From: Candidatus Methylomirabilis oxygeniifera
GTDB lineage: Bacteria > Methylomirabilota > Methylomirabilia > Methylomirabilales > Methylomirabilaceae
Assembly: GCA_000091165.1 (NCBI GenBank)
Contig: FP565575.1
Coordinates: 1,950,001-1,982,000, forward strand
Length of the DNA stretch: 32,000 nucleotides
Direction: 5' to 3'
Shown here: piece after piece, positions 1-32,000 of the stretch
Layout: each line of letters opens with the position of its first letter
How positions within the stretch are numbered: position 1 is the first letter of the stretch
Program-made: the position numbers and the translations under genes
The notes under the pieces: model-generated
Databases searched by the model: none
The model's input: only the letters and a program-made list of their open reading frames with translations
What the model was told of the DNA's origin: nothing

Positions 1-224
1 TCCAGGAAGTCCGGACTCTTGAGATGGGTATCACGATCACGCTCACCGCTCCAGAGACCCCGCGCATCGATCACCGCCTCGACGCGAGCCAAGGCGGGAG
101 CCTCCGGATCGAACTCGAGCATGCCGTGCACGTTCTTGAAGTGCCCCCGAACGTTTGTGACCATCATGTGTCGCACGCAGAACTCGGCGGCGGTATGTCC
201 AGGTTCGAACGTCCAGCGCTGCAT
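1..224 (-). CDS. YceI-like protein, N-terminal part (gene runs off the left edge)
   Basis: Absent from the ORF track because it has no stop in the window. The reverse complement reads MQRWTFEPGHTAAEFCVRHMMVTNVRGHFKNVHGMLEFDPEAPALARVEAVIDARGLWSGERDRDTHLKSPDFL. This fits the YceI pattern (VRGxF, RDxHLxSxDF). ATG at 222-224 is preceded by GGAGGAGG (rc of 229-236). Confidence 0.8.
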   Translation of the reverse strand, partial: MQRWTFEPGHTAAEFCVRHMMVTNVRGHFKNVHGMLEFDPEAPALARVEAVIDARGLWSGERDRDTHLKSPDFL

Positions 225-261
225 CGAGCCTCCTCCTTTCCCAGCTCTTCCCGTCTCTTAG

Positions 262-429
262 GCCCTACGATATACTTTTATTCCCGCAGTCATCGAACAC
301 ATCGAGGACCGCGACATCGAGGATTACCTCCTGCAAAGGAGCCCGCGCTTCCGCAAAATACTTGGCAAGGTCAAACGGGAACGTGGCTCCATGTCGCTGG
401 CCGAATACCGCAAGTCCCGGGGCGTCTGA
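262..429 (+). pseudogene. Possible remnant of an antitoxin C-terminus (no usable start codon)
   Basis: The frame is open from the stop at 259-261 to TGA at 427-429. It reads ALRYTFIPAVIEHIEDRDIEDYLLQRSPRFRKILGKVKRERGSMSLAEYRKSRGV. The only ATG/GTG/TTG start candidate lies 12 codons from the end (one in-frame CTG lies earlier). The charged helical tail resembles C-terminal regions of Phd-type antitoxins, by recollection only. Confidence 0.3.
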
Positions 430-448
430 CCTCTTGTCTGTAACGAAT

Positions 449-516
449 GGGGCGCAGGTCAGCGGTCGGCGGATGCACGAGCGTGCTCGCCTGGATGACT
501 GGCTGCTGCAACTGCG
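449..516. repeat. Copy 1 of a ~68-bp GC-rich structured repeat (copy 2 at 4457-4525)
   Basis: GGGGCGCAGGTCAGCGGTCGGCGGATGCACGAGCGTGCTCGCCTGGATGACTGGCTGCTGCAACTGCG aligns with 4457-4525 at roughly three quarters identity. It has a central CGAGC/GCTCG hairpin and lies directly 3' of the minus-strand gene ending at 519. Confidence 0.7.
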
Positions 517-518
517 TT

Positions 519-920
519 TTAGGGTTGTTTTGATAGAAGCTCCTTGGCTGCCGCCGCGATTTCCTTTTTGTAAATTTCCTTAAACTCCGCGTAGTTCTTT
601 CGAAGCTCTGGGTGTTGTTGAAGTACATGCTCGACATCATCCTTAAGGCGAAATACAAATAACAGTATGTATTCCAACCAGATTTCGATTTCTACGTTCG
701 GCATACTGACTAGCTGACTAAGAAGACGCCGCGCGTGAGACCGCCGTAAGTTACCGAGGATAGTTTTCTCCGAGGACTTCATGGCGGGGTGGTCCTCTTC
801 ATAGACCTCCAACGTATCCAACGCTTTTTGCAGGGCACGGCACTTCTTAGCAGGGTCGGTTACCCGCTCGGCTTCTTCAAACTGAGTTCTCACCCTAAGT
901 AATTCCGAAGATAAATCCAT
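519..920 (-). CDS. Hypothetical protein, 133 aa, predicted all-helical
   Basis: From ORF 519..983. The start is moved to ATG 918-920 (MDLSSELLRV...), which has GAGGGAAACGCA upstream. No recognisable family. Low-GC region. Confidence 0.55.
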   Translation of the reverse strand: MDLSSELLRVRTQFEEAERVTDPAKKCRALQKALDTLEVYEEDHPAMKSSEKTILGNLRRSHARRLLSQLVSMPNVEIEIWLEYILLFVFRLKDDVEHVLQQHPELRKNYAEFKEIYKKEIAAAAKELLSKQP

Positions 921-948
921 TGCGTTTCCCTCTACAACCCTAATGACC

Positions 949-1022
949 GGCGCTGAGCGACCCGCGCCCACAGGCGCTCCCATGAAGAACTCGTCGCTTA
1001 TGTGGGAACTCGCTCCAGCGCC
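949..1022. repeat. Long imperfect palindrome in the spacer between two orphan genes
   Basis: The arm GGCGCTGAGCGA-cccgcg-CCCACA (949-972) pairs with TGTGGG-aac-TCGCTCCAGCGCC (1001-1022). That gives three 6-bp stem segments with bulges. It is flanked by CTACAAC (932-938) and GTTGGGC (1025-1031). Confidence 0.6.
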
Positions 1023-1040
1023 TAGTTGGGCAGCAACCTC

Positions 1041-1580
1041 TCACTGCACATCGGACGGAGTAAAGAACATGTTCGTCGGACCACCGCAATTAATGTAGTA
1101 AGTGTTTGGCTTACTGGTGCTCTTGTCGCCATATTCGACGTGCGAGCACTTACCAGCGTTGAGGAACTTGATGGCACCCTTGTGAAGGACTAGGAGATCT
1201 TGTTCTGTGAGCCCGTACTCGCCTACTTTCGGAAAAGCGCCTTTGGCGATACGGGAATCACTAGACAACGACGGCTGGGGCAGCTCCGGAGGAGCTGTAG
1301 TCGATAGCCCAGTTGCAAGAACCCAGCGCGCGACCTTACCACTCTGCCCTTCCACGAAACCGTCGTAGAACTTCGAGACGCGCACCCAGCCACTCTTTAC
1401 TTCGAAGACCTCGACTTTTTGCCCGCGGTAGATCCGATTAGTCACGGGTGCGGTGGCGCTGGGACCGAGACGCACTTGAAGGACGGCCTCCTTAACGAAG
1501 TAGGTTCCGGGCTTGGTTGCCTGCGCGTAGGCGCTTGCCGAAGCGACTAGTAGCACACCGATGAGAATCAAAGCCTTCAT
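1041..1580 (-). CDS. Secreted protein with SH3b-like N-domain
   Basis: Signal peptide MKALILIGVLLVASASAYA. The segment YFVKEAVLQVRLGPSATAPVTNRIYRGQKVEVFEVKSGWVRV looks like a bacterial SH3 domain. GGAGGAG SD lies upstream of the ATG at 1578-1580. Confidence 0.7.
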   Translation of the reverse strand: MKALILIGVLLVASASAYAQATKPGTYFVKEAVLQVRLGPSATAPVTNRIYRGQKVEVFEVKSGWVRVSKFYDGFVEGQSGKVARWVLATGLSTTAPPELPQPSLSSDSRIAKGAFPKVGEYGLTEQDLLVLHKGAIKFLNAGKCSHVEYGDKSTSKPNTYYINCGGPTNMFFTPSDVQ

Positions 1581-1691
1581 CTGACTCCTCCGTCACAACT
1601 TTGCCACCCAACGGATGAATCACGGGCTGGCGCGACCACAGCGAAGGGCCGCGAAGCGGAGTACAAAATGTTTATCGCCGGTCCCGTGCAT

Positions 1692-2489
1692 TCACTCGTT
1701 ATGTAGTTTTCTTTCGTCGTTCCGCGGGCCTCCCAAAAGGTACTGCAGGATTTCATCCTTGTGATGCTCCCAAGTCAGTGGAGTAGCGTACACCTCCACG
1801 GGTAACCATGCTGGATGATCTACAATGACGCCGTCATAGACCGATGCCATGAAATTGATCGGCCGGTGTCCTATGAGTTGTCGGCGGTGAAGCGACTCTA
1901 GGAGTTGGCAGCCACTCTGGGAGATCCCTACTCCGATTAAGAGATGGTGATATTTCCGGATCCACGCTTTGGTAGATTGGGTGAGTGTGTTTAGAATACT
2001 GTCTTCTATTCTGCCTTTGGGTATCGCCGCAATCTTCTCGGGAGACATTCGAATCCAAATCTCTTGGTCTCCGGCTAGTTTGCCCCTCGACAGAGCGGAC
2101 AGAGAAAGGCCGCCAGATTGATGAATCGCACTAAGGAGTGCTGCTTCATCTTCGCTGAGGGCATCGGAAGGAGAAAGAAGATCGAACGGCTCGGGGTCAA
2201 AGCACCAGAGCCTATGGACCGCCCTCACAGGCACGCCGTTAACTTCATCTGTCTTTGCGTAACAAGCTACGATGAAATCCACCTTTGCGGGGTCATGACG
2301 GTGATACCTGAAGTTTATTGCGAACAGTTCGGCTTCGACTTTCGCGTCGCGACCATCCTCCATCACGACGACGTAGTCGGGACAGACTTCCTGCGATAAA
2401 ATGATCTTTCTGATGCCGAATTGAGATAGGCTCTTCTCGAACCAGCCGCGAAAATCTGCCTCGTTCGTGAAGACCACGGCCTTCTTCAT
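1692..2489 (-). CDS. Hypothetical protein, 265 aa; N-terminal restriction-endonuclease-like fold candidate plus wHTH-like segment
   Basis: The clean 265-aa ORF has GGGGAAGAG upstream. The N-terminus CPDYVVVMEDGRDAKVEAELFAI...VDFIVACY resembles a PD-(D/E)xK core, but reads E-A-E where E-x-K is expected. LSEDEAALLSAIHQSGGLSLSALSR looks like a winged helix. The family call is inference only. Confidence 0.65.
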   Translation of the reverse strand: MKKAVVFTNEADFRGWFEKSLSQFGIRKIILSQEVCPDYVVVMEDGRDAKVEAELFAINFRYHRHDPAKVDFIVACYAKTDEVNGVPVRAVHRLWCFDPEPFDLLSPSDALSEDEAALLSAIHQSGGLSLSALSRGKLAGDQEIWIRMSPEKIAAIPKGRIEDSILNTLTQSTKAWIRKYHHLLIGVGISQSGCQLLESLHRRQLIGHRPINFMASVYDGVIVDHPAWLPVEVYATPLTWEHHKDEILQYLLGGPRNDERKLHNE

Positions 2490-2614
2490 ATCTCTTCCCC
2501 TTATTCAACGCCGAACGTTACAAATTCGGGCATGACGTGCAAGGAATCAGCGTGGGCAGCGTCCAGAACCGCCCTGTTCCGCCCCCTCCAGTTGGCTACG
2601 TCTTTGGTGTAAGC

Positions 2615-3013
2615 CTACTCAGCACGGAACATGTAGATGCCAATAATCTCGCCACTTACGGCTTCTTGCTGGCCGCTGGCCAGAAACTTGTCGCGACTCT
2701 CGCTGCCTGTGATTCGGTACACATAGCCAACGTGGTCTAGACGCCAACCTTCTTCTTCAATTGCCTGAATCGTTCGTGAGTAGTCACTCGTCTTAGTGCT
2801 GTCAGTGAATGCGCCAACCATTGCCACTGTGTACCCTTTGGTCCAGCTTAGAGGGACGTCGATCTGAAATATCTTCATCCCGGCGGCCTTTGCGGCGCGA
2901 GCTTGGCCGGCTGGGGAGGCCGCAAAGGCTTCGTCCCTTCTACGTTTCTCTTTCTCCAACCTCTGCCTCTCCTTTTCTGCTCGTTCTTCAGGGGTTGGGT
3001 TAAAGAAGCCCAT
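2615..3013 (-). CDS. Hypothetical protein, 132 aa, charged N-terminal helix plus small a/b domain
   Basis: From ORF 2615..3058. The start is moved to ATG 3011-3013 (MGFFNPTPEE...), preceded by GGGAGGATATACG. No family recognised with certainty. Confidence 0.6.
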   Translation of the reverse strand: MGFFNPTPEERAEKERQRLEKEKRRRDEAFAASPAGQARAAKAAGMKIFQIDVPLSWTKGYTVAMVGAFTDSTKTSDYSRTIQAIEEEGWRLDHVGYVYRITGSESRDKFLASGQQEAVSGEIIGIYMFRAE

Positions 3014-3338
3014 CGTATATCCTCCCTTGACTACGGATTCAGTTCTATGACGACACAACTATTATGTAGCCGCTTAAGTCCAGAGGTACACTGCATGGTG
3101 TATCTCATCCTAGCTACGTATCGGTCTCTCCTGGAAGCCTCCACGATGTCTACCATTTGTATTGCTTTGTCGAGGTCCAACCTGCCGGGGTGTACGGCGA
3201 AATTGCGCGGTGTATCCATCCAGATATCGGCCCGCTGTATGTCCTGATATCCACTCCCCAGGCTATGGGGCTTGGCGCGGAAGCGGTCATAACTGGTCAG
3301 CCGGGCTGGTGACACCCCTGCCGCCCCGCAGGTCGCCT

Positions 3339-3382
3339 GAAAACAGAACGGCCCTTCGGGGCTTGAACTGCCCTGAAGGGCC
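3339..3382 (-). terminator. Rho-independent-terminator-like hairpin (minus strand)
   Basis: GGCCCTTCGGGGC (3350-3362), loop TTGAACT, GCCCTGAAGGGCC (3370-3382). This is a 13-bp stem with one G-U pair. On the minus strand it is followed by GTTCTGTTTTC (rc of 3339-3349). Confidence 0.45.
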
Positions 3383-3497
3383 GCTATACCTACAACTCCA
3401 TCCAGACGTAAGAGCCTGACTTTGCACAGCCGTTTCCTCGCCGACTGCCAATGCGTTGCTCCTTTGCTTCACGGCGGAGGGGAGGAGCCGTCTAAGT

Positions 3498-3549
3498 GGC
3501 CGAATAGTAATATCCCCTGAGAAGTAACGTCAAGTGGAAAAACGAAAAA
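3498..3549. repeat. Copy A of a ~53-bp direct repeat (copy B at 4859-4910)
   Basis: GGCCGAATAGTAATATCCCCTGAGAAGTAACGTCAAGTGGAAAAACGAAAAAG against GGCCGCATAGTAAGATCCCCTGAGAAGCAGCGTCAAGCAGAAAAACGAGAACG gives about 85 percent identity in the same orientation. Each copy is followed within 15 nt by TTGAC. Confidence 0.85.
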
Positions 3550-3608
3550 GCTGCGGACTCCTTGACCTCTATATCGCCCTGTTGGCAAACTGTACTTCAA
3601 GGGAGGTG

Positions 3609-3695
3609 ATGAGCGCTAGGGCAAAGATCACGACCCGGACACAGTTCCTACACCAACGCTCCTTCTTCTATAAGAATATCAACACGCCAGCATAA
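3609..3695 (+). CDS. Candidate 28-aa mini-ORF downstream of repeat copy A
   Basis: The ATG at 3609 lies immediately after AAGGGAGGTG. It encodes MSARAKITTRTQFLHQRSFFYKNINTPA with TAA at 3693-3695. It is below the ORF-track cutoff, and the strong SD is the only support. Confidence 0.25.
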   Translation: MSARAKITTRTQFLHQRSFFYKNINTPA

Positions 3696-3757
3696 CGATC
3701 CTGGATCTCACCGCCGATGACATCATCAAATTCGTAGGCAAATCCCATCCCTTGAGT

Positions 3758-3976
3758 CTACCGCCTCCGAACCTCACGTACGATTCTGACGATTTCGTCT
3801 GCGGTCATGTCTAAGTCCACCCCCTCAACATCAAGGGGTGACTCAGGCTTCGAGACGGGCGCGATCATAAATGCCGACCCATCTTTCCGTTTCACCAAGA
3901 CCCTTCCCTCGGATTTCGCCTTTTCCAGTACGGCCGCAAATTTCTGTCGAGCTTCTGAGAATGTGTATGTTGTCAT
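3758..3976 (-). CDS. Phd/YefM-type antitoxin
   Basis: From ORF 3758..4024, with the start moved to ATG 3974-3976. MTTYTFSEARQKFAAVLEKAKSEGRVLVKRKDGSAFMIAPV is a typical Phd/YefM N-domain. The start overlaps the PIN gene stop as ATGA. Confidence 0.8.
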   Translation of the reverse strand: MTTYTFSEARQKFAAVLEKAKSEGRVLVKRKDGSAFMIAPVSKPESPLDVEGVDLDMTADEIVRIVREVRRR

Positions 3977-4371
3977 GGCTCCACCTCGATCACGGCTGCT
4001 CCAGCGCTTCTGGCAGCACGGCAAAGATCTCGATCCAGCGTCAAAAGAGGACTCTTATGCTTCAGGGCACACTGGATAACGTAGGCATCATATGCGTAGA
4101 TGTCGAGATTGGCGGCCAGATCGAGGGCTTCCCCCAGTGGGATATCAATAAACTGAATCGGGATCTTGTCATATGCCCGTAACGCTGCCTTGGCCTGCCG
4201 CACGTTCATCCGTTTGCGTTTGAACATCGCTGAGAATGCATTGCCGATCTCCCACGGAATGGAAGCAGGGGCAATAAGTTCAGTGCCTTTGGTCGCTTCA
4301 ACCATCCGCCTCTTATGCTTTTCATTCGTCACAACGGCAATGATGGCAGAGGTATCTACAACAATGTTCAT
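3973..4371 (-). CDS. vapC: PIN-domain toxin (VapC-like ribonuclease)
   Basis: From ORF 3973..4401, with the start at ATG 4369-4371 (MNIVVDTSAII...) preceded by AAGGGAGCGCC. The PIN acidic residues are present: D in VVDTS, E in WEIGN, D in AYDAYV, D in TLDRD. Confidence 0.85.
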   Translation of the reverse strand: MNIVVDTSAIIAVVTNEKHKRRMVEATKGTELIAPASIPWEIGNAFSAMFKRKRMNVRQAKAALRAYDKIPIQFIDIPLGEALDLAANLDIYAYDAYVIQCALKHKSPLLTLDRDLCRAARSAGAAVIEVEP

Positions 4372-4382
4372 GGCGCTCCCTT

Positions 4383-4404
4383 TTATTGTACAATTGTACA
4401 ATAA
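4383..4404. promoter_or_regulatory. Perfect 22-bp palindrome, likely toxin-antitoxin operator
   Basis: TTATTGTACAATTGTACAATAA is its own reverse complement. It sits between the putative -10 and the SD of the PIN gene. Confidence 0.6.
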
Positions 4405-4434
4405 TATTAGCCTATGAGGACTGAAGGGGTCAAC
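4404..4434 (-). promoter_or_regulatory. Putative sigma70-type promoter of the PIN-Phd operon
   Basis: On the minus strand: TTGACC (rc of 4429-4434), a 19-nt spacer, then TAATAT (rc of 4404-4409). The spacer is one or two nt long for an ideal promoter. Confidence 0.4.
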
Positions 4435-4456
4435 CTGTTCTTATCGTCCTGCTATC

Positions 4457-4525
4457 GGGGCTGCGGGTCAGCGGCAGGCGGATGCGCGAGCGTACTCGCG
4501 TGGACAACCGTCCGCTGCAGCCGCG
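4457..4525. repeat. Copy 2 of the ~68-bp structured repeat
   Basis: GGGGCTGCGGGTCAGCGGCAGGCGGATGCGCGAGCGTACTCGCGTGGACAACCGTCCGCTGCAGCCGCG. The outer stems are GGCTGC/GCAGCC and CAGCGG/CCGCTG with a bulge. The apical stem is CGCGAG-CGTA-CTCGCG. Confidence 0.7.
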
Positions 4526-4554
4526 TGATGGCCAGCGCAAAGCGCCGGGGCATG

Positions 4555-4849
4555 GGGACAGACACTATTTATTGGAGATCTTTTCTTGGTCTTCCCCTCC
4601 CCTCTGCAACGCGCGTACTACTCGTCCCAGTTATCCTACTCATTTCCCCAGATGAACCCATCCCTTCTCCCGGTGGTCGCTCTGTCATCGTGTGCCTTCG
4701 AATCGCTGTCGTGCCGAAAGACCGCCTGGTGGTAATTCCTCATTGCGTCACATGATACGGGTGGCCGGGTGCAACGATTCGAGCAATCCGTGGCATGCAC
4801 GATCATGACCGCGAGCACCACAAATTGTTACAATAATAGTGTCTGTCCC
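4555..4849. repeat. ~295-bp segment bounded by 19/20-bp terminal inverted repeats (MITE-like or operator pair)
   Basis: GGGACAGACACTATTTATTG (4555-4574) against rc of CAATAATAGTGTCTGTCCC (4831-4849). That is 15 perfect bp plus 4 more after a 1-nt indel. No target-site duplication is obvious. Confidence 0.5.
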
Positions 4850-4858
4850 TATTTTTCG

Positions 4859-4910
4859 GGCCGCATAGTAAGATCCCCTGAGAAGCAGCGTCAAGCAGAA
4901 AAACGAGAAC
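4859..4910. repeat. Copy B of the ~53-bp direct repeat
   Basis: See copy A at 3498-3549. It is followed by TTGACT (4916-4921), an 18-nt spacer and TGgTAGTCT (4937-4945), then the TusA-like gene. Confidence 0.85.
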
Positions 4911-4995
4911 GTACGTTGACTCGGGCTTGCCCATTTTGGTAGTCTGTGGGCGACAGAACCGTCTCAATCGAACGTCAAGGAGGATGCTGAGAACG

Positions 4996-5394
4996 ATGAA
5001 ACGATTCTTACAGTTGCTGGGAGAGATGAAGAGCTACCGACTGCCTACGGCCAAGCGGGCGCTGGAGGAACTGGCAGTAGACGACGAGCTGGTGATTGTC
5101 GTGCCCGAGCAAGCGTTGGCTGGGGAAATACAGCAGTGGGCCACCAGTCAGGGCCTCACTGTTGCCGCCCCGAAGAAGATGCTGGATGGATTAGCCCGGT
5201 TCCAACTATCAGTGAAAAAAGCTGCGCCTGCGCCTGCGCCTGCGGTAGAAGACAAGCCGGCTCCTACCACACCGGCGCCCGCCGCTTCAGGCGCGCCAAC
5301 CCCCGCGGCAGCGCCGACGCCTGCTGCAGGGCCAACGCCTCCAACCGCACCGGCCACCACCGCAGCGCCGGCCTCCGCCGGACCGACGGATTAG
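4996..5394 (+). CDS. TusA/SirA-like domain protein lacking the catalytic Cys, with Pro/Ala-rich C-terminal tail
   Basis: From ORF 4927..5394, with the start moved to ATG 4996 (AAGGAGG lies 13 nt upstream). MKSYRLPTAKRALEELAVDDELVIVVPEQALAGEIQQWATSQGLTV follows the TusA pattern, but Tyr sits where the CPxP cysteine should be. The last ~55 aa are AP/TP low complexity. Confidence 0.6.
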   Translation: MKRFLQLLGEMKSYRLPTAKRALEELAVDDELVIVVPEQALAGEIQQWATSQGLTVAAPKKMLDGLARFQLSVKKAAPAPAPAVEDKPAPTTPAPAASGAPTPAAAPTPAAGPTPPTAPATTAAPASAGPTD

Positions 5395-5420
5395 AACAGT
5401 TGCGCGAACGTCATAATTCC

Positions 5421-5987
5421 TCACTCGACCACTATTCGTAGCTCTGAGAGCGTCTCAATCCACCTCAGCCGCTCCTGCTCATCCATTGGTGGACCTTTTT
5501 GCGTGTAGGTAATCCACCAAATGTTTGCTTTGGCGTACAGGATTCGCGCAATCTTATGTTGTACCGGATTTCGGTCGCAGTCCGCAACGTGGTATTCGTA
5601 AAGAAGATCGGCATCGCTTTTCTGGATGATGTTCCAGACCACCTTCGGACACTGCTTTACCTTGGACTCCTTCAGAGCATTCATCATGGCTTCCGGGCTG
5701 GCAGGGGATGAGTAGCTCCTCCGCACGTTAGAAAATGTGAAGCGACGCGTCCAAGCCTCAACGCCTTCCCCTTCCGGCACATAATAATCCGTCACCCATT
5801 CACCTTTGGCTTGCTTAGAGCCTGCATATTTCCAGGCCCCCTTATAATCCACTTCCGGGTTACTCGCCAACACGCTCGCTATAATCTCACGCCCAACTAC
5901 TCCATTAGATAGAAAGGTTTCTTTAGTAGCGCATGACGCCACAGCCAGTAACATCAGATACGTCACGATTCGTGACACCTTATTCAT
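5421..5987 (-). CDS. Lipoprotein of unknown function
   Basis: MNKVSRIVTYLMLLAVASC carries a lipobox (V-A-S-C). AGGAGCGTACGAAT lies upstream of the ATG. It is convergent with the TusA-like gene across a 26-nt gap. Confidence 0.7.
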   Translation of the reverse strand: MNKVSRIVTYLMLLAVASCATKETFLSNGVVGREIIASVLASNPEVDYKGAWKYAGSKQAKGEWVTDYYVPEGEGVEAWTRRFTFSNVRRSYSSPASPEAMMNALKESKVKQCPKVVWNIIQKSDADLLYEYHVADCDRNPVQHKIARILYAKANIWWITYTQKGPPMDEQERLRWIETLSELRIVVE

Positions 5988-6111
5988 ATTCGTACGCTCC
6001 TAGCAGGCCAGCAGCATAATGATCGTTCGACTACCCACAGAGGATCAACGGCTATGGCGTCATCGCGGACCGTCACGGTCCTCGCCCGAGCCTCGTGCAT
6101 CTCAACACGCG

Positions 6112-6507
6112 TCATTCAAGGTGCGCGCCGTGCTCTGCGAGCAGCGCCTTGAGGATCGAGCGGTGACAGCGGGCCTCGTCTGCGCAATAGCACCCCACGG
6201 AAAAGGCTGTATGCTGCGAAAAGGCAGCCAGGAGATTGACGAGTCGATTCGCGGCGGGCCGCTTCATCTCAGTCCGGTAGCGTCTGACAAACGCCCCCCA
6301 CTGCCGCTCATCCGGAGCGCTGAGCGCGATCTTGACGAGTTCTGCTGATGGCGCCAGTTCCGGCAGCCAGACGTCATAGAAGTTACGTGACGCGTATTCG
6401 CTCCTGAGCACTCCCCGAGGCGGACGCCGAACCGTACCCAGGCGCAGCCCCTCGCCGGGAATCCGAGGAGTGCCGAGTTGAACGACCCGTATCGCCATAA
6501 TCCTCAT
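6112..6507 (-). CDS. DUF488 (YeaO-like) family protein
   Basis: The motifs RPPRGV, WLPELAPSAEL, FVRRYRTEM and CYCADEARCHR match the DUF488/YeaO pattern. The alternative start ATG at 6496-6498 (MAIRVV...) is equally plausible. Confidence 0.8.
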   Translation of the reverse strand: MRIMAIRVVQLGTPRIPGEGLRLGTVRRPPRGVLRSEYASRNFYDVWLPELAPSAELVKIALSAPDERQWGAFVRRYRTEMKRPAANRLVNLLAAFSQHTAFSVGCYCADEARCHRSILKALLAEHGAHLE

Positions 6508-6526
6508 TCTTCCGTTCTGCTCGCCC

Positions 6527-9232
6527 CTAACTCATTTCCCCGAACCATCCGCGCCGCTCCATCCATTTGGCCAATTCTAGCACGGGCGAAACGGTAGAAG
6601 CCAATACGACGACGATAGCCCAATCCACGAGTGGCAGGCTAACCGTGCTGAACGGTTCATGCAGGAAAGGCGCATAGACAATTAGAACCAACGGCACCAA
6701 CCCCCATACAATCGCCAGATTCAACCACCGATTCGCGAAGGGCTGATGCAACACTGAATGGCGGTCGGAGCGAAAGTTATAGGCCTTGAAGCTCTCAATC
6801 AGCACCAGTGAAACGAACGTCATCGTCATGGCCTTTTCGATGCTCCGGCCGGAGTCGAGCGCCCATACAAAAAAGCCTAGGTTGACTGCCGCCGACCACA
6901 ATCCGCCCACCATCATCACAGTGACGACAGGCCGGGTGAAGATGCCGGTGCGTGGGTTTCGCGGCTTGCGACGCATGAGGTCGGGTTCGGGCGGATCGAC
7001 GGCTAACGCCAATGCGGGCAAGCCATCGGTGGCCAGATTGACGTACAGGATTTGTACGGCAGTCAACGGCAGGGGCAGGCCCAGCAGTGTGGCCCCGGCC
7101 ATCAAGACAATTTCGCCGATGTTGGATGAAAGCAGGTACATCAGATATTTCTTGATGTTGTCGAAGATGCCCCGCCCCTCTTCCACCGCCGCAACAATGG
7201 ACGCAAAGTTGTCGTCGGTCAGCGTCATGGCGGCAGCCTCTTTGGTCACGTCCGTGCCGGTGATGCCCATCGCGATACCGATGTCGGCCTTCTTGAGCGC
7301 GGGCGCGTCATTGACCCCGTCGCCCGTCATCGCAACAATGTGACCTCTCTTTTGCAGCGCCGTGACTACACGCAACTTATGCGCCGGAGAGACGCGAGCG
7401 TAGACGTCGATGTTCTCAACCTCACGTTCGAACTCGGCCTCGCTCATCGCCTCCAGCTCCGCACCGGTTACGACGCGGCCTGTCTTGAGTAATCCCAATT
7501 CACGGGCGACGGCTTGCGCGGTAAGCGGATGGTCACCGGTAATCATGATCGGCTTAATTCCAGCCTGTTCGCACGTTTCGATCGCGGTTTTCGCCTCAGG
7601 ACGCGGCGGGTCGATCATACCCACCAATCCGAGGAAGGTCATATCGCGTTCGGCGTTTTCTGGTGTTGCCCGTGGTTTGGAAGCCACCGCCAGCACCCGC
7701 AATGCCTCGCTTGCCATCCGGCGGGCTGCCTCCGCAATCATCTCCCGACCCTCGGCGTCAAGGGCTGTTACTCCATCTGCCGTCATGTGCCGGACGCACG
7801 AATCAAGGATAATTTCCGGCGCGCCCTTAGCATAGGCCACGACGCCATCCGGCTCGCTGTGCAGCGTCGTCATACGTTTGGTTTCTGAGGTAAAGGGGAT
7901 TTCGTCCACGCGGGGGAATTGCGATTCAAGCTCAGCCTTGTTCAACCCGGCCTTGACGGCGACGACGACTAATGCGCCCTCCGTCGGGTCGCCTTTGACG
8001 TGCCAGCGGCCATTAGCCTCGCTATGAACGATATGCGCATCGGAGGCCAGCGCGACGGCGCGCAAGAGCAGTTTCAGTGGGCTAGAGGGTTCAATGGTGA
8101 GACCCTCGCGCGAGAACCGGCCGTGCGGCTCATAGCCCGCCCCGGAGACATCCAGCATCTGCCAGGCCACACAGATCTTGCGGACCGTCATCTCGTCTTT
8201 CGTCAGCGTGCCGGTCTTGTCTGAGCAGATCACCGACGTGCTGCCGAGCGTCTCGACCGCCTGGAGGCGGCGCATCAGCGCGTGGCGTTTGACCATCCGC
8301 TGCACGCCGATCGCCAGCGAAATCGTGACCACAGCCGGCAGGGCCTCGGGGACAACGGCAACCGCCAGTGCAATACCGAACATCAACATCTCAATGAAGG
8401 GTTGCCCGCGATACAGACCGAGGACAACAATAGCTGCCACCACCACGAGGGCAGCCCACGCCAGTACGCGACCAATCTTATCCAGGTTGGCCTGCAACGG
8501 GGTCCTGCCGGTTTCGACCGTCTGGAGCATTTGGGCAATCTTGCCAAACTCAGTATTCATGCCCGTCGCAACGACAACCGCGCGACCCCGGCCATAGGTC
8601 GCGGCGGTACCGGCGTAGGCCAGATTCTTACGATCGCCCAAGGCTAATAATTCACCATTCGTAAGCGGTGCGGCGTGCTTATCCACCGGAACCGACTCGC
8701 CCGTCAGTGCGGCCTCTTCGATATGCAGATTGACGGCCTCAATCAATCTGACATCGGCGGGAATTTTATCGCCTGCTCGCAAAAGGACGACATCGCCAGG
8801 CACGAGGGCGCGCGCCGGGATTTCAACTTCCTCCCTATCGCGGAGGGCGGTTGCGGTCGGTGCGGCCATTTGGCGCAATACCTCGGTCGCGCGTTCGGCC
8901 CGGTATTCCTGCGCAAAACCTAACAGCACGGCAAACAGCACAATGACGGCAATGGCAATGGCTTCAATTCCATGTCCAAGGAAGGCGGACAGCGCCGTCG
9001 CCACAAGCAGAATGACAATCAGGATATTCTTGAACTGCTCAAAGAAAATCGTCCATGGCGAGATGCGGTGGGCGGCTTGCAGTTCATTCGGCCCATATTC
9101 GGCTAAGCGTTGGGCCGCCTCCGCCCCTGTGAGACCGGTGGGTGTGGATTTCAGGTGAGCAAAGATGGTTTCGTTGGAGAGGGTATGCCAGAGGGTAGGG
9201 TCGAACCCTAGTCGGGATTTAGGAGGGCCCAT
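6527..9232 (-). CDS. P-type cation-transporting ATPase (type II, Ca2+/Mg2+-like)
   Basis: Motifs CSDKTGTLT, TGDHPLTA, MTGDGVNDAPALKKADIG and VPEALPAV are present, with about 10 TM segments. The start is placed at ATG 9230-9232 (MGPPKS...), which overlaps the upstream transporter stop by 14 nt. Confidence 0.9.
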   Translation of the reverse strand: MGPPKSRLGFDPTLWHTLSNETIFAHLKSTPTGLTGAEAAQRLAEYGPNELQAAHRISPWTIFFEQFKNILIVILLVATALSAFLGHGIEAIAIAVIVLFAVLLGFAQEYRAERATEVLRQMAAPTATALRDREEVEIPARALVPGDVVLLRAGDKIPADVRLIEAVNLHIEEAALTGESVPVDKHAAPLTNGELLALGDRKNLAYAGTAATYGRGRAVVVATGMNTEFGKIAQMLQTVETGRTPLQANLDKIGRVLAWAALVVVAAIVVLGLYRGQPFIEMLMFGIALAVAVVPEALPAVVTISLAIGVQRMVKRHALMRRLQAVETLGSTSVICSDKTGTLTKDEMTVRKICVAWQMLDVSGAGYEPHGRFSREGLTIEPSSPLKLLLRAVALASDAHIVHSEANGRWHVKGDPTEGALVVVAVKAGLNKAELESQFPRVDEIPFTSETKRMTTLHSEPDGVVAYAKGAPEIILDSCVRHMTADGVTALDAEGREMIAEAARRMASEALRVLAVASKPRATPENAERDMTFLGLVGMIDPPRPEAKTAIETCEQAGIKPIMITGDHPLTAQAVARELGLLKTGRVVTGAELEAMSEAEFEREVENIDVYARVSPAHKLRVVTALQKRGHIVAMTGDGVNDAPALKKADIGIAMGITGTDVTKEAAAMTLTDDNFASIVAAVEEGRGIFDNIKKYLMYLLSSNIGEIVLMAGATLLGLPLPLTAVQILYVNLATDGLPALALAVDPPEPDLMRRKPRNPRTGIFTRPVVTVMMVGGLWSAAVNLGFFVWALDSGRSIEKAMTMTFVSLVLIESFKAYNFRSDRHSVLHQPFANRWLNLAIVWGLVPLVLIVYAPFLHEPFSTVSLPLVDWAIVVVLASTVSPVLELAKWMERRGWFGEMS

Positions 9233-10040
9233 CGCTCGGCCGATGCTCGCCTCGCAAGTAGGCCACCCAGTACACGCCTGCAACGAGCAGAGTTCCGCCG
9301 ACTACGTTGCCGGCGGTCACAGCAACGAGGTTGCTCGTGATCCCAACGACTGATATCGTCCCGTCGCCGTCCAGCGCAAGTCCGAGGGGCAGGAAGAACC
9401 AGTTGGCGATCGAGTGCTCAAAGCCCATCGCCACGAAGGCGGTAATGGGAAAGAGAATCGCTAGAATCTTGTCGGTCGCGCTGCGGCCGCCCAGGGCAAG
9501 CCACACCGCCAGACAGACCAGCGCGTTACACAGAATGCCGCGCGCGAAGGCCTCGGTCACTGGCAGGTCGGCCTTCGCGCGAGCGATATTGATAGCCGTT
9601 TCGGCGATAGCGCCACCGCCCAGACCGGCAACGTTGGCCCACACAACGAGCAGTACCGTAGCCAGACAGCCGCTCACATTGCCCACGTAGGCCAGGAACC
9701 AGTTGCGCATGACCTCTCGGGTGCCGATCAGTTTGCTCGCCCAAGCCATGGCGATCAGGTTATTCCCGGTAAATAGCTCGGCGCCCGCAATCACGACGAG
9801 GATCAGACCGAGGCAGAAGCTTACGCCGCCGACCAACCGCGTCATACCGAACCCGAGGGTCGATTTAGTTACCGCAACGATGAAAAAGAGCGCGCCGAGC
9901 GAGATAAAGGCGCCGGCCAGGACGGCCAGCACCAGCAGCGTCAGCGCATCGGTACGCGCCTTCGCCACACCGAGGCTTTCGACCTTCCGCGCAATCTCTC
10001 GCGGCGGATAGGCGTCACTGAAGGGCTGGTCTTTATCCAT
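9219..10040 (-). CDS. Formate/nitrite transporter (FNT) family channel
   Basis: 273 aa with six TM segments. The signature motifs AELFTGN and GFEHSIAN are present. The subtype (FocA, NirC or HSC) cannot be told by eye. Confidence 0.9.
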   Translation of the reverse strand: MDKDQPFSDAYPPREIARKVESLGVAKARTDALTLLVLAVLAGAFISLGALFFIVAVTKSTLGFGMTRLVGGVSFCLGLILVVIAGAELFTGNNLIAMAWASKLIGTREVMRNWFLAYVGNVSGCLATVLLVVWANVAGLGGGAIAETAINIARAKADLPVTEAFARGILCNALVCLAVWLALGGRSATDKILAILFPITAFVAMGFEHSIANWFFLPLGLALDGDGTISVVGITSNLVAVTAGNVVGGTLLVAGVYWVAYLRGEHRPSDGPS

Positions 10041-10123
10041 TCGCCTGGCGCCCGTTCACAACGTGGTATCGCCTACCGACAAGCGTCTCGATTGCTTTGT
10101 GAGTGGACACAGCGTTCCGTGTC

Positions 10124-11410
10124 TCACTTTCCCTTTACGTGTCGCATCTCACTCGCTACGGCCTTGATTTCCGCAAGGTCCTGAACCATCTCGCTCCAGC
10201 CGTACCAGAGAGCGTAGTCGGGGTTCGCGTGAAACGTACCCTGGAAGGCTCGCATGCGGTGCTCCAGGAACATCCGGAAAAGCCGCAGCTCTACCGGCGT
10301 CGCCGCGTCGTGGAACGTGAGCAGGTCGGGAAAAGCGTGCGCGTAGGACGCAGGCTTCGCGATGATCCCGTCCTTGTAGAGACCCGCAACCACCCGGATC
10401 GCCTCCGCCATCAGGCGATCGGTCTGCCGTATCATATCGTCGCCCTTCGCCAGTTCCGCCTTGGCGAAGTTCTCCGAATGGCAGCGGCGGCAGACTGCAA
10501 TCATCTTATCGCGCTCGGCCTGCCACTCTTCCTGAGTCAGCCGGGCCACCGCAGCGGCCTTGACGACGTCGAGCCGCGCCGTCGGCTTCCCGTCCGGGTC
10601 GAGAACGCCCAACCCCTGCAGGATCGTTGCCCGGTCCGCCGCCCATTGCTTGTCCTCTGGCATCGTGAGCCGCACGGCCAGGAACCCCCACCCGGTCTTC
10701 ACGCCATGGTCGCCGTCCGGCATATGGCACGTCTGGCAGGTCGGCGCCGCGGCTTGCCCCGGCAGGACACCGGCCTGCTTCAGCAGATATCTCACCCCGT
10801 GCTTCGATGAGGAATACATCTCCCACTGCGGGTGATCAAAACCCATGTGGCAGGTCTGGCACGCCTGCGGCTGGCGCGCCTCCTCGACAGAGAAGGTGTG
10901 GCGGGTATGGCATGCATCGCAGGAGGCTACCCCGAACGCGTGCCCCTCGCCCGAGAGGTCCCGAATCTCCTTCTCACTCTTGAGGCCGATCTTGTGGCAC
11001 CCCCCACACCCTTTCATCCCCTCCGTGAGAGCCATCGGCAGATAGTGCGTCGTCGGCATCGCCTTCATCGCCGCCCAGGCGGCGGCGTGCTTGCCACGCT
11101 TGAACTGCGCCACACGCTCAGCATGGCAAATACTGCAAGTCTCAGGTGTCGGAATATCGGCTTTCGCTGTATCCATAGCGCTCGTGTGCCCATCCCCGTG
11201 GCAGGCCGCACACTCGACGCCGTTGCGGGCGTGCTTGGAGAGTTGCCAGTCCTCCACGATTCCGGGTGACTCCTGCTTGTGGCACCCGATGCAGTTCTGC
11301 GTAGGCGTGGCTGCCGCGCCCTGTGCAAGGGCACTGCCTCCTGGCGAAATCGCGGCACACGCCACCCACGCGAGCAATCCCAACACTGCGAAACGAATAC
11401 ACGACGCCAC
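10124..11410 (-). CDS. Octaheme cytochrome c of the hydroxylamine oxidoreductase (HAO) family, periplasmic
   Basis: Signal peptide, GTG start, AAAGGAG SD. There are eight CxxCH motifs (CIGCH, CAACH, CSICH, CGGCH, CDACH, CQTCH, CQTCH, CRRCH). The block CDACHTRHTFSVEEARQPQACQTCHMGFDHPQWEMYSSSKHG closely parallels the Nitrosomonas HAO core as I recall it. Confidence 0.9.
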   Translation of the reverse strand: MASCIRFAVLGLLAWVACAAISPGGSALAQGAAATPTQNCIGCHKQESPGIVEDWQLSKHARNGVECAACHGDGHTSAMDTAKADIPTPETCSICHAERVAQFKRGKHAAAWAAMKAMPTTHYLPMALTEGMKGCGGCHKIGLKSEKEIRDLSGEGHAFGVASCDACHTRHTFSVEEARQPQACQTCHMGFDHPQWEMYSSSKHGVRYLLKQAGVLPGQAAAPTCQTCHMPDGDHGVKTGWGFLAVRLTMPEDKQWAADRATILQGLGVLDPDGKPTARLDVVKAAAVARLTQEEWQAERDKMIAVCRRCHSENFAKAELAKGDDMIRQTDRLMAEAIRVVAGLYKDGIIAKPASYAHAFPDLLTFHDAATPVELRLFRMFLEHRMRAFQGTFHANPDYALWYGWSEMVQDLAEIKAVASEMRHVKGK

Positions 11411-11650
11411 CTTAATTGCTCCTTTTTCCTGATGGACTACTACCCGCTTACAAATGGGCTTTCACCAGCAGCCGGTCGCTCGCCACGGCCAGCCGGGACA
11501 CCTCCACCTCCACAACGACCGCTTGGTCCCGGTCCCGACACAGCGGGCGTAGGCAGGCGCGCTCAGCGTCTTCAAGCGCTGGTTGGGCCGCATACCCTTC
11601 GGTTCGGCCTCACGACCCCGGCCGACTGACCCCATGAAATGGAATACGAG

Positions 11651-12463
11651 TCAACTCCGCTTCGTCTCGGCGTAGGGCGCTTGAGCAAATCGGATGCCCA
11701 TTGCCCGCAGTGCCTCTTTGCCTCGAATCGTCAAGTCCGTGATGAACAGGAATTGGTCGCGGCTCTCCTTCACGTAGGCCTTCAGTCGGTATTGTGTGCC
11801 CCAGGGCATCTCCAACACGATCACGGTTACTGGTGTTTCTGACTTTCGGTAGGAACTGGTTTCCGCAATCTCCGCCAACCGCCGTCGCACGGCTCCGGCA
11901 TCATGGTCGGGGTGCAGGTAGAACTCCGCCACGCATAACAGGCTTCTGCTGCCGCTGCTGGCGTTGGAGATGCTGGCCGTCCAGAGCAGCGAATGCGGAA
12001 TGATCACTTCGGTATCGTCGGGTGTGACAATGCGCACGGCTCGGAGGGCAATGGTTTTGACCTCACCGTAGGTACCGCCCACCTCGATCCAGTCTCCTGG
12101 CTGGTAGGTGTTCTCCAGCACAGTCGCCAGTCCGGCAACCAGGCTGCTCGCGTAGTCCTTAAGCGCAAAAGCCAAGGCCAGACCTACGGTCGCTATCAGC
12201 GCAGCAACGCTGCGAAAGGTCGGCTCAACCAGAATCGGTACCGCGACCATGATGGCACCGGCACCGATAAGCAGGCGCGCAATTGGCATCGCGCGCAGGA
12301 TCGAGAGACGCCAGCGAGGCGGAGCGTTCTCGGCGAAATGGCGGAGGACCCACCGGACGGCGAAGGACAGCAGCCTGGCCGAAAATAAGATGGCCAGGAC
12401 AAGCAGCACGTGCTGCCAAGTGAGCCTTTGCAAGAGGCCCCACGCATTAAGCTCTTCGCTCAT
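11651..12463 (-). CDS. Small-conductance mechanosensitive channel (MscS family)
   Basis: Three N-terminal TM helices are followed by GDWIEVGGTYGEVKTIALRAVRIVTPDDTEVIIPHSLLW, the MscS beta-domain signature. Confidence 0.85.
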   Translation of the reverse strand: MSEELNAWGLLQRLTWQHVLLVLAILFSARLLSFAVRWVLRHFAENAPPRWRLSILRAMPIARLLIGAGAIMVAVPILVEPTFRSVAALIATVGLALAFALKDYASSLVAGLATVLENTYQPGDWIEVGGTYGEVKTIALRAVRIVTPDDTEVIIPHSLLWTASISNASSGSRSLLCVAEFYLHPDHDAGAVRRRLAEIAETSSYRKSETPVTVIVLEMPWGTQYRLKAYVKESRDQFLFITDLTIRGKEALRAMGIRFAQAPYAETKRS

Positions 12464-12525
12464 CTAACGTTCTCTCCGTCCTCAGAGAGTCGTTATGACC
12501 TAGCGGAGTCTGGCGCTAACCTGCC

Positions 12526-12549
12526 CTTAGGTGAGCACACTCACCTAAG
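12526..12549. promoter_or_regulatory. Perfect 10-bp-stem palindrome upstream of mscS-family gene
   Basis: CTTAGGTGAG-CACA-CTCACCTAAG lies 63-86 nt upstream of the start codon at 12463. Neither strand has a flanking T-tract, so an operator or leader structure is more likely than a terminator. Confidence 0.4.
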
Positions 12550-12798
12550 CGAGCCCGGTGCAACGACCAATTCGGCCACCGCAGGCAGCCTCCCGCTGGC
12601 GGAGCAGCCGTCGGAGGAACTCGCCTATGCCGGAGCCGGTGGCATGCGGTAGCCGGTCCACAAGCTACATGTCCCGCGGCAACAGGAATCTGACCCATCT
12701 CTCCTCCTGATATGTCCAAAGGCGCCCGCTATGCCCTTTCGCAGAGCGAAGCCGGCGGATGAGACATGCTGACGGTCAGATAATCAAACTCTGTTCTA

Positions 12799-13605
12799 TC
12801 AGTCGGCCAGAACGTGTGTCGTCTCGTAGCCGAGTCGTTCGGAGAGCTTGATCGCCGCCGTCTTGACGAGCGGGGCGATCTCATGTTCGATCCGGTCAAG
12901 GGAAAACCGCGACGCGGGACCGGACAGACCGATGCTGGCCACCACCTTTCGAGAATAGTCGCGCACGGGGGCGGCAATACATCGCACTCCAGGCTCGTAC
13001 TCTTCATTATCCACGGCAAACCCAAGCCTGGCCACTTCACGGAGATGCTCCCGGAATGCCTGCGGATCGGTAATCGTGTGCTCGGTGAGTTTGCGCATCG
13101 GCTCGTCTTGAAGGATGCTGTCCAACCGGTCGGCCGACTCGTAGGCCAGTTGTGCCTTTCCTGCAGCGGTGCAATGCACCGGGAGACGCCGCCCTGGAAA
13201 CGATGCGACCCGAACCATCAGGGTCGTGTCCTGAACAAGGACATAGATAACCTCCGATCCATCCAGAACGGCCAGATAGGCAGTTTCATTACACTGGCTC
13301 ACCAGCTCTTCGATGATCGGCCGGGCCTGGCGCCGAAAGCCGAGATGATGGAGGAAGACGTTGGCCAGCTCGAACGGCTTGATCCCAAGGTGGTAGTTGG
13401 CGGTCTTTTTGTCCTGCTCAATATAGCCTCGTACCTCAAGGGTAGCCAGTAGTCGAAAGACGTTATTTTTAGGCAGGTGGAGCTTCTCGGCGAGTTCCGT
13501 CACGCCTAACTCCCCTGTCTGATAATCAAACGACTCCAGGATATCAAGCGCTCGATCGACAGACTGGACGAGATAATCGGCCTTTTCTTTCTTTCGATGG
13601 TCCAT
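12799..13605 (-). CDS. IclR-family transcriptional regulator
   Basis: From ORF 12799..13656, with the start at ATG 13603-13605 (GAGGAGTGC upstream). The N-terminal wHTH is SVDRALDILESF...LGVTELAEKLHLPKNNVFRLLATLEVRGYIEQD. An IclR effector domain follows. Confidence 0.85.
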   Translation of the reverse strand: MDHRKKEKADYLVQSVDRALDILESFDYQTGELGVTELAEKLHLPKNNVFRLLATLEVRGYIEQDKKTANYHLGIKPFELANVFLHHLGFRRQARPIIEELVSQCNETAYLAVLDGSEVIYVLVQDTTLMVRVASFPGRRLPVHCTAAGKAQLAYESADRLDSILQDEPMRKLTEHTITDPQAFREHLREVARLGFAVDNEEYEPGVRCIAAPVRDYSRKVVASIGLSGPASRFSLDRIEHEIAPLVKTAAIKLSERLGYETTHVLAD

Positions 13606-13682
13606 GCACTCCTCGTATACCCTTCGGTAAAACAAGGTAACGCTTGCTCGACACATAGTCAGGTGGCAGGAAAAACGGTGTG

Positions 13683-13711
13683 ACTATAAAAGGGCGTTCT
13701 ATTTTTGTCAA
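13683..13711 (-). promoter_or_regulatory. Near-consensus sigma70 promoter for the IclR gene
   Basis: On the minus strand: TTGACA (rc of 13706-13711), a 17-nt spacer, then TATAGT (rc of 13683-13688). The adjacent TTTTTG-N6-CAAAAA inverted repeat could be an operator. Confidence 0.55.
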
Positions 13712-13727
13712 CGCAAAAATGACAGGC

Positions 13728-14441
13728 CTAAATGACCGGCCGTTCGTCAAAGATCGCCGTGCCAATCCGAACCAGCGTAGCCCCTTCTTCGATGGCGATC
13801 TCGTAATCGTGGCTCATCCCCATCGAGAGGTGACGGAGCGGACAGTCGGGACAGGCCCTGGCCGCCTCGTCTCGTAGCAGCCGGAGCCTGCGAAAGAACG
13901 GTCGGACGTCCTCGGGATTCCTGCGAAAGGGCGGGACGGCCATCAGGCCTTCGATAACCAGATGAGTGAACTGGCGACACGATTCGAGCAGCGGCACGAG
14001 GTCGTGTTCGAGCACACCGGTCTTACTCGGCTCGCCACCGAGGTTGACCTCTACGAGAACCCGTATCTGCTTCGCCAAGGCGGCCCCATGCCGGTCCAGG
14101 GCAACAGCCAGCTTGACAGAATCGAGCGAATGGATCAGCCCAAACAGCTCAGCAGCAGACCGACTCTTGTTTGTCTGTAAGTGACCGATCAGATGCCATG
14201 TGACCGGGAGCGAACTCAAGAGGGCCATCTTATCCGACGCCTCCTGGACCCGATTCTCGCCCAGCAGCATGACGCCGACATCGATCGCCTCTCGGATACG
14301 GGGAATCGGTACGGTCTTGGTGACAGCGACCAGCGCTATCTCATCAGGGTCCCGGCCGACGCGGTGAGCCGCCTCGGCCATCCGCTGCCTGACCTGCTCT
14401 ATTCGATCTTTTACCCGTTCCGTCAAGCCACCCTTCTTCAC
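13728..14441 (-). CDS. yggS: YggS/YlmE-family pyridoxal-phosphate homeostasis protein
   Basis: GTG start. ALVAVTKTVP carries the PLP lysine, and HLIGHLQTNK and SMGMSHDYEIAIEEGATLVRIGTAIF are family motifs. The position after ftsZ is typical for this gene. Confidence 0.9.
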   Translation of the reverse strand: MKKGGLTERVKDRIEQVRQRMAEAAHRVGRDPDEIALVAVTKTVPIPRIREAIDVGVMLLGENRVQEASDKMALLSSLPVTWHLIGHLQTNKSRSAAELFGLIHSLDSVKLAVALDRHGAALAKQIRVLVEVNLGGEPSKTGVLEHDLVPLLESCRQFTHLVIEGLMAVPPFRRNPEDVRPFFRRLRLLRDEAARACPDCPLRHLSMGMSHDYEIAIEEGATLVRIGTAIFDERPVI

Positions 14442-14450
14442 ATCCTGTCC

Positions 14451-14642
14451 CTACATGCACCGCCGTAAGGCATGATCCGGATGGCTTGCCCGGAGCTCCG
14501 CGATCCCCTCAAACCGCAACAGCCGACGGCAGTTCGGGCAGACATTTTCCAATCCGCCGATTGGCAACAGGCAGTGCGGACAGGTGGTCATCGATCTGTC
14601 TGAAAACAGGAACATCTGAAACAGTTTGCTGAGTCGCCTCAT
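14451..14642 (-). CDS. Small zinc-ribbon protein (63 aa) between ftsZ and yggS
   Basis: CPHC-x12-CPNC is a four-Cys ribbon. The ATG at 14640-14642 is preceded by GGAAGGGGGGA. The gene sits 51 nt after the ftsZ stop and 9 nt before the yggS start. Confidence 0.5.
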   Translation of the reverse strand: MRRLSKLFQMFLFSDRSMTTCPHCLLPIGGLENVCPNCRRLLRFEGIAELRASHPDHALRRCM

Positions 14643-14693
14643 TGACGTATCCCCCCTTCCCTGGCATGCTCAAGAAGGAGCTTCCTGAGTTCG

Positions 14694-15878
14694 CTAATCG
14701 GCCTGACGCCGCAAAAAGGTCGGGATATCCAACTCGTCTCCATCAAGGTCCGCCGATCTCAGTTCCAGATCGCGAAGATTAAACTGTTCCTCAGAGGTCT
14801 CGCGCCCGATCGTCCCGCGTTTCCTGAGGAATCCGCCGCGCTCAGCGGCCTTGGCTGCATACGCCTTCATCTCGACCATGTTTTTTGATGACCCATCCTC
14901 TCTCATTGAGGCAGCGGCCTCAAACCCGGTCGCAATCACGGTCACGCAGACACTATCTTTCAACGATTCGTCAATCACTGCGCCGAAGATGATATTGGCA
15001 TCTTGATGAGCCGACTCGCAGATTGTGGAACTGGCCTCATTCACCTCATAAAGCGACAACGCCGGACCGCCGGTGATGTTGATGAGGACGCCCCTGGCGC
15101 CGTCGATGGAAACGTTTTCCAGAAGTGGGCTGTTGATCGCCTTGACGGCCGCTTCAGAGGCCGCTCTCTCTCCAGACGCCACACCGATCCCCATCATGGC
15201 AATCCCGCGCTCCGACATGATGGTCTTGACGTCGGCAAAGTCCAGGTTAATCAGACCAGGCACCATGATGAGGTCTGCAATCCCCTGCACCGCCTGACGC
15301 AACACGTCGTCGGCAATCCTGAATGCGTCGGTCAGTGAGGTCTGCCGCTCTACAACCTGCAGCAACCGCTGGTTCGGAATGGTGATCAGGGTGTCGACGC
15401 TCTCACACAGCGCAGTAAGCCCACGAGATGCATGACCCTCACGGACCTTACCCTCGAACGTAAACGGCTTGGTCACGACTCCAACCGTCAGAATGCCCAA
15501 CTCCTTGGCGAGATTCGCGATGACAGGCGCCGCGCCGGTTCCCGTTCCTCCTCCCAGGCCGGCGGTAACGAACACCATATCTGCGCCTTCCAGGAGGCTC
15601 ACGATCCTGTCGGTATCCTCAAGCGCCGCTTGTCGTCCGATCTCCGGATTCGCCCCCGCCCCCAAACCTCTCGTGACATTCGCGCCGATCTGAAGCTTGG
15701 CGTCGACCGGAGACATTCTGAGCGCCTGCGTGTCGGTATTCACCACAAAAAACTCGACTCCGGTGAAATCCGACGCCGACATCCGATTCACCGCATTGGA
15801 CCCCCCGCCCCCAACTCCGATCACCTTAATCCTGGCTGTGTGCTCAGCGTCGATCTCCAGCGCGAATGGCATCTCCAC
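14694..15878 (-). CDS. ftsZ: Cell division GTPase FtsZ
   Basis: GGGGSNAV and [13 protein letters not shown] are the tubulin signature. The C-terminal peptide [11 protein letters not shown] is present. Confidence 0.97.
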
Positions 15879-15911
15879 CTCCCCTCGAAAGTCGTTATTG
15901 AATGTTGGATC

Positions 15912-17147
15912 TTACAGGAAATCGCTAAACCACTGCCTCATCCGATTGATGATCCTGTCTACCAGGCCTTGATCCGCCGGCCTGCTGAATCGATGCTGGT
16001 CCAGATGCGCGGCGCCATACAGCACGAGACCCACGCCGGTTGCGTGCATCGGAGAGCTGACCACCTCCTTCAGGCCGCCCACGCCGAATGGGATCCCCAG
16101 CCGTACCGGCAGATCGAAGATCTGCTCAGCCAGCTCCGGCACGCCCGCCATCGCCGATGACCCGCCGGTCACCACAACGCCGGCGGCCACCTGCTGTATC
16201 AATCCGGCCCGCCGCACCTCCAGTTCCGCATGCGTAAAAATCTCATCCATCCTTGGCTGGACGATCTCGCACAACATCTGCCGCGAGAGCAGGCGGGGTT
16301 TACGACCGCCGACGCTGGGGACCTCCACCACTTCCTCGCCCCCTGCCAGGGAAGCCAACGCGCAACCATATTGACGCTTGATCTCCTCGGCGCACTGCGG
16401 AGGCGTCCTGAGTCCGATGGCGATGTCATGGGTCAGGTGATCACCGCCCAACGGCAGCACCGCAGTATGGCGGATGCTCCCATCGATAAAGACGGCAATA
16501 TCCGAGGTTCCCCCGCCGATATCGATCAGAATCACCCCAAGATCTTTCTCGTCTGCGGTCAGCGTCGCTTCACTGGAGGCCAACGGCTGCAGCACGATAT
16601 CCCGCACCTCCAACCCGGCCCTGTTCGCGCACTTGACGATGTTTTCTGCCGAGGCGACAGCGCCCGTCACGATATGGACCTCGGCCTCGAGACGGCACCC
16701 GCTCATCCCGACCGGTTCTCTTACTCCCCCCTGGTCGTCGATGATGAACTCTTGAGGAATCGTGTGAATGACCCGGCGATCGGCAGGCAGTGTAATGGCC
16801 TTGGCGGCATCCATGACCCGATCGACATCGCTCTGCGTGACCTCATGGTTTTTGCCGGAGATGGCGATCACCCCCCTGCTGTTGATCCCCTTAATGTGAC
16901 TTCCGGCAATCCCCACAAATGCGGAATCCAGGGTGACTCCCGCCATCGCCTCCGCTGCCTCGATTGCCTGCTTGATCGACTCAACGGTCACATCGATATT
17001 GACGACGACACCCTTCTTCAGACCCTGCGATGGACTGATGCCACACCCGACGATTTCGACCTCATTCCCCGTCACCTCCGCAACGATGACGCAGATCTTG
17101 GTCGTCCCGATGTCGAGCCCGGTCACAATCTCGCCCTTTCGGGTCAT
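15912..17147 (-). CDS. ftsA: Cell division protein FtsA
   Basis: Actin-like ATPase motifs are present (GLDIGTTKICV, DIGGGTSDIAV, VVTGGSSAMAG). The gene lies directly upstream of ftsZ. Confidence 0.95.
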   Translation of the reverse strand: MTRKGEIVTGLDIGTTKICVIVAEVTGNEVEIVGCGISPSQGLKKGVVVNIDVTVESIKQAIEAAEAMAGVTLDSAFVGIAGSHIKGINSRGVIAISGKNHEVTQSDVDRVMDAAKAITLPADRRVIHTIPQEFIIDDQGGVREPVGMSGCRLEAEVHIVTGAVASAENIVKCANRAGLEVRDIVLQPLASSEATLTADEKDLGVILIDIGGGTSDIAVFIDGSIRHTAVLPLGGDHLTHDIAIGLRTPPQCAEEIKRQYGCALASLAGGEEVVEVPSVGGRKPRLLSRQMLCEIVQPRMDEIFTHAELEVRRAGLIQQVAAGVVVTGGSSAMAGVPELAEQIFDLPVRLGIPFGVGGLKEVVSSPMHATGVGLVLYGAAHLDQHRFSRPADQGLVDRIINRMRQWFSDFL

Positions 17148-18046
17148 GCACCCTCCTTCGCACGCGGCTTGACGATCACCTTATCGGCGAATCGGAAATC
17201 GGCATATTCCAACTCGCGCAAGGCGGTCCCGCGTATCTCAAGGACCCGCACGAATCGATCTAACTGCTGCTGCACACCTTCATCCTCTCCGAAATGTAGG
17301 GAGGGCAATCCCTGGCCGAGCAACACCGTGTAGCTTCCGTCGCCTTTCAGTTGGATCTCCCTCGCCTGCACATCCGGTCCCAACACTCCCTGATAAAACC
17401 GCTGCCATAAACGCGCTCCCTGTTCGACGCGAGCGGGATCGATCCGCTCCCCCGTCCCAATCGGGTGGCCGGCGTACAGCCTCAAAAGCGGAAGGTCCGA
17501 CATCTCCGCCGGTGAGGCCTCCTGCAGGATCAGTCCATCCTCGCTGACAAGGTAGGCGCGATCGGCGACCACCACGGCGTGTGGCGCGCGCTCCGATACG
17601 TGAACTTGCAAGGTTGCCGGAAGGCGCCTGCTCACCCTAGCTGTTCTAATCCAGGGATTTCGCGCAATAGTCTCCGCAAGCGCCCGCAAATCGACTTCGA
17701 AAATGCTCGCATCAGGCGCCAGGCCCACGCTCTCAACAATCGCCGCGGTTGGTATGCGGTGATTGCCTTCCACAAGCAACTCGCTGATCCGGAAATAGCG
17801 CATCGGCATGGAGCGCGGAACCTGCTGCCAGGCCAGCCATCCCAGACCGACCAGCAACATGGAAAGCATAGTCACGCGCGCGCCTCGTCTCAGGCGTACA
17901 CCACGCCGCGAGCCCCTGCGAGTCACGCTCTGGCGCTGCCATCCTGACCCCGTCGATTCCAATCTCAGGAAGCGACGATTCGGACGAAACCCGGCGCTAT
18001 CCTCAACTCGCGATGGGCGAGCCGACGACCTGAATCTCCAGTTCAA
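17144..18046 (-). CDS. ftsQ: Cell division protein FtsQ (POTRA domain)
   Basis: An Arg-rich N-tail is followed by one TM helix (MLSMLLVGLGWLAWQQV) and a POTRA segment (FRISELLVEGNHRIP...LQVHVSER). The ORF-track start is TTG and overlaps murB by 44 nt. The true start may be downstream, for example GTG or ATG near 17870-17925. Confidence 0.8.
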   Translation of the reverse strand: MNWRFRSSARPSRVEDSAGFRPNRRFLRLESTGSGWQRQSVTRRGSRRGVRLRRGARVTMLSMLLVGLGWLAWQQVPRSMPMRYFRISELLVEGNHRIPTAAIVESVGLAPDASIFEVDLRALAETIARNPWIRTARVSRRLPATLQVHVSERAPHAVVVADRAYLVSEDGLILQEASPAEMSDLPLLRLYAGHPIGTGERIDPARVEQGARLWQRFYQGVLGPDVQAREIQLKGDGSYTVLLGQGLPSLHFGEDEGVQQQLDRFVRVLEIRGTALRELEYADFRFADKVIVKPRAKEGA

Positions 18047-18929
18047 GCGCCACTCCTGTCTTCACCATCACCTCGGCTCTGGCTCGCTCGATCAGCCAGA
18101 GCACCTCTGCGGCCGTAGCCCCACCGAGGTTTACGATGAAGTTACCATGTTTCTCAGAGATCTGCGCTCCTCCTCGCCGCAGCCCCTTGAGCCCCGCCTG
18201 TTCCACCAGACGTCCCGCGAAATCGCCGGGAGGGTTCTTGAAGATGCACCCTGCCGACCTGACCTCTACGGGCTGCGTCAGATTTCTCCTCACCAGCAAC
18301 GTCGAGATCGTTCTCCTGATCTCTTCCGCCTCTGCGCGCCGGAGGGTGAAGCAGACTTCAACGATCACTGAACCCGTCGGAAGGATGCAGCGCCTATAAC
18401 CCGCATCGATCTCCGCCCGCGCGAGATACCGCTCCTCGCCTGAGCAATCCACAAGGCGAATCCAGTCAAGGTGATCAGCGATCGCGCCAAGGGACGTCCC
18501 GGCATTCCCCTTGATCGCCCCTCCAACGGTTCCCGGCACGCCCGTCAGCCCTTCGAGACCCGTCAGGCTTCTCGTCGCAGAGAGAGCCAGCAAACGGCTT
18601 GTCCGCACGCCGGCCCCGCACCTCATCTGTTCGCCGGAGACCTCAAGTTCCAGAAAGGTTTGTGAGAGATTCATGACCAGCCCCTTGACCCCCCCATCCA
18701 GCACCAGCATGTTACTGCCGCTACCGAGGATCAGAACGGGGATCGTCTCCTCCCGCGCCACCTTGAGCAGGGCCTTCACATCTTCAAGACCCGCGGGATA
18801 GACCATCACCTCGGCTGGGCCGCCGATCCGAAAATAGGTGTGCGACGCGAGCGGCTCCTCTGTGAGGACCCGCCCCTTAATGAGTCCTTGAAGCCTTTCC
18901 TGTAGACTGAGCGTTTCTATCATTGGCAT
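18003..18929 (-). CDS. murB: UDP-N-acetylenolpyruvoylglucosamine reductase
   Basis: The FAD-binding N-domain is present (YFRIGGPAEVMVYP, ILGSGSNMLV), together with the C-terminal MurB domain. dcw context. Confidence 0.93.
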   Translation of the reverse strand: MPMIETLSLQERLQGLIKGRVLTEEPLASHTYFRIGGPAEVMVYPAGLEDVKALLKVAREETIPVLILGSGSNMLVLDGGVKGLVMNLSQTFLELEVSGEQMRCGAGVRTSRLLALSATRSLTGLEGLTGVPGTVGGAIKGNAGTSLGAIADHLDWIRLVDCSGEERYLARAEIDAGYRRCILPTGSVIVEVCFTLRRAEAEEIRRTISTLLVRRNLTQPVEVRSAGCIFKNPPGDFAGRLVEQAGLKGLRRGGAQISEKHGNFIVNLGGATAAEVLWLIERARAEVMVKTGVALELEIQVVGSPIAS

Positions 18930-20347
18930 TCGGCAATCGGATTTTTGCTGATGCCTAACGGCTGATTACTGACTGCTGCCCCTTGTAGTCGGCCGACAAT
19001 CTGCTCACCGGCCTTCCAGATATCGCCCGCACCCATAGTGATGACCAGGTCCCCCGGACGGGCCAGTTCGATGACGCGATCCGGGATCTCCTCCTTACGT
19101 TCCACGTACAGAACCTTCGGTCCTTTCCGGACGACAACTCCGTCAGCAATCTGCCGACCGGAAACTCCGGCAATCGGGGTCTCTCCTGCCGGATAGATCC
19201 CGGTGATGATCACCTGATCGGCGAAGTCAAAGGCCGAGGCAAACTCGGGGAGCAACCGTTGCGTCCTGCTGTACCGATGCGGCTGAAAAATGACGATCAG
19301 CCGCCGTCCGAATCCATCTCTGGCCGCTTTGAGCGTGGCCTGGATCTCCGCCGGGTGATGAGCGTAGTCGTCGACCACCATGATATCCTGGGGACTCCCC
19401 TTTACCTGAAAACGTCGAACAACACCGGAGAACTCCCCGAGCGCCGTCCGGATTGCGGCAAATTCGATGTCCAGCTCAAGGCCCACTGCCATGGCTGCCA
19501 ATGCATTCGACACATTGTGCACTCCAGGAATCCTGAGCTGTACCTCCCCCAGCGGCTCTCCCTTGAACCTCACCTTAAAGGTGGAGCTGAGCCCGGTGAG
19601 TGATACTCCCTCCGCCATCAAATCGGCCTGCGTGTGACAGCCATATGAGACAACACGTTTCTGTACCATGGGCAACAGGTCTCGAATATGTTCCTGATCG
19701 AGGCAGAGAATCGCGGAGCCATAGAAGGGAACTTTATTAATAAACTCGAGAAACGTCTCCTTAATCTGCTGTAGATCGCGGTAGTAATCGAGGTGCTCGG
19801 CATCGACGGTGGTGACTACGGCGATGGTGGGCGCCAGCTTGAGGAACGAGCCGTCGCTCTCGTCGGCCTCCGCAACCATGAACTCGCCACGCCCGAGTTT
19901 CGCGTTGCTGCCGAGCGCATCCAGCCTGCCTCCGATGACCACGGTGGGATCGAGACCCGCCTTGGCCAGGACCGTCGCCACCATGGAGGTAGTGGTGGTC
20001 TTTCCATGGGTGCCGGCAACGGCTACGCCGTACTTCATCCGCATCAGCTCAGCCAGCATCTCCGCTCGCTGAATAACCGGAATGGCATGCGCCTTCGCCG
20101 CAACAATCTCGGGATTCTCCGGAGAGACCGCCGAGGACCGGACGACGACATCGGCCTCCTGCACGTGAGCGGGATCGTGGCCGATCTGAACGGTAATCCC
20201 CAGCGACTGAAGACGATGGGCATGCTCCGACACCTTCAGATCGGAGCCGCTGACCTGATAGCCAAGATTGTGGAGGACCTCGGCAATTCCGCTCATCCCG
20301 ACCCCTCCGATCCCAACGAAGTGGATGTGCCGGATCTTCTTAAACAT
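18920..20347 (-). CDS. murC: UDP-N-acetylmuramate--L-alanine ligase
   Basis: The start is set at ATG 20345-20347 (MFKKIRHIHFVGIGGVGMSGIAEVL). GTHGKTTT is the P-loop. The 68 codons upstream in the ORF track are read-through into murG. Confidence 0.93.
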   Translation of the reverse strand: MFKKIRHIHFVGIGGVGMSGIAEVLHNLGYQVSGSDLKVSEHAHRLQSLGITVQIGHDPAHVQEADVVVRSSAVSPENPEIVAAKAHAIPVIQRAEMLAELMRMKYGVAVAGTHGKTTTTSMVATVLAKAGLDPTVVIGGRLDALGSNAKLGRGEFMVAEADESDGSFLKLAPTIAVVTTVDAEHLDYYRDLQQIKETFLEFINKVPFYGSAILCLDQEHIRDLLPMVQKRVVSYGCHTQADLMAEGVSLTGLSSTFKVRFKGEPLGEVQLRIPGVHNVSNALAAMAVGLELDIEFAAIRTALGEFSGVVRRFQVKGSPQDIMVVDDYAHHPAEIQATLKAARDGFGRRLIVIFQPHRYSRTQRLLPEFASAFDFADQVIITGIYPAGETPIAGVSGRQIADGVVVRKGPKVLYVERKEEIPDRVIELARPGDLVITMGAGDIWKAGEQIVGRLQGAAVSNQPLGISKNPIAECQ

Positions 20348-21503
20348 GGTTGCAGCTCTCCGTCTCGCGTCGCAGGTCCGGCTTGAACAGGTGGGACCTG
20401 GCGCCTGGCGCCTGGCGCGCAGTCTGTGTAACAAGATCGGCCAAACGGATCGCCGCGTCCGGCTTCGCCAGAGCCTTCGCCCTGCGCGCCATGACCTCAA
20501 GCCCCTCTCGGTCGCGCAGACACGTCCGTATGATCTCGGCCACCGCGGCACCGCTCAACTCACAGTCCAGGACCATTCGAGCGCCGCCTGAGGCGACTAC
20601 CGCTTCAGCGTTGTACCGCTGGTGATCGTTGGCGGCAAAGGGGAACGGAACGAGCACCGACGGTTTACCTAAAGCGCAGAGCTCCACCACGGTGCCGGCG
20701 CCGGCCCGACAGACACAGAGATCGGCAGCGGCATATGCGACGGCCATCGCCTGGAAGAACGGTTCCACCGCCGCTCGATACCCCCCCACATCATATCCTT
20801 GTCGGACGACGGCAAGATCGCGCGGACCGGTGGCATGGATGAACTGGATCTGCTCTCGCTCGTCCGCAAGCAGGGGGAGCGCCTCCATGACCGACTGGTT
20901 CAGCCGGTGCGCCCCCTGGCTGCCGCCAAAGATCAGAACGGTCAGTCGATTCGGATCGAGATCCAAGCGGGTCACCGCCTCTACCCTGCTCACACCGAAG
21001 AGCTCCGTTCGGACCGGATTGCCGGTCACCCGCACCTTGTTTTTGGGAAAAAACTCGGACGCCCCCTCGAAGGTCACTGCGACGCGATCAACGATCTTCC
21101 CCAACCATCGGTTGGCCAGCCCCGGTAAGGCGTTCTGTTCATGGATCACCGTCGGGACCCTCGCAAGCACTGCCGACAGGACGACGGCGGCCGAGGCGTA
21201 GCCGCCAAACCCGACCACGACATCGGGGCGGAACCGTCGAAGGATCGACAGAGACCGAATGAGACCTGAGGGGATCAGCGTGAGACTCCGAAGCCGCGAT
21301 AGGAACCGCTTGCCCTGCAAACCGGAGGCCCTGATCCCTTCAAAATCCCACCCTCTCCTTGCCAGCAGCGATGCCTCAACCCCTCCCTCGACGCCAACAA
21401 ACAGGAGCGGTAGATCGGTCGTTCGCGACCTGAGCTCCTCAGCCAGCGCGATGGCGGGAAAGAGGTGACCGCCCGTCCCGCCCCCTGCAATGATGGCCTT
21501 CAT
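20340..21503 (-). CDS. murG: Lipid II-forming glycosyltransferase MurG
   Basis: The motif MKAIIAGGGTGGHLFPAIALAEEL and the dcw position after ftsW identify it. There is a 4-nt overlap with the ftsW stop. Confidence 0.93.
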   Translation of the reverse strand: MKAIIAGGGTGGHLFPAIALAEELRSRTTDLPLLFVGVEGGVEASLLARRGWDFEGIRASGLQGKRFLSRLRSLTLIPSGLIRSLSILRRFRPDVVVGFGGYASAAVVLSAVLARVPTVIHEQNALPGLANRWLGKIVDRVAVTFEGASEFFPKNKVRVTGNPVRTELFGVSRVEAVTRLDLDPNRLTVLIFGGSQGAHRLNQSVMEALPLLADEREQIQFIHATGPRDLAVVRQGYDVGGYRAAVEPFFQAMAVAYAAADLCVCRAGAGTVVELCALGKPSVLVPFPFAANDHQRYNAEAVVASGGARMVLDCELSGAAVAEIIRTCLRDREGLEVMARRAKALAKPDAAIRLADLVTQTARQAPGARSHLFKPDLRRETESCNHV

Positions 21504-22615
21504 GCGAATCGTCCTCTCGCCGTCTGGTAACGCGAGATGCTAAGCAGGATGCCGATACAGAACAAGGTGATGACCAGGGATGTGCCGCCGAAGCTGACCA
21601 ACGGCAACGGCAAACCCGTAATAGGCAGCAGTCCGACGACCACCCCGAGATTGACGGCGGCCTGGGCCACGATGATAAAGGTAATGCCCATCGCCGTGTA
21701 GGCGCCGAACAGGTCGGGCGCACGGAGTGCGATTCGAGTCCCCCGCCACAGCACAATACCGAAAAGGAAGACCAACAGCAGCGTCCCTACCAGTCCCGTC
21801 TCCTCCCCGACGACAGCAAAGATGAACTCGGTATGGGACTCCGGCAGATAGCCCAACTTCCCAAGGCTGCCACCGAGCCCCCGCCCCAGCAGTCCCCCCG
21901 GCCCCAATGCATAGATCGACTGGTTGGTCTGGTGTATGGCTTTGGAGGAGGCGTGAGTAGGGTCCAGCACCGTCATCACTCGCGTGAGCGCATACGGGTG
22001 GGTTATGACAAGCACGACGGCGGCCGTCGCAACGACGAGCACCACGGCGCCCAGGTGGCTCAGGCGGACACCTGCAACGAAACAGAGCGCCACGACGGCA
22101 CACAGCAGGATCCCCACCATCCCAAAGTGGGGCTGTAAAATAATCAGACCGCACGTAAGTCCGGAGAGGATAAGCGGCAAGGAAAAGCGTTTGACGAACT
22201 GTCCCTCCTGATCGGCTCTTTTGGCGAGGAGCCTGGCCATGAGGAGGACAATGGAGAGTTTGGCCAGCTCGGACGGTTGAAAGGAGATTCCGAACAGCCG
22301 GATCCACCGCCTGGCGTTGTTGACCTTCACCCCGATTGACGGGACCAGCACGAGAATGAGAAGAAACACCGAAAAAAAGAATAAAAGTGGCGCGTACTGC
22401 TGGAAGGTGCGGTAATCGCGGTTCATGGCCCAGACCATGGCCACGAACCCGATCAGGGCCCAGAGGAGCTGCTTTTTCAGGAAAAAGAACGGGTCGTCGT
22501 ATTTCTCCCCCGCCCTGATTGCGCCCGCGCTATAGACCATGATAATACCAACTCCGACCAGCAACAGCGAGACGCTGTACAGCAGCCTGTCGTAGGAGAG
22601 ACGCTTACCGGTCAC
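21500..22615 (-). CDS. ftsW: SEDS-family peptidoglycan polymerase FtsW
   Basis: A ten-TM SEDS protein with the motifs PSELAK and ESHTEFIFAV. It sits between murD and murG. Confidence 0.9.
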   Translation of the reverse strand: MTGKRLSYDRLLYSVSLLLVGVGIIMVYSAGAIRAGEKYDDPFFFLKKQLLWALIGFVAMVWAMNRDYRTFQQYAPLLFFFSVFLLILVLVPSIGVKVNNARRWIRLFGISFQPSELAKLSIVLLMARLLAKRADQEGQFVKRFSLPLILSGLTCGLIILQPHFGMVGILLCAVVALCFVAGVRLSHLGAVVLVVATAAVVLVITHPYALTRVMTVLDPTHASSKAIHQTNQSIYALGPGGLLGRGLGGSLGKLGYLPESHTEFIFAVVGEETGLVGTLLLVFLFGIVLWRGTRIALRAPDLFGAYTAMGITFIIVAQAAVNLGVVVGLLPITGLPLPLVSFGGTSLVITLFCIGILLSISRYQTARGRFA

Positions 22616-23997
22616 GCCTGTCCCTGTATGCTGTCAGCGGGGGACACAAGCCCTCGGACCGCCGCCTTGAAGACGCGTCCACGATCCTCAAAATCAGTAA
22701 ACATATCGAAGCTGGCGCAGGCCGGCGACAGCAAGACAACCTCTCCCGGAGAAGCGGCAGCCGCAGCGCGCCGTACGGCCTCCTCAAGACTCGACACCAC
22801 CTCTGTCGGACAAACAGACGCGAGCATGCGCCGCAGCGTCTCAGCAGCCTCACCGATCAGAATCAGCCGTTTGACCCGCTCGCGGACAAGGGGGATGAGC
22901 GGCGCGAAATCGCCATGCTTGTCCCTGCCGCCGGCGATGAGCACAACAGGGTTCGTAAAACTCTCCAATGATCGGACGACCGCTCCAACATTGGTCCCTT
23001 TGGAGTCGTTGATGTAGCGAACGCCGGCGATCTCGGCGACAAACTCCAGACGATGTTCCAGCCCCTCGAAACTGGTGAGCGCTATCCGGATCGCTGTCGT
23101 GGGGGTACCGGCTACCGCCGCCGCCAGGCCGGCGGCCAGCGCATTCTCCAGATTATGCACACCCTGAATCTTCAGTTCGGATTTCCGGCAGATGACCTCT
23201 CGCACCCCGTCAAGGGCCAGCATGAGCTGATCGTCTTCAACATACGCCCCCGTATCGAGCGGTCTGGTCCGGCTGAATGCGATCCTCCGTCCTCGGGCCT
23301 GTGCCGACACCTGAAGAACCAGCGGATCGTCCGCATTGATGACGGCAAAGTCGGACGGCCGTTGATTCTCGAAGATACGAGCCTTGGCCCGGTAATAGTC
23401 TTCGACCTGATCGTAGCGATCAAGATGATCAGGGGCGAGATTTAGCAGCAACGCCACACGCGGCCTGAACTCATCGATCGTTTCCAGTTGAAAACTCGAC
23501 AGCTCTGCAACCACACACTCTCCCGCAGCGAGGGAAGGCGCCACCCGGCAGAGCGGCGTACCGATGTTGCCGGCCACATACGAAGGCAGGCCGGCCTGCT
23601 TCAGCATGGCGCCAATCAGGGTTGTGGTAGTGCTTTTGCCGTTGGTCCCGGTAATCCCGATGAACGTGGCGTCACTATATCGGTAGGCCAATTCGACCTC
23701 GCCGATCAGCGGGATACCCGCCTCACGAACCCGCCGAAACCGCGGCTCACGCAGATCGATCCCCGGACTGACGACAACGAGATCGGCCGAGGGCAAAGAG
23801 CGCAGATACTGCTTACCCAGCTCAAGACTGACGCCGTCCTGCTCCAGGCTACAGAGGTCGGCGCCGACCTCACGCTCACCCCTGCGATCGGTACCGACGA
23901 CGGCAGCGCCCTGTTTGAGCAACAGACGGCAGGCCGCCTCTCCCGATCGCGCCAACCCGATCACCACCACACGTTTGCCGGCCAGATCGATCATCAC
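22612..23997 (-). CDS. murD: UDP-N-acetylmuramoylalanine--D-glutamate ligase
   Basis: The N-terminal Rossmann motif is VVVIGLARSGEA. GITGTNGKSTTT is the P-loop. There is a 4-nt overlap with ftsW. Confidence 0.93.
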   Translation of the reverse strand: MMIDLAGKRVVVIGLARSGEAACRLLLKQGAAVVGTDRRGEREVGADLCSLEQDGVSLELGKQYLRSLPSADLVVVSPGIDLREPRFRRVREAGIPLIGEVELAYRYSDATFIGITGTNGKSTTTTLIGAMLKQAGLPSYVAGNIGTPLCRVAPSLAAGECVVAELSSFQLETIDEFRPRVALLLNLAPDHLDRYDQVEDYYRAKARIFENQRPSDFAVINADDPLVLQVSAQARGRRIAFSRTRPLDTGAYVEDDQLMLALDGVREVICRKSELKIQGVHNLENALAAGLAAAVAGTPTTAIRIALTSFEGLEHRLEFVAEIAGVRYINDSKGTNVGAVVRSLESFTNPVVLIAGGRDKHGDFAPLIPLVRERVKRLILIGEAAETLRRMLASVCPTEVVSSLEEAVRRAAAAASPGEVVLLSPACASFDMFTDFEDRGRVFKAAVRGLVSPADSIQGQA

Positions 23998-24007
23998 AGC
24001 CTCTATT

Positions 24008-25090
24008 TCACCTCAATTTCAACGTCGTGAGCGAGAGCAGGGCCAGGATAAAGGAGATGATCCAGAACCTGACAATGATCTTCGGCTCCGCCATCCCGTT
24101 CAACTCGTAGTGATGATGGATCGGCGCCATTCGGAAGATCCGTCGCCCGGTCGTCCGATAGGAGAAGACCTGCAGGATTACTGAGACGGCCTCTGCGACA
24201 AACACCCCTCCGACGATGAGCAGGAGCAGTTCGCTCTTGACCAAGACAGCAAGCGTGGCCACGGCGGCCCCGAGCGCCAACGAGCCGGTGTCGCCCATAA
24301 AAAGCTGCGCGGGATACGCGTTATACCAGAGGAATCCCATAGCCGCCCCAACGATGGCGCCGCCAAACACCGTGAGTTCGGAACTCCCTCTTACAAAGAC
24401 GACCTGCAGGTAGTGAGCGATGCTGGCATGTCCCGCAATGTACGCCAGCACCGTATACGCCGCTGCGGTCATCAGTGTCGGACCGATGGCCAATCCATCC
24501 AGGCCATCGGTCAGGTTCACCGCATTGGACGCGCCGACAATGACCAGCGTGACAAACAGGACATAGCCCCAGCCCAGATCGGGCATCCAGTGTTTGAAGA
24601 ACGGGATAGCCAGCTTTGTGGTGTAGGCATCGACGGGGTTAACGTACAGGCAGAGTCCGACAAGCATACTGGGAATCACCTGCCATAACAGTTTTGTCTT
24701 CGCTGAAAGCCCCTTGCTGTTCTTGGCCACGACCTTTCGGTAGTCGTCGATGAACCCCACCGCTCCCATCCAGACCGTACTGAACAGGGCGAGCCACACG
24801 AATCGGTTGATCAGGTTCGCCCAGAGCAACGTGGCGATAAGTATGGAGGCCAGAATCAGGAGGCCGCCCATCGTGGGCGTCCCGGCCTTCTGCAGATGGC
24901 CTGAGGGACCGTCGTCCCTGATGCTTTGGCCGATTTGCAACGCCTGAAGCCTGCGGATCAACGCAGGCCCCAACAACAGACTGATCAGCAGCGCAGTGAG
25001 GATGGCCCCGGCCGTACGAAAGGTCACGTACCGGAAGACATTTAAGGCTGCGTAGCTTTCGTGCCATGGGTAAAGCAAGTGATACAGCAT
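24008..25090 (-). CDS. mraY: Phospho-N-acetylmuramoyl-pentapeptide transferase
   Basis: A 360-aa polytopic protein with the motifs [13 protein letters not shown] and GDTGSLALG. Confidence 0.95.
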
Positions 25091-25100
25091 ACATCCTCAG

Positions 25101-25197
25101 TTAGAGGGTCTAGGGTGTAAGGTGTAGTTAAATGCAAATGCCCCTCTAATCAGTACGTCTTTCATTCTCTACCCTTCACCCTTTACCCTATACCCTG
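25101..25197. repeat. Heptamer (TAGGGTR) inverted-repeat element in the ddl|mraY spacer
   Basis: Plus-strand units are TAGGGTG TAAGGTG TAGTTAA (25111-25131). Minus-strand units are CAGGGTA TAGGGTA AAGGGTG AAGGGTA (rc of 25170-25197). There is also an inner 8-bp pair, TTAGAGGG (25101-25108) with CCCTCTAA (25142-25149). Confidence 0.8.
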
Positions 25198-25200
25198 CTC

Positions 25201-26511
25201 TTATTTGCCCGGAGTCACCAGATGTCGTCGATCCACCAACGCCTTACCCTCGGTCGATTTGAACTGAGTTGACCGCTTATCCCGATGGGCCTCAAGCGCC
25301 AATTCCACCAGGCGAACGATCAACTCCGCCGGTTTTACCCCGCTTCGCTCCCAGAGGGTAAGGGACAGCGATCCGGGCATAGTATTGATCTCATTGACGT
25401 ACGGCTTCATAGCGGCCGAATCGACCAGGAAATCAACCCGGGAGATCCCGCGCGAATCGATCGACTTGAAGGCCGCTGCCGCTATGGATCGTATCTCATC
25501 AGAAAGCGCCTGGGGAATTCTGGCTGGGATAATACTCGGTGCCAGGTCTGCGCTCCCCGGCTTCTTATTCTCCGGGTACTTATCGCGGTAGCCCACAACC
25601 TCACCCGAGCTGATAAGTTCCTCGCACTCCGAGACGGTCAAGGCGTGATTCCCGATGACGCCACATTGCACCTCGATCCGCTGCTGTACGGCTCGCTCGA
25701 CCAGCACACGACAACTGAAACGCATCGCGCGCTTCGCGAGGCTCAGCGCTTCAACCGCATCATGCGCCACACCGATACCGACACTGGAACCTGCCACGGC
25801 AGGCTTAACCACCACCGGATAGCTCAGTATGCGCTCAAGCGCCTGTACGACAGCCGCCTCATCTTCCAATAGTTCACGCCGGGTCACACCGATCCCCTCG
25901 ACAACGGGAAGGCCTGCGCCCTGGAATACAAGCTTGGAAATAATCTTATCCATTCCCACCGCCGAGGCGGCCACCCCGGCCCCGACATATGGCAGGTTGG
26001 CCAGTTCACACAGACCCTGAATCGTTCCATCCTCGCCATGCGTCCCGTGAATGACCGGGAAGGCCACGTCGATAGTGGGATGGAGCGTCTTACGAAGCCA
26101 GCCCTTCCGTTCCTGTTGCGGCATCAACCCGCCGACCGACGGATCCGGCGACAGAAAGAGCGGCTCAACCCCCGTTGCGTTCACGCCCCGGTCCAGGTTC
26201 TCGAGCTGCGGCGCGTATCGTTCGCGATTCAGCCGCAACTTTTCGGCATCGAGCCTCACTCGCTCATCCGGTCCGGCCATGGCGCCACGCTCCGCCAGCT
26301 TTCGTATTTCAGCATCGACCATCAACAGGTCTCGAACCGCCTCGCCGGTGAGCCACGTACCCTCCGCCGTCAGAAAGATCGGCAGCGTCTCGAACCGATC
26401 CTGCAGCGACAGCAAGACCTCGTAGACCTTGCCCGCGGTCATAATCGAAACCTCGCGCTCTACCGAGCGGCTTCCGAAGATCAGCCCTATGCGTGTCAGG
26501 CTGCTGTTCAT
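25201..26511 (-). CDS. ddl: D-alanine--D-alanine ligase, long form (436 aa)
   Basis: The N-terminus is IGLIFGSRSVEREVSIMTA. HGTHGEDGTIQGL is present, along with the ATP-grasp core and the EINTMPG motif. The omega-loop K-Y (YRDKY) is retained. The ATG overlaps the murF stop as ATGA. Confidence 0.9.
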   Translation of the reverse strand: MNSSLTRIGLIFGSRSVEREVSIMTAGKVYEVLLSLQDRFETLPIFLTAEGTWLTGEAVRDLLMVDAEIRKLAERGAMAGPDERVRLDAEKLRLNRERYAPQLENLDRGVNATGVEPLFLSPDPSVGGLMPQQERKGWLRKTLHPTIDVAFPVIHGTHGEDGTIQGLCELANLPYVGAGVAASAVGMDKIISKLVFQGAGLPVVEGIGVTRRELLEDEAAVVQALERILSYPVVVKPAVAGSSVGIGVAHDAVEALSLAKRAMRFSCRVLVERAVQQRIEVQCGVIGNHALTVSECEELISSGEVVGYRDKYPENKKPGSADLAPSIIPARIPQALSDEIRSIAAAAFKSIDSRGISRVDFLVDSAAMKPYVNEINTMPGSLSLTLWERSGVKPAELIVRLVELALEAHRDKRSTQFKSTEGKALVDRRHLVTPGK

Positions 26512-28214
26512 GCGAACTCCAGGTAGGTATCCGGCAGCCGATTCTCATACAGCAGAACATCGCCTTCGCAGACGATCGCCTTGAGACAGTCGGCTACTTC
26601 GTCCGCGTGTCTGGCTATCAGGACTCGACTTCCGGAAAAACCGGCCTCGCGAAGCCCTTCCTGTAACGGTTGTGTCTGCTGTGGTCCGACCAATACCACA
26701 TAATCGCACACCGCAGCCGCCGCCCGGCCCAAGCGGCGATTCTCCTCTGCCTCGATCTGACCCAGCTCCACCAGTCCCGGCGTGATCAGGATCTTCGAAC
26801 CTCCCTCAAACTGGCTGAGAACCTCCAAGGCCATCTGCGCCCCGCGCGGGTTGGCGTTGGCCACATCGATCAGTTTGATAACCCCGCCTTCTTCGCGAAT
26901 CTCCAGGCGCTTTGGGGCTGGCGCCAACGCCCTGACGCCAGCGGCAATCTCCTCCAGGGGCACGCCGCACTCCAGCGCCGCAGCCGTTGCCCCCAGGATA
27001 TTGCCGATGTTCCAGCCGCCCAGTAGTCTGGTCTCGAACATGGCAGCGCCATGCCCGGTCTCCACGCGAAAGGCCGAACCCTTACTGGAGAGCGTAACAT
27101 CTTTCCCGCGGACACCCAGCGCCCTCTCGTCCTCGCCGATCCCGTACAAGAGCACGCGCCGACCTTCCTGTCTCGCACGCTCGGCCAACCGCAGGCAGAC
27201 CGGATCGTCGGCGTTCACGATCGCCAAGCCGTCCGGTGGAAGCGAATCGATCAGCTCATACTTCGCCTCGGCGATCCGCTCCGGCGTGCCGAATCGCTCG
27301 AGGTGTTGGACCCCAACCGCCGTAAGGATACCGATCCGAGGCCGCAAGACCTCGCACACCTCCCTGATCTCGCCGGGGCCGTACGCCGCCACTTCGACAA
27401 CAAAGAAGCGGTGATCGTCCCGCAGCCCCTCGCGAACGACCCGCACGATACCCATCGTGGTATTGACCCCATCCGGTGTCTTAAAGACCGGGTAGCGTCC
27501 ATGAAGCAACGCGGCGGTAATAAACTTGGTCGTGGTCTTCCCATAGCTCCCCGTGATCCCGATTACCTCTCCGGGATAGCGCCGCATACGCGCCGTTGCC
27601 TGCGCATAGAAACGCCGATTGATCGTCCGCTCCAACGGGGCGAGGCTCGCATTTGCCGCGAGGATCGTACCCGCTGCGACCTCAGACACCGTGAAAAGGC
27701 CGGCGACCAGGCCGATACCAACAAGGAGGGTGCGGGGAGCCACCGTAAGCCGGGACAACACGACCACACTCGACCAGGAGATGACAAGCAGGACCGCCGC
27801 TGCCAGAACGGACGTGACCGCTGCCAGGCGCACCGTTCGGGAGGTCCACTGCAATCGCTGGCTGACCTGAAGCGAGGTATACCGGGTTCTCAACCAGATC
27901 CCGGCGGCCAGCCAGACGATATACAACATGCCTATCCCAACGTACCTGAAGCCGAGAATGGAAGAGAGGGGCAAGCACGCAAAGAGGATTCCGGCCCCCA
28001 GAACTGCCGCCTGGACGAGGACTCCTCGGCCGTCCAGGACGATGCCCCAGTGCCTGACGATCCAGCCCCGCAGTCGCGCGCCGTTGTACCGCTCTAACTG
28101 GGCAAGGTAGATCAGATCCAGATGGCGTGCCACTGCGACCGCCACATACGGCAATAGACCGGTGACGGCCCGACCCGCAAACGAAGACCCGAGCGTCGTA
28201 TCCGACTGCATCAT
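26508..28214 (-). CDS. murF: MurF-like Mur ligase with polytopic membrane N-terminal region
   Basis: The central and C-terminal Mur-ligase domains are present (GITGSYGKTTTK, VGVQHLERFGTPERIAEAKYEL, NADDP). The first ~190 aa carry four hydrophobic helices instead of MurF domain 1. The start is chosen at ATG 28212-28214, an ATGA overlap with the hydrolase stop. A GTG at 28229 is the alternative. Confidence 0.8.
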   Translation of the reverse strand: MMQSDTTLGSSFAGRAVTGLLPYVAVAVARHLDLIYLAQLERYNGARLRGWIVRHWGIVLDGRGVLVQAAVLGAGILFACLPLSSILGFRYVGIGMLYIVWLAAGIWLRTRYTSLQVSQRLQWTSRTVRLAAVTSVLAAAVLLVISWSSVVVLSRLTVAPRTLLVGIGLVAGLFTVSEVAAGTILAANASLAPLERTINRRFYAQATARMRRYPGEVIGITGSYGKTTTKFITAALLHGRYPVFKTPDGVNTTMGIVRVVREGLRDDHRFFVVEVAAYGPGEIREVCEVLRPRIGILTAVGVQHLERFGTPERIAEAKYELIDSLPPDGLAIVNADDPVCLRLAERARQEGRRVLLYGIGEDERALGVRGKDVTLSSKGSAFRVETGHGAAMFETRLLGGWNIGNILGATAAALECGVPLEEIAAGVRALAPAPKRLEIREEGGVIKLIDVANANPRGAQMALEVLSQFEGGSKILITPGLVELGQIEAEENRRLGRAAAAVCDYVVLVGPQQTQPLQEGLREAGFSGSRVLIARHADEVADCLKAIVCEGDVLLYENRLPDTYLEFA

Positions 28215-28978
28215 CGGCCGTCCTGCCACAAGAACTCCCTCGCCACCCGGCTAAAACGGTCCGGCTGATCGACAAACGGGAAATGGCCGGCCCCTTCAAA
28301 CACCTCCAACCGCGAGCCCTGTATGCCGCGCGCCATGATCTCCATCGAAGAAAAAGGTACCTCCTGATCCCGATCTCCCCAGATGATCAGCGTAGGCACG
28401 CGAATAGACGGCAAGATCCCTCGAAGATCTTCGCCGACGACCTTGACCAGCGTAGCGCGCATAGGTCCGGCGTTCCGATAGTCCCGCGATCCTATCCGTC
28501 GATAGAGTTCGGCTACAATCCGCTCGCCCAGCCTACCCCACACAGGTAACGAAAACAGCCGTTTTGCCAGCTTCACGGAGCCGACCTTGACGCGAAACAG
28601 AAGCCCTCGTCTCGGGCGGATCCCCGCACTGGCCGCCAGAATAAGACTTCGAACCCTGTCGGGCCTTTGAGCGGCTAACACAAGCGCGATTCGGCCTCCA
28701 AATGAATGCCCGATCAGGTCGGCCGTCTGGATACCAATGCGATCCATGAACGCCTCGACATAGGACGCATACTCCCATGTCCCCCACGTTGTCGTAGCGG
28801 ATGGGGTCCAGCCAAAACCCGGCAGGTCAAGCGCGTATACCCGGAATCGATCCTCTAACGCCTTGGCAACGACACTCAATGACTCGGCCGAGGTGCCCCA
28901 TCCATGCAGAAGAACCACCGGCCTGCCCTCTCCCCACACAATGAAATGGGTGTCCAGGTCACCAACACGAATCAGCAC
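28211..28978 (-). CDS. Alpha/beta-fold serine hydrolase
   Basis: HGWG forms the oxyanion region, GHSFGG is the nucleophile elbow, GDRDQEV carries the acid, and GAGHFPF carries the His. GTG start. Confidence 0.85.
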   Translation of the reverse strand: MLIRVGDLDTHFIVWGEGRPVVLLHGWGTSAESLSVVAKALEDRFRVYALDLPGFGWTPSATTTWGTWEYASYVEAFMDRIGIQTADLIGHSFGGRIALVLAAQRPDRVRSLILAASAGIRPRRGLLFRVKVGSVKLAKRLFSLPVWGRLGERIVAELYRRIGSRDYRNAGPMRATLVKVVGEDLRGILPSIRVPTLIIWGDRDQEVPFSSMEIMARGIQGSRLEVFEGAGHFPFVDQPDRFSRVAREFLWQDGR

Positions 28979-28991
28979 ACCACCACCAAAT

Positions 28992-29113
28992 ACAGGGTAT
29001 AGGGTATAGGGTGTAGGGTGTAAGAACAGGGTTCAGAGTATTAGGGGGTAGAGTGTAACAAAGAGTTTCTTGGTGTTTTCTTAACTCCATACCCTTTACC
29101 CTACACCCTGTCT
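28992..29113. repeat. Heptamer (TAGGGTR) inverted-repeat element in the murE|hydrolase spacer
   Basis: There are about ten period-7 units on the plus strand from 28993 (CAGGGTA TAGGGTA TAGGGTG TAGGGTG TAAGAAC AGGGTTC AGAGTAT TAGGGGG TAGAGTG ...). Three inverted units lie at 29088-29110 (rc CAGGGTG TAGGGTA AAGGGTA) and overlap the last murE codons. Confidence 0.85.
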
Positions 29114-30615
29114 TTACGGCGGAACCCCAACTCGTGAAGCGCCTCTCGCGCCACCAATCGATCATCAAAGGGGATCGTTCGATCGCGAAGAATCTGGTAG
29201 GTCTCGTGTCCCTTCCCCGCGATCACCACCATGTCACCTCTACCCGCCAGCGAGAGGGCCTCCCGAATTGCCATCCCTCGGTCTAAAATTGTAACATAGC
29301 CCTTACCCTGCCCCCACACCTTTTTCGCCCCGGTTTCGATCTCCTCAATGATCTGATGAGGGTCCTCACCACGAGGATTATCGGATGTGATCACCGTGAA
29401 GTCGGCCAATTCCAGAGCGGCTTCTCCCATGAGCGGACGCTTCCCCCGATCGCGCTCTCCTCCGCATCCAAACAGGACGATCAGGCGTCCTGGACAGCAT
29501 TGCCGCGCCATGCGGAGGACACGTCGCAGCGCGTCCGGGGTATGCGCATAATCAACCATCACACTGAACGCCTGCCCAGTCTCCACCCGCTCACACCGAC
29601 CCGGAACGTGATGGAGCGCTGCGATCCCGTCGGCCACCGCGGACAAATCCGCGCCCAGATGCAACCCTGTAGCGGCAGCCGCCAGGATGTTGGACAGGTT
29701 GTAGCGTCCCAGTAGCGGAGAGCGAATCGCCGTCGTCCCCCACGGCGTCTGCAACCGGCACCGGATTCCGTCCGGCCCCATCTTGACATCAGCAACCGAC
29801 AGATCCGCCGGTCCCTCCACGCTGTAGCTGTAACGCCTCACCCGCGTCGCCCCAAGAAAGAGATCTGCGGCCGGATCATCCAGATTGACGACCGCCGCCT
29901 TCTCCGTCGTTTTTGTTGACCCTACGCCCAATCCCTCAAACATGGACAGCTTTGCGCTCCGATACGCCTCCATGGTGCCATGAAAGTCCAGATGGTCCTG
30001 CGTCAGGTTCGTGAACACGGCCACGTCAAACTCGCAGCCATCAACGCGATGCAAAGCCAGGGCGTGCGATGAGACCTCCATGACCACACTATCGGCGCGC
30101 AGACGCGCCATCCGTTCGAGGAGCGCTTGCAGATCGCAGGATTCCGGTGTGGTCCGCGCCGCCTCCAGCTCCAGCTCGTTACAGCGATACCCGATCGTGC
30201 CGATCAGTCCGACCTGATGCCCCGCGCACCGTAGCACCGACTCGACCAGGTAGGTCGTGGTGGTCTTGCCGTTGGTCCCGGTCACTCCCACCATGGAGAG
30301 ACTGCGCGAGGGATGACCGTAGAACCGACACGCAACGGCAGCAAGGCTTTGCCGGGTATTCGCCACCTTCACCACCGTCCCGCCCTGCAGCGCCGCCTCC
30401 GTCAGATCGGTTCGCTCTACCAGGGCTGCAACAGCGCCTGCTGCCCAGGCGGCCTGAATAAAGTCGTGGCCATCCCGCCTGAACCCTCCGATACATACGA
30501 ACAGATCGCCGGGCTTTACCTGTCTGGAATCGTACCGGATCTCATGAACCTCCAGATCGACGGACCCGCGGAGGACCTGGTGCTCGGTTCCGTTAATTAA
30601 GTCGAAAAGCTGCAT
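29101..30615 (-). CDS. murE: UDP-N-acetylmuramoyl-L-alanyl-D-glutamate--2,6-diaminopimelate ligase
   Basis: GVTGTNGKTTTT is the P-loop. The DNPR motif (TSDNPRGEDP) indicates meso-DAP specificity. The start is set at ATG 30613-30615 (GGAAGGGA upstream). The ORF-track TTG at 30654 is the alternative. Confidence 0.92.
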   Translation of the reverse strand: MQLFDLINGTEHQVLRGSVDLEVHEIRYDSRQVKPGDLFVCIGGFRRDGHDFIQAAWAAGAVAALVERTDLTEAALQGGTVVKVANTRQSLAAVACRFYGHPSRSLSMVGVTGTNGKTTTTYLVESVLRCAGHQVGLIGTIGYRCNELELEAARTTPESCDLQALLERMARLRADSVVMEVSSHALALHRVDGCEFDVAVFTNLTQDHLDFHGTMEAYRSAKLSMFEGLGVGSTKTTEKAAVVNLDDPAADLFLGATRVRRYSYSVEGPADLSVADVKMGPDGIRCRLQTPWGTTAIRSPLLGRYNLSNILAAAATGLHLGADLSAVADGIAALHHVPGRCERVETGQAFSVMVDYAHTPDALRRVLRMARQCCPGRLIVLFGCGGERDRGKRPLMGEAALELADFTVITSDNPRGEDPHQIIEEIETGAKKVWGQGKGYVTILDRGMAIREALSLAGRGDMVVIAGKGHETYQILRDRTIPFDDRLVAREALHELGFRRKDRV

Positions 30616-32000
30616 TGCGGATCCCTTCCGCCAGCCGAAACGGCGCTCGGTCAACTGGGGTCTTCCTAAGGTGCTTCAGGGACTCACGAGCAATCTCCCG
30701 GAACGTCGGCGCCGCAATCGATCCGCCCCAACGGAGTGTGGTCGGCTCATCAATGATGACGATAATAGCCAGTCGAGGCCGCTCTACCGGGACAAACCCG
30801 ACAAACGACGCCACCACCTTATGTCGAGAGTAACGGCCGGTCGCTCGATCTACCTTCTGAGAGGTCCCGGTCTTGCCTGCTACTTCGAATCCCTCCACGG
30901 CAGCGGCCTTTCCCGTTCCTTCCGTCACGACTCCCTTAAGAATAGTCGCAAGGGTTCTCGCGGTATCTTCCGAGATAACTCGTCTGACCTGCATCGGTGC
31001 GTTCTCGAGGACAACTTGGCCGTCCGCCGCAACGATTGATTTCGCAACGTATGGACGAATCAGGTTGCCGCCGTTCGCAATAGCGCTCATCGCCGTTAAC
31101 ATCTGCAGCGGACTGACGGAGATCTCCTGTCCGATGGAGAGCGATGCGAGCGAGAGGGCCGACCACTCCTTCGGACGTCGGATCAAACCGGGCGTCTCTC
31201 CCGGCAGATCGATCTTAGTAAGATTCCCGAACCCGAACCCGCTGATGTAATCGTAGTAGTGGCTTTTGCCTAACCGCTGGCCGACCCTAATAGCCCCCAC
31301 ATTACTGGAGTGAGCCATCACCTCGGCAAACGTGAGGGTCTCAAACCGTTCGTGATCCCGAATCGTGACCCCGCCCACCTCGATGGCGCCCCCCTCAGCG
31401 TTGAACCGGTCTTCTGGCCGCACAAGCCTTTCCTCCAGGGCACCGGCGCCCACGATGGCCTTGAATGCCGACCCCGGCTCGTAGTAATCAGCCACCGCGC
31501 GATTCCGACGGGCGAACGCCGATGCCTCGGCATACACATTAGGGTCAAACGTCGGATAGTTGGCAAGCGCCAGGATCTCGCCGCTGAAAGGATCCATCAC
31601 AATGGCGCTGCCGCTGAGCGCGACGGATTGGCTCACCGCAGCCTCCAGCTCCCGCTCAGTGATATACTGGATCACCTCATCAATCGTCAGATGCAGATCT
31701 GAACCCTGTGCTTCGCCGGCTTCCTCTCTGAAGATCGGCCGACGCTTGGCATCCTGTTGCCGCATGATCCACTTACGCTTACCGGCCAGGTAGATATCGT
31801 ACTGCAGTTCAAGTCCTTCCAGTCCCTGGTCGTCCGTCCCGACAAATCCCAGCAGGTGGGCTGCCTGTTGGGATTTCGGATAAAATCGCTTACCATGCAC
31901 ATCGGATCCGATCCCCTTCAGCATAAGGCGCTCCACTGCCTCCGCCTCCTCAGCAGAGGCTGATCGCTTGAGGTAGACAAACGACTTTCCTGCTCGCAAT
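30593..32000 (-). CDS. ftsI: Peptidoglycan D,D-transpeptidase FtsI / PBP3 (N-terminus outside the window)
   Basis: The transpeptidase motifs are SAFK (SxxK), SSN (SxN) and KTGT. The gene lies upstream of murE. The ORF is open to the right edge of the window. Confidence 0.9.
   Translation of the reverse strand, partial: LRAGKSFVYLKRSASAEEAEAVERLMLKGIGSDVHGKRFYPKSQQAAHLLGFVGTDDQGLEGLELQYDIYLAGKRKWIMRQQDAKRRPIFREEAGEAQGSDLHLTIDEVIQYITERELEAAVSQSVALSGSAIVMDPFSGEILALANYPTFDPNVYAEASAFARRNRAVADYYEPGSAFKAIVGAGALEERLVRPEDRFNAEGGAIEVGGVTIRDHERFETLTFAEVMAHSSNVGAIRVGQRLGKSHYYDYISGFGFGNLTKIDLPGETPGLIRRPKEWSALSLASLSIGQEISVSPLQMLTAMSAIANGGNLIRPYVAKSIVAADGQVVLENAPMQVRRVISEDTARTLATILKGVVTEGTGKAAAVEGFEVAGKTGTSQKVDRATGRYSRHKVVASFVGFVPVERPRLAIIVIIDEPTTLRWGGSIAAPTFREIARESLKHLRKTPVDRAPFRLAEGIRNAAFRLN

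Follow-up and report, generated by a model that had tools for sequence, protein, structure and literature searches.

The hydrolase-murF-ddl trio in the dcw operon of Candidatus Methylomirabilis oxyfera is probably an old, vertically inherited arrangement, and the hairpins that flank it are probably unrelated, dispersed intergenic repeats. The window, that is, the whole 32,000-nt stretch of DNA analysed, covers this operon on the minus strand. The trio would be what Methylomirabilota in particular carry at the "murF slot" of the dcw cluster; its genes would be translationally coupled and would have descended vertically together with the remaining cluster genes from a time before the phylum radiated. 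The bracketing sequences would be convergent inverted arrays of about four G-rich heptamers each, (AGGGTNN)n ... (NNACCCT)n, which may arise, vanish and alter their length, and even their core, between close relatives. Such arrays would settle at operon junctions that tolerate a spacer and would neither define, mobilise nor mark the origin of the trio.

Gene organization of the locus

The genes from murE to mraY and the repeat elements between them are listed in Table 1; identical proteins are encoded on public M. oxyfera contigs. MurE scored 585 bits against NF001126 (cut-off 373). The three genes of the trio are chained by ATGA overlaps, as the first-pass annotation had described, with the hydrolase stop and murF start at 28211-28214 and the murF stop and ddl start at 26508-26511. 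The spacers that it had reported were also recovered, 122 nt between murE and the hydrolase gene and 110 nt between ddl and mraY. The 122-nt figure rests on the GTG start of the hydrolase at 28978, which is backed by orthologues of 255-256 aa; some public gene calls give this protein 235 or 272 aa. The further statement that these spacers are the only two exceptions to close gene packing is doubtful, as the murB/ftsQ gap is 127 nt in public gene calls and 61 nt with an in-frame ATG at 17941, and the two genes overlap only with a TTG at 18046.

Table 1. Genes and repeat elements between murE and mraY (positions in the window; arms described in mRNA sense)
Feature	Position	Strand	Description
murE	29101-30654	-	UDP-MurNAc-L-Ala-D-Glu:meso-DAP ligase; 3/3 Mur-ligase Pfam domains
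α/β-fold serine hydrolase	28211-28978	-	255 aa, GTG start; Pfam Abhydrolase_1 1.3e-36
murF	26508-28214	-	MurF-type Mur ligase, 568 aa
ddl	25201-26511	-	DdlA-like D-Ala-D-Ala ligase, 436 aa; Pfam, NF002528
mraY	24008-25090	-	First gene past the trio; Pfam Glycos_transf_4 and MraY_sig1
Element B 5' arm	29084-29110	-	G-rich heptamers, CAGGGTGTAGGGTAAAGGGTATGGAGT
Element B 3' arms	28992-29058	-	C-rich; two tandem copies of a 35-nt unit
Element B inner 3' arm	29026-29058	-	Paired in the MFE fold
Element B outer 3' array	28992-29022	-	(ACCCTNN)4; alternative pairing, 81% complementary to the 5' arm
Element A 5' arm	25168-25198	-	CAGGGTATAGGGTAAAGGGTGAAGGGTAGAG
Element A 3' arm	25102-25128	-	C-rich, CTACACCTTACACCCTAGACCCTCTA

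The canonical dcw order is mraZ-rsmH-ftsL-ftsI-murE-murF-mraY-murD-ftsW-murG-murC-murB-ddl-ftsQ-ftsA-ftsZ, and all genes other than ddl occur in the window in this order. However, ddl immediately follows murF instead of preceding ftsQ, an α/β hydrolase gene lies between murE and murF, and the MurF carries a membrane domain in place of its N-terminal domain. The unusual place of ddl had been pointed out before and stands; within the window, no ddl was found between murB and ftsQ. Pairs of ddl and murF occur in Firmicutes, where, as here, the neighborhood couples dipeptide synthesis to its use. A published survey of how Mur genes are arranged and fused does not mention "hydrolase", "transmembrane" or "Methylomirabil" (PMC10214165).

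Heptamer elements in the two spacers

Both spacers contain inverted AGGGTNN heptamer arrays that fold into long imperfect hairpins, which agrees with the earlier observation of a shared inverted heptamer motif. The unit is better given as AGGGTNN, the previously named TAGGGTR being the same repeat in another register. Allowing at most one mismatch, AGGGTNNAGGGT had 11 matches in the 32 kb, all within the two spacers, against 1.6 expected from shuffling (0/100 shuffles reached 11). The predicted folding energies of the two hairpins were -36.4 kcal/mol (z -3.2) and -50.7 kcal/mol (z -3.7), and none of 200 shuffles folded equally well.

Element B begins inside murE, and its first unit holds the last codons and the stop (29101-29110). 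Its 3' arms are tandem repeats with a period of 35 (1.9 copies) and a period of 7 (3.7 copies), and this region carries a four-tract G3N4 motif on the plus strand, the template strand. The 5' arm of element A starts 3 nt past the ddl stop and contains, in the mRNA, a G3N4 x4 motif built from four G3 tracts, and its 3' arm ends about 11 nt upstream of the mraY start, beside a GAGGA Shine-Dalgarno-like motif. No terminator or promoter consensus was found in the two spacers, and the spacer elements matched no Rfam family. The element positions were identical in ten public contigs from several samples (L001-L010) that encode an identical Ddl, the comparison covering the junctions present on each contig.

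Conservation in Methylomirabilota relatives

The order murE-hydrolase-murF-ddl-mraY was kept in all seven Methylomirabilota relatives (L131-L137), even where MurF identity falls to 57%. In 7/7, the genes for the hydrolase, the Mur ligase and Ddl were adjacent, and except at one locus they overlapped or were separated by a tiny gap only, which upholds the description of the trio as a tightly coupled unit. In each relative, the identities of the trio proteins paralleled those of MurE, MraY, MurD and FtsW, and the GC, GC3 and codon usage of the trio were not deviant; both results contradict the proposal that the trio was separately acquired.

The repeats were variable or missing at the same loci. 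The closest relative, L134 (88% identical), has a 14-nt empty site between murE and the hydrolase gene, with near-identical flanks and no visible target-site duplication between the filled and the empty site, and retains a 39-nt G-only remnant without a hairpin at ddl/mraY. Inverted arrays of this kind may originate by slippage combined with template switching, or by transposition. G-only arrays were also present at ddl/mraY in L131 and L135; these are direct, and therefore no hairpin can form. Other arrays were placed within the trio, at murF/ddl (L131), at mraY/murD (L135 and L136) and at ftsI/murE (L133), and other cores were found among the relatives, the ddl/mraY junction included (GAACCTC, GCTGACN and GGAACCN). 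Given the empty site and the arrays elsewhere, the repeat bracketing described in the first-pass annotation is an accident of M. oxyfera. Counting the window, seven of eight loci had some heptamer array at ddl/mraY, which could reflect selection for a structured spacer there, beyond mere tolerance.

Dispersal of the repeat and comparison with known systems

On sequence grounds, the heptamer element is a frequent, dispersed repeat of intergenic DNA. The AGGGTNN hairpin was found at two unrelated Methylomirabilota loci, L022 and L070, the latter being a dprA/topA-like junction from the same MAG as L136. A genome scan for AGGGTNN arrays returned at least 120 loci from many phyla, at least 20 of them with convergent inverted pairs. 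All 19 of the convergent-pair loci that were inspected adjoin ORF ends, and all but three are intergenic. The element is thus not specific to the trio borders, and this dispersal, together with the conserved gene order, speaks against most of the earlier interpretation of the trio as a separately processed or acquired module. M. oxyfera has further four-unit heptamer arrays at dapA/dapB and upstream of a hemN-like gene. About 50 kb of its DNA (the window, L258 and L259) gave no additional AGGGTNN hairpin, and we therefore infer the dispersal of AGGGTNN inside this genome from the relatives. Because the relatives show an empty site, other cores and junctions, and dispersal, the hairpins appear to be recent colonists of permissive spacers.

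Rehm et al. (2015) described heterogeneous G-rich heptamers, usually of four units, between aligned ORFs, located within 50 bp of the stop codon or overlapping it, with 70-75 convergent inverted pairs per Xanthomonas genome (PMC4692102). These repeats, (GGGANTN)n in Xanthomonas and GGGGAYT in Nostoc, are transcribed and formed G4 in vitro (PMC4692102). Judged by their sequence, the M. oxyfera hairpins match this class. They share the 7-nt unit with a G3 tract and other positions variable, the number of about four units, the placement between co-directional ORFs at most 50 bp from or over the upstream stop, the frequent occurrence as convergent inverted pairs, from which stem-loops can fold, the variation in length and sequence at one junction among close relatives, and a G4-type motif, which in elements A and B is predicted from the sequence. 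The differences are the core, AGGGTNN versus GGGAATC or GGGGAYT, and the host, which is Methylomirabilota for elements A and B. Cyanobacterial heptamers were historically called STRR.

REP/BIME elements are dispersed imperfect palindromes within operons, e.g., malE-malF, and their transcribed hairpins can protect the upstream mRNA. Unlike elements A and B, they are not heptamer arrays; REPs follow a consensus of their own and are served by a dedicated transposase, RAYT. The likeness lies in intra-operon palindromes acting as stable hairpins, the mechanism that may also apply to elements A and B. In M. oxyfera, the hairpins would break translational coupling from murE to the hydrolase gene and from ddl to mraY, and the polycistronic transcript would contain either stable hairpins or tracts prone to form competing G-quadruplexes. 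Such structures might delay 3'→5' decay or serve as processing sites, and the output of upstream versus downstream genes would be modestly tuned, as by REP hairpins in enterobacterial operons. A putative effect on mRNA stability or translational coupling is plausible.

Alternative explanations

We consider it unlikely, although the least so among the alternatives, that the hairpins are selected RNA elements that make the trio its own expression unit, as processing or stabiliser sites giving an mRNA half-life or stoichiometry unlike that of murE and mraY. Both hairpins are stable and lie exactly at both trio borders in M. oxyfera, their positions are constant across the ten contigs wherever the junction is on the contig, the ddl/mraY junction is occupied in 7/8 loci, and element B has two alternative 3' arms. 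However, L134 has neither the murE/hydrolase element nor a ddl/mraY hairpin, the direct arrays of L131 and L135 preclude one, additional arrays lie within the trio or at further junctions, and the cores are unrelated between lineages.

A role of the G-rich arms as DNA or RNA G-quadruplexes, through polymerase or ribosome pausing or a G4-binding factor and with the hairpin incidental, is distinctly improbable. In its favour, four G3 tracts separated by 4-nt loops occur in both elements (A, mRNA strand; B, template strand), comparable heptamer repeats form K+-dependent G4 in vitro (PMC4692102), and L131, L134 and L135 retain G-only arrays at ddl/mraY; nevertheless, the relatives' cores GCTGACN, GAACCTC and GGAACCN at ddl/mraY are not of the G4 type, and a duplex competes with G4 in inverted pairs.

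It is very improbable that the trio is a cassette that was gained horizontally or is mobile, with the inverted repeats as insertion scars or ends. The motif is inverted on both sides of the trio, with 93% complementarity between the arms at 25171-25197 and 28993-29019, and a canonical dcw cluster does not have this gene content. Against this, the gene order is phylum-wide without the repeats, trio divergence tracks the flanking genes, a compositional signal is absent, and both arms of an inverted pair lie together in each spacer, unlike the separated termini of a larger element. In addition, neither the trio nor the DNA next to it has a transposase or integrase ORF, and the MurF N-terminal domain and, among the matches listed, the hydrolase orthologues are confined to the phylum. 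A chance origin of both motifs and their placement in low-complexity sequence, which nothing except the small number of sites favours, is practically negligible and was rejected on the match counts, the folding z-scores and the recurrence of the same architecture in many genomes.

Proteins of the trio

The hydrolase has the nucleophile elbow GHSFGG, and none of the NCBIfam equivalogs reached its cut-off. Its best 120 homologues are mostly of 255-256 aa, and every named one is from NC10/Methylomirabilota. Ddl scored 295.5 bits against NF002528 (cut-off 262); its best PDB matches were DdlA structures that left query residues 64-144 unaligned, and its N-terminal domain has extra residues. Together, Ddl and the MurF-type ligase make a sensible pair for D-Ala-D-Ala synthesis and addition.

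The MurF with a membrane domain is a more interesting by-product of the analysis than the hairpins. Residues 204-568 comprise the central (ATP-binding) and C-terminal domains, whereas at residues 1-203 a conserved membrane domain stands where a canonical MurF has its N-terminal domain. The best family, TIGR01143, gave 218 bits (cut-off 288.6) over profile positions 63-402 only. The murF label holds for a Mur ligase of the MurF type but not for a canonical MurF, because the N-terminal domain is lacking. The membrane domain, of about 200 aa, is lineage-restricted, and the α/β hydrolase always precedes it. MurT of the MurT/GatD lipid II amidotransferase is a Mur-ligase homologue that acts on a lipid-linked precursor and, like this protein, has only the central and C-terminal Mur domains; it differs in its C-terminal domain and has no membrane domain. 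MurT structures ranked 38, 42 and 49 among the Foldseek matches, and the M. oxyfera protein is far nearer to MurF (E 6e-28) than to MurT (2e-17).

Gene order and inheritance of the trio

Within the dcw operon of M. oxyfera, an α/β hydrolase, a MurF-type ligase and ddl lie between murE and mraY, and the first-pass annotation described this trio as a discrete, repeat-bracketed module, "separately processed or separately acquired". The underlying observation is real, as the ATGA overlaps within the trio, the two flanking spacers and the inverted heptamers inside them were all recovered (see table). The length of the murE-hydrolase spacer depends on the GTG start adopted for the hydrolase, which is backed by orthologues of 255-256 aa. 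The trio spacers had also been taken for the only two long junctions between ftsI and ftsZ; both are long, but the murB-ftsQ junction is probably a third. The overlap proposed for murB-ftsQ requires an upstream TTG at 18046, and heptamer repeats are absent from this junction. A Ddl identical to that of the window (436 aa) is encoded on 16 public contigs, one of them from run SRR023516.

Features of the dcw operon of M. oxyfera, of homologous loci in its relatives (L131-L137) and of further M. oxyfera DNA (L258, L259)
Sequence	Feature	Position	Description
Window	dcw operon	14.7-32 kb	minus strand; ftsI, murE, α/β hydrolase, MurF-type ligase, ddl, mraY, murD, ftsW, murG, murC, murB, ftsQ, ftsA, ftsZ
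Window	murE-hydrolase spacer (element B)		122 nt
Window	3' arm of element B	28992-29058	duplicated in tandem (35-nt unit, 1.9 copies)
Window	α/β hydrolase	28211-28978	GTG start at 28978
Window	hydrolase-ligase junction	28211-28214	ATGA overlap
Window	MurF-type ligase	26508-28214	568 aa
Window	ligase-ddl junction	26508-26511	ATGA overlap
Window	ddl	25201-26511	436 aa
Window	ddl-mraY spacer (element A)		110 nt
Window	murB-ftsQ junction	17876-18002	127 nt if public gene calls are followed; 61 nt if the in-frame ATG at 17941 is taken as the start
L131	murF-ddl array	9684-9720	G-rich: CAGGGTA TAGGGTG TTGGGTG TAAGGGA
L133	ddl-mraY hairpin	10942-11025	GCTGACN heptamers
L135	mraY-murD spacer	9166-9306	141 nt; CTTGGAT and GAAACTN heptamers
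L136	mraY-murD hairpin	9198-9307	GGAACCN heptamers
L137	ddl-mraY hairpin	4738-4843	GAACCTC/AGGTTCR heptamers
L136	murE-hydrolase gap with inserted ORF	3731-4233	gap of 499 nt; ORF of 108 aa
L132	STAS-domain gene	2023-2391	between mraZ and rsmH
L133	STAS-domain gene	1985-2359	between mraZ and rsmH
L259	array in dapA-dapB	119-150	(TTCAGCC)4; begins 1 nt past the dapA stop
L258	array upstream of a HemN-like gene	19957-19985	(CTCAACA)4; the HemN-like start is conserved
L258	toxin-antitoxin-like pair	6613-7226	PIN/PhdYeFM
L258	toxin-antitoxin-like pair	11409-12076	Gp49/HTH

Homologous dcw loci were fetched from seven Methylomirabilota relatives and ranked by MurF identity to the window (L134, 88%; L135, 83%; L131, 80%; L136, 71%; L132, 66%; L137, 60%; L133, 57%). 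The order murE-hydrolase-ligase-ddl-mraY was identical in all seven, and the hydrolase-ligase and ligase-ddl junctions were overlaps or gaps of at most 14 nt, with the exception of L131. Across these loci, the identities of the hydrolase, ligase and Ddl co-vary with those of MurE, MraY, MurD and FtsW. In the window, the trio stays within the spread of the other dcw genes in GC, GC3 and codon usage, and the best homologues of the hydrolase and ligase are Methylomirabilota/NC10 proteins, with identities from 100% to about 55%. The shared order, the co-varying identities and the normal composition together argue that the arrangement is old, phylum-wide and vertically inherited, and nothing points to separate acquisition. 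The synteny check, the identity profiles and the composition thus leave the proposed acquisition without support, and the latter two are the grounds on which a recent foreign origin was rejected.

Heptamer arrays at the dcw junctions

Bracketing of the trio by repeats was found in M. oxyfera only, among the eight loci compared. In the closest relative, L134, the murE-hydrolase junction is a 14-nt empty site with flanks almost identical to those of M. oxyfera (AGACAGGGTGTAG-CAGT-TGGTGGTGGTGTG); therefore, the M. oxyfera hairpin at this junction is read as an indel of ~108 nt, grown from a pre-existing heptamer at the murE end. The ddl-mraY spacer of L134 measures 39 nt and holds G-rich heptamers only. 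The spacer hairpins of M. oxyfera part genes that are near-contiguous in a relative with 88% identity, and in this comparison the apparent module, discrete, repeat-bracketed and separately acquired, dissolves. A MITE or transposon-borne cassette was also rejected: no duplication distinguishes the filled from the empty site, each spacer holds a complete inverted pair, and none of the relatives lacks the trio.

The remaining relatives carry a variety of arrays. L135 has an AGGGTNN hairpin at murE-hydrolase, shorter than in M. oxyfera, two directly oriented G-rich arrays at ddl-mraY, and unrelated heptamers at mraY-murD. L136 combines an AGGGTCT hairpin at ddl-mraY with a hairpin of another core at mraY-murD. 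The ddl-mraY hairpins of L137 and L133 are each built of their own heptamers, and L133 has a second array at ftsI-murE. Heptamers are absent from L132, where the ddl-mraY gap is 1 nt. In L131, the array lies within the trio itself, and a heptamer spacer of ~38 nt takes the place of the ATGA overlap between murF and ddl.

The architecture of the dcw arrays is conserved among the relatives, whereas the core sequence is not. The arrays evidently colonise any dcw junction that tolerates a spacer, with an apparent turnover faster than protein divergence. The ddl-mraY junction is occupied in seven of the eight loci (window included), with unrelated cores. This recurrence is the only sign that selection might favour a structured spacer at the junction; the loss of an overlap there once ddl had moved beside murF would account for it just as well. 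Lineage-specific insertions of other kinds were also observed, namely the ORF in the murE-hydrolase gap of L136 and the STAS-domain genes of L132 and L133 (see table).

Structure of the two elements and their possible role in the mRNA

The heptamers reported for both spacers withstood a count over the window: a search for AGGGTNNAGGGT that allowed one mismatch gave 11 hits over the 32 kb where 1.6 were expected, and every hit fell in one or other of the two spacers. Read as mRNA, both spacers have the layout 5'-(AGGGTNN)3-4, loop, (NNACCCT)n-3', with three to four AGGGTNN units on each arm, and the fold is in each case a long, imperfect hairpin (-36.4 and -50.7 kcal/mol; z of -3.2 and -3.7). 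Element A begins 3 nt past the ddl stop. Element B starts within murE, the stop codon of which falls in its first unit. Duplication of the 3' arm of element B leaves the 5' arm with two alternative partners for pairing.

The hairpins are thermodynamically stable and are not terminators. A promoter/terminator consensus scan of 24000-30700 gave no site in the spacers and fewer sites in total than shuffles, and no T-run or U-tract follows the stems, which rules out intrinsic (rho-independent) termination. Across the window, no Rfam family reached its gathering threshold.

REP hairpins act as mRNA decay barriers or processing sites. The REP consensus has a 5' GTAG and is accompanied by a cognate RAYT gene; GTAGGG is present inside the AGGGTNN arrays of the spacers. 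In the polycistronic dcw mRNA, the spacer hairpins would uncouple translation at two junctions, and they may serve as decay barriers or processing sites. Alternatively, the G3N4 tracts may form G-quadruplexes; the motif is present four times in succession in the mRNA for element A and on the template strand for element B.

Relation to known heptamer repeats

Heterogeneous G-rich heptamer repeats, mostly of four units, have been described in Xanthomonas and Nostoc by Rehm et al. 2015 (PMC4692102). They lie between aligned ORFs, at most 50 bp from or overlapping the stop codon, they are transcribed, and both their length and their sequence vary among close relatives; Xanthomonas genomes contain 70-75 convergent inverted heptamer pairs each (PMC4692102). 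Another heptamer family was documented by MacGregor 2015 (PMC4679880).

The window elements resemble the class of Rehm et al. 2015 in several respects. They are built of 7-nt units in tandem that share a conserved G3 tract and vary elsewhere, both are intergenic between aligned ORFs and near or overlapping the upstream stop, and their convergent arms fold as stem-loops. Copies dispersed over the chromosome, as in that class, were seen in Methylomirabilota relatives and in many phyla; the M. oxyfera DNA covered amounts to ~50 kb. G-quadruplexes of the earlier repeats were formed in vitro (PMC4692102); the window elements contain the fourfold G3N4 sequence motif. We therefore regard the window elements as a putative new sequence variant of the known G-rich heptamer class.

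Dispersal and polarity of the arrays

A genome-collection scan, with one genome per prokaryotic species, was run for four consecutive AGGGTNN units (pattern (AGGGTNN)3AGGGT) and gave at least 120 loci. The phyla among the matches listed include Cyanobacteriota, Acidobacteriota, Planctomycetota, Bacteroidota, Chloroflexota, Verrucomicrobiota, Patescibacteria and others. Since these matches do not include the reference genome of M. oxyfera, the scan gives no copy count there. Two of the matches listed, L070 and L022, are Methylomirabilota at non-dcw loci; the L070 array lies between dprA-like and topA-like genes, and this locus shares its MAG with the dcw locus L136.

At least 20 of the at least 120 loci have an inverted partner within 200 nt, and the G-arm stands first, 5'-(AGGGTNN)n...(NNACCCT)n-3', in 20 of the 20 inverted pairs found among the matches listed. 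All 19 pairs inspected abut ORF ends, all but three are intergenic, and their energies reach down to -123 kcal/mol. A metagenome scan with a narrower pattern gave, among the matches listed, mostly short contigs without taxonomy, none informative on M. oxyfera. Several of these contigs are almost entirely long heptamer satellites, and the opposite polarity was seen only in contigs made nearly wholly of long arrays. As a universal rule, the G-arm-first polarity fails in such satellite-like contigs, and it is therefore claimed for compact pairs only. The asymmetry is not explained by slippage alone.

In ~18 kb of additional M. oxyfera DNA, obtained by two protein look-ups (L258 and L259), no further AGGGTNN pair was found. 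The ~50 kb of M. oxyfera DNA read contain two AGGGTNN sites and two arrays with other cores (TTCAGCC and CTCAACA), and several heptamer families therefore lie at M. oxyfera gene junctions. Two toxin-antitoxin-like pairs were noted in L258, a few kb off the left end of the window.

Convergent heptamer-array hairpins are spread over very many bacterial phyla, with fast turnover at operon junctions. The Methylomirabilota dcw operon therefore offers a natural series on the origin of arrays and their possible effect on a polycistronic mRNA. As a caution, dispersed hairpins of this kind are able to mimic cassette borders inside essential operons.

A MurF-type ligase with a membrane domain

The ligase occupies the murF position of the dcw cluster and is always preceded by the α/β hydrolase in the loci compared. 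It contains Mur_ligase_M (PF08245) and Mur_ligase_C (PF02875), and Pfam gave no match to PF01225, the N-terminal Mur-ligase domain by which MurF binds the UDP-MurNAc moiety. TIGR01143 was the best family with 218 bits (the models of MurE, MurC and MurD gave 66-79 bits), a match below the 288.6 cut-off that covers only profile positions 63-402 of 418. In 30 aligned homologues, GITGSYGKTTTK is invariant or nearly so, and the best PDB folds for residues ~200-568 are MurF (TM-score 0.71). The ligase thus fits MurF by its central P-loop ATP-binding and C-terminal domains, and fails by its N-terminal domain and the full-length cut-off.

A bundle of 6-7 helices is predicted with high confidence for residues 1-203 (mean pLDDT of 87 and pTM of 0.80 for the whole-protein model), and simple hydropathy analysis gives about four hydrophobic, membrane-type segments. 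Invariant polar residues occur in this domain in the 30 homologues, with the motifs RHLDxxYxxQLERY and SLQVSQRLQWTxRxxR. The N-terminal 205 aa had no Pfam match at E up to 10. An exhaustive HMMER search with the domain returned only 11 cluster representatives among 1.84 billion, two of them full-length (~558 aa) and most others short fragments; one hit, a repetitive 869-aa protein matched in 12 stretches, is probably spurious. This conserved polytopic membrane domain of ~200 aa, which takes the place of the canonical N-terminal domain, was found only in Methylomirabilota-type proteins, and a literature search for transmembrane MurF in NC10 or Rokubacteria, or for this ligase architecture, found no paper.

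With its gene arrangement and this ligase, the locus represents a lineage-specific form of the dcw cluster. Where textbooks describe a soluble three-domain MurF, a whole phylum seems to employ one with a membrane domain, coupled to an α/β hydrolase and Ddl. This bears on the universality of the cytoplasmic Mur pathway architecture. Methylomirabilis sacculi are lysozyme-sensitive (PMC8671808), and MurF activity is therefore needed in the genus. In the hydrolase, the GHSFG nucleophile elbow is intact, and no equivalog was matched. MurT acts on lipid II, and the membrane-domain MurF might be likened to it in acting on a lipid-linked MurNAc-tripeptide. That the hydrolase and ligase together add D-Ala-D-Ala at the membrane in Methylomirabilota, on such a substrate or docked to MraY, is an unlikely reading. 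If true, the last cytoplasmic step in peptidoglycan precursor synthesis would take a form not described before, to which the heptamer hairpins would be irrelevant.

The ddl product qualifies as a DdlA-like D-Ala-D-Ala ligase by domain and cut-off criteria: NF002528 scores 295.5 bits against a cut-off of 262, PF01820 and PF07478 are present, and DdlA structures head the PDB matches. Its length is due to extra sequence in the N-terminal domain. Residues ~64-144 do not align to the DdlA structures, and the enlarged size (419-436 aa) is kept in the relatives.

Follow-up and report, generated by a model that had tools for sequence, protein, structure and literature searches.

The locus analysed here raises the question of whether an enzyme that, to our knowledge, has always been described as a soluble protein of three domains, with domain 1 holding the UDP end of the substrate, also exists as a membrane protein without that domain. 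The enzyme is MurF, which is essential and a heavily studied antibiotic target, and whose gene normally lies between murE and mraY in the dcw cluster. An earlier note, made from the letters of the window (the whole 32-kb stretch of DNA that was analysed), had proposed that MurF of this organism carries a membrane region in place of its UDP-binding domain 1. The gene order is ftsI-murE-hydrolase-ligase-ddl-mraY-murD-ftsW-murG-murC-murB-ftsQ-ftsA-ftsZ, which puts the ligase gene between murE and mraY. The genes on which the argument turns are as follows.

29101..30654, minus strand: murE, the upstream dcw neighbour (NF001126, 585 bits)
28211..28978, minus strand: alpha/beta-fold serine hydrolase, cytoplasmic, first gene of a three-gene cassette (Pfam; its stop overlaps the ligase start, ATGA)
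26508..28229, minus strand: membrane-anchored MurF-type ligase of Candidatus Methylomirabilis, NC10 (ORF, Pfam, NCBIfam)
25201..26511, minus strand: DdlA-type D-alanine--D-alanine ligase, third gene of the cassette (NF002528, 295 bits, above the cutoff of 262; its start overlaps the ligase stop, ATGA)
24008..25090, minus strand: mraY, the downstream dcw neighbour (PF00953 and MraY signature)

The ligase ORF (26508..28229, minus strand) runs without interruption. A start at GTG 28229 gives a protein of 573 aa and a start at ATG 28214, which overlaps the stop of the upstream gene, one of 568 aa; the ATG is likely the true start. The region singled out in the earlier note, 27630-28214, corresponds to ligase residues 6-200. 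That note had itself raised the danger that a frameshift or assembly error made a separate small membrane gene look like part of a ligase; the ORF would then be a chimera of such a gene and a truncated murF, produced by a mistake in sequencing or assembly or by a recent frameshift. We found no support for this, although an in-frame methionine, M215, does lie shortly ahead of the ligase domain. No RBS-like sequence was found before M215, and AF2 models the linker between the last transmembrane helix and the ligase as one continuous, confident helix. Gene calls on 16 contigs from independent assemblies give the identical 568-aa protein, homologues of equal length and architecture range from 100% down to ~31% identity, and the single-ORF form is seen in 75 of 80 genome loci and in more than 150 clusters at 50% identity. 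The continuous frame, the 16 contigs and the family-wide single ORF rule out a frameshift, a split gene or an assembly error, and the chance that the protein is such an artefact is negligible.

The catalytic part of the protein consists of two domains.

26976..27560, minus strand: central ATP-binding domain (PF08245, E=4e-38; P-loop G224-K235, E279, H309, K323)
26550..26909, minus strand: C-terminal Mur ligase domain (PF02875; R441, D455, N458, N460-P461, TPGxVELG and a family-specific C-terminal ENxLPD)

Pfam assigned only Mur_ligase_M (225-418) and Mur_ligase_C (441-560, E=2.6e-9) to the ligase, and the hallmarks of the Mur ligase superfamily are present: a GxxGK(T/S) P-loop with PF08245, and PF02875 with the catalytic Glu, His, Lys and Arg. 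The machinery is intact (P-loop, E279, H309, K323, R441, D455 and NxNP), with E279, H309 and R441 invariant and K323 nearly invariant among 36 diverse family members. Both domains are closer to MurF than to the other Mur ligases. NCBIfam models scored 218 bits for murF versus 66 for murE, 66 for murC and 64 for murD; the best PDB matches, by sequence and by fold, were all MurF; and, of the 71 catalytic positions conserved in the family, three canonical MurF proteins have the same residue at 35, nine of which are absent from MurC, MurD and MurE of the same genome. Fourteen positions conserved in the family carry residues not shared with any of the three canonical proteins, among them the P-loop tyrosine (Y229), TPG483-485 in place of LGD and the C-terminal ENDLPD, so that substrate specificity could differ. 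The family forms a clade separate from canonical MurF in an NJ tree, which is to be read as a rough indication only, being without support values and having two Poribacteria labels that carry MurE sequences from the same loci.

What this MurF-type ligase lacks is domain 1. The P-loop, GITGSYGKTTTK, occupies residues 224-235, versus residue 110 for the same motif in two canonical MurF proteins, in agreement with the displacement to about 220 residues that the earlier note had described. The murF profile TIGR01143 aligned through its positions 63-402 of 418 to ligase residues 209-560; because the alignment begins at position 63, the first ~62 positions, those of domain 1, have no counterpart. 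The score of 218.1 bits is below the curated cutoff of 288.6 at which a whole protein is called MurF, a shortfall that matches the absence of positions 1-62. Pfam did not detect PF01225, the domain 1 family, in the ligase and did detect it in MurE and MurC of the same window. The N-terminal 224 residues matched no Pfam family even at E<=10, and neither Pfam at that threshold nor NCBIfam nor a PDB profile search gave any residual domain 1 signal, so the loss of the domain stands as claimed. AF2 places transmembrane helices there instead, modelling the protein as a bundle of helices ahead of two MurF-like ligase domains, and from about residue 209 the linker can be aligned to the last part of canonical domain 1 and the linker that follows it. 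The domain searches, the AF2 model, the position in a complete dcw cluster where murF normally lies and the conservation of the N-terminal region across phyla together support the core of the earlier proposal, that this is a MurF-type ligase with an integral membrane region in place of the UDP-binding domain 1.

AF2 models the first ~217 residues with confidence (pLDDT 90.7) as a helical membrane domain, which leads into the ligase through a linker.

28128..28181, minus strand: predicted TM helix 1, residues ~17-34, oriented outside to inside (AF2 helix 10-45; family mean KD 2.03)
28062..28127, minus strand: cytoplasmic juxtamembrane helix with the motif LHxLQLExY...W, RHLDLIYLAQLERY here (alignments A1, A2 and A3; K/R-rich loop 1)
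27948..28022, minus strand: TM helix 2, residues 70-94 (hydropathy; AF2 helices 67-90)
27888..27941, minus strand: TM helix 3, residues 97-114 (hydropathy; AF2 helix 92/95-116)
27828..27881, minus strand: basic cytoplasmic loop with the motif KKPLVYTxRAKRL, SLQVSQRLQWTSRTVRL here (alignments)
27756..27836, minus strand: TM helix 4, residues 132-158 (hydropathy; AF2 helix 130-161)
27654..27731, minus strand: TM helix 5, residues 167-192 (hydropathy; AF2 helices 166-183 and 185-217)
27561..27653, minus strand: linker helix, residues 193-223, from TM helix 5 to the ligase (alignments, AF2)

The four hydrophobic stretches on which the earlier note was built are all present (residues 70-94, 97-114, 132-158 and 167-192, with 19-residue Kyte-Doolittle means that reach 2.0-2.4), but four is probably not the number of helices, as a fifth hydrophobic helix at residues ~17-34 precedes them. 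This first helix is weak in the present ligase (KD ~1.4) and clear in the family (mean KD 2.03). The family N-terminus is poor in K and R before TM helix 1, and loop 3 averages 5.1 K+R. The invariant polar residues of the domain sit on K/R-rich loops, which would for that reason be cytoplasmic. Most likely, then, the membrane domain has five helices, with its N-terminus outside and the ligase inside. Within the LQLExY helix, Q44 and Y48 are invariant in all three alignments (A1, A2 and A3). T129 and R131 of the basic loop are invariant across the family, and R134 is invariant in A3 and nearly so (>=90%) in A2; in the linker helix, P198 is invariant in A3, E200 is nearly invariant and A211 is invariant. 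A search of the PDB with the pLDDT-90.7 model gave no fold relative (Foldseek best E 1.9, TM ~0.2). A profile search for the domain in other architectures, restricted by its word index, gave only 10 matches, which were same-family fragments and one hydrolase. An extra TM hairpin is found in one N-terminal hydrolase-ligase fusion, P0138.

The earlier note had looked at a single gene and is supported in its core, but it missed the cassette in which the ligase is the middle gene: alpha/beta hydrolase, membrane ligase and DdlA-type D-Ala-D-Ala ligase, in that order. The ligase is adjoined by the hydrolase in 65 of 80 loci and by the Ddl in 62, and here ATGA overlaps join all three genes. Clustering of 973 ORFs from the 80 loci showed that only these three genes recur, ruling out further conserved neighbours; the remaining ones, such as enolase, RNase R, SmpB and H+-PPase, represent lineage-specific housekeeping synteny. 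Some other contexts of the cassette are peptidoglycan-flavoured, with AsnB-like, beta-lactamase-like or Mpl/MurC-like neighbours. The hydrolase triad, S92/D204/H232, is 100% conserved, and in other lineages the hydrolase is fused to the ligase, either end of which can be used (P0138 and P0153). The Ddl, whose best PDB matches are DdlA, keeps its catalytic residues and K311-Y312, the K-Y omega-loop of the D-Ala-D-Ala type.

The same placement of the cassette between murE and mraY is found in NC10 and Poribacteria loci, and the order in one Chloroflexota locus is hydrolase-ligase-mraY-ddl. No other murF and no second ddl were found in the NC10 and Poribacteria dcw clusters, and there was no second murF-like match in any of the 80 loci (+/-10 kb) or in the 32-kb window; the genome as a whole may have no other murF. 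Methylomirabilis has lysozyme-sensitive peptidoglycan sacculi (PMC8671808) and so needs a MurF activity. The ligase is probably this organism's D-Ala-D-Ala-adding MurF-type enzyme, working at the membrane with a five-helix domain in place of domain 1 and coupled with Ddl and the hydrolase. Translational coupling of the three genes would allow their proteins to be made together, and the DdlA-type partner would supply D-Ala-D-Ala to the ligase. The LQLExY helix, the KKPLVYTxRAKRL loop and the P-x-E linker may do what domain 1 does in canonical MurF, gripping the MurNAc-tripeptide acceptor by its carrier end, the nucleotide diphosphate. If these motifs do hold the acceptor, synthesis of the pentapeptide precursor would end at the inner face of the membrane, beside MraY. 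The consequences suggested in the earlier note, altered substrate presentation or a membrane-tethered Mur complex, are possible. Against this reading stand the TIGR01143 score below its cutoff, the fourteen family-specific substitutions and the obligatory hydrolase, for which the simple MurF reaction offers no reason.

The Firmicutes and Bacteroidales loci that we recovered have the cassette standing alone, away from dcw genes. These hosts are expected to have a canonical murF and ddl; if they do, the cassette could be an accessory in them, perhaps with another role. Apart from NC10, Poribacteria and Chloroflexota, it forms a self-contained unit of three genes, has variable housekeeping neighbours and is patchy across phyla, which would fit a ligase that is a paralogue outside the main peptidoglycan pathway, with a canonical murF elsewhere doing the housekeeping. 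The cassette would then attach D-Ala-D-Xaa to some other membrane-associated carboxylate, possibly a lipid, a polymer or a recycled or edited muropeptide. Family-specific substitutions at conserved positions of the catalytic domains would fit such a role, as would the hydrolase, for which the textbook MurF step has no place. We nevertheless regard a paralogue as quite improbable: the cassette sits exactly in the dcw murF slot in two unrelated phyla and beside mraY in a third, those clusters are without canonical murF or ddl, the catalytic region is clearly of the MurF type, and a Ddl of the D-Ala-D-Ala type goes with it. Nor were plasmid copies of the cassette ligase found in PLSDB, where only canonical MurF proteins matched, covering residues 215-562; a plasmid-borne or resistance-like cassette is thereby ruled out.

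The identity of the acceptor bears on a further alternative, in which the chemistry is the same and the acceptor is undecaprenyl-diphosphate-linked MurNAc-tripeptide (lipid I/II tripeptide) at the inner leaflet rather than UDP-MurNAc-tripeptide. In that case MraY would precede 'MurF' in the pathway, or the cassette would mend lipid-linked precursors without the terminal dipeptide, and the hydrolase might trim the same lipid-linked species or free trapped carrier lipid. The only part of MurF that reads UDP is gone, and in its stead there is a membrane domain with conserved residues at the membrane-cytoplasm interface. MurT provides a precedent and is a weak relative of the ligase (6gs2 and 7q8e, E ~1e-11). 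A membrane substrate handled by both would more readily explain why hydrolase and ligase are so tightly coupled, and in places fused, and the cassette is an add-on in lineages expected to own a canonical MurF. UshA is a cytoplasmic-face alpha/beta hydrolase that acts on undecaprenyl-phosphate-linked sugars (PMC11898649). However, the conserved Y, Q, E and arginines would also suit a uridine-diphosphate site, membrane tethering by itself could account for the domain, and the best PDB match of the hydrolase is a generic alpha/beta hydrolase (101 bits). A lipid-linked acceptor seems to us possible but unlikely. More elaborately, and in our view unlikely, NC10, Poribacteria and perhaps others could have moved the last cytoplasmic precursor step into the membrane, with MraY first passing MurNAc-tripeptide to undecaprenyl phosphate and the membrane MurF then adding D-Ala-D-Ala to this lipid-linked tripeptide by means of a new lipid-diphosphate-binding domain. 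In that scenario the coupled or fused hydrolase would serve in proofreading or in the removal of dead-end lipid intermediates, and the cassette of Firmicutes and Bacteroidales would be a module for lipid II repair or editing.

Whichever acceptor is used, the architecture is not a peculiarity of this genome. The earlier note had left its spread to a survey, which finds it widespread in bacteria: the family comprises more than 150 clusters at 50% identity, its N-terminal region can be aligned and is conserved across phyla, and at least 593 GTDB species encode a membrane-domain MurF-type ligase, among them the abundant Muribaculaceae and Clostridia of the gut and members of environmental phyla. 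A full-text literature search, including PMC10214165, PMC11915815 and PMC8871954, returned no description of a membrane-anchored MurF, and the membrane-domain MurF is a subfamily so far undescribed. It is large and phylogenetically broad, it lacks domain 1 and has a conserved membrane domain instead, and it defines both a new domain and a new hydrolase partner. The annotations 'MurF' and 'Mur ligase family protein' hide this distinct enzyme class, on which MurF inhibitors designed against the UDP pocket may act differently. The subfamily is a natural system in which to examine the old idea of Mur enzymes being organised on the membrane beside MraY, and it raises the testable possibility that D-Ala-D-Ala is added to a lipid-linked precursor.

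Several known systems share part of this architecture. MurT, which acts on lipid II at the cytoplasmic face, is homologous to Mur ligases and has no UDP-binding domain. As part of the lipid II amidotransferase MurT-GatD (PDB 6GS2, 6H5E, 7Q8E) it is a weak sequence relative of our ligase in the central domain (E ~1e-11), but it is a soluble protein with a DUF1727 C-terminal domain and depends on the glutaminase GatD. MurT models gave the ligase 22-32 bits against cutoffs of 800 (NF045635, NF052464), Pfam found no DUF1727 in it, and neighbour clustering found no GatD-like gene at the loci. CapB/PgsB is a Mur ligase family enzyme with an N-terminal hydrophobic membrane tether that works in a membrane complex. 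Unlike the present ligase, however, it polymerises glutamate with PgsC and PgsA as partners; here the N-domain is a five-helix bundle, conserved and with motifs of its own, the neighbours are the hydrolase and Ddl, and CapB/PgsB models were not among the Pfam and NCBIfam matches. Natural MurE-MurF and other Mur fusions (PDB 8F5D; PMC10214165) indicate that rearranged or fused ligases favour channelling between consecutive steps, but they join complete soluble enzymes, and the survey in PMC10214165 does not mention a membrane-anchored form. UshA (YqjL), an alpha/beta hydrolase of Bacillus subtilis, frees undecaprenyl phosphate from lipid-linked sugars (PMC11898649); it has no link to a Mur ligase, but by its description, as an enzyme at the cytoplasmic face acting on carrier-lipid-linked envelope intermediates, it may be a functional analogue of the cassette hydrolase. 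Canonical MurF (EC 6.3.2.10; PDB 1GG4, 4CVK, 4QF5, 3ZL8) matches the ligase in the central and C-terminal domains, both in sequence (E 1e-40 to 1e-46) and in fold (Foldseek E ~1e-22 over ~370 columns), and shares with it the P-loop, the Glu, His, Lys and Arg, DxxNxNP, nine MurF-specific positions, the placement between murE and mraY and a Ddl partner. The ligase departs from canonical MurF in being without domain 1 and falling below the TIGR01143 cutoff, and in having a 217-residue five-helix membrane domain, a P-loop at residue 224 versus ~110, 14 substitutions and an association with an alpha/beta hydrolase.

The MurF-type ligase of the window, which we call the membrane ligase, is encoded by the following open reading frame; residue numbers refer to its protein.

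26508..28229, minus strand, membrane ligase (573 codons from GTG; 568 amino acids from the ATG at 28214)

This ATG and the upstream gene's stop codon overlap in the sequence ATGA. The earlier note had proposed that a four-helix membrane region at window positions 27630-28214 (residues 6-200) replaces domain 1, the soluble N-domain that serves the UDP end of the substrate in canonical MurF. The P-loop, GITGSYGKTTTK, occupies residues 224-235, far downstream of its canonical place, which is residue 110 in two canonical MurF proteins used for comparison. Pfam matches were limited to Mur_ligase_M (225-418, E=4e-38) and Mur_ligase_C (441-560). The N-terminal Mur ligase domain, PF01225, was not detected in the membrane ligase by this search, which did detect it in the window's own MurE and MurC, and the N-terminal 224 residues searched alone gave no Pfam match with a threshold as loose as E<=10. 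Among NCBIfam models, murF (TIGR01143) led by a wide margin, scoring 218 bits, short of its curated cutoff of 288.6, compared with about 66 bits for murE, murC and murD; it aligned residues 209-560 with profile positions 63-402 of 418. A profile built from 14 close homologues matched solved MurF structures from chain residue about 63-95 onward. A full-length AlphaFold2 model (mean pLDDT 81.9) placed long helices in series before two ligase domains, and Foldseek matched it to MurF structures across about 370 columns only. The proposed lack of domain 1 thus holds. The frameshift or assembly error that the note had named as one case against it is ruled out, as 16 contigs from independent assemblies, some of them Methylomirabilis enrichment runs, encode the identical 568-residue protein, and the best 120 database relatives (55-100% identical, all NC10/Methylomirabilota) are nearly all 536-573 amino acids long, three shorter entries being partial.

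Hydropathy recovered the four proposed stretches at residues 70-94, 97-114, 132-158 and 167-192, with Kyte-Doolittle means over 19 residues of up to 2.0-2.4. The count of four leaves out the first helix, at about residues 17-34, whose hydrophobicity is weak in this protein; family-wide there are five hydrophobic segments (mean Kyte-Doolittle 1.7-2.0). Across the family, loop 1, loop 3 and the linker after the fifth segment carry 5-6 Lys and Arg each, whereas the N terminus, loop 2 and loop 4 carry fewer than one each. By the positive-inside rule, this predicts five helices with the N terminus outside; the LHxLQLExY and KKPLVYTxRAKRL motifs described below would face the cytoplasm, as would the ligase. 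A natural fusion, P0138, supports this topology: it has a cytoplasmic hydrolase on its N terminus and an extra transmembrane hairpin inserted ahead of its LQLEEY motif. We scored motif conservation over 36 diverse members that are 31-55% identical to the query. Q44 and Y48 of an LHxLQLExY motif are invariant and W56 is nearly so; in a KKPLVYTxRAKRL motif, T129 and R131 are invariant and R134 is invariant or nearly so. The helix joining the last membrane helix to the ligase holds a P198-x-E200 element, invariant or nearly so, and an invariant A211. An N-domain-only model from 22 sequences was very confident (pLDDT 90.7, pTM 0.84), and a PDB fold search with it gave no significant match (best E=1.9, TM about 0.2).

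The architecture is widespread. We searched 1.84 billion cluster representatives exhaustively with an HMM. Of the best 150 matches, almost all are 503-575 amino acids long and align with the HMM from position about 17-38 as far as about 555, and the match ranked 150th still has E<=1e-104. Nearly all carry their P-loop at residue 160-230, after several hydrophobic segments. Scanning one genome per GTDB species gave at least 593 confirmed relatives. Hosts among the matches listed include NC10, Poribacteria, Chloroflexota, Acidobacteria, Thiomargarita, Synergistaceae, many Clostridia, Tissierellia and Bacilli, Bacteroidales, Rhodothermales, Balneolaceae and Chitinophagales. A Bacteroides-seeded search added thousands more, notably in Muribaculaceae; these proteins carry the name MurF at NCBI. 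No membrane ligase was found in PLSDB plasmids.

We mapped the window's dcw proteins onto 80 loci, and clustering of all the 973 ORFs in these loci showed just three recurrent families: the membrane ligase (75 loci), an alpha/beta hydrolase directly upstream of it (65) and a Ddl directly downstream (62), almost always in that order; the remaining neighbours were lineage-specific housekeeping genes. In the window, ATGA overlaps link all three genes of this cassette. Hydrolase-ligase fusions occur in other lineages in either order (P0138, P0153), and a single 761-codon ORF covering both, without an adjacent Ddl, is apparently another (Synergistaceae, L057:7071-9356). The hydrolase lacks a signal peptide, has a fully conserved Ser92-Asp204-His232 triad and a GSxDY family motif, and comes nearest, among solved structures, to generic esterases and lipases. 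The Ddl scores above the NF002528 cutoff, has DdlA structures as its best PDB matches, and retains the catalytic Glu, Arg, Asp, Glu and Asn as well as the Lys-Tyr pair in the omega loop that is usual in D-Ala-D-Ala rather than D-Ala-D-Lac ligases. Cassette Ddls are generally long (median about 400 amino acids); the window's (25201-26511, minus strand) has an insertion of roughly 35-40 residues at about residues 70-105 that is nearly absent from the others (column occupancy about 0.03).

The dcw cluster around the cassette is complete, with the order ftsI-murE-[hydrolase-ligase-ddl]-mraY-murD-ftsW-murG-murC-murB-ftsQ-ftsA-ftsZ; a canonical murF is missing from it, as is a ddl in the customary place between murB and ftsQ. 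Five Poribacteria genomes and a further NC10 genome share this arrangement, and a Chloroflexota chromosome (L038:6495-11972) has a complete mraY within the cassette, as hydrolase-ligase-mraY-ddl. Elsewhere among the 80 loci the cassette stands alone. Its patchy, stand-alone distribution in Firmicutes and Bacteroidales suggests that the membrane ligase could instead be a paralogue with another acceptor, a reading weakened by the dcw position in three phyla. In the standard understanding of the peptidoglycan pathway, a sacculus requires a D-Ala-D-Ala-adding activity. Sacculi of Methylomirabilis can be isolated and are sensitive to lysozyme (PMC8671808), and the organism should therefore need this activity. 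The best-supported reading is that the membrane ligase is this organism's MurF, belonging to a membrane-anchored subfamily.

Stand-alone copies occasionally have peptidoglycan-flavoured neighbours: a beta-lactamase-like gene overlapping the ligase 3' end (Chitinophagales, L018:5879-7213), AsnB-like amidotransferases (Thiomargarita, L006:9563-11338; Bryobacteraceae, L034:2036-3892), and an Mpl/MurC-like ligase with an M19 dipeptidase (Rhodothermales, L035:734-3448). The Streptomyces sp. 11x1 plasmid NZ_CP122459.1 (L086:1-5540) carries a Ddl, a PLP-dependent enzyme, a C39 peptidase, a canonical murF and a 'Mur ligase domain-containing protein', which may form a precursor-remodelling set. In the window, the murC ORF (18920-20551, minus strand; 543 amino acids) overlaps murG (20340-21503) by about 210 nt and its Mur ligase N-domain begins only at residue 75; its listed GTG start is probably too far upstream. 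Directly after ftsZ are a YggS-type PLP-binding protein (Ala_racemase_N fold) and an IclR-family regulator (12799-14441, minus strand). Further downstream, a P-type cation ATPase (918 amino acids), a formate/nitrite transporter family protein and a multi-haem cytochrome c (6527-11410, minus strand) fit a nitrite-dependent methane oxidiser. Positions 1-5000 have a GC content of 0.53-0.55, against about 0.60 elsewhere, and hold several ORFs without a Pfam match and one SH3_3-domain protein.

We compared the 71 positions from residue 200 onward at which at least 90% of the family agree. Three canonical MurF proteins have the same residue at 35 of them, nine are universal to Mur ligases, nine are common to MurF and absent from this genome's MurC, MurD and MurE, and 14 are family-only, among them a P-loop Tyr that is Asn in canonical MurF, TPG rather than LGD in the xxGxMxELG motif, and an invariant C-terminal ENxLPD. 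A rough neighbour-joining tree, without support values and with two labels corrupted, grouped the family in a clade adjacent to canonical MurF and left MurE outside. Databases label its members MurF or 'Mur ligase family protein'; neither Pfam (2025) nor NCBIfam (June 2026) has a model for the N-domain or the subfamily, and a full-text search of published literature found no description of a membrane-anchored MurF. The data establish the architecture, its conservation, the cassette and the synteny, and from these we infer the activity, the acceptor and what the motifs and hydrolase do. As this organism's MurF, the membrane ligase would act at the inner membrane face with its own Ddl and hydrolase, and the cytoplasmic-face motifs may substitute for domain 1 by gripping the carrier end of the acceptor. 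The main alternative is that the chemistry is unchanged and the acceptor is lipid-linked, a lipid I or lipid II tripeptide. Two precedents motivate this: MurT, a Mur ligase homologue without a UDP domain that acts on lipid II and, by profile comparison with solved structures, is a weak sequence relative of the membrane ligase; and UshA, an alpha/beta hydrolase whose substrates, at the cytoplasmic face, are sugars linked to undecaprenyl phosphate (PMC11898649).
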